Below are positions 1 through 64,000 of a stretch of 64,000 nt of DNA, one piece after another. The stretch spans positions 28,668,503 through 28,732,502 of the forward strand of contig CM120640.1 in assembly GCA_051362555.1 (NCBI GenBank), given 5' to 3'. Numbering within the stretch: position 1 is the first letter of the stretch; every line of letters starts with the position of its first letter. The position numbers and the translations under genes were made by a program. The notes under the pieces were generated by a model that made no database searches, was not told the origin of the DNA, and saw nothing but the letters and a program-made list of their open reading frames with translations. Origin of the DNA: Lingula anatina (Eukaryota; Animalia; Brachiopoda).

Positions 1-111
1 CTAAGCCAAATTTTATATACAGTATTCTTTAAATACACAATCGACATCTCTGTTTGCTCTAAAATGCACTTTTCGTTACAGCGCATGAATCGTATATTAG
101 AAAACTGCACA

Positions 112-147
112 ACTTCCGGCTACTTCCGGTAGATGTGATCTTAGAAG
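112..147 (+). promoter_or_regulatory. Probable TTC1 core promoter/non-coding exon 1 with tandem ETS (GABPA/ELK-type) sites
   Basis: ACTTCCGG occurs twice, at 112-119 and 122-129 (10-bp spacing), followed by a donor-like AAG|GTAGGA at 147/148. The matching acceptor TTTTCAG|G at 621/622 lies 21 nt upstream of the TTC1 ATG. Tandem CCGGAAGT sites are typical of housekeeping-gene TSSs. Confidence 0.55.
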
Positions 148-642
148 GTAGGATGTTTTAAAGGTTATAAATACTTTTTTATGAAACAAATGTGGAGGAA
201 ATAAGCTGTTAATTTTTAGAAAGAGATATATTTCAAAGACAAATAACATGTACAAATTATTGATATCTCTATACGAATGATTGGCATAGATCTACTTTGC
301 ACAGTTTACTAGTTTAATTACTTCTTTTCTGCAACCACTTTCACTTGATGAAGTGCCTCGTTGTTTTGGAGCATCAGCTTTTACAAGAGCACCAGAAATT
401 AATGAATATAATCATTTGGTTACATTTTTAACCAGAATTTACAAGATAACCTCAATGTATATACATGTATAATATTAGTATATAAATGTATGTCTCTCCA
501 GCACTAACGGCGTAAAAGCATAGATTAGATTATGGCAGTGCACAGCTTTGTGAATTTGGTTTTAAATTTCTCAATCTTGAAAGTTTTTCTTCTTTATTTT
601 TATCGCATTCAACATTTTCAGGTCTAGAAATATTTTGGAATC

Positions 643-3481
643 ATGGCTTCAGTTGATCCAAATGATTTAGCTGGTGATTTAACTCAAAACTTGGAAAACT
701 CCTTAAAAGAAGAAAAGGCCAGAAATGAATCAGACTCAGATAAAAAATCCTTCATCAAAGATGATAATTATGGTATTAATAAAAAGGATTATCATGAAAA
801 TGAAAACTCTCAGCATCAAAAATGCGAAACTGATGTACCAGTAGATGAAGTTGAAGCAGGAGAAAGTGACTCTGATGTAGATAAATGTACAAAACCGGAT
901 GAGAATGATATAGTTGTAGATGAGGAATACATGAAGAAATTAGAAGAAAAAATGTCAGAAGAAGAAAAACAGGTATAAATAATAAAGTACTTTTTAAAAC
1001 TGTATTTACCTCTTTAAGGCATCGAAGATAGAAGCTATGGAAAATGGGTATCTCTAAATGGTGCAATACATTGCAAAACGGCCAAACACAGTGCAATGCA
1101 CATGAATAAACAAGTCCAGTTGCAAGTATACATGATAAATGGTCATTTCAAACAAAATGAGGTGATACAAAAGATATTAAAATATATTGCTAATTGATTA
1201 ATATTGTTGTTGCAACTTAAAGGGATAATAACTCTTCGTACGAGATCTATATTTCACAATAAAAACCTTGTGAATAACTCATAGAAATATAATATATTCT
1301 GTTTTACCACAAAAACAGCAGTTATAGATTTTATTCTGATATCTAAACTTGTCTTTAGACCACGTGACCTCCATTGATGTCTATACTCTGTTAAAATCTC
1401 TTAAGAGATTTTAACAAAAAACCAAACTTTTTAGAAAAAAACCAGGGACTAACTTTGAATGTAAAAATGGATTCATTAACCATTGGTAAGTATGGGAAAA
1501 TTGTTGTTTACTCCAGGAAAATTCATTTTTTGGCCGAAATGAAGAGTTATTATTGCTTTAACAAATCATGCTGGTAATATTATGAAGAAGAGTCACTCTC
1601 TGCCATTGGCTGCCGACCCAACAATATACAAGTCTCACCAATTTGTTAAATTATATCAGCGGTATTAATTATCTAGTAATATGTATATATTTTTTTATAT
1701 CACCCTTTTTTGTTTGGAATATCTTTTTTTTTTTTCAGTGTATTGTACTGTGTTGCGCTATATTGTGGTGTATTGCACAATTTAGGCAGACCACTTGAAA
1801 ATATATTGTTAATACAGTTTATTTATGATCAAATAAAATTTATTTGAATTAAAGCAAATGCAGTATGTATTCCTAAATGATTTTTTTAGGTAAGAAAAGA
1901 TGAAGCCCAGGCACTTAAAGCAAATGGGAACAGCCACTTTAAGGCCAGTGAGTTTCAACTTGCTATTTGCTCATATACCCAGGCACTCCAGACATGTCCA
2001 CTTTGTTTTCAAAAGGAAAGGGCTATCATGTATTCCAACAGAGCTGCATGTAGACTCCATTTAGTAAGTTTTTGAGTTATTATTATTATTATTATTATTA
2101 TTATTGAAGTTAAAGGGATAATAACTCTTCGTATGAGATCTATATTTCACAATAAAAACCTTGTGAATAACTCATAGAAATATAATATATTCTGTTTTAC
2201 CACAAAAACAGCAGTTATAGCTATTATTCTGATATCTGAGCTTGTCTTTAGACCACGTGACCTCCATTGATGGCTATACTCTGTTAAAATCTCTTAAGAG
2301 ATTTTAACAAAAAAACAAACTTTTTAGAAAAAAACCAGGGACCAACTTTGAATGTAAAAATGGATTCATTAACCTTTGGAAAGTATGGGAAAATTGTTGT
2401 TTACTCCAGGAAAATTCATTTTTTGGCCGAAACAAAGAGTTATTATTGCTTTAAGCAATTTCAATTGATAGAATGATTTCCCTAGATTGGTTCACTATTT
2501 AAAATATATAATTTAAACAATATTTTATAACAAAAACTGTGATAATTTTTCTTCGTTTAAAGATTGATACAAGGTATGTATTAAGGGCATTTTCTTTGAG
2601 GCATTTGAAAAAAAACTCTTTTCAGAAACAGTACGAAAAGGCTATTGAAGACTGTACCAAAGCACTAGAACTTAATCCTAATTATCTCAAAGCACTTTTA
2701 AGGAGGGCAGAAATGTATGAAAAGACTGAAAAATTAGATGAGGCATTAGAGGATTACAAAAAAGTAATTGAAATGGATCCAACACAACATACTGCAAGGG
2801 AAGCATGTATTGTAAGTCTGGTATCATAAAAACAGTCTCAAATACTTTAGATTTGTGTTACATGGTTTTCTGTAATGTGTCAATGTGTAGTAAGTGAAAT
2901 ATAAAAATGGTGTTCGTATATGTTTAAAAGCATTGCAAATTTGCAATAGAAAAAAATGCTAATAGTACTAAAATGTAACAGTGCAATATTCACTTAAATT
3001 TAAAGATATTGAAATAATTTCAAGTCAGCATATTGTTTTTATTCATAAGAGAACTAATCAGTGAACTTTTGAATCTGATTTAATCTATGTTTATTTTCAT
3101 CTCTTCAGCGATTGCCACAGCAAATTACAGAAAGAAATGAGAAAATGAAAGATGAAATGATAGGTAATTTTTATCTTCAGTCCTACATTTTGAAATATTT
3201 CACATTACAGCAAAATCTTTTAGACTGGTCTTCTGCTCTTTGATTTCAATAAAAATCAACATATTTATTAAAAATTTGATTCTTGAAACATTTGAGTTTT
3301 GTATTAATCTTATCATTCAGAGCAATAGTGGAAGTATTTACATTTTCTCATTCTAGGAAAGTTAAAAGAACTGGGGAACATGGTACTAAAACCCTTTGGA
3401 ATGTCTACTGACAATTTCAAATTACAGCAAGATCCAAATACAGGATCATATTCTGTGCAGTTTCAACAAAATGCAAAATAG
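643..3481 (+). CDS. TTC1: Tetratricopeptide repeat protein 1 (TPR co-chaperone), intact, 289 aa
   Basis: join(643..972,1890..2063,2626..2811,3109..3163,3357..3481) = 870 nt, all introns GT-AG, frame continuous. Acidic N-terminus, then [58 protein letters not shown] / [62 protein letters not shown] / [18 protein letters not shown] / [41 protein letters not shown]. This matches the TPR motifs and the characteristic GKLK.LGN..L.PFG.ST.NF...QD..TGSYS C-terminus of metazoan TTC1. Confidence 0.96.
1047..1792. mobile_element. Old foldback/MITE-like element in TTC1 intron 2, defined by ~55-bp degenerate inverted arms
   Basis: 1047-1101 (ggtatctctaaatggtgcaatacattgc...aacacagtgcaatgcac) is an imperfect reverse complement of 1738-1792 (gtgtattgtactgtgttg...gtattgcacaatttaggcagacc). 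A younger MITE is nested inside. Confidence 0.5.
1217..1561 (+). mobile_element. Non-autonomous DNA transposon (Kolobok-like MITE), ~337 bp plus TTAA TSDs
   Basis: TTAA|AGGGATAATAACTCTTCG ... GAAGAGTTATTATTGCT|TTAA. TTAA TSD with purine (AG) termini fits Kolobok rather than piggyBac (CCY termini). Near-identical copies at 2110-2454 and, inverted, at 10598-10943. Confidence 0.85.
2110..2454 (+). mobile_element. Kolobok-like MITE, second copy, in TTC1 intron 3
   Basis: Same TIRs, TTAA TSD and body as 1217-1561. It is absent from the duplicated intron-3 copies (e.g. ~12908-12921 reads gaagtgtagcaatt). Confidence 0.85.
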
Positions 3482-4160
3482 ATTTAAAAAAAATATCAAG
3501 GGTGGTGATCCTTTATACCACAAGTAAAAGTTTTCCATGTATTTGTCCAGTCAGAAGAAGCTGCAATTAGAACTTTTCTAAAATAGAGAACGTAGCTGGC
3601 TTTATCATCCTTCAGATGCCTTAAATGGTTTAGCTCAGTAGCAAGGATTGTTCTGATATTTATCAACTTGTTTAAAAGGGTACCACACAGCAGATATTCT
3701 TAACATAAGCCAACAAAAAACTATAAAGGATAAAGATAAGAATTTGCTTGATTGGCAAAATGACTGCTCAGGCATGGTTTTTTTTAAATATTAATTTAAG
3801 GTGATTTTAAAATATTTCCTGCCAAAATGAAGCCTTGATGCCCATATCTTGTCTGTCTACATAAGGAAGCAGTGCTGTGTCATCAATAGGTGCTGATGGT
3901 GAGAGAAAATCTGATTGTGAATAGAGTAATACAAAACGCCTTTTAAACTTTTTGAGCAAGCAGGAAGGAAAAGACATCTATTTACCCAAGAGAAAGAAAT
4001 GCAGATTGTCCTTAGAGCACAGATTCTTTTTATATCTGTTTGAGTTAAAGAAAACAGTTTATTGCCTCATTCACAATCAGTTTAGTTGGTTGTAGTTCAC
4101 TTGGATAAAAGACTGATTGCAACAATAAAATAATGCAATTTATTGTCTCCATGTGATTTC

Positions 4161-4164
<4 letters not shown>

Positions 4165-4218
<54 letters not shown>
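4165..4218. repeat. (AT)n microsatellite, ~27 units
   Basis: Perfect AT run, expanded only in U1. The other units have a short interrupted version (e.g. ~14546-14572). Confidence 0.95.
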
Positions 4219-4221
<3 letters not shown>

Positions 4222-4532
4222 ATGTACATAACTTTTGACATAAATATTATAAATGTACAAATTAAGCAACTGATGCTGCAAAACAAATAATAATAATAAT
4301 GAACAACTTTTTATATATATTTACCATGGTATTCTATTTACATTACATATGTACAAACATGAAACAAAATTTCATGTTTACTATATACAACCTGAACAAG
4401 TAAAAGCTCTCAAGATTGTTCATAATGTCCATTGCAGTTAATGGGTGCATATACATGGGTGGCATTTCATGTATGTACAGTGTTTATTTTTTTCATTCAG
4501 TTTTTATGAAAAAAAAAGGAAATACAGTCAGT

Positions 4533-6393
4533 TTAGTAGCGGACTAACTGGCGAAGCTTGGTGATAATCCAAGATTTTAGTTTCTTCATCCTACTGATTA
4601 TAGCTGTCCTCCTGGGCTTGGACACTATATATAAAGAAAAAGCATATATGTGAAATGAGGCTCATATTATCTCTTTGAAAAATTTCACTGAGGTATACTC
4701 TTCACATCTGGATACTTATACAGATACCAAATTTAGAACGGGAATGATTAAGAAGAATGTAAAAAAATTTACATTGAATTCTGCTAGTTGTTGAAAAATG
4801 AAACAAAATACCTTTTCCCTCTGTAGTTGGAGCTAAGTTTTCATCATCAAGAGGGATTTCTACAAATCCTGTGAAAAAATAAAAATTAGTGTCAAGGCGT
4901 GATATCATGGTGCCGTATTAGAATTGTAGTTGTATTTGTGTAAGGAAAGGATCTTTTCTATTAGAATACAATTTGTTAAATACGCTTTGCTTGGGTGAAA
5001 AAAAAAAGGTAGAATTACCTTTGCACTTCACAACATTTGAGTAGCTAACTGTCGTTTATGAAAAAAATGTGAACAATTTTGGATTTCATTTTTGCTTCTA
5101 TGATGTTAAGCCATGAGACTTTACCTTGATCAATACTGCTTTCCCTTTCCCAAAATGTGCGACAGCCAAAGGTAGAATCTGTCTGCACAAACACAGCCTC
5201 TCTCTGTACCCGCTCTGGGGCTAGAACACCGCTGCTAGGTGTAAGTTTTCTCAGGTGATAGATGCCCTCCACAGCTGAAAAAAGATAAAATCATGGAAAT
5301 TTTTGCCGCTAAATACAAGCTATATTAATAAATGAATGGAAAGGGTCCATATCTGCTTTAGAAAAAACAATCATAAAAATTCCTTGTATCTCAGGCATTT
5401 GTTTTATACTATTTCCAATGCTGAAAATTTACAAACATGAAGGTAGGCTTTTACCTTGAAGTACACAGTCATCTTTTCCAAAATATGTACAGCAGCCATT
5501 TGTGGAAACTGCCTGTACAAATACATTGTCTTTTTGTTCCTGCTTTGGAACTAGAACAGCAACACTGGGTGTACTGTTTTGTGGATGGTAAATGCCCTTA
5601 AGGACTGGAAATGAAAAATAAATATTGATTCATTCATCTTTAATAACAGTCATATCAAGAATAAAAGATGTACTTCTGATTTTGAAATACTTCAGATGCA
5701 AACAGATGCCCATAGCTATTTTCTCACCTTTTTCATCACTCCATCTTTCTATCATTTCCATAACAAAGGACTCCAATTTTAACATTTTAAACTGAAAATG
5801 TTGAGAAAATAAAAAACAAAATAAAAAATTAAATAAACATAAAATAAAAAGAATAGATATTTTTTTTAAAAAATGAAAGAAAGTAAGAAAAAGAAAGACA
5901 GATAAAAATAATCAAACCAATGGATAACAATGGAAGCAAATATAAATGTTATGACAGATAATTCCAACTCAAAGTAACGTCATTAAAGGAAATCTAGGAA
6001 ACTTTCAAAACGTACGTAAGATAAAACCCCAATCAAGGAAGTTTTCGATAAAAACAATTTATTTGGCTTGTCTTAATTTGGTGTTTATTTACTTTATTTT
6101 CGAAGGTTCTTCTGCTGTTTTTTTTTATTATTTATTTTGTTCAATTTTTAAAACTTTCAAACGTCCAAAGCTGTAGATCTAAATGTCCGGGAGAAGGTTT
6201 TGCATATAGCCGTACGAAAATTTCTTTTGCCGATTTTTCGTAAAATGTATGCCCACATGCATAAAAAACATTTAGGAAGAAAAGTAACTGGCGTGATTTA
6301 ATAACTCTAACATATAAAACATCATAAAAATATTATCGTCTTCGATTAAATGAAAATATCTTCCTGAATTTTTTCGATACTCACCTCGCTCAT
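4533..6393 (-). CDS. Uncharacterised spliced orphan gene, copy 1 (~173 aa): two 50-aa repeats, acidic FVEIPL motif, cationic amphipathic C-terminus
   Basis: complement(join(4533..4624,4812..4868,5125..5274,5455..5604,5728..5791,6385..6393)) = 522 nt. All introns are GT-AG with pyrimidine tracts, and the last four are phase 1. Protein: MSEFKMLKLESFVMEMIERWSDEKVLKGIYHPQNSTPSVAVLVPKQEQKDNVFVQAVSTNGCCTYFGKDDCVLQAVEGIYHLRKLTPSSGVLAPERVQREAVFVQTDSTFGCRTFWERESSIDQGFVEIPLDDENLAPTTEGKVSKPRRTAIISRMKKLKSWIITKLRQLVRY*. The first 9-nt coding exon is less certain; an alternative ATG lies at 5785. Confidence 0.8.
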
Positions 6394-6560
6394 TGAAAAA
6401 ATGCGCAAATCTGCCGCTTTTGTTGCTAGGCACGCTCTCCAATGTGATTGGCTGAAAGTTCGCTGAAACTCGAGCGTTTACGTTTTTTTCCGCCTCCGAC
6501 ATACATGCAATGGAAAAGAGTGACGCCTGTGAAGCTTGATCGCTTGTCAGGATTCCATAT
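6394..6560 (-). promoter_or_regulatory. Putative promoter/5' UTR of the orphan gene
   Basis: Locally CpG-rich patch in an AT-rich background, with inverted CCAAT/ATTGG boxes (~6439-6452) and a TGACG CRE half-site (~6521). It lies directly upstream of the strong - strand donor GAG|GTGAGT at 6385/6384. Confidence 0.45.
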
Positions 6561-7264
6561 CCCGTTATGAGTGATGGGTGCTGGCAAATATACACTGTAC
6601 ATTTCATTACAAAATAGGCACGTTGCCAAAGATGGTATGTCTTTTTCTCTGTCAGAATTCTCTGATATTCTCGTTTTGTTCGTTCAAATATGGCAATATC
6701 CAAGGAATAATTTACACATGAAATTCAGCTTCTTTCATTATCATTTCAGAACTTCAAAACACAATTTTGAAAGCTACGAGGACTTATTTGCGTACGTCTT
6801 TGACCTCATAACTACCAACCCGTAATTTTATTTATTTTTCAAATTTATATGGGATTTGCTGAGCAAAAAGTCATTTTGTAAGTCGGCATTCTTTTAACAA
6901 AAGTGTTTTTTTTTTCTATGTACTTTAATTGTGTTTGCTCCATTTTGTTTTACTTCATCTTTGTTGAGGTTTTTTGTTCAGGAAGAAGACCCCTTTCACT
7001 CTTTTATATGTCAGCATTATTTAAAAAAAAAGCTTTAAAATATCTTGTAACACAGCTTTATGCAGACTTAAGGGGCCTAGCAATTAAATCTCAGAGTGGT
7101 TTTATTTTATCTTTAAATCCTATATAGGCCACTGTAAGGATGGCATGTGTGGTAGGTGGGGGAAACCATTAAGGTAGTATGAGGCTTTGCTTTCAAGTAG
7201 GTCCACCATATTTGATCCTTGAAACAGTTAGTCCTAGGATCAAACTGTATTGAATGCGGCCCTA

Positions 7265-7988
7265 GATCCAACACAACATGCTGTGGGGGAAGCATGCATT
7301 GTAAGTGTAGTATTACAAATACTGGTCTTAGGTATTGCAGATTTTTGTTATGTTGTGTATTTTTGTGTAGTAAAACCAAATATGAAAAACAAACGGTGTT
7401 CATATGTTTGAAAAACATTGATTTTCAAAAAAGTGCATATAGGAATACAATATTAGAAAACAGAGGTTACCATAGCAATTTGAAGAAAGAAATGATAAAA
7501 TGAAAGATGCACTGATAGGTAAATTTTATTTCAGATATTTTAGCACTACAATACCAGTACATTTTGAAATACTTTATATGAAAGCAAAATGTTTTAGACT
7601 GGTCATCTGCTCATTGATTTTTATAGCAGTCAACATATTTATTAAAATTTTGATTCTTGTTACATTTGAGTTTTGTATTAATCATCTCATTTTTGAGAAT
7701 TTGGTTTTATTGACAGAATTGGCAGCTCTAGCATGGATTTTTAAAAATATCAATTAAGGGTGTTCTTTAAATATTTCCTGCCAAAATAAATTCTGGATGC
7801 CAAAATCTGATATCTGTCTACAAAGGAGAGTGGTGATTTGTGCTCAATAGGTGCTGTTGGTGAGAGCAAATCGGATTGCAAGTAAAGTGATAAGAAAAGC
7901 ACCATTTTTACTTTTTGTTTTCAGCAAGCAGAGGAGAATAGACATCTATTTTCTTAAGATGAAGAAATGCAGATTGTCCTTAGAGCAG
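7265..7988 (+). pseudogene. Old, decayed TTC1 3' relic (end of exon 4, intron 4, exon 5, part of intron 5, 3' UTR); repeated in every unit
   Basis: gatccaacacaacatgctgtgggggaagcatgcatt|gtaagt resembles the TTC1 exon 4 end. gaaagaaatgataaaatgaaagatgcactgatag|gtaaattt resembles exon 5. 7710-7988 resembles 3750-4020. Many substitutions and deletions. Confidence 0.8.
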
Positions 7989-8272
7989 GGGTTTCTGCAG
8001 GATTTGCATCACAGTAGGTCAACATTCCAAAACGTTGATCTGTAATTTGGTAATTTGGTCACCAATTTACAAGAAATTCAACTACAAATATACTGTCATT
8101 CCTAAATATTTCATAAGCCATCCAGCCTTTTTTTTTTTTGAAAAACATAGGTTGTCTATTGTACTAAATGAACACTGGATGGCTATCTGGGAAAAGTCTT
8201 GCCTTAGAGTCAATTTGATCTTTTTATATCTTGTAACACAGCTTCAGGTATAAGATAACAATATGTGGCCTC

Positions 8273-10515
8273 TTTCAGTCTCTTTAAATATAAAAATTTA
8301 GTGATTGTAGGCCATCGCCGTCGTCGCCGTCGCTGTGCACTCAGCGATAACATGGTAAGTGGAATACCGTTTTACATTTTATATTCAAATTTACAGAACT
8401 GATGAATATTCATAATACGCAGGTCAAGTTCAAAAATCAGCATGATCGGGCCATTTTTAGGGAAGTTATGCTGTTTTTTCACTTTTTTTAGCATTATTAT
8501 AACACCGATAACACGATAAGTGAAAAACATTCTTACTTTTTGGCTATAAAAATGTAGTGATTGTAGGCCATCGCCGTCGTCGCCGTTGCTGTGCACTCAG
8601 CGATAACACAATAAGTGAAAAATCGTTTTACCTTTTGGCTTGAAACTTACAGAATTGATGAATATTTATAATACACAGGTCAAATTTGAAAATCAGCATG
8701 ATCGGGCCATTTTAAGGGAAGTTATGCGGTTTTTTCACTTTTTTCAGCATATATGCAGCACTGATAACACAATATAAGATTAACAGATGGGCAAATTGTC
8801 ATTATACTCACAGGACTGGTCAATCTTACTAAAACGTAGGATGAGTTGGAAAAGCAGCATAATCGTGCCATTATTTTAGATGTTATGCTGTTTTTCACAT
8901 TTCCTCAGATTCAATTCTTAAGCATGTTAACAGTCTCATTATTGAACTAATAAGATACGTAAAAGTGTTTGTTTGACATTTCCTGCATCTTTATAACATT
9001 GTTAGTTGATTATGTAAAAATGATGGTAAACTTGTTATTGTGTATTATGTTATAAAGTGTCAAAAATGGAAATAAACTCATATCATTGCAGTTTGTCAGA
9101 TTCAATCATCTACTATCTTCAGAATCTCAGAATGGAGGAAATTGGACATTTAACACTGTTCTATTGATATTTTCCCATCTCATCAATTTTCTTAGTTGAT
9201 CATATAAAAATGTCAGTAAGCAGTTTATTTTGGGTTTTTTTTTCACTTATTTTAGGATTTTTATAACACCTATAACATAATAAGTGAAAAACATTTTTAC
9301 TTTTTGGCTTCAAACTTATAGAACTGATGAATGTTCATAAATCGCAGGTCAAGTTTGAAAATCAGCATTATCGGGTCAATTTTATGGAAGCTAAGAACTT
9401 CCACTTCTAAGAACTTTTCACTTTTTTCAGCATATATGCAGCACTGATAACACAATAAGTGAAAAACCGTTTTACCTTTTAGCTTGAAACTTACAGAACT
9501 GATGAATATTTATAATACGCAGGTCGAGTTCGAAAATCGGCATGATCGGGCCATTTTAAGGGAAGTTATGCTGTTTTTTCACTTTTTCAGCATATATGCA
9601 GCACTGATAACACAATATAAGATTAACAGATCTGCCAATTGTCATTATACTCACAGGACTAGTCAATCTTATTAAAAGGTAGGATGAGTTCGAAAATCAG
9701 CATAATCGGGCCATTATTTTAAAAGTTATGCTGTTTTTTCACATTTCCTCAGATTCAATTGTTAGGCATGTTAACAGTCTCATTATTGAACTAATAAGAT
9801 ACGTAAAAGTGTTTGTTTGACATTTCCTGCATCTTTATAACATTGTTAGTTGATTATGTAAAAATGATGATAAACTTGTTATTGTGTATTATGTTATAAA
9901 GTGTCAAAAATGGAAATAAACTCATATCATTGCAGTTTGTCAGATTCAAACATCTACTATCTTCAGAATCTCAGAATGGAGGAAACTGGACATTTAAAAT
10001 TGTTCTATTGATATTTTTCCTATGTCAACAATTTTCTCAGTTGTTCATTTAAAAATGACAGTAAATTGATTATTTTGTTATATGAAAAAAAGGTGTTGAA
10101 AATAGAAAGAAAATCAGTTCAATACAGTTATCTCTTGTATACATTTTGGCATTTTGAAAGTGTGACTCTGAACTTCCATGGCCTTGAAGACCTTTCCATG
10201 GCACATTTTCTGTATATCCATGATACTTTTATTTTATTATTAAAAATTGATGGTCATTATGTTATATTGCATAAAAGTTGAAGAAAACCCTATTTTGGAA
10301 ATGGCTGCCGTAATGACCATTAAGGAAAAACCATGTTACTTATGATACTCAAACTTACTGAAAAGTTTCGTAAGACTGACGTGCAGTTTGTGTTGGAAAA
10401 TCAGTGTGATTGTTTTCTGTTTTGGAAGCAATGCAGCTCTATAGAGTGCTATATGGGGCTACTGTTTATGGATGGTGGTAATTGTCCCTTGGGGTAGTCA
10501 CAAGCTAAATTCAGA
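8273..10515 (+). mobile_element. Helentron/HINE (DINE-1-like) non-autonomous element with internal ~150-bp tandem repeats; copies at ~18643-20951, 32310-34618, 42739-45047, 53966-56274
   Basis: A 5' (CGT/CGC)n microsatellite (gccgtcgtcgccgtcg) is followed by repeated monomers gaaacttacagaactgatgaatatt..ataatacgcaggtcaagttcgaaaatcagcatgatcgggccatttt..ggaagttatgctgttttttcactttt. There is a larger internal duplication (~8600-9200 vs ~9430-10040) and an imperfect 3' hairpin near 10478-10501. Boundaries are approximate; the family call rests on architecture only. Confidence 0.55.
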
Positions 10516-10597
10516 GCTATTAAATCATTTGCCTAATTAATTTCCAAGTGCCCATTAAATAAGATTACATAAAACACACGTTGAGATTTCCCATAGG

Positions 10598-10943
10598 TTA
10601 AAGGGATAATAACTCTTCGTTTTGGCCAAAAAATGAATTTTCCTGGAGTAAACAACAATTTTCCCATACTTACCAATGATTAATGAATCCATTTTTACAT
10701 TCAAATTTAGTCCTTGGTTTTTTTCTAAAAAGTTTGGTTTTTTTGTTAAAATCTCTTAAGAGATTATAACAGAGTATAGCCATCAGTGGAGGTCACGTGA
10801 TCTTAAGACAAGCTCAGATATCAGAATAATAGCTATAACTGCTGTTTTCGTCGTAAAACAGAATATATTATATTTCTATGAGTTATTTACAATGTTTTTA
10901 TTGTGAAATATAGATTTCATACGAAGAGTTATTATCCCTTTAA
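10598..10943 (-). mobile_element. Kolobok-like MITE, inverted copy with perfect TIRs
   Basis: TTAA|AGGGATAATAACTCTTCGT ... ACGAAGAGTTATTATCCCT|TTAA; the body is the reverse complement of 1217-1561. Confidence 0.88.
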
Positions 10944-12282
10944 GCTCTCTTAACTGTGTTACATAATTAGGAATCTGTGATAATTATGCAGGTAAATGTT
11001 GTTTAATATTGCAAATAAGTTAACAAAAGAAAAAATAATTTGAATAACAGTGCCTTATTATCCTCAAACACATTGGGGTTATTCATATCATGTTATTACA
11101 GCAAGATTAAAAGTTTGAATAGCAGCTTTAATGGGATATTTTTGTTTTGTTTTCTTTTTAATTTATTTTTCAAACATTTCAAGCATTTTCAGCTCCCATC
11201 CACCTGAAGCTCTTCACATTTTCTGTATTTCCACGTAAGCAGTTGCATTGGTTTTTATGTCTTTAAACATTATGTAATATTATTTTATGCACTGTCATCA
11301 TTATTCAAATATTGGGATTTTCATTATGTGAATTTGGTCCTGAAACTGTAATCTTATTGCAGGGGCAGATTGAGACTGTCTTCTGGGTCTTTCAGATTTT
11401 AAAGTTCACATTGATGGGTATCTGTTTTTTCTGTTGGAAGACCATCAAAAATGTAGGATGGATCAACAAAGATAATTTGGAATACTGTCAGAAAATATCC
11501 CTGGATCCGCTCCTGTTATTGACGATGTCACCTGTTGTGCATGATTAAAATTCAGTGTTGATTGACAGTGCTATTGTAGGCATGATTTATCATTGCATTA
11601 AAATTGACAAAAGGAACCATTTTCTGCATTTTTATTTTCTGTTTTTGTCTGTACATTTGACAGCTTTGCTGCCTTGTTTTTTTTTTTTTTTTTTTTTTTT
11701 TGTTTAAACATAGGTTGTCTATTGTACTAAATGAACACTGGATGGCTATCTGGGAAAAGTCTTGCCTTAGAGTCAATTTGATCTTTTTACGTCTTGTAAC
11801 ACAGCTTCAGGTATAAGATAACAATATGTGGCCTCTTTCAGTCTCTATAAATATAAAAATGTAGTGATTGTAGCTTGGATAAATGATTGACTGTTACAAG
11901 TAAATTAATGAATGCAATTTTTTACATGCTTTCTTTTATTCAAAATATAAATTATATATATGAAATATGCATGATTTGAGGAGAATTGACATCAGTATCA
12001 TAAGTAATACAAATTCAGCAATTTATGTTGTAAAAAAAGAAATAATATTTAATGTTGTATATACTTTACATACTGTATATATGTATGCTATTCTATTTAC
12101 ATATGTACAAATATTATGAAACAAAATTACATGTTTATTATGTACAATTTGTACAAGCTCTTTCTGGAATGCTAATAAAATCCCTTCAAAACTGCAGTGA
12201 ATGGATGCATATACATGTACATGGCTATTTGTTTATGCACAATGTCCAAGTGATTTTTCTCATACAGTTGTGAACAGTCATT

Positions 12283-12664
12283 TCAGTATTTGACTAGCTG
12301 TCGCAGCTTGGTCATCATCCAAAACTTAAATTTCTTCATCCTGCTAAGGCTATAAGGATGGGTGTCTTCCTGGGCTTGGACACTATATATCAAGGAAAAA
12401 GTTTATATGTAAAATGGGGCACATATTTTCTCTGTAAAGAATTTTATTAAGACATATTTATAGATCTTGATTATAATGCACTTGGGATGATTATAAAACC
12501 ATCTAACTCACTTGTTACAACTTACTTTACATTCAAATCTGCCATCACCCAATTGAAAATAATTTAATTGTTTTATAAAATTTGAACACAATACCTTAAT
12601 TCTCCCTCAGTAGATGTACCTAATTTTTCATCGTCATCATCATCAAGATCAATTTCTACAAACC
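12283..12664 (-). other. Diverged paralogous terminal exon pair (D'/E') of the orphan gene: alternative 3' exons or a truncated paralog; copies at 25952-26333, 36387-36768, 46817-47198, 58043-58424
   Basis: complement(join(12283..12382,12595..12664)), GT-AG intact. Reads GFVEIDLDDDDDEKLGTSTEGELSVQAQEDTHPYSLSRMKKFKFWMMTKLRQLVKY*. Downstream, 11875-12280 is homologous to the orphan gene's 3' region (4095-4530). Confidence 0.7.
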
Positions 12665-12773
12665 CTGGTGGGAAAAAAGAAATATTTGAAAATTTTGATT
12701 CTTGAAACATTTGAGTTTTGTATTAATCTTATCATTCACAGCAATTCTAAGTATTTATATTTTCTCATTCTAG

Positions 12774-12880
12774 GAAAGTTAAAAGAACAGGGGAACATGG
12801 TACTAAAGCCCTTCAAATGGAATGTCTACTGACAATTTCAAATCACAGCAAGATCCAAATACAGGACCATATTCTGTGCA
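12774..12880 (+). pseudogene. Frameshifted TTC1 exon 6 copy at the unit junction (also before 26550, 36985, 47415, 58641)
   Basis: TTCTAG|GAAAGTTAAAAGAACAGGGGAACATGG... has a 4-nt insertion after the PF codons, giving [19 protein letters not shown]. It is fused directly to the TTC1 intron-3 donor GTAAGT. Confidence 0.85.
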
Positions 12881-13100
12881 GTAAGTTTTTGAGTTATTAT
12901 TATTATTGAAGTGTAGCAATTTCAGTTGATAGAATGATTTCCCTAGATTGGTTCACTATTTAAAATATATAATTTAAACAACATTTTATGACTGTGATAA
13001 TTTTTCTTTGTTTAAAGGTTGTGTTCAATTTGGCATGCATTGATACAAGGTATATATTAAGGGTGTTTTCTTTGAGGCATTTGAAAAAAACTCTTTTCAG

Positions 13101-13955
13101 AAACAGCACGAAAAGGCTATTGAAGACTGTACCAAAGCACTAGAACTTAATCCTAATTATCTCAAAGCACTTTTAAGGAGGGCAGAAATGTATGAAAAGA
13201 CTGAAAAATTAGATGAGGCATTAGAGGATTACAAAAAAGTAATTGAAATGGATCCAACACAACATACTGCAAGGGAAGCATGTATTGTAAGTCTGGTATC
13301 ATAAAAACAGTCTCAAATACTTTAGATTTGTGTTACATGGTTTTCTGTAATGTGTCAATGTGTAGTAAGTGAAATAAAAAAAAAATGATGTTCATATATG
13401 TTTAAAAGCATCGCAATAGAAAAAAAATGCTAAAGTGCTAAAGTGTAACAGTGCAATATTCACTTAAATTTAAAGATATTAAAATAATTACAAGTCAGCA
13501 AATTGTTTTTATTCATAAGAGAACTAATCAGTGAACTTTTGAATCTGATTGAATCTGTGTTTATTTTCATCTCTTCAGCGATTGCCACAGCAAATTACAG
13601 AAAGAAATGAGAAAATGAAAGATGAAATGATGGGTAATTTATATCTTTCAGTCCTACATTTTGAAATATTTTACAATAAAGCAAAATCTTTTAGACTGGT
13701 CTTCTGCTCTTTGATTTCAATAAAAATCAACATATTTATTTAAAATTTGATTTATGAAACATTTGAGTTTTGTATTCATCTTTTCATTCAGAGCAATAGT
13801 GGAAGTATTTATATTTTCTCATTCTAGGAAAGTTAAAAGAACTGGGGAACATGGTACTAAAGCCCTTTGGAATGTCTACTGACAATTTCAAATTACATCA
13901 AGATCCAAGCACAAGTTTTCCATGTATTTGTCCAGTCAGAAGAAGCTGCAATTAG
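13101..13955 (+). pseudogene. TTC1: Headless TTC1 fragment (exons 4-6), U2
   Basis: Exons 13101..13286, 13579..13633 and 13828..13955 with intact splice sites. Exon 6 has a deletion removing the native stop and ends ...[21 protein letters not shown]. No exons 1-3 in the unit. Confidence 0.85.
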
Positions 13956-14882
13956 AACTTTTCTAAAATAGAGAACATAGCTGGCTTCATCATCCTTTAG
14001 ATGCCTTAAATAGTTTAGCTCAGTAGCAAGATTATTCTGATATTTATCAACTTGTTTAAAAGGTTACCACACAGCAGATATTCTTAACATAAGCCAACAA
14101 AAAACTATAAAGGATAAAGATAAGAATTTGCTTGATTGGCAAAATGACTGCTCAGGCCTTTATTTTTTAAATATTAATTTAAGGTGATTTTAAAATATTT
14201 ACTGCCAAAATGAAGCCTTGATGCCCATTTCTTGTCTGTCTACATAAGGAAGCAGTGCTGTGTCATCAATAGGTGCTGATGGTGAGAGAAAATCTGATTG
14301 TGAATAGAGAAATACAAGACGCCTTTTAAACTTTTTGAGCAAGCAGGAAAGAAAAGACATCTATTTACCCAAGAGAAAGAAATGCAGATTGTCCTTAGAG
14401 TACAATTCTTTTTATATCTGTTCGAGTTAAAGAAAACAATTTATGGCCTCATTCACAGTCTCATTTGAGTTGGTTGTAGTTCACTTGAATAAAAGACTGA
14501 TTGCAACAATAAAATAATCCAATTTATTGTCTTTATGTGATTTCTTTATTATAAATAAAATTATATATATAAATGATATGTACATAACTTTTGACATAAA
14601 TATTATAAATGTGTACAAATTAAGCAACTGATGCTGCAAAACAATAATAATGAACAACTTTTTATATATATTTACCATGGTATTCTATTTAACATATGTA
14701 CAAACATGAAACAAAATTTCATGTTTACTATATACAACGTGAACAAGTAAAAGCTCTCAAGATTGTTCATAATGTCCATTGCAGTTAATGGGTGCATATA
14801 CATGGGTGGCGTTTCATGTATGTACAGTGTTTTTTTCATTCAGTTTTTATGAAAAAAGAAAAGAAAAGGAAGAACAGTCAGT

Positions 14883-16716
14883 TTAGTAACGGATTAACTG
14901 TCTCAGCTTTGTGAGTATCCAATATTTTATTTTCTTCATCCTACTTAGTATAGCTTTCCTTTGGGGCTTGGACACTATATAAAGGAAAAGCATATATGTG
15001 AAATGAGGCTCATATTATCTCTTTGATAAATTTCATTGAGGTATTCTCTTCACATCTTGATACTTATACACATACCAAATTTAGAACGGGAATGTTAAGA
15101 AGAATGGAAAAAAATTTACATTGAATTCTGCTAGTTGTTGAATAATGAAATAAAATACCTTTTCCCTCTGTAGTCGGAGCTAATTTTTCATCATCAAGAG
15201 GGATTTCTACAAATCCTGTGGAAAAACAAAAATTACTGTCAAGGCTTAATATCATGGTGCCGTATTAGAATTGTAGTTATATTTGTGTAAGGAAGGGATC
15301 TTTTCTATTAGAATACAATTTGTTAAATATGCTTTGCTTGGGTGAAAAAAAAGTAGAATAACTTTTGCACTTCACAACATTTGAGAAGCTAACTGTCATT
15401 TAAGAAAAAAAAGTTCTGAACAGTTTTGGGTTTCATATTTATATGTTAGATTAAAGTCCTGATACTGTACCTTGATCAATACTGCTTTCCTTTTCCCAAA
15501 ATGTTCGACAGCCAAAGGTAGAATCTGTCTGCACAAACACAGCCTCTCTCTGTACCCGCTCTGGGACTAGAACACCGCTGCTGGGTGTAAGTTTCCTCAG
15601 GTGATAGATGCCCTCCACAGCTGAAAAAAGGTACAAGCTATATTAATAAATGAATGGAAAGGGTCCATATCTGCATTAGAAAAACAATCATAAAAATTTC
15701 ATGTATCTCAGGCATTTGTTTTATACTATTTCCAACACTGCAAATTTACAAGCATGGAGGGAGGCTTTTACCTTGAAGTACACAGTCATCTTTTCCAAAA
15801 AATGTACAGCAGCCATTTGTGGAAACTGCCTGTACAAATACATTGTCTTTTTGTTCCTGCTTTGGAACTAGAACAGCAACACTGGGTGTACTGTTTTGTG
15901 AATGGTAAATGCCCTTAAGGACTGGAAATGAAAAATAAATATTGATGTTAGATTCATTCATCTTTAATAACAGTCATATCAAGAATAAAAGATGTACTTC
16001 TGATTTTGAAATACTTCAGATGCAAACAGATGCCCATAGCTATTTTCTCACCTTTTTCATCACTCCATCTTTCTATCATTTCCATAACAAAGGACTCCAA
16101 TTTTAACATTTTAAACTGAAAATGTTGAGAAAATAAAAAACAAAATAAAAAATTAAATAAAAAAAAAATAAGAAAAAGAATAAATAATTTTTTTTAAAAA
16201 TGAAAGAAAGTAAGAAAAAGAAAGACAGATAAAAATAATTAAACCAATGGATAACAATGAAAGCAAATATAAATGTTATGACAGATAATTCCAACTCAAA
16301 GTAACATTAAAGGAAATCTAGGAAACTTTCAAAACGTACGTAAGATAAAACCCAATCAAGGAAGTTTTCGATAAAAACAATTTATTTGGCTTGTCTTAAT
16401 TTGGTGTTTATTTCCTTTATTTTCGAAGGTTTTCTGCTGTTTTTTTTTAAATTTAATTTTGTTTAATTTTTTAAAACTTTTAAACGTCCAAAGCTGTAGA
16501 TCTAAATGTCCGCGAGAAGTTTTTGCATATAGCCGTACGAAAAATTCTTTTGCCGATTTTTCGTAAAATGTATGCCCACATGCATAAAAAACATTTAAGA
16601 AGAAAAGTAACTGGCGTGATTTAATTACTCTAACATATAAAACATCATAAAAATATTATCGTCTTCGATTAAATGAAAATATCTTCCTGAATTTTTTCGA
16701 TACTCACCTCGCTCAT
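14883..16716 (-). CDS. Orphan gene, copy 2 (intact)
   Basis: complement(join(14883..14974,15159..15215,15471..15620,15772..15921,16052..16115,16708..16716)); same exon sizes and splice sites as copy 1; C-terminus VSKPQRKAILSRMKKIKYWILTKLRQLIRY*. Confidence 0.78.
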
Positions 16717-19700
16717 TGAAAAAATGCGCAAATCTGCCGCTTTTGTTGCTAGGCACGCTCTCCAATGTGATTGGCTGAAAGTTCGCTGAAACTCGAGCGT
16801 TTACGTTTTTCTCCGCCTCCGACATACATGCAATGGAAAAGAGTGACGCAGACGCCTGAAATATTTCACAATATTTGATCGGTTGTCAGGATTCCATATC
16901 CCGTAATGAGTGATGGGTGCTAGCAAATATACATTTCATTACAAAATAGGCACGTTGCCAAAGATGGTATTTTTTTTTCTCAGTCAGAATTCTCTGAAAT
17001 TCTCGTTTTGTTCGTTCAAATATGGCAATATCCAAGGAATAATTTACACATGAAATTAAGCTTCTTTCATTATTATTTCAGAACTTCAAAACACAATTTT
17101 GAAAGCTACGAGGACTTAAAAGCTATAAATTTGCGTACTCAGTACGTCTTTGACCTCATTACTACAGTACCAACCCGTAATTTTATTTATTTTTCAAATT
17201 TATATGGGATTTGCTTAGCAAAAAGTCATTTTGTAAGTCGGCATTCTTTTAACAAAAGTGTTTTTTTTTTTTTTTTTCATGTACTTTAACTGTGTTTGCT
17301 CCATTTTGTTTTACTTCATCTTTGTTGAGGTTTTTTGTTCAGGAAAGACTCCTTTCACTCTTTTATATATCAGCATAATAAAAAAAAAAGCTTTAAAATA
17401 TCTTGTAACACAGCTTCATGCAGACTTAAAGGGCCTAGCAATTAAATCTCTGGTTTTATTTTATCTTAAAATCCTATATAGGCCACTGTAAGGATGGCAT
17501 GTGTGGTAGGTGGGGGAAACCATTAAGGGAGTATGAGGCTTTGCTTTCAAGTAGGTCCACCATATTTGAGCCTTGAATCAGTTAGTCCTAGGATCAAACT
17601 GTATTGAATGCGGCCCTAGATCTAACACAACATGCTGTGGGGGAAGCATGCATTGTAAGTGTAGTATTACAAATACTGGTCTTAGATATTGTAGATTTTT
17701 GTTGTGTTGTGTATTTATGTGTAGTAAAACCAAATATGAAAAACAAACGGTGTTCATATGTTTGAAAAACATTGATTTTCAAAAAAGTGCATATAGGAAT
17801 ACAATATTAGAAAACAGAAGTTACCATAGCAATTTGAAGAAAGAAATGATAAAATGAAAGGTGCACTGATAGGTAAATTTTTATTTCAGATATTTCAGCA
17901 CTACAGTACCATGCAGTAAATTTTGAAATACTTTATATGAAAGCAAAACATTTTAGACTGGTCCTCTGCTCATTGATTTTAATAGCAGTCAACATATTTA
18001 TTAAAATTTTGATTCTTGTTACATTTGAGTTTTGTATTAATCATCTCATTTTTGAGAATTTGGTTTTATTGACAGAATTGGCAGCTCTAGCATGGATTTT
18101 TAAAAATATCAATTAAGGGTGTTCTTTAAATATTTCCTGCCAAAATAAATTCTGGATGCCAAAATCTGATATCTGTCTACAAAGGAGAGTGGTGATTTGT
18201 GCTCAATAGGTGCTGTTGGTGAGAGCAAATCGGATTGCAAGTAAAGTGATAAGAAAAGCACCATTTTTACTTTTTGTTTTCAGCAAGCAGAGGAGAATAG
18301 ACATCTATTTTCTTAAGATGAAGAAATGCAGATTGTCCTTAGAGCAGGGGTTTCTGCAGGATTTGCATCACAGTAGGTCAACATTCCAAAACGTTGATCT
18401 GTAATTTGGTAATTTGGTCACCAATTTACAAGAAATTCAACTACAAATATACTGTCATTTCTAAATATTTCATAAGCCATCCAGCCTTTTTTTTTTTTTT
18501 TTTTTTTTTGAAAAACATAGGTTGTCTATTGTATTAAATGAACACTGGATGGCTATCTGGGAAAAGTCTTGCCTTAGAGTCAATTTGATCTTTTTATATC
18601 TTGTAACACAGCTTCAGGTATAAGATAACAATATGTGGCCTCTTTCAGTCTCTTTAAATATAAAAATGTAGTGATTGTAGGCCATCGCCGCCGTCGCCGT
18701 CGCTGTGCACTCAGCGATAACACGATAAGTGGAATACCGTTTAACATTTTGTATTCAAATTTACAGAACTGATGAATATTCATAATACGCAGGTCAAGTT
18801 CAAAAATCAGCATGATCGGGCCATTTTTAGGGAAGTTATGCTGTTTTTTCACTTTTTTTAGCATTATTATAACACCGATAACACGATAAGTGAAAAACAT
18901 TCTTACTTTTTGGCTTGAAACTTATAAAGCTGATGAATATTCATAATATGTAGGTCAAGTTCGAAAATCAGAGTTATCAGGTCAATTTTATGGAAGTAAT
19001 GCTGTTTTTTCACTTTTTTCAGCATATATGCAACACTGATAACACAATAAGTGAAAAAACGTTTTACCTTTTGGCTTGAAACTGACAGAATTGATGAATA
19101 TTTATAATACGCAGGTCAAATTTGAAAATCAGCATGATCCGGCCATTTTAAGGGAAGTTATGCTGTTTTTTCACTTTTTTCAGCATATATGCAGCACTGA
19201 TAACACAATATAAGATTAACAGATGGGCAAATTGTCATTATACTCACAGGACTGGTCAATCTTACTAAAACGTAGGATGAGTTGGAAAAGCAGCATAATC
19301 GTGCCATTATTTTAGATGTTATGCTGTTTTTCACATTTCCTCAGATTCAATTCTTAAGCATGTTAACAGTCTCATTATTGAACTAATAAGATACGTAAAA
19401 GTGTTTGTTTGACATTTCCTGCATCTTTATAACATTGTTAGTTGATTATGTAAAAATGATGGTAAACTTGTTATTGTGTATTATGTTATAAAGTGTCAAA
19501 AATGGAAATAAACTCATATCATTGCAGTTTGTCAGATTCAATCATCTACTATCTTCAGAATCTCAGAATGGAGGAAATTGGACATTTAACACTGTTCTAT
19601 TGATATTTTCCCATCTCATCAATTTTCTTAGTTGATCATATTAAAATGTCAGTAAGCAGTTTATTTTGGGTTTTTTTTTCACTTTTTTTAGCATTTTTAT

Positions 19701-21033
19701 AACACCTATAACATAATAAGTGAAAAACATTTTTACTTTTTGGCTTCAAACTTATAGAACTGATGAGTGTTCATAAATCGCAGGTCAAGTTTGAAAATCA
19801 GCATTATCGGGTCAATTTTATGGAAGCTAAGAACTTCCACTTCTAAGAACTTTTCACTTTTTTCAGCATATATGCAGCACTGATAACACAATAAGTGAAA
19901 AACCATTTTACCTTTTAGCTTGAAACTTACAGAACTGATGAATATTTATAATACGCAGGTCGAGTTCGAAAATCGGCATGATCGGGCCATTTTAAGGGAA
20001 GTTATGCTGTTTTTTCACTTTTTCAGCATATATGCAGCACTGATAACACAATATAAGATTAACAGATCTGCCAATTGTCATTATACTCACAGGACTAGTC
20101 AATCTTATTAAAAAGTAGGATGAGTTCGAAAATCAGCATAATCGGGCCATTATTTTAAAAGTTATGCTGTTTTTTCACATTTCCTCAGATTCAATTGTTA
20201 GGCATGTTAACAGTCTCATTATTGAACTAATAAGATACGTAAAAGTGTTTGTTTGACATTTCCTGCATCTTTATAACATTGTTAGTTGATTATGTAAAAA
20301 TGATGATAAACTTGTTATTGTGTATTATGTTATAAAGTGTCAAAAATGGAAATAAACTCATATCATTGCAGTTTGTCAGATTCAAACATCTACTATCTTC
20401 AGAATCTCAGAATGGAGGAAACTGGACATTTAAAATTGTTCTATTGATATTTTTCCTATGTCAACAATTTTCTCAGTTGTTCATTTAAAAATGACAGTAA
20501 ATTGATTATTTTGTTATATGAAAAAAAGGTGTTGAAAATAGAAAGAAAATCAGTTCAATACAGTTATCTCTTGTATACATTTTGGCATTTTGAAAGTGTG
20601 ACTCTGAACTTCCATGGCCTTGAAGACCTTTCCATGGCACATTTTCTGTATATCCATGATACTTTTATTTTATTATTAAAAATTGATGGTCATTATGTTA
20701 TATTGCATAAAAGTTGAAGAAAACCCTATTTTGGAAATGGCTGCCGTAATGACCATTAAGGAAAAACCATGTTACTTATGATACTCAAACTTACTGAAAA
20801 GTTTCGTAAGACTGACGTGCAGTTTGTGTTGGAAAATCAGTGTGATTGTTTTCTGTTTTGGAAGCAATGCAGCTCTATAGAGTGCTATATGGGGCTACTG
20901 TTTATGGATGGTGGTAATTGTCCCTTGGGGTAGTCACAAGCTAAATTCAGAGCTATTAAATCATTTGCCTAATTAATTTCCAAGTGCCCATTAAATAAGA
21001 TTACATAAAACACACGTTGAGATTTCCCATAGG

Positions 21034-21379
21034 TTAAAGGGATAATAACTCTTCGTTTTGGCCAAAAAATGAATTTTCCTGGAGTAAACAACAATTTTCC
21101 CATACTTACCAATGATTAATGAATCCATTTTTACATTCAAATTTAGTCCTTGGTTTTTTTCTAAAAAGTTTGGTTTTTTTGTTAAAATCTCTTAAGAGAT
21201 TATAACAGAGTATAGCCATCAGTGGAGGTCACGTGATCTTAAGACAAGCTCAGATATCAGAATAATAGCTATAACTGCTGTTTTCGTCGTAAAACAGAAT
21301 ATATTATATTTCTATGAGTTATTTACAATGTTTTTATTGTGAAATATAGATTTCATACGAAGAGTTATTATCCCTTTAA
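21034..21379 (-). mobile_element. Kolobok-like MITE (U2 copy)
   Basis: Same as 10598-10943, carried by the duplication. Confidence 0.85.
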
Positions 21380-22559
21380 GCTCTCTTAACTGTGTTACAT
21401 AATTAGGAATCTGTGATAATTATGCAGGTAAATGTTGTTTAATATTGCAAATAAGTTAACAAAAGAAAAAATAATTTGAATAACAGTGCCTTATTATCCT
21501 CAAACACATTGGGGTTATTCATATCATGTTATTACAGCAAGATTAAAAGTTTGAATAGCAGCTTTAATGGGATATTTTTGTTTTGTTTTCTTTTTAATTT
21601 ATTTTTCAAACATTTCAAGCATTTTCAGCTCCCATCCACCTGAAGCTCTTCACATTTTCTGTATTTCCACGTAAGCAGTTGCATTGGTTTTTATGTCTTT
21701 AAACATTATGTAATATTATTTTATGCACTGTCATCATTATTCAAATATTGGGATTTTCATTATGTGAATTTGGTCCTGAAACTGTAATCTTATTGCAGGG
21801 GCAGATTGAGACTGTCTTCTGGGTCTTTCAGATTTTAAAGTTCACATTGATGGGTATCTGTTTTTTCTGTTGGAAGACCATCAAAAATGTAGGATGGATC
21901 AACAAAGATAATTTGGAATACTGTCAGAAAATATCCCTGGATCCGCTCCTGTTATTGACGATGTCACCTGTTGTGCATGATTAAAATTCAGTGTTGATTG
22001 ACAGTGCTATTGTAGGCATGATTTATCATTGCATTAAAATTGACAAAAGGAACCATTTTCTGCATTTTTATTTTCTGTTTTTGTCTGTACATTTGACAGC
22101 TTTGCTGCCTTGTTTTTTTTTTTTTTTTTTTTTTTTGTTTAAACATAGGTTGTCTATTGTACTAAATGAACACTGGATGGCTATCTGGGAAAAGTCTTGC
22201 CTTAGAGTCAATTTGATCTTTTTACGTCTTGTAACACAGCTTCAGGTATAAGATAACAATATGTGGCCTCTTTCAGTCTCTATAAATATAAAAATGTAGT
22301 GATTGTAGCTTGGATAAATGATTGACTGTTACAAGTAAATTAATGAATGCAATTTTTTACATGCTTTCTTTTATTCAAAATATAAATTATATATATGAAA
22401 TATGCATGATTTGAGGAGAATTGACATCAGTATCATAAGTAATACAAATTCAGCAATTTATGTTGTAAAAAAAGAAATAATATTTAATGTTGTATATACT
22501 TTACATACTGTATATATGTATGCTATTCTATTTACATATGTACAAATATTATGAAACAA

Positions 22560-25500
22560 AAACTACAATTAAGAGAATTAATTGTATTTATGTAGCAAAT
22601 GGTTTGTTTTAGTGGTGCTATTAACTTTTTGGTAATACATCAACGTTTTGTTTGGGTCTTGTGTCTGCACATTTTGACCTTAAGTAGTTGACCAAGACAA
22701 GGTGTTAACAGATGTCCAGGGTTAAGGAATGTCTTAGCTGCTGTGTATCAAGGCACACACAAGTATATTCTATGAAAGATGTTTTGGAGATTAATTCCAT
22801 CGAGCTGCATTCAGTGAAAAGTCATTCAGCTTTGTAGCTGCGGATATATTTACCCGCAGTTTTAGCAGCTACACTGTATTATTACTTACGTTTCTTTATT
22901 GTTATTTGTACACTGGTTACCAGTCATCACTTTTGTGGTTTCAAGATTTGGGGACGACTATTTGTTACTTGGTGACTAATTTCTTCGGATTATTCAGTTT
23001 TCCCCAGCCACCAGTTTTGGTATTCAAGATTCAGCGACGGCTGTTGACGGTTATTTGTTACTTGGTGACTTTATTTTATTTGGACAATATTCACTTTTCT
23101 CCAGTCACCAGTATTTGATATTCAAGTTTCGGCGACGGCTGTTTCCTTTTACGGGATGACTTCAAGTTTTGGATCACACACAGGCTAGTATTTGTTTTCA
23201 TTTCTCCCCTTTTTTCACGTGTTCTTATCAATACATTTATAATTGTTGTGTTATGCAACTACAGTTGTTACCTATTTTGTTTAGGTGTCACTCATCATGT
23301 TATTTTTGATTTTTTTTTTCTTTTGTGTGCATCTATTTTATTTATGTTTATATTCCTATCGGGCCAGGTGTTGTTGCAGTTTTCATATTTCCTATTTCCT
23401 GGCTGTCATTGACATGCCGTAATCTAGTCATATCCTATTTCCGATTGTCTCCGTGTCCGCATTACCAGGTGGAGTATTATTAGGGGTTTCTGGTCGACTA
23501 GGCGATATGCATTTTTGGAGTTTTTATGCTCTTTGTTCTGGGTGTACTTCCCAGGTTTTTAACTGTTTGCCTAGTAGTGAGAACCCTGTAGTGGTATCTG
23601 GTATACTAGGTTCTGGGTGTATTTCCCAGGTTTTTTAACTGTTTGCCTAGTAGTGAGAGCCCTTTGTGGTATCTGGTATACTAGGTTCTGGGTGTATTCC
23701 CAGATTTTTAACTGTTTGCCTAGTAGTGAGAGCCCTTTGGTGGTATCTGGTATACTAGGTTCTGGGCGGGGATGTGAGCTTCTCTCACATCATATGGCCT
23801 TTTATTTTCATTTGCGCCAACTTTTTGCTCCTATAGCTGTTGTGATTTCTCATATTTTTCATAATTAATCCTGGTTACATTTCATTAACATACTTTATTA
23901 TTTTTATATTTAGCACTTATATAGTTTGGGGGATGTTTATTATCTCCCCAGTTTTGTAACTTTGTATCTTATTAGTTTTCGTCATTAATAAATGACAATT
24001 TCAGTCATATGGACTTATCCTACTTAATTTGGAGCAAAAACAGAGCTTCGTTGTGCTTGTGAACATTTGGCTACATAAAACTACAATTAAGAGAATTAAT
24101 TGTATTTATGTAGCAAATGGTTTGTTTTAGTGGTGCTATTAACTTTTTGGTAATACATCAACGTTTTGTTTGGGTCTTGTGTCTGCACATTTTGACCTTA
24201 AGTAGTTGACCAAGACAAGGTGTTAACAGATGTCCAGGGTTAAGGAATGTCTTAGCTGCTGTGTATCAAGGCACACACAAGTATATTCTATGAAAGATGT
24301 TTTGGAGATTAATTCCATCGAGCTGCATTCAGTGAAAAGTCATTCAGCTTTGTAGCTGCGGATATATTTACCCGCAGTTTTAGCAGCTACACTGTATTAT
24401 TACTTACGTTTCTTTATTGTTATTTGTACACCCTCCACCCTCCCCTACCACCTGCCTTCATCCTTGTGGTGTTTTTAACACTTAGACTTATTTACTTTCA
24501 AGCGGCACCTGTGTGACATAATTAAGGGGGGCACCTATTTGGATAGTGCCACTTTGCCTCTGGTAGGCCTGCTAATCAGAGGCATATGAGTTCAGTTATT
24601 CAGGAGACAGTTAATGCTCTCCCTCACTTTTCTCGTAAATTTCACAACATTAAGAAGTGCATTATTCAGGAGTAAAAATTTTGAGGTGATGTTTGGTAAA
24701 CTTATTCAACCCCCCCCCATATTTTTTTTTTCTCTTTCCATGACTAATGAAGCAGATTTGAGCATTGGCTCAATGTAACATGGTTGTATTTATGCTTGTT
24801 AGCTATAACTCATTTGGCACATTAATTAGTCATTTCAGATTATCTGGTTATCATTTGTTTATTGATATATATCATACATGTGAGATTATTACTTTAAAAC
24901 TATAGTTAGGTAAATGTACTATGCAGGGCATATGAGGCAGTACGTAGGCCAAGAGAGACAACTCTATGATTGGGCTGTCAGAGCAATGAGGAAACCTACG
25001 TCCCCGTCCTAAAAAGGTAGGGGTTGCGTAGCTCGCTCTCAGCCTAGGCCGGCTTTAGAATGTGCCTTTTGCCTTTTCTTTTCATTTGCGCCAACCATTT
25101 GCGCCAACTTTTTGCTCCTATAGCTGTTGTGATTTCTCATATTTTTCATAAGCCTTTTATTTTCATTTGCGCCAACTTTTTGCTCCTATAGCTGTTGTGA
25201 TTTCTCATATTTTTCATAATTAATCCTGGTTACATTTCATTAACATACTTTATTATTTTTATATTTAGCACTTATATAGTTTGGGGGATGTTTATTATCT
25301 CCCCAGTTTTGTAACTTTGTATCTTATTAGTTTTCGTCATTAATAAATGACAATTGCCTTTTATTTTCATTTGCGCCAACTTTTTGCTCCTATAGCTGTT
25401 GTGATTTCTCATATTTTTCATAATTAATCCTGGTTACATTTCATTAACATACTTTATTATTTTTATATTTAGCACTTATATAGTTTGGGGGATGTTTATT

Positions 25501-25792
25501 ATCTCCCCAGTTTTGTAACTTTTTCATTTGCGCCAACTTTTTGCTCCTATAGCTGTTGTGATTTCTCATATTTTTCATAATTAATCCTGGTTACATTTCA
25601 TTAACATACTTTATTATTTTTATATTTAGCACTTATATAGTTTGGGGGATGTTTATTATCTCCCCAGTTTTGTAACTTTGTATCTTATTAGTTTTCGTCA
25701 TTAATAAATGACAATTTCAGTCATATGGACTTATCCTACTTAATTTGGAGCAAAAACAGAGCTTCGTTGTGCTTGTGAACATTTGGCTACAT
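22560..25792. mobile_element. Non-autonomous element with split direct repeats (A1-x-B1-A2-y-B2), no TSD; DIRS-order (Ngaro/PAT-like) retroelement candidate, private to U2
   Basis: A1 ~22560-22913 = A2 ~24077-24431. B1 ~23797-24076 = B2 ~25522-25792, with partial B reiterations at 25071-25520. The empty site gaaacAAAAttacatg is seen in U1, U3, U4 and U5. No long ORF. Confidence 0.7.
23535..23766. repeat. ~75-bp minisatellite (x3) inside the U2 insertion
   Basis: ttctgggtgta.t.cccag.tttttaactgtttgcctagtagtgaga.ccct...gtggtatctggtatactagg repeated three times. Confidence 0.9.
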
Positions 25793-26769
25793 AAATTACA
25801 TGTTTATTATGTACAATTTGTACAAGCTCTTTCTGGAATGCTAATAAAATCCCTTCAAAACTGCAGTGAATGGATGCATATACATGTACATGGCTATTTG
25901 TTTATGCACAATGTCCAAGTGATTTTTCTCATACAGTTGTGAACAGTCATTTCAGTATTTGACTAGCTGTCGCAGCTTGGTCATCATCCAAAACTTAAAT
26001 TTCTTCATCCTGCTAAGGCTATAAGGATGGGTGTCTTCCTGGGCTTGGACACTATATATCAAGGAAAAAGTTTATATGTAAAATGGGGCACATATTTTCT
26101 CTGTAAAGAATTTTATTAAGACATATTTATAGATCTTGATTATAATGCACTTGGGATGATTATAAAACCATCTAACTCACTTGTTACAACTTACTTTACA
26201 TTCAAATCTGCCATCACCCAATTGAAAATAATTTAATTGTTTTATAAAATTTGAACACAATACCTTAATTCTCCCTCAGTAGATGTACCTAATTTTTCAT
26301 CGTCATCATCATCAAGATCAATTTCTACAAACCCTGGTGGGAAAAAAGAAATATTTGAAAATTTTGATTCTTGAAACATTTGAGTTTTGTATTAATCTTA
26401 TCATTCACAGCAATTCTAAGTATTTATATTTTCTCATTCTAGGAAAGTTAAAAGAACAGGGGAACATGGTACTAAAGCCCTTCAAATGGAATGTCTACTG
26501 ACAATTTCAAATCACAGCAAGATCCAAATACAGGACCATATTCTGTGCAGTAAGTTTTTGAGTTATTATTATTATTGAAGTGTAGCAATTTCAGTTGATA
26601 GAATGATTTCCCTAGATTGGTTCACTATTTGAAATATATAATTTAAACAACATTTTATGACTGTGATAATTTTTCTTTGTTTAAAGGTTGTGTTCAATTT
26701 GGCATGCATTGATACAAGGTATATATTAAGGGTGTTTTCTTTGAGGCATTTGAAAAAAACTCTTTTCAG

Positions 26770-27624
26770 AAACAGCACGAAAAGGCTATTGAAGACTGTA
26801 CCAAAGCACTAGAACTTAATCCTAATTATCTCAAAGCACTTTTAAGGAGGGCAGAAATGTATGAAAAGACTGAAAAATTAGATGAGGCATTAGAGGATTA
26901 CAAAAAAGTAATTGAAATGGATCCAACACAACATACTGCAAGGGAAGCATGTATTGTAAGTCTGGTATCATAAAAACAGTCTCAAATACTTTAGATTTGT
27001 GTTACATGGTTTTCTGTAATGTGTCAATGTGTAGTAAGTGAAATAAAAAAAAAATGATGTTCATATATGTTTAAAAGCATCGCAATAGAAAAAAAATGCT
27101 AAAGTGCTAAAGTGTAACAGTGCAATATTCACTTAAATTTAAAGATATTAAAATAATTACAAGTCAGCAAATTGTTTTTATTCATAAGAGAACTAATCAG
27201 TGAACTTTTGAATCTGATTGAATCTGTGTTTATTTTCATCTCTTCAGCGATTGCCACAGCAAATTACAGAAAGAAATGAGAAAATGAAAGATGAAATGAT
27301 GGGTAATTTATATCTTTCAGTCCTACATTTTGAAATATTTTACAATAAAGCAAAATCTTTTAGACTGGTCTTCTGCTCTTTGATTTCAATAAAAATCAAC
27401 ATATTTATTTAAAATTTGATTTATGAAACATTTGAGTTTTGTATTCATCTTTTCATTCAGAGCAATAGTGGAAGTATTTATATTTTCTCATTCTAGGAAA
27501 GTTAAAAGAACTGGGGAACATGGTACTAAAGCCCTTTGGAATGTCTACTGACAATTTCAAATTACATCAAGATCCAAGCACAAGTTTTCCATGTATTTGT
27601 CCAGTCAGAAGAAGCTGCAATTAG
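26770..27624 (+). pseudogene. TTC1: Headless TTC1 fragment (exons 4-6), U3
   Basis: Same as 13101-13955. Confidence 0.85.
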
Positions 27625-28551
27625 AACTTTTCTAAAATAGAGAACATAGCTGGCTTCATCATCCTTTAGATGCCTTAAATAGTTTAGCTCAGTAGCAAGA
27701 TTATTCTGATATTTATCAACTTGTTTAAAAGGTTACCACACAGCAGATATTCTTAACATAAGCCAACAAAAAACTATAAAGGATAAAGATAAGAATTTGC
27801 TTGATTGGCAAAATGACTGCTCAGGCCTTTATTTTTTAAATATTAATTTAAGGTGATTTTAAAATATTTACTGCCAAAATGAAGCCTTGATGCCCATTTC
27901 TTGTCTGTCTACATAAGGAAGCAGTGCTGTGTCATCAATAGGTGCTGATGGTGAGAGAAAATCTGATTGTGAATAGAGAAATACAAGACGCCTTTTAAAC
28001 TTTTTGAGCAAGCAGGAAAGAAAAGACATCTATTTACCCAAGAGAAAGAAATGCAGATTGTCCTTAGAGTACAATTCTTTTTATATCTGTTCGAGTTAAA
28101 GAAAACAATTTATGGCCTCATTCACAGTCTCATTTGAGTTGGTTGTAGTTCACTTGAATAAAAGACTGATTGCAACAATAAAATAATCCAATTTATTGTC
28201 TTTATGTGATTTCTTTATTATAAATAAAATTATATATATAAATGATATGTACATAACTTTTGACATAAATATTATAAATGTGTACAAATTAAGCAACTGA
28301 TGCTGCAAAACAATAATAATGAACAACTTTTTATATATATTTACCATGGTATTCTATTTAACATATGTACAAACATGAAACAAAATTTCATGTTTACTAT
28401 ATACAACGTGAACAAGTAAAAGCTCTCAAGATTGTTCATAATGTCCATTGCAGTTAATGGGTGCATATACATGGGTGGCGTTTCATGTATGTACAGTGTT
28501 TTTTTCATTCAGTTTTTATGAAAAAAGAAAAGAAAAGGAAGAACAGTCAGT

Positions 28552-30384
28552 TTAGTAACGGATTAACTGTCTCAGCTTTGTGAGTATCCAATATTTTATT
28601 TTCTTCATCCTACTTAGTATAGCTTTCCTTTGGGGCTTGGACACTATATAAAGGAAAAGCATATATGTGAAATGAGGCTCATATTATCTCTTTGATAAAT
28701 TTCATTGAGGTATTCTCTTCACATCTTGATACTTATACACATACCAAATTTAGAACGGGAATGTTAAGAAGAATGGAAAAAAATTTACATTGAATTCTGC
28801 TAGTTGTTGAATAATGAAATAAAATACCTTTTCCCTCTGTAGTCGGAGCTAATTTTTCATCATCAAGAGGGATTTCTACAAATCCTGTGGAAAAACAAAA
28901 ATTACTGTCAAGGCTTAATATCATGGTGCCGTATTAGAATTGTAGTTATATTTGTGTAAGGAAGGGATCTTTTCTATTAGAATACAATTTGTTAAATATG
29001 CTTTGCTTGGGTGAAAAAAAAGTAGAATAACTTTTGCACTTCACAACATTTGAGAAGCTAACTGTCATTTAAGAAAAAAAAGTTCTGAACAGTTTTGGGT
29101 TTCATATTTATATGTTAGATTAAAGTCCTGATACTGTACCTTGATCAATACTGCTTTCCTTTTCCCAAAATGTTCGACAGCCAAAGGTAGAATCTGTCTG
29201 CACAAACACAGCCTCTCTCTGTACCCGCTCTGGGACTAGAACACCGCTGCTGGGTGTAAGTTTCCTCAGGTGATAGATGCCCTCCACAGCTGAAAAAAGG
29301 TACAAGCTATATTAATAAATGAATGGAAAGGGTCCATATCTGCATTAGAAAAACAATCATAAAAATTTCATGTATCTCAGGCATTTGTTTTATACTATTT
29401 CCAACACTGCAAATTTACAAGCATGGAGGGAGGCTTTTACCTTGAAGTACACAGTCATCTTTTCCAAAAAATGTACAGCAGCCATTTGTGGAAACTGCCT
29501 GTACAAATACATTGTCTTTTTGTTCCTGCTTTGGAACTAGAACAGCAACACTGGGTGTACTGTTTTGTGAATGGTAAATGCCCTTAAGGACTGGAAATGA
29601 AAAATAAATATTGATGTTAGATTCATTCATCTTTAATAACAGTCATATCAAGAATAAAAGATGTACTTCTGATTTTGAAATACTTCAGATGCAAACAGAT
29701 GCCCATAGCTATTTTCTCACCTTTTTCATCACTCCATCTTTCTATCATTTCCATAACAAAGGACTCCAATTTTAACATTTTAAACTGAAAATGTTGAGAA
29801 AATAAAAAACAAAATAAAAAATTAAATAAAAAAAAAATAAGAAAAAGAATAAATAATTTTTTTTAAAAATGAAAGAAAGTAAGAAAAAGAAAGACAGATA
29901 AAAATAATTAAACCAATGGATAACAATGAAAGCAAATATAAATGTTATGACAGATAATTCCAACTCAAAGTAACATTAAAGGAAATCTAGGAAACTTTCA
30001 AAACGTACGTAAGATAAAACCCAATCAAGGAAGTTTTCGATAAAAACAATTTATTTGGCTTGTCTTAATTTGGTGTTTATTTCCTTTATTTTCGAAGGTT
30101 TTCTGCTGTTTTTTTTAAATTTAATTTTGTTTAATTTTTTAAAACTTTTAAACGTCCAAAGCTGTAGATCTAAATGTCCGCGAGAAGTTTTTGCATATAG
30201 CCGTACGAAAAATTCTTTTGCCGATTTTTCGTAAAATGTATGCCCACATGCATAAAAAACATTTAAGAAGAAAAGTAACTGGCGTGATTTAATTACTCTA
30301 ACATATAAAACATCATAAAAATATTATCGTCTTCGATTAAATGAAAATATCTTCCTGAATTTTTTCGATACTCACCTCGCTCAT
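28552..30384 (-). CDS. Orphan gene, copy 3 (intact)
   Basis: Exons and splice sites as in copy 2 (offset ~+13669). Confidence 0.78.
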
Positions 30385-33300
30385 TGAAAAAATGCGCAAA
30401 TCTGCCGCTTTTGTTGCTAGGCACGCTCTCCAATGTGATTGGCTGAAAGTTCGCTGAAACTCGAGCGTTTACGTTTTTCTCCGCCTCCGACATACATGCA
30501 ATGGAAAAGAGTGACGCAGACGCCTGAAATATTTCACAATATTTGATCGGTTGTCAGGATTCCATATCCCGTAATGAGTGATGGGTGCTAGCAAATATAC
30601 ATTTCATTACAAAATAGGCACGTTGCCAAAGATGGTATTTTTTTTTCTCAGTCAGAATTCTCTGAAATTCTCGTTTTGTTCGTTCAAATATGGCAATATC
30701 CAAGGAATAATTTACACATGAAATTAAGCTTCTTTCATTATTATTTCAGAACTTCAAAACACAATTTTGAAAGCTACGAGGACTTAAAAGCTATAAATTT
30801 GCGTACTCAGTACGTCTTTGACCTCATTACTACAGTACCAACCCGTAATTTTATTTATTTTTCAAATTTATATGGGATTTGCTTAGCAAAAAGTCATTTT
30901 GTAAGTCGGCATTCTTTTAACAAAAGTGTTTTTTTTTTTTTTTTCATGTACTTTAACTGTGTTTGCTCCATTTTGTTTTACTTCATCTTTGTTGAGGTTT
31001 TTTGTTCAGGAAAGACTCCTTTCACTCTTTTATATATCAGCATAATAAAAAAAAAAGCTTTAAAATATCTTGTAACACAGCTTCATGCAGACTTAAAGGG
31101 CCTAGCAATTAAATCTCTGGTTTTATTTTATCTTAAAATCCTATATAGGCCACTGTAAGGATGGCATGTGTGGTAGGTGGGGGAAACCATTAAGGGAGTA
31201 TGAGGCTTTGCTTTCAAGTAGGTCCACCATATTTGAGCCTTGAATCAGTTAGTCCTAGGATCAAACTGTATTGAATGCGGCCCTAGATCTAACACAACAT
31301 GCTGTGGGGGAAGCATGCATTGTAAGTGTAGTATTACAAATACTGGTCTTAGATATTGTAGATTTTTGTTGTGTTGTGTATTTATGTGTAGTAAAACCAA
31401 ATATGAAAAACAAACGGTGTTCATATGTTTGAAAAACATTGATTTTCAAAAAAGTGCATATAGGAATACAATATTAGAAAACAGAAGTTACCATAGCAAT
31501 TTGAAGAAAGAAATGATAAAATGAAAGGTGCACTGATAGGTAAATTTTTATTTCAGATATTTCAGCACTACAGTACCATGCAGTAAATTTTGAAATACTT
31601 TATATGAAAGCAAAACATTTTAGACTGGTCCTCTGCTCATTGATTTTAATAGCAGTCAACATATTTATTAAAATTTTGATTCTTGTTACATTTGAGTTTT
31701 GTATTAATCATCTCATTTTTGAGAATTTGGTTTTATTGACAGAATTGGCAGCTCTAGCATGGATTTTTAAAAATATCAATTAAGGGTGTTCTTTAAATAT
31801 TTCCTGCCAAAATAAATTCTGGATGCCAAAATCTGATATCTGTCTACAAAGGAGAGTGGTGATTTGTGCTCAATAGGTGCTGTTGGTGAGAGCAAATCGG
31901 ATTGCAAGTAAAGTGATAAGAAAAGCACCATTTTTACTTTTTGTTTTCAGCAAGCAGAGGAGAATAGACATCTATTTTCTTAAGATGAAGAAATGCAGAT
32001 TGTCCTTAGAGCAGGGGTTTCTGCAGGATTTGCATCACAGTAGGTCAACATTCCAAAACGTTGATCTGTAATTTGGTAATTTGGTCACCAATTTACAAGA
32101 AATTCAACTACAAATATACTGTCATTTCTTAATATTTCATAAGCCATCCAGCCTTTTTTTTTTTTTTTTTTTTTTTGAAAAACATAGGTTGTCTATTGTA
32201 TTAAATGAACACTGGATGGCTATCTGGGAAAAGTCTTGCCTTAGAGTCAATTTGATCTTTTTATATCTTGTAACACAGCTTCAGGTATAAGATAACAATA
32301 TGTGGCCTCTTTCAGTCTCTTTAAATATAAAAATGTAGTGATTGTAGGCCATCGCCGCTGTCGCCGTCGCTGTGCACTCAGCGATAACACGATAAGTGGA
32401 ATACCGTTTAACATTTTGTATTCAAATTTACAGAACTGATGAATATTCATAATACGCAGGTCAAGTTCAAAAATCAGCATGATCGGGCCATTTTTAGGGA
32501 AGTTATGCTGTTTTTTCACTTTTTTTAGCATTATTATAACACCGATAACACGATAAGTGAAAAACATTCTTACTTTTTGGCTTGAAACTTATAAAGCTGA
32601 TGAATATTCATAATATGTAGGTCAAGTTCGAAAATCAGAGTTATCAGGTCAATTTTATGGAAGTAATGCTGTTTTTTCACTTTTTTCAGCATATATGCAA
32701 CACTGATAACACAATAAGTGAAAAAACGTTTTACCTTTTGGCTTGAAACTGACAGAATTGATGAATATTTATAATACGCAGGTCAAATTTGAAAATCAGC
32801 ATGATCCGGCCATTTTAAGGGAAGTTATGCTGTTTTTTCACTTTTTTCAGCATATATGCAGCACTGATAACACAATATAAGATTAACAGATGGGCAAATT
32901 GTCATTATACTCACAGGACTGGTCAATCTTACTAAAACGTAGGATGAGTTGGAAAAGCAGCATAATCGTGCCATTATTTTAGATGTTATGCTGTTTTTCA
33001 CATTTCCTCAGATTCAATTCTTAAGCATGTTAACAGTCTCATTATTGAACTAATAAGATACGTAAAAGTGTTTGTTTGACATTTCCTGCATCTTTATAAC
33101 ATTGTTAGTTGATTATGTAAAAATGATGGTAAACTTGTTATTGTGTATTATGTTATAAAGTGTCAAAAATGGAAATAAACTCATATCATTGCAGTTTGTC
33201 AGATTCAATCATCTACTATCTTCAGAATCTCAGAATGGAGGAAATTGGACATTTAACACTGTTCTATTGATATTTTCCCATCTCATCAATTTTCTTAGTT

Positions 33301-34700
33301 GATCATATTAAAATGTCAGTAAGCAGTTTATTTTGGGTTTTTTTTTCACTTTTTTTAGCATTTTTATAACACCTATAACATAATAAGTGAAAAACATTTT
33401 TACTTTTTGGCTTCAAACTTATAGAACTGATGAATGTTCATAAATCGCAGGTCAAGTTTGAAAATCAGCATTATCGGGTCAATTTTATGGAAGCTAAGAA
33501 CTTCCACTTCTAAGAACTTTTCACTTTTTTCAGCATATATGCAGCACTGATAACACAATAAGTGAAAAACCATTTTACCTTTTAGCTTGAAACTTACAGA
33601 ACTGATGAATATTTATAATACGCAGGTCGAGTTCGAAAATCGGCATGATCGGGCCATTTTAAGGGAAGTTATGCTGTTTTTTCACTTTTTCAGCATATAT
33701 GCAGCACTGATAACACAATATAAGATTAACAGATCTGCCAATTGTCATTATACTCACAGGACTAGTCAATCTTATTAAAAAGTAGGATGAGTTCGAAAAT
33801 CAGCATAATCGGGCCATTATTTTAAAAGTTATGCTGTTTTTTCACATTTCCTCAGATTCAATTGTTAGGCATGTTAACAGTCTCATTATTGAACTAATAA
33901 GATACGTAAAAGTGTTTGTTTGACATTTCCTGCATCTTTATAACATTGTTAGTTGATTATGTAAAAATGATGATAAACTTGTTATTGTGTATTATGTTAT
34001 AAAGTGTCAAAAATGGAAATAAACTCATATCATTGCAGTTTGTCAGATTCAAACATCTACTATCTTCAGAATCTCAGAATGGAGGAAACTGGACATTTAA
34101 AATTGTTCTATTGATATTTTTCCTATGTCAACAATTTTCTCAGTTGTTCATTTAAAAATGACAGTAAATTGATTATTTTGTTATATGAAAAAAAGGTGTT
34201 GAAAATAGAAAGAAAATCAGTTCAATACAGTTATCTCTTGTATACATTTTGGCATTTTGAAAGTGTGACTCTGAACTTCCATGGCCTTGAAGACCTTTCC
34301 ATGGCACATTTTCTGTATATCCATGAAACTTTTATTTTATTATTAAAAATTGATGGTCATTATGTTATATTGCATAAAAGTTGAAGAAAACCCTATTTTG
34401 GAAATGGCTGCCGTAATGACCATTAAGGAAAAACCATGTTACTTATGATACTCAAACTTACTGAAAAGTTTCGTAAGACTGACGTGCAGTTTGTGTTGGA
34501 AAATCAGTGTGATTGTTTTCTGTTTTGGAAGCAATGCAGCTCTATAGAGTGCTATATGGGGCTACTGTTTATGGATGGTGGTAATTGTCCCTTGGGGTAG
34601 TCACAAGCTAAATTCAGAGCTATTAAATCATTTGCCTAATTAATTTCCAAGTGCCCATTAAATAAGATTACATAAAACACACGTTGAGATTTCCCATAGG

Positions 34701-35046
34701 TTAAAGGGATAATAACTCTTCGTTTTGGCCAAAAAATGAATTTTCCTGGAGTAAACAACAATTTTCCCATACTTACCAATGATTAATGAATCCATTTTTA
34801 CATTCAAATTTAGTCCTTGGTTTTTTTCTAAAAAGTTTGGTTTTTTTGTTAAAATCTCTTAAGAGATTATAACAGAGTATAGCCATCAGTGGAGGTCACG
34901 TGATCTTAAGACAAGCTCAGATATCAGAATAATAGCTATAACTGCTGTTTTCGTCGTAAAACAGAATATATTATATTTCTATGAGTTATTTACAATGTTT
35001 TTATTGTGAAATATAGATTTCATACGAAGAGTTATTATCCCTTTAA
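34701..35046 (-). mobile_element. Kolobok-like MITE (U3 copy)
   Basis: Same as 10598-10943. Confidence 0.85.
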
Positions 35047-37200
35047 GCTCTCTTAACTGTGTTACATAATTAGGAATCTGTGATAATTATGCAGGTAAAT
35101 GTTGTTTAATATTGCAAATAAGTTAACAAAAGAAAAAATAATTTGAATAACAGTGCCTTATTATCCTCAAACACATTGGGGTTATTCATATCATGTTATT
35201 ACAGCAAGATTAAAAGTTTGAATAGCAGCTTTAATGGGATATTTTTGTTTTGTTTTCTTTTTAATTTATTTTTCAAACATTTCAAGCATTTTCAGCTCCC
35301 ATCCACCTGAAGCTCTTCACATTTTCTGTATTTCCACGTAAGCAGTTGCATTGGTTTTTATGTCTTTAAACATTATGTAATATTATTTTATGCACTGTCA
35401 TCATTATTCAAATATTGGGATTTTCATTATGTGAATTTGGTCCTGAAACTGTAATCTTATTGCAGGGGCAGATTGAGACTGTCTTCTGGGTCTTTCAGAT
35501 TTTAAAGTTCACATTGATGGGTATCTGTTTTTTCTGTTGGAAGACCATCAAAAATGTAGGATGGATCAACAAAGATAATTTGGAATACTGTCAGAAAATA
35601 TCCCTGGATCCGCTCCTGTTATTGACGATGTCACCTGTTGTGCATGATTAAAATTCAGTGTTGATTGACAGTGCTATTGTAGGCATGATTTATCATTGCA
35701 TTAAAATTGACAAAAGGAACCATTTTCTGCATTTTTATTTTCTGTTTTTGTCTGTACATTTGACAGCTTTGCTGCCTTGTTTTTTTTTTTTTTTTTTTTT
35801 TTTTTGTTTAAACATAGGTTGTCTATTGTACTAAATGAACACTGGATGGCTATCTGGGAAAAGTCTTGCCTTAGAGTCAATTTGATCTTTTTACGTCTTG
35901 TAACACAGCTTCAGGTATAAGATAACAATATGTGGCCTCTTTCAGTCTCTATAAATATAAAAATGTAGTGATTGTAGCTTGGATAAATGATTGACTGTTA
36001 CAAGTAAATTAATGAATGCAATTTTTTACATGCTTTCTTTTATTCAAAATATAAATTATATATATGAAATATGCATGATTTGAGGAGAATTGACATCAGT
36101 ATCATAAGTAATACAAATTCAGCAATTTATGTTGTAAAAAAAGAAATAATATTTAATGTTGTATATACTTTACATACTGTATATATGTATGCTATTCTAT
36201 TTACATATGTACAAATATTATGAAACAAAATTACATGTTTATTATGTACAATTTGTACAAGCTCTTTCTGGAATGCTAATAAAATCCCTTCAAAACTGCA
36301 GTGAATGGATGCATATACATGTACATGGCTATTTGTTTATGCACAATGTCCAAGTGATTTTTCTCATACAGTTGTGAACAGTCATTTCAGTATTTGACTA
36401 GCTGTCGCAGCTTGGTCATCATCCAAAACTTAAATTTCTTCATCCTGCTAAGGCTATAAGGATGGGTGTCTTCCTGGGCTTGGACACTATATATCAAGGA
36501 AAAAGTTTATATGTAAAATGGGGCACATATTTTCTCTGTAAAGAATTTTATTAAGACATATTTATAGATCTTGATTATAATGCACTTGGGATGATTATAA
36601 AACCATCTAACTCACTTGTTACAACTTACTTTACATTCAAATCTGCCATCACCCAATTGAAAATAATTTAATTGTTTTATAAAATTTGAACACAATACCT
36701 TAATTCTCCCTCAGTAGATGTACCTAATTTTTCATCGTCATCATCATCAAGATCAATTTCTACAAACCCTGGTGGGAAAAAAGAAATATTTGAAAATTTT
36801 GATTCTTGAAACATTTGAGTTTTGTATTAATCTTATCATTCACAGCAATTCTAAGTATTTATATTTTCTCATTCTAGGAAAGTTAAAAGAACAGGGGAAC
36901 ATGGTACTAAAGCCCTTCAAATGGAATGTCTACTGACAATTTCAAATCACAGCAAGATCCAAATACAGGACCATATTCTGTGCAGTAAGTTTTTGAGTTA
37001 TTATTATTATTGAAGTGTAGCAATGTTGATAGAATGATTTCCCTAGATTGGTTCACTATTTGAAATATATAATTTAAACAACATTTTATGACTGTGATAA
37101 TTTTTCTTTGTTTAAAGGTTGTGTTCAATTTGGCATGCATTGATACAAGGTATATATTAAGGGTGTTTTCTTTGAGGCATTTGAAAAAAACTCTTTTCAG

Positions 37201-38055
37201 AAACAGCACGAAAAGGCTATTGAAGACTGTACCAAAGCACTAGAACTTAATCCTAATTATCTCAAAGCACTTTTAAGGAGGGCAGAAATGTATGAAAAGA
37301 CTGAAAAATTAGATGAGGCATTAGAGGATTACAAAAAAGTAATTGAAATGGATCCAACACAACATACTGCAAGGGAAGCATGTATTGTAAGTCTGGTATC
37401 ATAAAAACAGTCTCAAATACTTTAGATTTGTGTTACATGGTTTTCTGTAATGTGTCAATGTGTAGTAAGTGAAATAAAAAAAAAATGATGTTCATATATG
37501 TTTAAAAGCATCGCAATAGAAAAAAAATGCTAAAGTGCTAAAGTGTAACAGTGCAATATTCACTTAAATTTAAAGATATTAAAATAATTACAAGTCAGCA
37601 AATTGTTTTTATTCATAAGAGAACTAATCAGTGAACTTTTGAATCTGATTGAATCTGTGTTTATTTTCATCTCTTCAGCGATTGCCACAGCAAATTACAG
37701 AAAGAAATGAGAAAATGAAAGATGAAATGATGGGTAATTTATATCTTTCAGTCCTACATTTTGAAATATTTTACAATAAAGCAAAATCTTTTAGACTGGT
37801 CTTCTGCTCTTTGATTTCAATAAAAATCAACATATTTATTTAAAATTTGATTTATGAAACATTTGAGTTTTGTATTCATCTTTTCATTCAGAGCAATAGT
37901 GGAAGTATTTATATTTTCTCATTCTAGGAAAGTTAAAAGAACTGGGGAACATGGTACTAAAGCCCTTTGGAATGTCTACTGACAATTTCAAATTACATCA
38001 AGATCCAAGCACAAGTTTTCCATGTATTTGTCCAGTCAGAAGAAGCTGCAATTAG
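37201..38055 (+). pseudogene. TTC1: Headless TTC1 fragment (exons 4-6), U4
   Basis: Same as 13101-13955. Confidence 0.85.
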
Positions 38056-38982
38056 AACTTTTCTAAAATAGAGAACATAGCTGGCTTCATCATCCTTTAG
38101 ATGCCTTAAATAGTTTAGCTCAGTAGCAAGATTATTCTGATATTTATCAACTTGTTTAAAAGGTTACCACACAGCAGATATTCTTAACATAAGCCAACAA
38201 AAAACTATAAAGGATAAAGATAAGAATTTGCTTGATTGGCAAAATGACTGCTCAGGCCTTTATTTTTTAAATATTAATTTAAGGTGATTTTAAAATATTT
38301 ACTGCCAAAATGAAGCCTTGATGCCCATTTCTTGTCTGTCTACATAAGGAAGCAGTGCTGTGTCATCAATAGGTGCTGATGGTGAGAGAAAATCTGATTG
38401 TGAATAGAGAAATACAAGACGCCTTTTAAACTTTTTGAGCAAGCAGGAAAGAAAAGACATCTATTTACCCAAGAGAAAGAAATGCAGATTGTCCTTAGAG
38501 TACAATTCTTTTTATATCTGTTCGAGTTAAAGAAAACAATTTATGGCCTCATTCACAGTCTCATTTGAGTTGGTTGTAGTTCACTTGAATAAAAGACTGA
38601 TTGCAACAATAAAATAATCCAATTTATTGTCTTTATGTGATTTCTTTATTATAAATAAAATTATATATATAAATGATATGTACATAACTTTTGACATAAA
38701 TATTATAAATGTGTACAAATTAAGCAACTGATGCTGCAAAACAATAATAATGAACAACTTTTTATATATATTTACCATGGTATTCTATTTAACATATGTA
38801 CAAACATGAAACAAAATTTCATGTTTACTATATACAACGTGAACAAGTAAAAGCTCTCAAGATTGTTCATAATGTCCATTGCAGTTAATGGGTGCATATA
38901 CATGGGTGGCGTTTCATGTATGTACAGTGTTTTTTTCATTCAGTTTTTATGAAAAAAGAAAAGAAAAGGAAGAACAGTCAGT

Positions 38983-40816
38983 TTAGTAACGGATTAACTG
39001 TCTCAGCTTTGTGAGTATCCAATATTTTATTTTCTTCATCCTACTTAGTATAGCTTTCCTTTGGGGCTTGGACACTATATAAAGGAAAAGCATATATGTG
39101 AAATGAGGCTCATATTATCTCTTTGATAAATTTCATTGAGGTATTCTCTTCACATCTTGATACTTATACACATACCAAATTTAGAACGGGAATGTTAAGA
39201 AGAATGGAAAAAAATTTACATTGAATTCTGCTAGTTGTTGAATAATGAAATAAAATACCTTTTCCCTCTGTAGTCGGAGCTAATTTTTCATCATCAAGAG
39301 GGATTTCTACAAATCCTGTGGAAAAACAAAAATTACTGTCAAGGCTTAATATCATGGTGCCGTATTAGAATTGTAGTTATATTTGTGTAAGGAAGGGATC
39401 TTTTCTATTAGAATACAATTTGTTAAATATGCTTTGCTTGGGTGAAAAAAAAAGTAGAATAACTTTTGCACTTCACAACATTTGAGAAGCTAACTGTCAT
39501 TTAAGAAAAAAAAGTTCTGAACAGTTTTGGGTTTCATATTTATATGTTAGATTAAAGTCCTGATACTGTACCTTGATCAATACTGCTTTCCTTTTCCCAA
39601 AATGTTCGACAGCCAAAGGTAGAATCTGTCTGCACAAACACAGCCTCTCTCTGTACCCGCTCTGGGACTAGAACACCGCTGCTGGGTGTAAGTTTCCTCA
39701 GGTGATAGATGCCCTCCACAGCTGAAAAAAGGTACAAGCTATATTAATAAATGAATGGAAAGGGTCCATATCTGCATTAGAAAAACAATCATAAAAATTT
39801 CATGTATCTCAGGCATTTGTTTTATACTATTTCCAACACTGCAAATTTACAAGCATGGAGGGAGGCTTTTACCTTGAAGTACACAGTCATCTTTTCCAAA
39901 AAATGTACAGCAGCCATTTGTGGAAACTGCCTGTACAAATACATTGTCTTTTTGTTCCTGCTTTGGAACTAGAACAGCAACACTGGGTGTACTGTTTTGT
40001 GAATGGTAAATGCCCTTAAGGACTGGAAATGAAAAATAAATATTGATGTTAGATTCATTCATCTTTAATAACAGTCATATCAAGAATAAAAGATGTACTT
40101 CTGATTTTGAAATACTTCAGATGCAAACAGATGCCCATAGCTATTTTCTCACCTTTTTCATCACTCCATCTTTCTATCATTTCCATAACAAAGGACTCCA
40201 ATTTTAACATTTTAAACTGAAAATGTTGAGAAAATAAAAAACAAAATAAAAAATTAAATAAAAAAAAAATAAGAAAAAGAATAAATAATTTTTTTTAAAA
40301 ATGAAAGAAAGTAAGAAAAAGAAAGACAGATAAAAATAATTAAACCAATGGATAACAATGAAAGCAAATATAAATGTTATGACAGATAATTCCAACTCAA
40401 AGTAACATTAAAGGAAATCTAGGAAACTTTCAAAACGTACGTAAGATAAAACCCAATCAAGGAAGTTTTCGATAAAAACAATTTATTTGGCTTGTCTTAA
40501 TTTGGTGTTTATTTCCTTTATTTTCGAAGGTTTTCTGCTGTTTTTTTTAAATTTAATTTTGTTTAATTTTTTAAAACTTTTAAACGTCCAAAGCTGTAGA
40601 TCTAAATGTCCGCGAGAAGTTTTTGCATATAGCCGTACGAAAAATTCTTTTGCCGATTTTTCGTAAAATGTATGCCCACATGCATAAAAAACATTTAAGA
40701 AGAAAAGTAACTGGCGTGATTTAATTACTCTAACATATAAAACATCATAAAAATATTATCGTCTTCGATTAAATGAAAATATCTTCCTGAATTTTTTCGA
40801 TACTCACCTCGCTCAT
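38983..40816 (-). CDS. Orphan gene, copy 4 (intact)
   Basis: Exons and splice sites as in copy 2 (offset ~+24100). Confidence 0.78.
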
Positions 40817-43800
40817 TGAAAAAATGCGCAAATCTGCCGCTTTTGTTGCTAGGCACGCTCTCCAATGTGATTGGCTGAAAGTTCGCTGAAACTCGAGCGT
40901 TTACGTTTTTCTCCGCCTCCGACATACATGCAATGGAAAAGAGTGACGCAGACGCCTGAAATATTTCACAATATTTGATCGGTTGTCAGGATTCCATATC
41001 CCGTAATGAGTGATGGGTGCTAGCAAATATACATTTCATTACAAAATAGGCATGTTACCAAAGATGGTATTTTTTTTTCTCAGTCAGAATTCTCTGAAAT
41101 TCTCGTTTTGTTCGTTCAAATATGGCAATATCCAAGGAATAATTTACACATGAAATTAAGCTTCTTTCATTATTATTTCAGAACTTCAAAACACAATTTT
41201 GAAAGCTACGAGGACTTAAAAGCTATAAATTTGCGTACTCAGTACGTCTTTGACCTCATTACTACAGTACCAACCCGTAATTTTATTTATTTTTCAAATT
41301 TATATGGGATTTGCTTAGCAAAAAGTCATTTTGTAAGTCGGCATTCTTTTAACAAAAGTGTTTTTTTTTTTTTTTCATGTACTTTAACTGTGTTTGCTCC
41401 ATTTTGTTTTACTTCATCTTTGTTGAGGTTTTTTGTTCAGGAAAGACTCCTTTCACTCTTTTATATATCAGCATAATAAAAAAAAAAGCTTTAAAATATC
41501 TTGTAACACAGCTTCATGCAGACTTAAAGGGCCTAGCAATTAAATCTCTGGTTTTATTTTATCTTAAAATCCTATATAGGCCACTGTAAGGATGGCATGT
41601 GTGGTAGGTGGGGGAAACCATTAAGGGAGTATGAGGCTTTGCTTTCAAGTAGGTCCACCATATTTGAGCCTTGAATCAGTTAGTCCTAGGATCAAACTGT
41701 ATTGAATGCGGCCCTAGATCTAACACAACATGCTGTGGGGGAAGCATGCATTGTAAGTGTAGTATTACAAATACTGGTCTTAGATATTGTAGATTTTTGT
41801 TGTGTTGTGTATTTATGTGTAGTAAAACCAAATATGAAAAACAAACGGTGTTCATATGTTTGAAAAACATTGATTTTCAAAAAAGTGCATATAGGAATAC
41901 AATATTAGAAAACAGAAGTTACCATAGCAATTTGAAGAAAGAAATGATAAAATGAAAGGTGCACTGATAGGTAAATTTTTATTTCAGATATTTCAGCACT
42001 ACAGTACCATGCAGTAAATTTTGAAATACTTTATATGAAAGCAAAACATTTTAGACTGGTCCTCTGCTCATTGATTTTAATAGCAGTCAACATATTTATT
42101 AAAATTTTGATTCTTGTTACATTTGAGTTTTGTATTAATCATCTCATTTTTGAGAATTTGGTTTTATTGACAGAATTGGCAGCTCTAGCATGGATTTTTA
42201 AAAATATCAATTAAGGGTGTTCTTTAAATATTTCCTGCCAAAATAAATTCTGGATGCCAAAATCTGATATCTGTCTACAAAGGAGAGTGGTGATTTGTGC
42301 TCAATAGGTGCTGTTGGTGAGAGCAAATCGGATTGCAAGTAAAGTGATAAGAAAAGCACCATTTTTACTTTTTGTTTTCAGCAAGCAGAGGAGAATAGAC
42401 ATCTATTTTCTTAAGATGAAGAAATGCAGATTGTCCTTAGAGCAGGGGTTTCTGCAGGATTTGCATCACAGTAGGTCAACATTCCAAAACGTTGATCTGT
42501 AATTTGGTAATTTGGTCACCAATTTACAAGAAATTCAACTACAAATATACTGTCATTTCTTAATATTTCATAAGCCATCCAGCCTTTTTTTTTTTTTTTT
42601 TTTTTGAAAAACATAGGTTGTCTATTGTATTAAATGAACACTGGATGGCTATCTGGGAAAAGTCTTGCCTTAGAGTCAATTTGATCTTTTTATATCTTGT
42701 AACACAGCTTCAGGTATAAGATAACAATATGTGGCCTCTTTCAGTCTCTTTAAATATAAAAATGTAGTGATTGTAGGCCATCGCCGCCGTCGCCGTCGCT
42801 GTGCACTCAGCGATAACACGATAAGTGGAATACCGTTTAACATTTTGTATTCAAATTTACAGAACTGATGAATATTCATAATACGCAGGTCAAGTTCAAA
42901 AATCAGCATGATCGGGCCATTTTTAGGGAAGTTATGCTGTTTTTTCACTTTTTTTAGCATTATTATAACACCGATAACACGATAAGTGAAAAACATTCTT
43001 ACTTTTTGGCTTGAAACTTATAAAGCTGATGAATATTCATAATATGTAGGTCAAGTTCGAAAATCAGAGTTATCAGGTCAATTTTATGGAAGTAATGCTG
43101 TTTTTTCACTTTTTTCAGCATATATGCAACACTGATAACACAATAAGTGAAAAAACGTTTTACCTTTTGGCTTGAAACTGACAGAATTGATGAATATTTA
43201 TAATACGCAGGTCAAATTTGAAAATCAGCATGATCCGGCCATTTTAAGGGAAGTTATGCTGTTTTTTCACTTTTTTCAGCATATATGCAGCACTGATAAC
43301 ACAATATAAGATTAACAGATGGGCAAATTGTCATTATACTCACAGGACTGGTCAATCTTACTAAAACGTAGGATGAGTTGGAAAAGCAGCATAATCGTGC
43401 CATTATTTTAGATGTTATGCTGTTTTTCACATTTCCTCAGATTCAATTCTTAAGCATGTTAACAGTCTCATTATTGAACTAATAAGATACGTAAAAGTGT
43501 TTGTTTGACATTTCCTGCATCTTTATAACATTGTTAGTTGATTATGTAAAAATGATGGTAAACTTGTTATTGTGTATTATGTTATAAAGTGTCAAAAATG
43601 GAAATAAACTCATATCATTGCAGTTTGTCAGATTCAATCATCTACTATCTTCAGAATCTCAGAATGGAGGAAATTGGACATTTAACACTGTTCTATTGAT
43701 ATTTTCCCATCTCATCAATTTTCTTAGTTGATCATATTAAAATGTCAGTAAGCAGTTTATTTTGGGTTTTTTTTTCACTTTTTTTAGCATTTTTATAACA

Positions 43801-45129
43801 CCTATAACATAATAAGTGAAAAACATTTTTACTTTTTGGCTTCAAACTTATAGAACTGATGAATGTTCATAAATCGCAGGTCAAGTTTGAAAATCAGCAT
43901 TATCGGGTCAATTTTATGGAAGCTAAGAACTTCCACTTCTAAGAACTTTTCACTTTTTTCAGCATATATGCAGCACTGATAACACAATAAGTGAAAAACC
44001 ATTTTACCTTTTAGCTTGAAACTTACAGAACTGATGAATATTTATAATACGCAGGTCGAGTTTGAAAATCGGCATGATCGGGCCATTTTAAGGGAAGTTA
44101 TGCTGTTTTTTCACTTTTTCAGCATATATGCAGCACTGATAACACAATATAAGATTAACAGATCTGCCAATTGTCATTATACTCACAGGACTAGTCAATC
44201 TTATTAATAAGTAGGATGAGTTCGAAAATCAGCATAATCGGGCCATTATTTTAAAAGTTATGCTGTTTTTTCACATTTCCTCAGATTCAATTGTTAGGCA
44301 TGTTAACAGTCTCATTATTGAACTAATAAGATACGTAAAAGTGTTTGTTTGACATTTCCTGCATCTTTATAACATTGTTAGTTGATTATGTAAAAATGAT
44401 GATAAACTTGTTATTGTGTATTATGTTATAAAGTGTCAAAAATGGAAATAAACTCATATCATTGCAGTTTGTCAGATTCAAACATCTACTATCTTCAGAA
44501 TCTCAGAATGGAGGAAACTGGACATTTAAAATTGTTCTATTGATATTTTTCCTATGTCAACAATTTTCTCAGTTGTTCATTTAAAAATGACAGTAAATTG
44601 ATTATTTTGTTATATGAAAAAAAGGTGTTGAAAATAGAAAGAAAATCAGTTCAATACAGTTATCTCTTGTATACATTTTGGCATTTTGAAAGTGTGACTC
44701 TGAACTTCCATGGCCTTGAAGACCTTTCCATGGCACATTTTCTGTATATCCATGATACTTTTATTTTATTATTAAAAATTGATGGTCATTATGTTATATT
44801 GCATAAAAGTTGAAGAAAACCCTATTTTGGAAATGGCTGCCGTAATGACCATTAAGGAAAAACCATGTTACTTATGATACTCAAACTTACTGAAAAGTTT
44901 CGTAAGACTGACGTGCAGTTTGTGTTGGAAAATCAGTGTGATTGTTTTCTGTTTTGGAAGCAATGCAGCTCTATAGAGTGCTATATGGGGCTACTGTTTA
45001 TGGATGGTGGTAATTGTCCCTTGGGGTAGTCACAAGCTAAATTCAGAGCTATTAAATCATTTGCCTAATTAATTTCCAAGTGCCCATTAAATAAGATTAC
45101 ATAAAACACACGTTGAGATTTCCCATAGG

Positions 45130-45475
45130 TTAAAGGGATAATAACTCTTCGTTTTGGCCAAAAAATGAATTTTCCTGGAGTAAACAACAATTTTCCCATA
45201 CTTACCAATGATTAATGAATCCATTTTTACATTCAAATTTAGTCCTTGGTTTTTTTCTAAAAAGTTTGGTTTTTTTGTTAAAATCTCTTAAGAGATTATA
45301 ACAGAGTATAGCCATCAGTGGAGGTCACGTGATCTTAAGACAAGCTCAGATATCAGAATAATAGCTATAACTGCTGTTTTCGTCGTAAAACAGAATATAT
45401 TATATTTCTATGAGTTATTTACAATGTTTTTATTGTGAAATATAGATTTCATACGAAGAGTTATTATCCCTTTAA
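45130..45475 (-). mobile_element. Kolobok-like MITE (U4 copy)
   Basis: Same as 10598-10943. Confidence 0.85.
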
Positions 45476-47634
45476 GCTCTCTTAACTGTGTTACATAATT
45501 AGGAATCTGTGATAATTATGCAGGTAAATGTTGTTTAATATTGCAAATAAGTTAACAAAAGAAAAAATAATTTGAATAACAGTGCCTTATTATCCTCAAA
45601 CACATTGGGGTTATTCATATCATGTTATTACAGCAAGATTAAAAGTTTGAATAGCAGCTTTAATGGGATATTTTTGTTTTGTTTTCTTTTTAATTTATTT
45701 TTCAAACATTTCAAGCATTTTCAGCTCCCATCCACCTGAAGCTCTTCACATTTTCTGTATTTCCACGTAAGCAGTTGCATTGGTTTTTATGTCTTTAAAC
45801 ATTATGTAATATTATTTTATGCACTGTCATCATTATTCAAATATTGGGATTTTCATTATGTGAATTTGGTCCTGAAACTGTAATCTTATTGCAGGGGCAG
45901 ATTGAGACTGTCTTCTGGGTCTTTCAGATTTTAAAGTTCACATTGATGGGTATCTGTTTTTTCTGTTGGAAGACCATCAAAAATGTAGGATGGATCAACA
46001 AAGATAATTTGGAATACTGTCAGAAAATATCCCTGGATCCGCTCCTGTTATTGACGATGTCACCTGTTGTGCATGATTAAAATTCAGTGTTGATTGACAG
46101 TGCTATTGTAGGCATGATTTATCATTGCATTAAAATTGACAAAAGGAACCATTTTCTGCATTTTTATTTTCTGTTTTTGTCTGTACATTTGACAGCTTTG
46201 CTGCCTTGTTTTTTTTTTTTTTTTTTTTTTTTTTTGTTTAAACATAGGTTGTCTATTGTACTAAATGAACACTGGATGGCTATCTGGGAAAAGTCTTGCC
46301 TTAGAGTCAATTTGATCTTTTTACGTCTTGTAACACAGCTTCAGGTATAAGATAACAATATGTGGCCTCTTTCAGTCTCTATAAATATAAAAATGTAGTG
46401 ATTGTAGCTTGGATAAATGATTGACTGTTACAAGTAAATTAATGAATGCAATTTTTTACATGCTTTCTTTTATTCAAAATATAAATTATATATATGAAAT
46501 ATGCATGATTTGAGGAGAATTGACATCAGTATCATAAGTAATACAAATTCAGCAATTTATGTTGTAAAAAAAGAAATAATATTTAATGTTGTATATACTT
46601 TACATACTGTATATATGTATGCTATTCTATTTACATATGTACAAATATTATGAAACAAAATTACATGTTTATTATGTACAATTTGTACAAGCTCTTTCTG
46701 GAATGCTAATAAAATCCCTTCAAAACTGCAGTGAATGGATGCATATACATGTACATGGCTATTTGTTTATGCACAATGTCCAAGTGATTTTTCTCATACA
46801 GTTGTGAACAGTCATTTCAGTATTTGACTAGCTGTCGCAGCTTGGTCATCATCCAAAACTTAAATTTCTTCATCCTGCTAAGGCTATAAGGATGGGTGTC
46901 TTCCTGGGCTTGGACACTATATATCAAGGAAAAAGTTTATATGTAAAATGGGGCACATATTTTCTCTGTAAAGAATTTTATTAAGACATATTTATAGATC
47001 TTGATTATAATGCACTTGGGATGATTATAAAACCATCTAACTCACTTGTTACAACTTACTTTACATTCAAATCTGCCATCACCCAATTGAAAATAATTTA
47101 ATTGTTTTATAAAATTTGAACACAATACCTTAATTCTCCCTCAGTAGATGTACCTAATTTTTCATCGTCATCATCATCAAGATCAATTTCTACAAACCCT
47201 GGTGGGAAAAAAGAAATATTTGAAAATTTTGATTCTTGAAACATTTGAGTTTTGTATTAATCTTATCATTCACAGCAATTCTAAGTATTTATATTTTCTC
47301 ATTCTAGGAAAGTTAAAAGAACAGGGGAACATGGTACTAAAGCCCTTCAAATGGAATGTCTACTGACAATTTCAAATCACAGCAAGATCCAAATACAGGA
47401 CCATATTCTGTGCAGTAAGTTTTTGAGTTATTATTATTATTGAAGTGTAGCAATTTCAGTTGATAGAATGATTTCCCTAGATTGGTTCACTATTTGAAAT
47501 ATATAATTTAAACAACATTTTATGACTGTGATAATTTTTCTTTGTTTAAAGGTTGTGTTCAATTTGGCATGCATTGATACAAGGTATATATTAAGGGTGT
47601 TTTCTTTGAGGCATTTGAAAAAAACTCTTTTCAG

Positions 47635-48489
47635 AAACAGCACGAAAAGGCTATTGAAGACTGTACCAAAGCACTAGAACTTAATCCTAATTATCTCAAA
47701 GCACTTTTAAGGAGGGCAGAAATGTATGAAAAGACTGAAAAATTAGATGAGGCATTAGAGGATTACAAAAAAGTAATTGAAATGGATCCAACACAACATA
47801 CTGCAAGGGAAGCATGTATTGTAAGTCTGGTATCATAAAAACAGTCTCAAATACTTTAGATTTGTGTTACATGGTTTTCTGTAATGTGTCAATGTGTAGT
47901 AAGTGAAATAAAAAAAAAATGATGTTCATATATGTTTAAAAGCATCGCAATAGAAAAAAAATGCTAAAGTGCTAAAGTGTAACAGTGCAATATTCACTTA
48001 AATTTAAAGATATTAAAATAATTACAAGTCAGCAAATTGTTTTTATTCATAAGAGAACTAATCAGTGAACTTTTGAATCTGATTGAATCTGTGTTTATTT
48101 TCATCTCTTCAGCGATTGCCACAGCAAATTACAGAAAGAAATGAGAAAATGAAAGATGAAATGATGGGTAATTTATATCTTTCAGTCCTACATTTTGAAA
48201 TATTTTACAATAAAGCAAAATCTTTTAGACTGGTCTTCTGCTCTTTGATTTCAATAAAAATCAACATATTTATTTAAAATTTGATTTATGAAACATTTGA
48301 GTTTTGTATTCATCTTTTCATTCAGAGCAATAGTGGAAGTATTTATATTTTCTCATTCTAGGAAAGTTAAAAGAACTGGGGAACATGGTACTAAAGCCCT
48401 TTGGAATGTCTACTGACAATTTCAAATTACATCAAGATCCAAGCACAAGTTTTCCATGTATTTGTCCAGTCAGAAGAAGCTGCAATTAG
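47635..48489 (+). pseudogene. TTC1: Headless TTC1 fragment (exons 4-6), U5
   Basis: Same as 13101-13955. Confidence 0.85.
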
Positions 48490-49417
48490 AACTTTTCTAA
48501 AATAGAGAACATAGCTGGCTTCATCATCCTTTAGATGCCTTAAATAGTTTAGCTCAGTAGCAAGGATTGTTCTGATATTTATCAACTTGTTTAAAAGGTT
48601 ACCACACAGCAGATATTCTTAACATAAGCCAACAAAAAACTATAAAGGATAAAGATAAGAATTTGCTTGATTGGCAAAATGACTGCTCAGGCCTTTATTT
48701 TTTAAATATTAATTTAAGGTGATTTTAAAATATTTACTGCCAAAATGAAGCCTTGATGCCCATTTCTTGTCTGTCTACATAAGGAAGCAGTGCTGTGTCA
48801 TCAATAGGTGCTGATGGTGAGAGAAAATCTGATTGTGAATAGAGAAATACAAGACGCCTTTTAAACTTTTTGAGCAAGCAGGAAAGAAAAGACATCTATT
48901 TACCCAAGAGAAAGAAATGCAGATTGTCCTTAGAGTACAATTCTTTTTATATCTGTTCGAGTTAAAGAAAACAATTTATGGCCTCATTCACAGTCTCATT
49001 TGAGTTGGTTGTAGTTCACTTGAATAAAAGACTGATTGCAACAATAAAATAATCCAATTTATTGTCTTTATGTGATTTCTTTATTATAAATAAAATTATA
49101 TATATAAATGATATGTACATAACTTTTGACATAAATATTATAAATGTGTACAAATTAAGCAACTGATGCTGCAAAACAATAATAATGAACAACTTTTTAT
49201 ATATATTTACCATGGTATTCTATTTAACATATGTACAAACATGAAACAAAATTTCATGTTTACTATATACAACGTGAACAAGTAAAAGCTCTCAAGATTG
49301 TTCATAATGTCCATTGCAGTTAATGGGTGCATATACATGGGTGGCGTTTCATGTATGTACAGTGTTTTTTTCATTCAGTTTTTATGAAAAAAGAAAAGAA
49401 AAGGAAGAACAGTCAGT

Positions 49418-51251
49418 TTAGTAACGGATTAACTGTCTCAGCTTTGTGAGTATCCAATATTTTATTTTCTTCATCCTACTTAGTATAGCTTTCCTTTGGG
49501 GCTTGGACACTATATAAAGGAAAAGCATATATGTGAAATGAGGCTCATATTATCTCTTTGATAAATTTCATTGAGGTATTCTCTTCACATCTTGATACTT
49601 ATACACATACCAAATTTAGAACGGGAATGTTAAGAAGAATGGAAAAAAATTTACATTGAATTCTGCTAGTTGTTGAATAATGAAATAAAATACCTTTTCC
49701 CTCTGTAGTCGGAGCTAATTTTTCATCATCAAGAGGGATTTCTACAAATCCTGTGGAAAAACAAAAATTACTGTCAAGGCTTAATATCATGGTGCCGTAT
49801 TAGAATTGTAGTTATATTTGTGTAAGGAAGGGATCTTTTCTATTAGAATACAATTTGTTAAATATGCTTTGCTTGGGTGAAAAAAAAGTAGAATAACTTT
49901 TGCACTTCACAACATTTGAGAAGCTAACTGTCATTTAAGAAAAAAAAGTTCTGAACAGTTTTGGGTTTCATATTTATATGTTAGATTAAAGTCCTGATAC
50001 TGTACCTTGATCAATACTGCTTTCCTTTTCCCAAAATGTTCGACAGCCAAAGGTAGAATCTGTCTGCACAAACACAGCCTCTCTCTGTACCCGCTCTGGG
50101 ACTAGAACACCGCTGCTGGGTGTAAGTTTCCTCAGGTGATAGATGCCCTCCACAGCTGAAAAAAGGTACAAGCTATATTAATAAATGAATGGAAAGGGTC
50201 CATATCTGCATTAGAAAAACAATCATAAAAATTTCATGTATCTCAGGCATTTGTTTTATACTATTTCCAACACTGCAAATTTACAAGCATGGAGGGAGGC
50301 TTTTACCTTGAAGTACACAGTCATCTTTTCCAAAAAATGTACAGCAGCCATTTGTGGAAACTGCCTGTACAAATACATTGTCTTTTTGTTCCTGCTTTGG
50401 AACTAGAACAGCAACACTGGGTGTACTGTTTTGTGAATGGTAAATGCCCTTAAGGACTGGAAATGAAAAATAAATATTGATGTTAGATTCATTCATCTTT
50501 AATAACAGTCATATCAAGAATAAAAGATGTACTTCTGATTTTGAAATACTTCAGATGCAAACAGATGCCCATAGCTATTTTCTCACCTTTTTCATCACTC
50601 CATCTTTCTATCATTTCCATAACAAAGGACTCCAATTTTAACATTTTAAACTGAAAATGTTGAGAAAATAAAAAACAAAATAAAAAATTAAATAAAAAAA
50701 AAATAAGAAAAAGAATAAATAATTTTTTTTAAAAATGAAAGAAAGTAAGAAAAAGAAAGACAGATAAAAATAATTAAACCAATGGATAACAATGAAAGCA
50801 AATATAAATGTTATGACAGATAATTCCAACTCAAAGTAACATTAAAGGAAATCTAGGAAACTTTCAAAACGTACGTAAGATAAAACCCAATCAAGGAAGT
50901 TTTCGATAAAAACAATTTATTTGGCTTGTCTTAATTTGGTGTTTATTTACTTTATTTTCGAAGGTTCTTCTGCTGTTTTTTTTAAATTTAATTTTGTTCA
51001 ATTTTTTAAAACTTTTAAACGTCCAAAGCTGTAGATCTAAATGTCCGCGAGAAGTTTTTGCATATGGCCGTACGAAAATTTCTTTTGCCGATTTTTCGTA
51101 AAATGTATGCCCACATGCATAAAAAACATTTAAGAAGAAAAGTAACTGGCGTGATTTAATTACTCTAACATATAAAACATCATAAAAATATTATCGTCTT
51201 CGATTAAATGAAAATATCTTCCTGAATTTTTTCGATACTCACCTCGCTCAT
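49418..51251 (-). CDS. Orphan gene, copy 5 (intact CDS; transposon in the upstream region)
   Basis: Exons and splice sites as in copy 2 (offset ~+34535). Confidence 0.76.
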
Positions 51252-51465
51252 TGAAAAAATGCGCAAATCTGCCGCTTTTGTTGCTAGGCACGCTCTCCAA
51301 TGTGATTGGCTGAAAGTTCGCTGAAACTCGAGCGTTTACGTTTTTCTCCGCCTCCGACATACATGCAATGGAAAAGAGTGACGCAGACGCCTGAAATATT
51401 TCACAATATTTGATCGGTTGTCAGGATTCCATATCCCGTAATGAGTGATGGGTGCTAGCAAATAT

Positions 51466-52247
51466 TACCCTAGGTTCTAGATTCCGGTATTGCCAGCTCG
51501 ATCTTGATTTCATATATAACCCATATCAGCAATACCGGCTCTAGCGAACAGCGGCCATGTTACACTTCCGTCAATCAAATAGAACTGCTCCGCAGTGAAT
51601 CTGCAGTTGAATGTCATCAGACCAAAATGAAACGTAAAACAGATTTAATTCTGCTTTATTTAATTTTATTTCCTGTATTTAAGATGTAAAGTGAAAAAAT
51701 AAATAATTTTCTTCGAAAAGAAAAGATATATCCAATGTTTTTGTATTTTTTTGCTAATCAAAGAACATTTAGTCCTGAGATATACACGTGAACAATACAC
51801 GTGCTTCCCGTGTGCCAAATTTGACAGCTACACTTGATGCCCGATACCACTATAAGGGCTGTGCAATGGCTACACCAAAATTAATTTTTTTAAAGCAGAA
51901 TTTTGCTTGTATTGTGACACTGACCTTTGACTGCAAGATATTTTCAATTCAAACTTCTAACTCCGTGTCAGGCATCTTGTCTCGTCTGCACGAGATAACT
52001 TCAGCGCAAGGTTGGAAAGGCAGCTCCAGGCGGCCAAACCTGTGACGTACGAGACTTATGACTTTCAAATATGGATCCAGGCGGACACAGCTGTGACGTG
52101 TGACTTCCAAATATGGAAGCGCCCCAGGCAAAATTTTGAAGAAGAACGCCCTCAGATTGTCGCTGTTCGTCAGAGCTAGTAAAAGCGACTCCATCACAAT
52201 TGTATATTTAACAAGCTAGCTTTGACGTTGCTCTGACACTCAGGGTA
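51466..52247. mobile_element. 782-bp non-autonomous DNA transposon with 8-bp TSD, private to U5
   Basis: GCAAATAT|TACCCTAGGTTCTAGA ... TCTGACACTCAGGGTA|GCAAATAT. Short imperfect TIRs TACCCT/AGGGTA; the empty site ggtgctagcaaatatacattt occurs in U2, U3, U4 and U6. Superfamily not assignable by eye (8-bp TSDs occur in hAT, P and Zisupton). Confidence 0.88.
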
Positions 52248-55200
52248 GCAAATATACATTTCATTACAAAATAGGCACGTTGCCAAAGATGGTATTTTTT
52301 TTTCTCAGTCAGAATTCTCTGAAATTCTCGTTTTGTTCGTTCAAATATGGCAATATCCAAGGAATAATTTACACATGAAATTAAGCTTCTTTCATTATTA
52401 TTTCAGAACTTCAAAACACAATTTTGAAAGCTACGAGGACTTAAAAGCTATAAATTTGCGTACTCAGTACGTCTTTGACCTCATAACTACAGTACCAACC
52501 CGTAATTTTATTTATTTTTCAAATTTATATGGGATTTGCTTAGCAAAAAGTCATTTTGTAAGTCGGCATTCTTTTAACAAAAGTGTTTTTTTTTTTTTCA
52601 TGTACTTTAACTGTGTTTGCTCCATTTTGTTTTACTTCATCTTTGTTGAGGTTTTTTGTTCAGGAAAGACTCCTTTCACTCTTTTATATATCAGCATAAT
52701 AAAAAAAAAAAAGCTTTAAAATATCTTGTAACACAGCTTCATGCAGACTTAAAGGGCCTAGCAATTAAATCTCTGGTTTTATTTTATCTTAAAATCCTAT
52801 ATAGGCCACTGTAAGGATGGCATGTGTGGTAGGTGGGGGAAACCATTAAGGGAGTATGAGGCTTTGCTTTCAAGTAGGTCCACCATATTTGAGCCTTGAA
52901 TCAGTTAGTCCTAGGATCAAACTGTATTGAATGCGGCCCTAGATCTAACACAACATGCTGTGGGGGAAGCATGCATTGTAAGTGTAGTATTACAAATACT
53001 GGTCTTAGATATTGTAGATTTTTGTTGTGTTGTGTATTTATGTGTAGTAAAACCAAATATGAAAAACAAACGGTGTTCATATGTTTGAAAAACATTGATT
53101 TTCAAAAAAGTGCATATAGGAATACAATATTAGAAAACAGAAGTTACCATAGCAATTTGAAGAAAGAAATGATAAAATGAAAGGTGCACTGATAGGTAAA
53201 TTTTTATTTCAGATATTTCAGCACTACAGTACCATGCAGTAAATTTTGAAATACTTTATATGAAAGCAAAACATTTTAGACTGGTCCTCTGCTCATTGAT
53301 TTTAATAGCAGTCAACATATTTATTAAAATTTTGATTCTTGTTACATTTGAGTTTTGTATTAATCATCTCATTTTTGAGAATTTGGTTTTATTGACAGAA
53401 TTGGCAGCTCTAGCATGGATTTTTAAAAATATCAATTAAGGGTGTTCTTTAAATATTTCCTGCCAAAATAAATTCTGGATGCCAAAATCTGATATCTGTC
53501 TACAAAGGAGAGTGGTGATTTGTGCTCAATAGGTGCTGTTGGTGAGAGCAAATCGGATTGCAAGTAAAGTGATAAGAAAAGCACCATTTTTACTTTTTGT
53601 TTTCAGCAAGCAGAGGAGAATAGACATCTATTTTCTTAAGATGAAGAAATGCAGATTGTCCTTAGAGCAGGGGTTTCTGCAGGATTTGCATCACAGTAGG
53701 TCAACATTCCAAAACGTTGATCTGTAATTTGGTAATTTGGTCACCAATTTACAAGAAATTCAACTACAAATATACTGTCATTTCTTAATATTTCATAAGC
53801 CATCCAGCCTTTTTTTTTTTTTTTTTTTTTTTGAAAAACATAGGTTGTCTATTGTATTAAATGAACACTGGATGGCTATCTGGGAAAAGTCTTGCCTTAG
53901 AGTCAATTTGATCTTTTTATATCTTGTAACACAGCTTCAGGTATAAGATAACAATATGTGGCCTCTTTCAGTCTCTTTAAATATAAAAATGTAGTGATTG
54001 TAGGCCATCGCCGCCGTCGCCGTCGCTGTGCACTCAGCGATAACACGATAAGTGGAATACCGTTTAACATTTTGTATTCAAATTTACAGAACTGATGAAT
54101 ATTCATAATACGCAGGTCAAGTTCAAAAATCAGCATGATCGGGCCATTTTTAGGGAAGTTATGCTGTTTTTTCACTTTTTTTAGCATTATTATAACACCG
54201 ATAACACGATAAGTGAAAAACATTCTTACTTTTTGGCTTGAAACTTATAAAGCTGATGAATATTCATAATATGTAGGTCAAGTTCGAAAATCAGAGTTAT
54301 CAGGTCAATTTTATGGAAGTAATGCTGTTTTTTCACTTTTTTCAGCATATATGCAACACTGATAACACAATAAGTGAAAAAACGTTTTACCTTTTGGCTT
54401 GAAACTGACAGAATTGATGAATATTTATAATACGCAGGTCAAATTTGAAAATCAGCATGATCCGGCCATTTTAAGGGAAGTTATGCTGTTTTTTCACTTT
54501 TTTCAGCATATATGCAGCACTGATAACACAATATAAGATTAACAGATGGGCAAATTGTCATTATACTCACAGGACTGGTCAATCTTACTAAAACGTAGGA
54601 TGAGTTGGAAAAGCAGCATAATCGTGCCATTATTTTAGATGTTATGCTGTTTTTCACATTTCCTCAGATTCAATTCTTAAGCATGTTAACAGTCTCATTA
54701 TTGAACTAATAAGATACGTAAAAGTGTTTGTTTGACATTTCCTGCATCTTTATAACATTGTTAGTTGATTATGTAAAAATGATGGTAAACTTGTTATTGT
54801 GTATTATGTTATAAAGTGTCAAAAATGGAAATAAACTCATATCATTGCAGTTTGTCAGATTCAATCATCTACTATCTTCAGAATCTCAGAATGGAGGAAA
54901 TTGGACATTTAACACTGTTCTATTGATATTTTCCCATCTCATCAATTTTCTTAGTTGATCATATTAAAATGTCAGTAAGCAGTTTATTTTGGGTTTTTTT
55001 TTCACTTTTTTTAGCATTTTTATAACACCTATAACATAATAAGTGAAAAACATTTTTACTTTTTGGCTTCAAACTTATAGAACTGATGAATGTTCATAAA
55101 TCGCAGGTCAAGTTTGAAAATCAGCATTATCGGGTCAATTTTATGGAAGCTAAGAACTTCCACTTCTAAGAACTTTTCACTTTTTTCAGCATATATGCAG

Positions 55201-56356
55201 CACTGATAACACAATAAGTGAAAAACCATTTTACCTTTTAGCTTGAAACTTACAGAACTGATGAATATTTATAATACGCAGGTCGAGTTCGAAAATCGGC
55301 ATGATCGGGCCATTTTAAGGGAAGTTATGCTGTTTTTTCACTTTTTCAGCATATATGCAGCACTGATAACACAATATAAGATTAACAGATCTGCCAATTG
55401 TCATTATACTCACAGGACTAGTCAATCTTATTAAAAAGTAGGATGAGTTCGAAAATCAGCATAATCGGGCCATTATTTTAAAAGTTATGCTGTTTTTTCA
55501 CATTTCCTCAGATTCAATTGTTAGGCATGTTAACAGTCTCATTATTGAACTAATAAGATACGTAAAAGTGTTTGTTTGACATTTCCTGCATCTTTATAAC
55601 ATTGTTAGTTGATTATGTAAAAATGATGATAAACTTGTTATTGTGTATTATGTTATAAAGTGTCAAAAATGGAAATAAACTCATATCATTGCAGTTTGTC
55701 AGATTCAAACATCTACTATCTTCAGAATCTCAGAATGGAGGAAACTGGACATTTAAAATTGTTCTATTGATATTTTTCCTATGTCAACAATTTTCTCAGT
55801 TGTTCATTTAAAAATGACAGTAAATTGATTATTTTGTTATATGAAAAAAAGGTGTTGAAAATAGAAAGAAAATCAGTTCAATACAGTTATCTCTTGTATA
55901 CATTTTGGCATTTTGAAAGTGTGACTCTGAACTTCCATGGCCTTGAAGACCTTTCCATGGCACATTTTCTGTATATCCATGATACTTTTATTTTATTATT
56001 AAAAATTGATGGTCATTATGTTATATTGCATAAAAGTTGAAGAAAACCCTATTTTGGAAATGGCTGCCGTAATGACCATTAAGGAAAAACCATGTTACTT
56101 ATGATACTCAAAGTTACTGAAAAGTTTCGTAAGACTGACGTGCAGTTTGTGTTGGAAAATCAGTGTGATTGTTTTCTGTTTTGGAAGCAATGCAGCTCTA
56201 TAGAGTGCTATATGGGGCTACTGTTTATGGATGGTGGTAATTGTCCCTTGGGGTAGTCACAAGCTAAATTCAGAGCTATTAAATCATTTGCCTAATTAAT
56301 TTCCAAGTGCCCATTAAATAAGATTACATAAAACACACGTTGAGATTTCCCATAGG

Positions 56357-56702
56357 TTAAAGGGATAATAACTCTTCGTTTTGGCCAAAAAATGAATTTT
56401 CCTGGAGTAAACAACAATTTTCCCATACTAACCAATGATTAATGAATCCATTTTTACATTCAAATTTAGTCCTTGGTTTTTTTCTAAAAAGTTTGGTTTT
56501 TTTGTTAAAATCTCTTAAGAGATTATAACAGAGTATAGCCATCAGTGGAGGTCACGTGATCTTAAGACAAGCTCAGATATCAGAATAATAGCTATAACTG
56601 CTGTTTTCGTCGTAAAACAGAATATATTATATTTCTATGAGTTATTTACAATGTTTTTATTGTGAAATATAGATTTCATACGAAGAGTTATTATCCCTTT
56701 AA
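56357..56702 (-). mobile_element. Kolobok-like MITE (U5 copy)
   Basis: Same as 10598-10943. Confidence 0.85.
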
Positions 56703-58860
56703 GCTCTCTTAACTGTGTTACATAATTAGGAATCTGTGATAATTATGCAGGTAAATGTTGTTTAATATTGCAAATAAGTTAACAAAAGAAAAAATAATTT
56801 GAATAACAGTGCCTTATTATCCTCAAACACATTGGGGTTATTCATATCATGTTATTACAGCAAGATTAAAAGTTTGAATAGCAGCTTTAATGGGATATTT
56901 TTGTTTTGTTTTCTTTTTAATTTATTTTTCAAACATTTCAAGCATTTTCAGCTCCCATCCACCTGAAGCTCTTCACATTTTCTGTATTTCCACGTAAGCA
57001 GTTGCATTGGTTTTTATGTCTTTAAACATTATGTAATATTATTTTATGCACTGTCATCATTATTCAAATATTGGGATTTTCATTATGTGAATTTGGTCCT
57101 GAAACTGTAATCTTATTGCAGGGGCAGATTGAGACTGTCTTCTGGGTCTTTCAGATTTTAAAGTTCACATTGATGGGTATCTGTTTTTTCTGTTGGAAGA
57201 CCATCAAAAATGTAGGATGGATCAACAAAGATAATTTGGAATACTGTCAGAAAATATCCCTGGATCCGCTCCTGTTATTGACGATGTCACCTGTTGTGCA
57301 TGATTAAAATTCAGTGTTGATTGACAGTGCTATTGTAGGCATGATTTATCATTGCATTAAAATTGACAAAAGGAACCATTTTCTGCATTTTTATTTTCTG
57401 TTTTTGTCTGTACATTTGACAGCTTTGCTGCCTTGTTTTTTTTTTTTTTTTTTTTTTTTTTGTTTAAACATAGGTTGTCTATTGTACTAAATGAACACTG
57501 GATGGCTATCTGGGAAAAGTCTTGCCTTAGAGTCAATTTGATCTTTTTACGTCTTGTAACACAGCTTCAGGTATAAGATAACAATATGTGGCCTCTTTCA
57601 GTCTCTATAAATATAAAAATGTAGTGATTGTAGCTTGGATAAATGATTGACTGTTACAAGTAAATTAATGAATGCAATTTTTTACATGCTTTCTTTTATT
57701 CAAAATATAAATTATATATATGAAATATGCATGATTTGAGGAGAATTGACATCAGTATCATAAGTAATACAAATTCAGCAATTTATGTTGTAAAAAAAGA
57801 AATAATATTTAATGTTGTATATACTTTACATACTGTATATATGTATGCTATTCTATTTACATATGTACAAATATTATGAAACAAAATTACATGTTTATTA
57901 TGTACAATTTGTACAAGCTCTTTCTGGAATGCTAATAAAATCCCTTCAAAACTGCAGTGAATGGATGCATATACATGTACATGGCTATTTGTTTATGCAC
58001 AATGTCCAAGTGATTTTTCTCATACAGTTGTGAACAGTCATTTCAGTATTTGACTAGCTGTCGCAGCTTGGTCATCATCCAAAACTTAAATTTCTTCATC
58101 CTGCTAAGGCTATAAGGATGGGTGTCTTCCTGGGCTTGGACACTATATATCAAGGAAAAAGTTTATATGTAAAATGGGGCACATATTTTCTCTGTAAAGA
58201 ATTTTATTAAGACATATTTATAGATCTTGATTATAATGCACTTGGGATGATTATAAAACCATCTAACTCACTTGTTACAACTTACTTTACATTCAAATCT
58301 GCCATCACCCAATTGAAAATAATTTAATTGTTTTATAAAATTTGAACACAATACCTTAATTCTCCCTCAGTAGATGTACCTAATTTTTCATCGTCATCAT
58401 CATCAAGATCAATTTCTACAAACCCTGGTGGGAAAAAAGAAATATTTGAAAATTTTGATTCTTGAAACATTTGAGTTTTGTATTAATCTTATCATTCACA
58501 GCAATTCTAAGTATTTATATTTTCTCATTCTAGGAAAGTTAAAAGAACAGGGGAACATGGTACTAAAGCCCTTCAAATGGAATGTCTACTGACAATTTCA
58601 AATCACAGCAAGATCCAAATACAGGACCATATTCTGTGCAGTAAGTTTTTGAGTTATTATTATTATTGAAGTGTAGCAATTTCAGTTGATAGAATGATTT
58701 CCCTAGATTGGTTCACTATTTGAAATATATAATTTAAACAACATTTTATGACTGTGATAATTTTTCTTTGTTTAAAGGTTGTGTTCAATTTGGCATGCAT
58801 TGATACAAGGTATATATTAAGGGTGTTTTCTTTGAGGCATTTGAAAAAAACTCTTTTCAG

Positions 58861-59716
58861 AAACAGCACGAAAAGGCTATTGAAGACTGTACCAAAGCAC
58901 TAGAACTTAATCCTAATTATCTCAAAGCACTTTTAAGGAGGGCAGAAATGTATGAAAAGACTGAAAAATTAGATGAGGCATTAGAGGATTACAAAAAAGT
59001 AATTGAAATGGATCCAACACAACATACTGCAAGGGAAGCATGTATTGTAAGTCTGGTATCATAAAAACAGTCTCAAATACTTTAGATTTGTGTTACATGG
59101 TTTTCTGTAATGTGTCAATGTGTAGTAAGTGAAATAAAAAAAAAAATGATGTTCATATATGTTTAAAAGCATCGCAATAGAAAAAAAATGCTAAAGTGCT
59201 AAAGTGTAACAGTGCAATATTCACTTAAATTTAAAGATATTAAAATAATTACAAGTCAGCAAATTGTTTTTATTCATAAGAGAACTAATCAGTGAACTTT
59301 TGAATCTGATTGAATCTGTGTTTATTTTCATCTCTTCAGCGATTGCCACAGCAAATTACAGAAAGAAATGAGAAAATGAAAGATGAAATGATGGGTTATT
59401 TATATCTTTCAGTCCTACATTTTGAAATATTTTACAATAAAGCAAAATCTTTTAGACTGGTCTTCTGCTCTTTGATTTCAATAAAAATCAACATATTTAT
59501 TTAAAATTTGATTCTTGAAACATTTGAGTTTTTTATTCATCTTTTCATTCAGAGCAATAGTGGAAGTATTTATATTTTCTCATTCTAGGAAAGTTAAAAG
59601 AACTGGGGAACATGGTACTAAAGCCCTTTGGAATGTCTACTGACAATTTCAAATTACATCAAGATCCAAGCACAAGTTTTCCATGTATTTGTCCAGTCAG
59701 AAGAAGCTGCAATTAG
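58861..59716 (+). pseudogene. TTC1: Headless TTC1 fragment (exons 4-6), U6
   Basis: As in U2, but the exon-5 donor is weakened (G|GTTATT instead of G|GTAATT). Confidence 0.85.
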
Positions 59717-60645
59717 AACTTTTCTAAAATAGAGAACATAGCTGGCTTCATCATCCTTCAGATGGCTTAAATAGTTTAGCTCAGTAGCAAGGATTATTCT
59801 GATATTTATCAACTTGTTTAAAAGGTTACCACACAGCAGATATTCTTAACATAAGCCAACAAAAAACTATAAAGGATAAAGATAAGAATTTGCTTGATTG
59901 GCAAAATGACTGCTCAGGCCTTTATTTTTTAAATATTAATTTAAGGTGATTTTAAAATATTTACTGCCAAAATGAAGCCTTGATGCCCATTTCTTGTCTG
60001 TCTACATAAGGAAGCAGTGCTGTGTCATCAATAGGTGCTGATGGTGAGAGAAAATCTGATTGTGAATAGAGAAATACAAGACGCCTTTTAAACTTTTTGA
60101 GCAAGCAGGAAAGAAAAGACATCTATTTACCCAAGAGAAAGAAATGCAGATTGTCCTTAGAGTACAATTCTTTTTATATCTGTTCGAGTTAAAGAAAACA
60201 ATTTATGGCCTCATTCACAGTCTCATTTGAGTTGGTTGTAGTTCACTTGAATAAAAGACTGATTGCAACAATAAAATAATCCAATTTATTGTCTTTATGT
60301 GATTTCTTTATTATAAATAAAATTATATATATAAATGATATGTACATAACTTTTGACATAAATATTATAAATGTGTACAAATTAAGCAACTGATGCTGCA
60401 AAACAATAATAATGAACAACTTTTTATATATATTTACCATGGTATTCTATTTAACATATGTACAAACATGAAACAAAATTTCATGTTTACTATATACAAC
60501 GTGAACAAGTAAAAGCTCTCAAGATTGTTCATAATGTCCATTGCAGTTAATGGGTGCATATACATGGGTGGCGTTTCATGTATGTACAGTGTTTTTTTCA
60601 TTCAGTTTTTATGAAAAAAAAAAAAGAAAAGGAAGAACAGTCAGT

Positions 60646-62478
60646 TTAGTAACGGATTAACTGTCTCAGCTTTGTGAGTATCCAATATTTTATTTTCTTC
60701 ATCCTACTTAGTATAGCTTTCCTTTGGGGCTTGGACACTATATAAAGGAAAAGCATATATGTGAAATGAGGCTCATATTATCTCTTTGAAAAATTTCATT
60801 GAGGTATTCTCTTCACATCTTGATACTTATACACATACCAAATTTAGAACGGGAATGTTAAGAAGAATGGAAAAAAATTTACATTGAATTCTGCTAGTTG
60901 TTGAATAATGAAATAAAATACCTTTTCCCTTTGTAGTCGGAGCTAATTTTTCATCATCAAGAGGGATTTCTACAAATCCTGTGGAAAAACAAAAATTACT
61001 GTCAAGGCTTAATATCATGGTGCCGTATTAGAATTGTAGTTATATTTGTGTAAGGAAGGGATCTTTTCTATTAGAATACAATTTGTTAAATATGCTTTGC
61101 TTGGGTGAAAAAAAAGTAGAATAACTTTTGCACTTCACAACATTTGAGTAGCTAACTGTCATTTAAGAAAAAAAAGTTCTGAACAGTTTTGGGTTTCATA
61201 TTTATATGTTAGATTAAAGTCCTGATACTGTACCTTGATCAATACTGCTTTCCTTTTCCCAAAATGTTCGACAGCCAAAGGTAGAATCTGTCTGCACAAA
61301 CACAGCCTCTCTCTGTACCCGCTCTGGGACTAGAACACCGCTGCTGGGTGTAAGTTTTCTCAGGTGATAGATGCCCTCCACAGCTGAAAAAAGGTACAAG
61401 CTATATTAATAAATGAATGGAAAGGGTCCATATCTGCATTAGAAAAACAATCATAAAAATTTCATGTATCTCAGGCATTTGTTTTATACTATTTCCAACA
61501 CTGCAAATTTACAAGCATGGAGGGAGGCTTTTACCTTGAAGTACACAGTCATCTTTTCCAAAAAATGTACAGCAGCCATTTGTGGAAACTGCCTGTACAA
61601 ATACATTGTCTTTTTGTTCCTGCTTTGGAACTAGAACAGCAACACTGGGTGTACTGTTTTGTGAATGGTAAATGCCCTTAAGGACTGGAAATGAAAAATA
61701 AATATTGATGTTAGATTCATTCATCTTTAATAACAGTCATATCAAGAATAAAAGATGTACTTCTGATTTTGAAATACTTCAGATGCAAACAGATGCCCAT
61801 AGCTATTTTCTCACCTTTTTCATCACTCCATCTTTCTATCATTTCCATAACAAAGGACTCCAATTTTAACATTTTAAACTGAAAATGTTGAGAAAATAAA
61901 AAACAAAATAAAAAATTAAATAAAAAAAAATAAGAAAAAGAATAAATAATTTTTTTTAAAAATGAAAGAAAGTAAGAAAAAGAAAGACAGATAAAAATAA
62001 TTAAACCAATGGATAACAATGAAAGCAAATATAAATGTTATGACAGATAATTCCAACTCAAAGTAACATTAAAGGAAATCTAGGAAACTTTCAAAACGTA
62101 CGTAAGATAAAACCCAATCAAGGAAGTTTTCGATAAAAACAATTTATTTGGCTTGTCTTAATTTGGTGTTTATTTACTTTATTTTCGAAGGTTCTTCTGC
62201 TGTTTTTTTTAAATTTAATTTTGTTCAATTTTTTAAAACTTTTAAACGTCCAAAGCTGTAGATCTAAATGTCCGCGAGAAGTTTTTGCATATGGCCGTAC
62301 GAAAATTTCTTTTGCCGATTTTTCGTAAAATGTATGCCCACATGCATAAAAAACATTTAAGAAGAAAAGTAACTGGCGTGATTTAATTACTCTAACATAT
62401 AAAACATCATAAAAATATTATCGTCTTCGATTAAATGAAAATATCTTCCTGAATTTTTTCGATACTCACCTCGCTCAT
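60646..62478 (-). CDS. Orphan gene, copy 6 (intact; E->K in TTEGK)
   Basis: Exons and splice sites as in copy 2 (offset ~+45763). Confidence 0.76.
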
Positions 62479-64000
62479 TGAAAAAATGCGCAAATCTGCC
62501 GCTTTTGTTGCTAGGCACGCTCTCCAATGTGATTGGCTGAAAGTTCGCTGAAACTCGAGCGTTTACGTTTTTCTCCGCCTCCGACATACATGCAATGGAA
62601 AAGAGTGACGCAGACGCCTGAAATATTTCACAATATTTGATCGGTTGTCAGGATTCCATATCCCGTAATGAGTGATGGGTGCTAGCAAATATACATTTCA
62701 TTACAAAATAGGCACGTTGCCAAAGATGGTATTTTTTTTTCTCAGTCAGAATTCTCTGAAATTCTCGTTTTGTTCGTTCAAATATGGCAATATCCAAGGA
62801 ATAATTTACACATGAAATTAAGCTTCTTTCATTATTATTTCAGAACTTCAAAACACAATTTTGAAAGCTACGAGGACTTAAAAGCTATAAATTTGCGTAC
62901 TCAGTACGTCTTTGACCTCATAACTACAGTACCAACCCGTAATTTTATTTATTTTTCAAATTTATATGGGATTTGCTTAGCAAAAAGTCATTTTGTAAGT
63001 CGGCATTCTTTTAACAAAAGTGTTTTTTTTTTTTTCATGTACTTTAACTGTGTTTGCTCCATTTTGTTTTACTTCATCTTTGTTGAGGTTTTTTGTTCAG
63101 GAAAGACTCCTTTCACTCTTTTATATATCAGCATAATAAAAAAAAAAAAGCTTTAAAATATCTTGTAACACAGCTTCATGCAGACTTAAAGGGCCTAGCA
63201 ATTAAATCTCTGGTTTTATTTTATCTTAAAATCCTATATAGGCCACTGTAAGGATGGCATGTGTGGTAGGTGGGGGAAACCATTAAGGGAGTATGAGGCT
63301 TTGCTTTCAAGTAGGTCCACCATATTTGAGCCTTGAATCAGTTAGTCCTAGGATCAAACTGTATTGAATGCGGCCCTAGATCTAACACAACATGCTGTGG
63401 GGGAAGCATGCATTGTAAGTGTAGTATTACAAATACTGGTCTTAGATATTGTAGATTTTTGTTGTGTTGTGTATTTATGTGTAGTAAAACCAAATATGAA
63501 AAACAAACGGTGTTCATATGTTTGAAAAACATTGATTTTCAAAAAAGTGCATATAGGAATACAATATTAGAAAACAGAAGTTACCATAGCAATTTGAAGA
63601 AAGAAATGATAAAATGAAAGGTGCACTGATAGGTAAATTTTTATTTCAGATATTTCAGCACTACAGTACCATGCAGTAAATTTTGAAATACTTTATATGA
63701 AAGCAAAACATTTTAGACTGGTCCTCTGCTCATTGATTTTAATAGCAGTCAACATATTTATTAAAATTTTGATTCTTGTTACATTTGAGTTTTGTATTAA
63801 TCATCTCATTTTTGAGAATTTGGTTTTATTGACAGAATTGGCAGCTCTAGCATGGATTTTTAAAAATATCAATTAAGGGTGTTCTTTAAATATTTCCTGC
63901 CAAAATAAATTCTGGATGCCAAAATCTGATATCTGTCTACAAAGGAGAGTGGTGATTTGTGCTCAATAGGTGCTGTTGGTGAGAGCAAATCGGATTGCAA

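What the first reader, a model, noticed from the sequence alone, without database searches (positions are those of the whole stretch)
4533..6393. Hidden six-exon orphan gene is the only intact cargo of a 10.4-kb tandem amplification (at least 6 copies)
Seen: splicing the - strand at canonical GT-AG sites joins exons of 9/64/150/150/57/92 nt into an open 173-aa frame, and exon sizes, phases and stop position are kept in all six units while neighbouring introns carry indels. TTC1 in U2-U6 is headless. The protein has no signal peptide, two 50-aa repeats, an acidic GFVEIPLDD segment and a basic tail. I recognise no known family. Inference: a lineage-specific gene under dosage amplification, as seen for immune effectors, gamete proteins or selfish elements; the function is unknown.
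Basis: partly seen in the sequence, partly recalled or inferred. Interest (0 to 1): 0.85.

Follow-up and report, generated by a model that had tools for sequence, protein, structure and literature searches.

The report
Brachiopod orphan gene in young array
A small spliced gene of the lamp shell Lingula, already in RefSeq as "uncharacterized" and with no relatives found elsewhere, sits in one older and five near-identical tandem copies; it likely encodes a weakly expressed adaptor protein, and the copies likely arose by ordinary unequal recombination rather than by selection for more product.

Summary
The gene model holds. Six GT-AG exons give an open 173-aa frame in all six copies. It is not hidden: RefSeq XP_013413501.1 (Lingula anatina) equals residues 25-173 of copies U2-U5. 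No homologue was found. Coding constraint is shown (U1 vs U2 dN/dS 0.29, p=0.005). Read depth implies two junctions, two reads each, in 2 of 4 runs. Exons 1-2 are unproven; three N-termini remain open.

Corrections: there are five near-identical units (0.04-0.26% apart) plus one older partial copy, built on earlier rounds of duplication. The gene is not the only active cargo. Its promoter fires outward into a more abundant RNA spliced into TTC1 fragments, and each unit carries an open, headless older copy of exons 5-6. Constraint centres on an acidic FVEI motif and a basic C-terminal helix, which suggests a short-motif adaptor (inferred). Dosage selection, immune, gamete or selfish roles got no support. 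Verdict: a real orphan gene in a young, probably neutral copy-number array.

The parts
643..3482 (+).
   Evidence: open frame, GT-AG; Pfam TPR_1 E 1.7e-18 on exon 3
4533..6393 (-). Orphan gene, older copy U1; six-exon model, 173 aa
   Evidence: junctions 5455>5274 and 5125>4868 implied by read depth
4533..4624 (-). Exon 6: basic C-terminal helix (net +10); U1 vs U2 divergence 16 of 92 nt against 36 of 777 in the flanks, a conversion-like tract
4812..4868 (-). Exon 5: acidic segment with FVEI (LIR-type core)
5125..5604 (-). Exons 3 and 4: two 150-nt phase 1-1 exon repeats (50 aa each)
   Evidence: no confident fold
6394..6504 (.). Likely bidirectional promoter: CpG-rich (observed/expected 1.08, GC 45% over 6385-6640 against 0.42 and 31% for the window), inverted CCAAT pair at 6439 and 6447
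   Evidence: transcription on both sides
6505..6634 (+). First exon of a divergent spliced RNA, U1-type letters, about 6 reads per million in X1 and X3
   Evidence: (depth, loose ends)
7265..7987 (+). Old TTC1 3' fragment (14-18% diverged); its AG at 7923-7924 is used as an acceptor by the divergent RNA (18 reads listed in X3)
8602..19037 (.). First full period (10,436 nt) of the young tandem array; later periods 13,667, 10,429 and 11,227 nt, then a partial one running off the window
12283..12664 (-). Headless older paralogue of exons 5-6 (70 + 100 nt); +13 and +8 nt changes compensate, the frame is open, and FVEI and the basic tail are kept; present in 5 of 5 young units
12774..12880 (+). TTC1 last-exon fragment (6% diverged) used as second exon of the divergent RNA (56 reads in X1, 61 in X3); joined to TTC1 intron 2 at a 3-nt microhomology that supplies a new donor
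13101..13957 (+). Headless TTC1 exons 3-5 with an 84-nt deletion that removes the normal stop
14883..16716 (-). Orphan gene copy U2 (RefSeq protein equals residues 25-173)
22561..25793 (.). 3,234-nt unclassified insertion private to one unit
28552..30384 (-). Orphan gene copy U3
38983..40816 (-). Orphan gene copy U4
49418..51251 (-). Orphan gene copy U5
51466..52255 (.). 790-nt insertion with an 8-nt target duplication and 6-nt inverted ends, about 215 nt upstream of the U5 start, inside the divergent first exon
60646..62478 (-). Orphan gene copy U6 (2 nt and 1 aa different from U2)

Best explanation
This is a spliced, purifying-selected Lingula gene without detectable relatives that likely encodes a small, mostly unstructured cytosolic adaptor, and its five youngest copies likely arose by unequal crossing-over between older duplicated pieces of the locus, without selection for dosage. 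Shown: the gene model, coding constraint, very low sense expression in the runs laid, and a layered history (fragments 14-20% diverged, a fragment at 6%, U1/U2 at about 4%, young units at 0.04-0.26%). Also shown: the U1 promoter fires outward and that RNA splices into TTC1 fragments, one of them inside the first young unit. Inferred for the protein: the predicted C-terminal cationic helix would dock on an acidic membrane or partner, and the acidic FVEI motif would bind a short-motif receptor, most plausibly of the ATG8/FIP200 type. These two elements are kept in three diverged versions while the linker between them has even changed frame. Inferred for the array: repeated TTC1-3'/orphan-3' blocks gave homology for misalignment, and the array is probably a segregating copy-number variant. 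My odds: real protein gene 0.9; amplification mainly mechanical or neutral 0.65; two-motif adaptor 0.35; ATG8/FIP200 as the partner 0.15.
For: Gene model in six copies. RefSeq model has the same three 3' junctions. dN/dS 0.29, p=0.005; 0.32 between the two exon repeats. X4: 4 of its 5 laid reads fall only in exons 3-4, 88 nt = 2 x 44 exonic nt in the junction bin and zero in the intron bin. X1: first-mate-plus depth fits only spliced two-read solutions at 5125>4868, on the strand opposite to the divergent RNA. AlphaFold2 is confident only for the tail helix (pLDDT 88-96 for blocks 141-162, under 50 for 1-132). The headless paralogue keeps FVEI and the tail with compensating indels. Only 2 [WFY]xx[LIV] cores exist in the protein, and FVEI is the optineurin LIR/FIR core (PMC7615515, passages). 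Units carry 33 substitution columns, 5 shared by the last two units, and private insertions. Young duplicates under negative selection are common in this species (PMC4595640, passages).
Against: The junction evidence is two reads each, possibly one molecule each, below the tool's listing threshold and inferred from binned depth; clipped reads were not modelled. No read tests exons 1-2 or the exon 5-6 junction. No peptide evidence exists. The hydrophobic moment of the tail is not significant against shuffles (p=0.08, 0.09 and 0.23). Positions -1 and -2 of the FVEI motif are not acidic, which the review calls important. Frame compensation in the headless copy could be chance (my rough estimate 1 in 5). 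All 4 X4 exon reads were of the amplified type, so the young copies are active and dosage could matter. Only 4 of 9 listed runs were laid, at 6-25% of their reads, and tissues are unknown.
Confidence: 0.55

Rival explanations
1. The array was favoured because more copies give more of a protein needed in one tissue or stage (gamete, embryo, immune cell).
For: It is the only complete protein gene in the unit. All five young copies are still intact. The exon reads in X4 carry the amplified-type letter. The locus was duplicated repeatedly.
Against: At 0.04-0.26% divergence the copies have had no time to decay. Sense expression was at most 0.4 reads per million in the 4 runs laid. There is no signal peptide and no positive selection. 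With five amplified copies to one old copy, amplified-type reads are expected anyway.
Confidence: 0.22
2. The locus behaves like a primate core duplicon: a transcribed, bidirectional core seeds repeated rearrangement and makes fusion RNAs with whatever lands beside it, and the array is a by-product of that instability.
For: At least four rounds of duplication around the same TTC1/orphan boundary. Fusion RNA from the core promoter into flanking fragments. A conversion-like exon 6 tract. X7 reads match intron 4 with letters of neither copy and run into sequence absent from the window, hinting at another copy elsewhere.
Against: The copies seen are tandem, not interspersed. There is no positive selection. 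No genome was held, so dispersed copies could not be counted. Causation by transcription is untested.
Confidence: 0.13
3. The functional product is RNA (the divergent fusion RNA, or antisense read-through that silences the gene), and the protein gene is decaying.
For: The + strand RNA is about 14 times more abundant than sense reads where each was seen (5.9-6.4 vs 0.4 per million, different runs). X1 has unspliced + strand reads over exon 5 and its introns, 5 of 6 listed letters of amplified type.
Against: There is a clear coding constraint. No Rfam family matched in 1-26000. The fusion RNA runs through broken gene pieces and has only 21- and 39-codon frames at its 5' end.
Confidence: 0.06
4. 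The young array is an assembly artefact.
For: Units are 99.7-99.96% identical, and read depth on genomic DNA was not measured.
Against: Units have private and shared substitutions and two private insertions. RNA reads join the U1 exon to a fragment found only in the young units, which supports at least the first junction.
Confidence: 0.04

Closest known systems
RefSeq XP_013413501.1 / LOC106175890, uncharacterized protein, Lingula anatina
   Same: Residues 14-162 are identical to residues 25-173 of copies U2-U5, so the same exons 3-6 and junctions.
   Different: RefSeq starts inside intron 2, a start that is out of frame in U1. It is a single-member cluster, and no U1-type protein was returned.
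Primate core-duplicon gene families such as NPIP/morpheus (PMC7419210 and PMC6920530, passages)
   Same: Lineage-specific gene in mosaic duplication blocks; two structural versions; fusion transcripts with flanking duplicated pieces that seldom keep a reading frame.
   Different: Here the copies are tandem, selection is purifying, expression is very low, and there is no sequence relationship.
LIR/AIM and FIR motif adaptors, e.g. optineurin DS-FVEI (PMC7615515, passages)
   Same: Same four-residue core in an acidic, low-confidence region, kept in the diverged paralogue.
   Different: Gly and Gln at -1 and -2 instead of acidic or phosphorylatable residues; no other domain shared; binding untested.
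Young duplicated genes of Lingula in general (PMC4595640, passages)
   Same: Recent duplicates under negative selection are reported as frequent in this genome.
   Different: This one has no known family, and the array structure was not found described.

Membership tests
Taxonomically restricted (orphan) protein gene | No detectable homologue outside the lineage | tested here: met
   Only itself among 1.84 billion representatives and among 14 near-length candidates; 0 of 317 longer candidates; PDB 0; Pfam only 2 hits below cut-off; Atlas no usable feature hit. Proteins under 89 aa were covered only.
Taxonomically restricted (orphan) protein gene | Absence from unannotated genomes of other brachiopods, phoronids and bryozoans | not testable with these tools
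   No animal genomes are held for six-frame search; one search gave no genome.
Taxonomically restricted (orphan) protein gene | Transcribed and spliced | tested here: met
   Thinly: 2 of 5 junctions implied by two reads each; RefSeq model shares 3 of 5.
Taxonomically restricted (orphan) protein gene | Coding constraint | tested here: met
   dN/dS 0.29, p=0.005; indels avoid exons.
Taxonomically restricted (orphan) protein gene | Translated | not testable with these tools
   No proteomics; identifiers and motif absent from the 1 supplement searched.
Core-duplicon gene family (NPIP type) | Interspersed copies around a shared core | tested here: inconclusive
   Tandem in the window; hint of another copy elsewhere; genome not held.
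Core-duplicon gene family (NPIP type) | Positive selection (reported for at least half of the families) | tested here: not met
   dN/dS 0.23-0.32 in all partitions.
Core-duplicon gene family (NPIP type) | Fusion transcripts with flanking duplicated segments | tested here: met
   6634>12774 and 6634>7925 from loose-end consensus.
LIR/AIM adaptor | [WFY]xx[ILV] core | tested here: met
   FVEI at residue 126, one of 2 cores; kept in the diverged copy.
LIR/AIM adaptor | Acidic or phosphorylatable residues at -1 to -3 | tested here: inconclusive
   Asp at -3 only; Gly and Gln at -1 and -2.
LIR/AIM adaptor | Binding to an ATG8 protein | not testable with these tools
Secreted immune effector, shell-matrix or gamete-surface protein | Signal peptide or transmembrane segment | tested here: not met
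   Best 19-residue hydropathy 0.49 for the 173-aa model; the other two N-termini were inspected by eye only.
Secreted immune effector, shell-matrix or gamete-surface protein | Rapid amino-acid divergence among copies | tested here: not met
   U2-U5 identical, U6 one residue different, U1 12 of 173.
Selfish or mobile element | Transposase or terminal repeats bounding the unit | tested here: inconclusive
   No long ORF in 6400-26500 (longest 150 aa stop-to-stop); these ORFs were not scanned against Pfam; unit ends fall in a 160-nt repeat tract.

The most novel reading that the evidence does not exclude
A brachiopod counterpart of a core duplicon: a lineage-specific autophagy or trafficking adaptor (LIR-type motif plus membrane-binding helix) whose bidirectional promoter seeds serial duplications. 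Each new unit places an in-phase alternative tail (the open older exons 5-6) downstream of the gene, and brings a promoter-TTC1 fusion within one stop codon of a new chimeric TPR gene.
Probability: 0.1. Interest if true: 0.65.

Novelty: new member of a known kind. Interest (0 to 1): 0.33.

Why it matters
Modestly. It is a clean, dated example of how an orphan gene is kept, remodelled and multiplied in an under-studied phylum, with promoter capture seen in RNA. The three diverged tails point to the two residue stretches worth mutating. It would matter more if the FVEI motif binds ATG8 (a newly evolved autophagy receptor) or if copy number proved to be selected.

Tried and rejected
Whole-genome search: no genome held. 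The run search listed no RNA holder; its 9 raw-read runs were added by species label, and 4 of 9 were laid. A second lay on copy U2 returned nothing, so the downstream structure of the divergent RNA, expression of headless TTC1 and of the older exons 5-6, and 5 further runs are untested. Homologue searches found only the RefSeq protein. Pfam: nothing for single exons; UBact E 0.02 and GAE_BBS1 E 0.08 are below cut-off and rejected. PDB by sequence and by repeat profile: 0. Atlas structure rows rest on a model with pLDDT 0.36 and are rejected. AlphaFold2 on the protein (mean pLDDT 41.5) and on the repeat (44.1) was too poor for a fold search, so none was run. Rfam: 0. The bacterial promoter scan is not applicable. 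Papers: 0 hits for LOC106175890 and XP_013413501; 0 in the 1 supplement file of PMC13425148. Supplements of the two genome papers were not read and may hold expression data. The X1/X3 depth at 5777-5958 and 6050-6231 is poly(A) mis-laying on A/T tracts and was dropped. I first read the older exons 5-6 as frameshifted and dead; one search reversed that. TTC1 exon-4 and fragment boundaries were off by one and are correct. No complex prediction was run, because no candidate partner was at hand. Earlier notes of the scan held nothing on this locus.

Full report
Observation. The same exon sizes, phases and stop recur at 14883-16716, 28552-30384, 38983-40816, 49418-51251 and 60646-62478. U2-U5 coding sequences are identical, U6 differs by 2 nt, and U1 differs from U2 by 25 nt and 12 aa. 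Conservation across six units is therefore one independent comparison. That comparison is informative: dN/dS is 0.29 (11.5 synonymous differences in 108.5 sites, 13.5 non-synonymous in 410.5; Fisher p=0.005), and introns hold 18 gap blocks against none in exons. An open frame alone would be weak evidence, since 34% of simulations with 25 random substitutions stay open.

Identity. A search with exon 3 returned one protein, labelled by its source as Lingula anatina uncharacterized protein LOC106175890, XP_013413501.1, a brachiopod. Its residues 14-162 equal residues 25-173 of U2-U5, so the gene is annotated, not hidden. Nothing else was found: 1 hit (itself) in 1.84 billion representatives, itself only among 14 near-length candidates, 0 of 317 longer ones, 0 in PDB, no Pfam family above cut-off, and no usable Atlas hit. 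Unannotated genomes of relatives could not be searched. Searches for both identifiers found no paper.

N-terminus. No read decides among them.

Expression. Four of nine listed runs were laid on 4230-6930, at 6-25% of their reads. No splice joint reached the listing threshold. In X4, 4 of 5 laid reads lie only in exons 3-4; the junction bin holds exactly 2 x 44 exonic letters and the intron bin none, which implies two reads across 5455>5274. All four carry the amplified-type letter at 5484. In X1, the first-mate-plus depth fits only spliced solutions among two-read models of 100-151 nt, across 5125>4868 (clipped reads not modelled). X3 and X7 show no such reads. The gene is thus spliced but rare in these samples, whose tissues are unknown.

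Unexpected RNA. X1 and X3 have about 6 reads per million on 6505-6634, opposite in strand to the gene, with loose ends matching 12774 onward (56 and 61 reads) and 7925 onward (18 reads in X3); both targets follow an AG. The region between the two starts is CpG-rich with an inverted CCAAT pair, so I read it as a bidirectional promoter (inference). The 12774 target exists only in the young units, which supports that junction as real DNA. In silico, continuing through the new donor at 12880 into headless TTC1 leaves one stop codon between a 39-aa frame and the TPR frame. That continuation was not observed, and the second lay gave no data.

Array. The period is 10.43 kb from about 8602, with private insertions of 3,234 and 790 nt. 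The five units differ by 0.04-0.26%, with 33 substitution columns, 5 shared by the last two. U1 is an older partial copy. Older layers lie inside each unit: a TTC1 fragment at 14-18%, a fragment at 6% joined at a 3-nt microhomology, and an older orphan 3' half at 16-20%. TTC1 is whole only in U1 (289 aa). Reported heterozygosity is 1.6%, and young duplicates are 2-4 times more frequent than in other lophotrochozoans, many under negative selection (PMC4595640, passages). The simplest reading is unequal crossing-over among pre-existing repeats, giving a young copy-number variant (inference).

What the protein likely does. AlphaFold2 without homologues is confident only for the C-terminal helix; the repeat gives no confident model. 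There is no hydrophobic segment; the tail is net +10 and exon 5 net -4. Exon 6 differs between U1 and U2 at 16 of 92 nt against 36 of 777 in the flanks (p=3e-5), with dS 0.58 and dN/dS 0.23, which looks like conversion from a diverged copy (inference). The headless older copy has +13 and +8 nt changes that compensate, keeping FVEI and the basic tail while the linker is read in another frame. Three diverged versions thus keep the same two elements. FVEI is the core of the optineurin LIR/FIR (PMC7615515, passages), but positions -1 and -2 are not acidic and the tail's amphipathicity is not significant against shuffles. I commit to a two-motif cytosolic adaptor at 0.35 and to an ATG8/FIP200 partner at 0.15.

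Comparison. It meets the tests for an orphan gene that could be run. It resembles primate core duplicons in mosaic history and fusion RNA (PMC7419210 and PMC6920530, passages) but fails positive selection and is tandem, so I do not file it there. It fails the secretion and rapid-divergence tests for immune, shell or gamete proteins. Papers seen: passages of PMC4595640, PMC7615515, PMC6920530, PMC7419210 and PMC13121700 (also its abstract and outline); one supplement file of PMC13425148 by term search; all others as search listings only.

Verdict. A real but ordinary kind of finding, an orphan gene in a young tandem array, with two extras worth a follow-up: promoter capture seen in RNA, and natural variants that isolate two motifs. 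Interest 0.33.

Noticed in passing
window 6505-6634 (+) spliced to 12774 and to 7925: Divergent spliced RNA from the orphan's promoter into TTC1 fragments, seen in X1 and X3 and with U1-type letters only; one stop codon away from an in-frame fusion to headless TTC1 in silico.
   Followed up: partly
window 12283-12664 (-) and equivalents in the other four young units: Open headless paralogue of exons 5-6 with compensating indels; its acceptor has the same phase as the exon-4 donor upstream, so it could serve as an alternative tail (untested).
   Followed up: partly
window 4533-4624: Sharply bounded high divergence of exon 6 between U1 and U2, suggesting gene conversion from an unseen copy.
   Followed up: partly
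window 4867-5070 and 4300-4320: X7 reads match intron 4 and the 3' flank with letters of neither U1 nor U2 and run into sequence not in the window, hinting at a further related copy elsewhere.
   Followed up: partly
window 4321-4957: A few unspliced + strand reads in X1, mostly with amplified-type letters, antisense to the orphan's 3' end.
   Followed up: partly
window 1197-1561, 2091-2454, 10597-10944: A roughly 350-nt element with inverted ends in TTC1 introns 1 and 2 and once per unit in reverse orientation; the intron-2 copy is absent from U2-type TTC1.
   Followed up: no
window 51466-52255: 790-nt insertion with an 8-nt target duplication in the U5 promoter-side exon; an 8-nt duplication is typical of hAT elements (recalled).
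   Followed up: no
window 22561-25793: 3.2-kb insertion with internal 355-, 204- and 157-nt direct repeats, unclassified.
   Followed up: no
window 8289-10077: Tract of about 160-nt degenerate repeats where the young unit's boundary falls.
   Followed up: no

What the first reader, a model, noticed from the sequence alone, without database searches (positions are those of the whole stretch)
12283..12664. Second pair of terminal exons whose frame is rescued by compensating frameshifts across an intron
Seen: exon D' is 70 nt versus 57 (+13) and exon E' coding part is 100 nt versus 92 (+8). Either change alone breaks the frame, but together (+21) they restore it. The result keeps GFVEI.LDD and SRMKKFKFWMMTKLRQLVKY* and rewrites only the linker (VSKPRRTAII becomes SVQAQEDTHPYSL). 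The intron phase shifts from 1 to 2. D'/E' has no upstream exons of its own but lies ~2.2 kb downstream of the next unit's gene on the same strand, with a compatible phase-1 acceptor. Inference: either alternative 3' exons giving each gene copy two C-terminal isoforms (basic vs acidic linker), or the remnant of a once-functional paralog. Both readings support selection on the FVEIxL motif and the tail helix.
Basis: partly seen in the sequence, partly recalled or inferred. Interest (0 to 1): 0.78.

Follow-up and report, generated by a model that had tools for sequence, protein, structure and literature searches.

The report
Orphaned gene tail in brachiopod array
In the lamp shell Lingula, two intact-looking exons with a pair of frameshifts that cancel each other are the cut-off rear end of an older sister gene, copied five times inside a tandem repeat; they were likely shaped by selection while that gene was whole and are likely unused passengers now.

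Summary
In detail: D' (70 nt) and E' (100 nt coding) give an open frame together, and each breaks it alone. Only +4 and +8 shift the frame; the other +9 is an in-frame GAT expansion. The gene is a Lingula orphan (LOC106175890) lying tail-to-tail with TTC1. An old duplication (70-78% identity) copied TTC1's 3' part and the gene. A younger rearrangement cut that paralog about 19 nt upstream of D' and joined it to TTC1 intron 4, removing the branch-point-like motif. The 10.4-kb unit was then amplified, giving five identical D'/E' copies. The E' tail changed only conservatively (simulated P 0.002-0.0004), so the paralog was under selection, and the frameshift pair likely arose then. In 4 RNA runs, C>D had 6 reads; no C>D' or D'>E' joint was listed, and D' had zero depth in the three stranded runs. 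Depth is low (upper bound 39%), and one sense read pair lies on E'/UTR'. Verdict: a real compensatory frameshift pair in a truncated paralog, probably a passenger. Use as alternative last exons is unsupported but not excluded.

The parts
12595..12664 (-). Exon D' of the truncated paralog (70 nt): FVEI motif, in-frame +9 GAT expansion, +4 at its 3' end
12383..12594 (-). Intron D'-E' (GT..AG, phase 2), homologous to intron D-E (29-36% diverged)
   Evidence: splicing not seen
12283..12382 (-). Exon E' coding part (100 nt): +8 restoring the frame, then the basic tail and TGA
11874..12282 (-). 3' UTR of the paralog, AATAAA at 12139 and 11940; one sense read pair in run X4
12673..12686 (.). Breakpoint: homology to intron C-D ends about 19 nt upstream of D', and homology to TTC1 intron 4 begins
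12683..12880 (+). Copy of TTC1 intron 4 / exon 5 start (5% diverged, 4-nt frameshift), fused at 12881 to a copy of the TTC1 intron 2 donor
13101..14455 (+). Partial TTC1 duplicate (exons 3-5 and 3' UTR); matches the RefSeq TTC1-like model P0010
14883..16109 (-). Array copy of the orphan gene: exons A 16109-16052, B 15921-15772, C 15620-15471, D 15215-15159, E 14974-14883 (169 aa; B-E = LOC106175890)
   Evidence: C>D joint
7265..8013 (+). Decayed old TTC1 copy, partner of D'/E' in the old duplication; has a splice donor at 8014 used in reads
4533..5785 (-). First (divergent) copy of the orphan gene, without its own D'/E'
643..3481 (+). Full-length TTC1 gene (five coding exons), tail-to-tail with the orphan gene
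25952..26333 (-). D'/E' copy 2, identical
36387..36768 (-). D'/E' copy 3, identical
46817..47198 (-). D'/E' copy 4, identical
58043..58424 (-). D'/E' copy 5, identical

Best explanation
D'/E' is the 3' end of an older paralog of a Lingula orphan gene, cut off about 19 nt upstream of D' by a junction with TTC1 intron 4 and copied five times in a 10.4-kb array; it likely gained its +4/+8 frameshift pair while the paralog was whole and under selection, and is likely a rarely or never spliced passenger now. Step 1 (shown): a block from TTC1 exon 3 to exon D of the orphan gene was duplicated long ago. Step 2 (inferred from conservative changes): the copy kept coding for the basic amphipathic tail. 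Step 3 (inferred): one indel in the soft linker was rescued by a second one across the intron, rewriting about 13 residues and sparing the motif and the tail. Step 4 (junction shown, order inferred): a younger rearrangement removed exons A'-C' from this copy. Step 5 (shown): recent amplification of the unit.
For: Collinear old block: 2776-4887 maps to 7265-12686 in six pieces at 70-78% identity, then switches to a 90% match to TTC1 3251-3461. No A/B/C-like exon lies between D' and E; only short chance words were found. D' has no yTnAy branch-point-like motif between -18 and -45, whereas 7 of the 7 other acceptors tested have one between -18 and -35 (motif recalled). Selection: D+tail pS 0.40-0.46 against pN 0.14-0.15, Fisher P = 0.007. 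The 12 tail sites where D'/E' differs from both other copies give only conservative changes and TAA>TGA (simulated P = 0.002 and 0.0004), and net tail charge is +7 in all three. Timing: about 0.8 indels were expected in 149 nt since truncation and 3 are seen (P = 0.046); compensated open frames arose in 1.9% of neutral runs; +4 alone stops where the +8 sits. RNA: C>D joint 2+4+0+0 reads; no C>D' or D'>E' joint listed; D' bin depth 0 in X1, X2 and X4; in X7 the reads also cover the D'-E' intron. No database protein carries D'/E': 1 hit among 14 candidates, cluster of 1 member, 1 hit in 1.84 billion representatives.
Against: RNA depth is very low: 0 of 6 allows a D' share up to 39%. Only 4 of 9 listed runs were laid, 6-25% of each was read, tissues are unknown, and the D>E joint was not listed either. 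Run X4 holds about 299 sense-strand bases (about one pair) on E'/UTR', about 553 on B/C and none on D/E, which would fit an alternative ending. The D' acceptor, D' donor, E' acceptor and a poly(A) signal are intact. The indels cannot be polarised without an outgroup, and the sites counted as unique to D'/E' include the branch to the other two copies. pN (0.14) is only modestly below the non-coding distance (0.21-0.29). The simulation rates are my own estimates. The full-length paralog was not seen, because no genome is held.
Confidence: 0.66

Rival explanations
1. D'/E' has been recruited as an alternative pair of last exons: transcripts of the neighbouring gene skip D, E and their poly(A) site, splice C to D', and make a 176-aa isoform with an acidic linker.
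For: Phase-compatible acceptor and open frame; one sense pair on E'/UTR' in X4, which has B/C reads and no D/E reads. Earlier notes of this scan report duplicated exons used alternately in this genome (unchecked leads).
Against: 0 of 6 exon-C junction reads and zero D' depth in three stranded runs. Branch-point-like motif lost at the breakpoint. Two AATAAA in E's UTR and four more before D'. The transcript would have to cross TTC1-type exons transcribed on the other strand. No such isoform in the protein collection.
Confidence: 0.14
2. The remnant is dead and the two frameshifts arose after truncation, cancelling by chance; the conserved tail only records earlier selection.
For: The linker still reads conservatively in the old frame (pS 0.375, pN 0.136 against the first copy; simulated P about 0.06), so the shifts are late. 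Two frameshifts cancel half of the time.
Against: Three indels in 149 nt since truncation is unlikely (P = 0.046), and both shifts spare the motif and the tail and avoid the stop; 1.9% in simulation.
Confidence: 0.14
3. The five copies, or the D' junction, are an assembly artefact.
For: Units are 99.5-99.9% identical.
Against: Units carry private insertions (3.2 kb and 0.78 kb). Reads span the array-specific joint 12880>13101 (33 and 41 reads). RefSeq holds both the array-type TTC1 fragment and the array-type gene.
Confidence: 0.03

Closest known systems
Pairs of mutually compensatory frameshifting mutations (pCFMs), Biba, Klink and Bazykin 2022, PMC8935012 (seen: search listing, passages, Conclusions section; author names recalled)
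   Same: Two out-of-frame indels that cancel, placed in a poorly conserved segment and rewriting a short stretch. The paper reports 624 candidate pairs, 6 of high confidence, in vertebrates and insects.
   Different: Here the two indels lie in different exons and change the intron phase; the sequence is a paralog now without 5' exons; the animal is a brachiopod. The paper aligned concatenated exons, and my term search found no passage on pairs in different exons (0 hits for 'different exons').
Partial and chimeric gene structures made by tandem duplication, Rogers, Shao and Thornton 2017, PMC5460883 (seen: abstract and outline only)
   Same: Duplication breakpoints inside genes leave fragments and chimeric transcripts, as seen here for TTC1.
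   Different: Drosophila population duplicates. Here a chimeric use of D'/E' itself was not observed.
LOC106175890 / XP_013413501.1, uncharacterized protein of Lingula anatina (P0006)
   Same: Exons B-E of the array gene are identical to it.
   Different: It uses D/E, not D'/E', and starts inside intron A-B. No function is recorded; 0 papers hold the identifier.
TTC1 (tetratricopeptide repeat protein 1)
   Same: The + strand gene and its fragments on both sides of D'/E'.
   Different: Not part of the D'/E' coding sequence; it supplies the breakpoint and the antisense transcription.

Membership tests
Compensatory frameshift pair (pCFM) | Two indels, each not a multiple of 3, summing to a multiple of 3 | tested here: met
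   +4 and +8
Compensatory frameshift pair (pCFM) | No stop between the two indels; original frame and stop regained | tested here: met
Compensatory frameshift pair (pCFM) | Derived state polarised by an outgroup | tested here: inconclusive
   No outgroup protein found. The old-frame linker reads conservatively, and the +8 resembles a local duplication.
Compensatory frameshift pair (pCFM) | Lies in a gene that is now translated | tested here: inconclusive
   No junction reads at low depth
Alternative last exons | Spliced reads from the shared exon to the distal exon | tested here: inconclusive
   0 of 6 reads, upper bound 39%
Alternative last exons | Intact splice dinucleotides and own poly(A) signal | tested here: met
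Alternative last exons | Branch-point-like motif at the usual distance from the distal acceptor (motif recalled) | tested here: not met
   Nearest yTnAy at -59 for D'; -18 to -35 in 7 of 7 other acceptors
5'-truncated paralog carried in a tandem duplication | Breakpoint inside the gene, with unrelated sequence beyond it | tested here: met
5'-truncated paralog carried in a tandem duplication | Collinear flanks shared with the parental locus | tested here: met
5'-truncated paralog carried in a tandem duplication | Full-length parent elsewhere in the genome | not testable with these tools
   No genome held; no such protein in the collection
LC3-interacting (LIR-type) motif, recalled consensus [WFY]xx[LIV] with acidic flanks | Binding to ATG8-family proteins | not tested
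   FVEI fits the recalled core by eye only; a lead, not a test

The most novel reading that the evidence does not exclude
After losing its own 5' half, the paralog's 3' end was captured as an alternative ending by the neighbouring copy. Every gene in the array then makes two C-termini, a neutral linker or a strongly acidic linker created by a frameshift pair across an intron, in front of the same basic membrane-binding helix, switched by tissue or stage.
Probability: 0.14. Interest if true: 0.5.

Novelty: new member of a known kind. Interest (0 to 1): 0.24.

Why it matters
It is a clean natural example of a compensatory frameshift pair that straddles an intron and changes its phase, and it maps which parts of an orphan brachiopod protein matter (the basic tail helix) and which do not (the linker). 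It also shows how duplication breakpoints leave intact-looking exons that mimic alternative splicing. The impact is modest: both phenomena are known, the protein has no known function, and present use of D'/E' was not seen.

Tried and rejected
No whole genome is held, so the far end of the array could not be read. Homolog searches found only P0006: exon C against longer proteins, 1 of 6 candidates; P0006, 1 of 14; representatives, 1 hit. E' was too short to be searched by itself (32 aa; 39 aa with its open upstream frame). Pfam gave nothing above a curated cut-off for the orphan exons or P0006. The ESM Atlas gave no usable feature hit and TM scores up to 0.36 by query. Single-sequence AlphaFold2 gave mean pLDDT 41.5, with only the C-terminal helix confident, so no fold search was run. 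Earlier findings: none near, none by protein or DNA sequence. Literature: the search for duplicated alternative last exons returned unrelated CDK12 papers; 'compensatory frameshift' + paralog + intron gave 9 papers, 8 listed, seen as listings only; Lingula searches were seen as listings only; no supplements were read, and gene tables there could bear on expression. My first idea, that the orphan gene is nested in a repeat-exon host gene, was dropped: the + strand exons are TTC1 copies and the arrangement is tail-to-tail. Most depth at 12.7-14.4 kb is cross-mapping from the real TTC1 (T at 13107 in 250 of 287 reads in X1, while all 5 array copies have C). One read loose end was not found in the window. 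In one search my TTC1 join was one base off at the last exon; the tblastn rows show that exon intact. One search stopped part-way and was redone.

Full report
Observation. On the minus strand, D' is 12664-12595 (70 nt) and the coding part of E' is 12382-12283 (100 nt), against 57 and 92 nt for D and E, with AG/GT ends. Joined behind exons A-C, D'+E' is open to a stop at the homologous place (176 aa against 169). D+E' and D'+E both stop early. Alignment splits the +13 into an in-frame +9 GAT expansion and a +4 in the last codons of D'; E' has one +8. The frameshift pair is therefore +4/+8, and about 13 linker residues are rewritten. With +4 alone the frame stops exactly where the +8 sits, so a rescuing indel downstream of the +4 had only about 30 nt in which to fall. 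The window holds six copies of the gene and five of D'/E', the latter identical from D' to the stop.

The gene. Exon C matches, at 100%, one protein: LOC106175890 of Lingula anatina, 162 aa. It has no relative among 14 candidates, is alone in its cluster, and is the only hit among 1.84 billion representatives. Pfam, the ESM Atlas and single-sequence AlphaFold2 name no family; only the C-terminal helix (residues 135-161) is modelled with confidence. The 20-residue tail has net charge +7 in all three versions and a higher hydrophobic moment than most shuffles (1.2-5.1% of shuffles reach it). A membrane-binding helix is my inference. FVEI resembles a LIR core (recalled, untested).

What surrounds D'/E'. 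The supposed spacer is TTC1. A full five-exon TTC1 lies at 643-3481 on the + strand, tail-to-tail with the first gene copy; its exon 3 hits vertebrate and mollusc TTC1 at 68-80%. The block 2776-4887 (end of TTC1 exon 3 to exon D) maps collinearly, in six pieces of 70-78% identity, onto 7265-12686, that is onto a decayed TTC1 copy followed by UTR', E' and D'. D'/E' is thus the gene half of an old two-gene duplication. At 12673-12686 this homology ends, about 19 nt upstream of D', and a 90% match to TTC1 intron 4/exon 5 begins (5% substitutions). At 12881 a second junction joins it to TTC1 intron 2. No A/B/C-like exon remains. The cut removed the yTnAy motif that D has at -24; D' has none nearer than -59, while 7 of 7 other acceptors have one at -18 to -35 (motif recalled). 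The 10.4-kb unit was then amplified to 99.5-99.9% identity, with private insertions in two units.

Selection. Over 38 codons in the shared frame, D'/E' against the other copies has pS 0.40-0.46 and pN 0.14-0.15 (Fisher P = 0.007), with non-coding distances of 0.21-0.29. The 12 tail sites where D'/E' differs from both other copies cause only conservative changes and turn TAA into TGA; random placement did as well in 0.2% and 0.04% of 50,000 trials. The D part alone is not significant (P = 0.16), and the old-frame linker is borderline (P about 0.06). These sites include the branch leading to the other two copies, so the test is not strictly lineage-specific. From 28 indels in 2,635 non-coding bases between young duplicates, 0.8 indels are expected in 149 nt since truncation, and 3 or more has P = 0.046. 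In neutral simulation, 32.8% of 20,000 runs kept an open frame, but only 1.9% did so through compensation (rates are my estimates). So an intact frame today needs no current selection, but the frameshift pair more likely arose while the paralog was whole.

RNA. Nine raw-read runs were listed by species label and none was indexed as a holder. I laid 4 of the 9 on 11700-16150, reading 6-25% of each (1065, 998, 125 and 139 reads laid). TTC1's GT..AG joints fix the strand convention in X1, X2 and X4. The gene is weakly expressed: the C>D joint has 2, 4, 0 and 0 reads. No joint 15471>12664 or 12595>12382 is listed (threshold 3 reads), and the D' bin has depth 0 on both strands in X1, X2 and X4. In unstranded X7 about 337 bases cover E', the intron and D', which looks unspliced. 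Against my reading: 0 of 6 allows a share up to 39%; D>E was not listed either; and X4 has about 299 sense bases on E'/UTR', about 553 on B/C and none on D/E. On the opposite strand, reads join the decayed TTC1 copy to a TTC1 exon 3 (66 and 53 reads in X1 and X2) and join 12880 to 13101 (33 and 41); X4 and X7 have none. In the window's layout the first joint would remove D'/E' as part of an intron (inferred). The allele counts at 13107 suggest that these reads come largely from a copy or haplotype not in the window.

Mechanism and rivals. Best reading (0.66): old duplication, selection on the tail, late +4/+8 rescue in the soft linker, truncation by a TTC1 junction, passive amplification. Rivals: recruited alternative last exons (0.14); dead remnant with chance rescue (0.14); assembly artefact (0.03). 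The model predicts that a full-length paralog may lie beyond the right end of the window. Mosaic patches between the first copy and the array gene (exon E 16 of 92 sites against 23 of 589 in flanks, P = 1e-5) hint at unseen paralogs, but this could not be checked.

Comparison with what is known. Compensatory frameshift pairs are described in PMC8935012: 624 candidates, tending to lie in poorly conserved segments of genes under relaxed selection (passages and Conclusions read). This case meets the two sequence criteria; polarity and present translation are inconclusive. Fragments and chimeras left by tandem duplication are described in PMC5460883 (abstract and outline). The identifier LOC106175890 occurs in 0 papers of the searched library. 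Earlier notes of this scan hold nothing on this locus; two report alternately used duplicate exons elsewhere in this genome, which I took only as a prior for the rival.

Verdict. A real feature and a new member of a known kind. Interest 0.24; 0.5 if the isoform switch were shown.

Noticed in passing
window 7984-8014 + and 12774-14455 +: Chimeric + strand transcripts splice a decayed TTC1 3' UTR, or an exon-5 copy, onto TTC1 exon 3 (66/53 and 33/41 reads in X1/X2; 0 in X4/X7). This suggests sample-specific expression or copy-number variation of the array.
   Followed up: partly
window 14974-14883 versus 4624-4533; also 15475-15426: Exon E differs at 16 of 92 sites between the first copy and the array gene while flanks differ at 23 of 589 (P = 1e-5), with conservative changes and many C>A. 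A second divergent patch (13 of 50) starts intron C-D. This looks like gene conversion from unseen paralogs.
   Followed up: partly
window 15921-15772 and 15620-15471: Exons B and C are two 150-nt phase-1 copies of one module (about 45% amino-acid identity), each with a GC pair near its end; no family found.
   Followed up: partly
window 16109-16052 versus 15961: The RefSeq model P0006 starts inside intron A-B; an upstream exon A with ATG gives a 169-aa frame. No A>B joint was listed.
   Followed up: no
window 22562-25792: A 3.2-kb internally repeated insertion in the 3' UTR of the second D'/E' copy only.
   Followed up: partly
window 51466-52245: A 780-nt insertion upstream of one gene copy, with short inverted ends and a duplicated target of about 9-10 nt; it looks like a small DNA transposon.
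   Followed up: no
window 8311-11690: A 3.4-kb repeat-rich insert between 183-nt direct repeats separates the decayed TTC1 from UTR'; it holds a 346-nt element also found, inverted, at 1216-1562 and 2110-2454.
   Followed up: no
P0010 versus window 13080-13952: The RefSeq TTC1-like model (149 aa) is the array's truncated TTC1; its first 20 residues have no match in the window.
   Followed up: no
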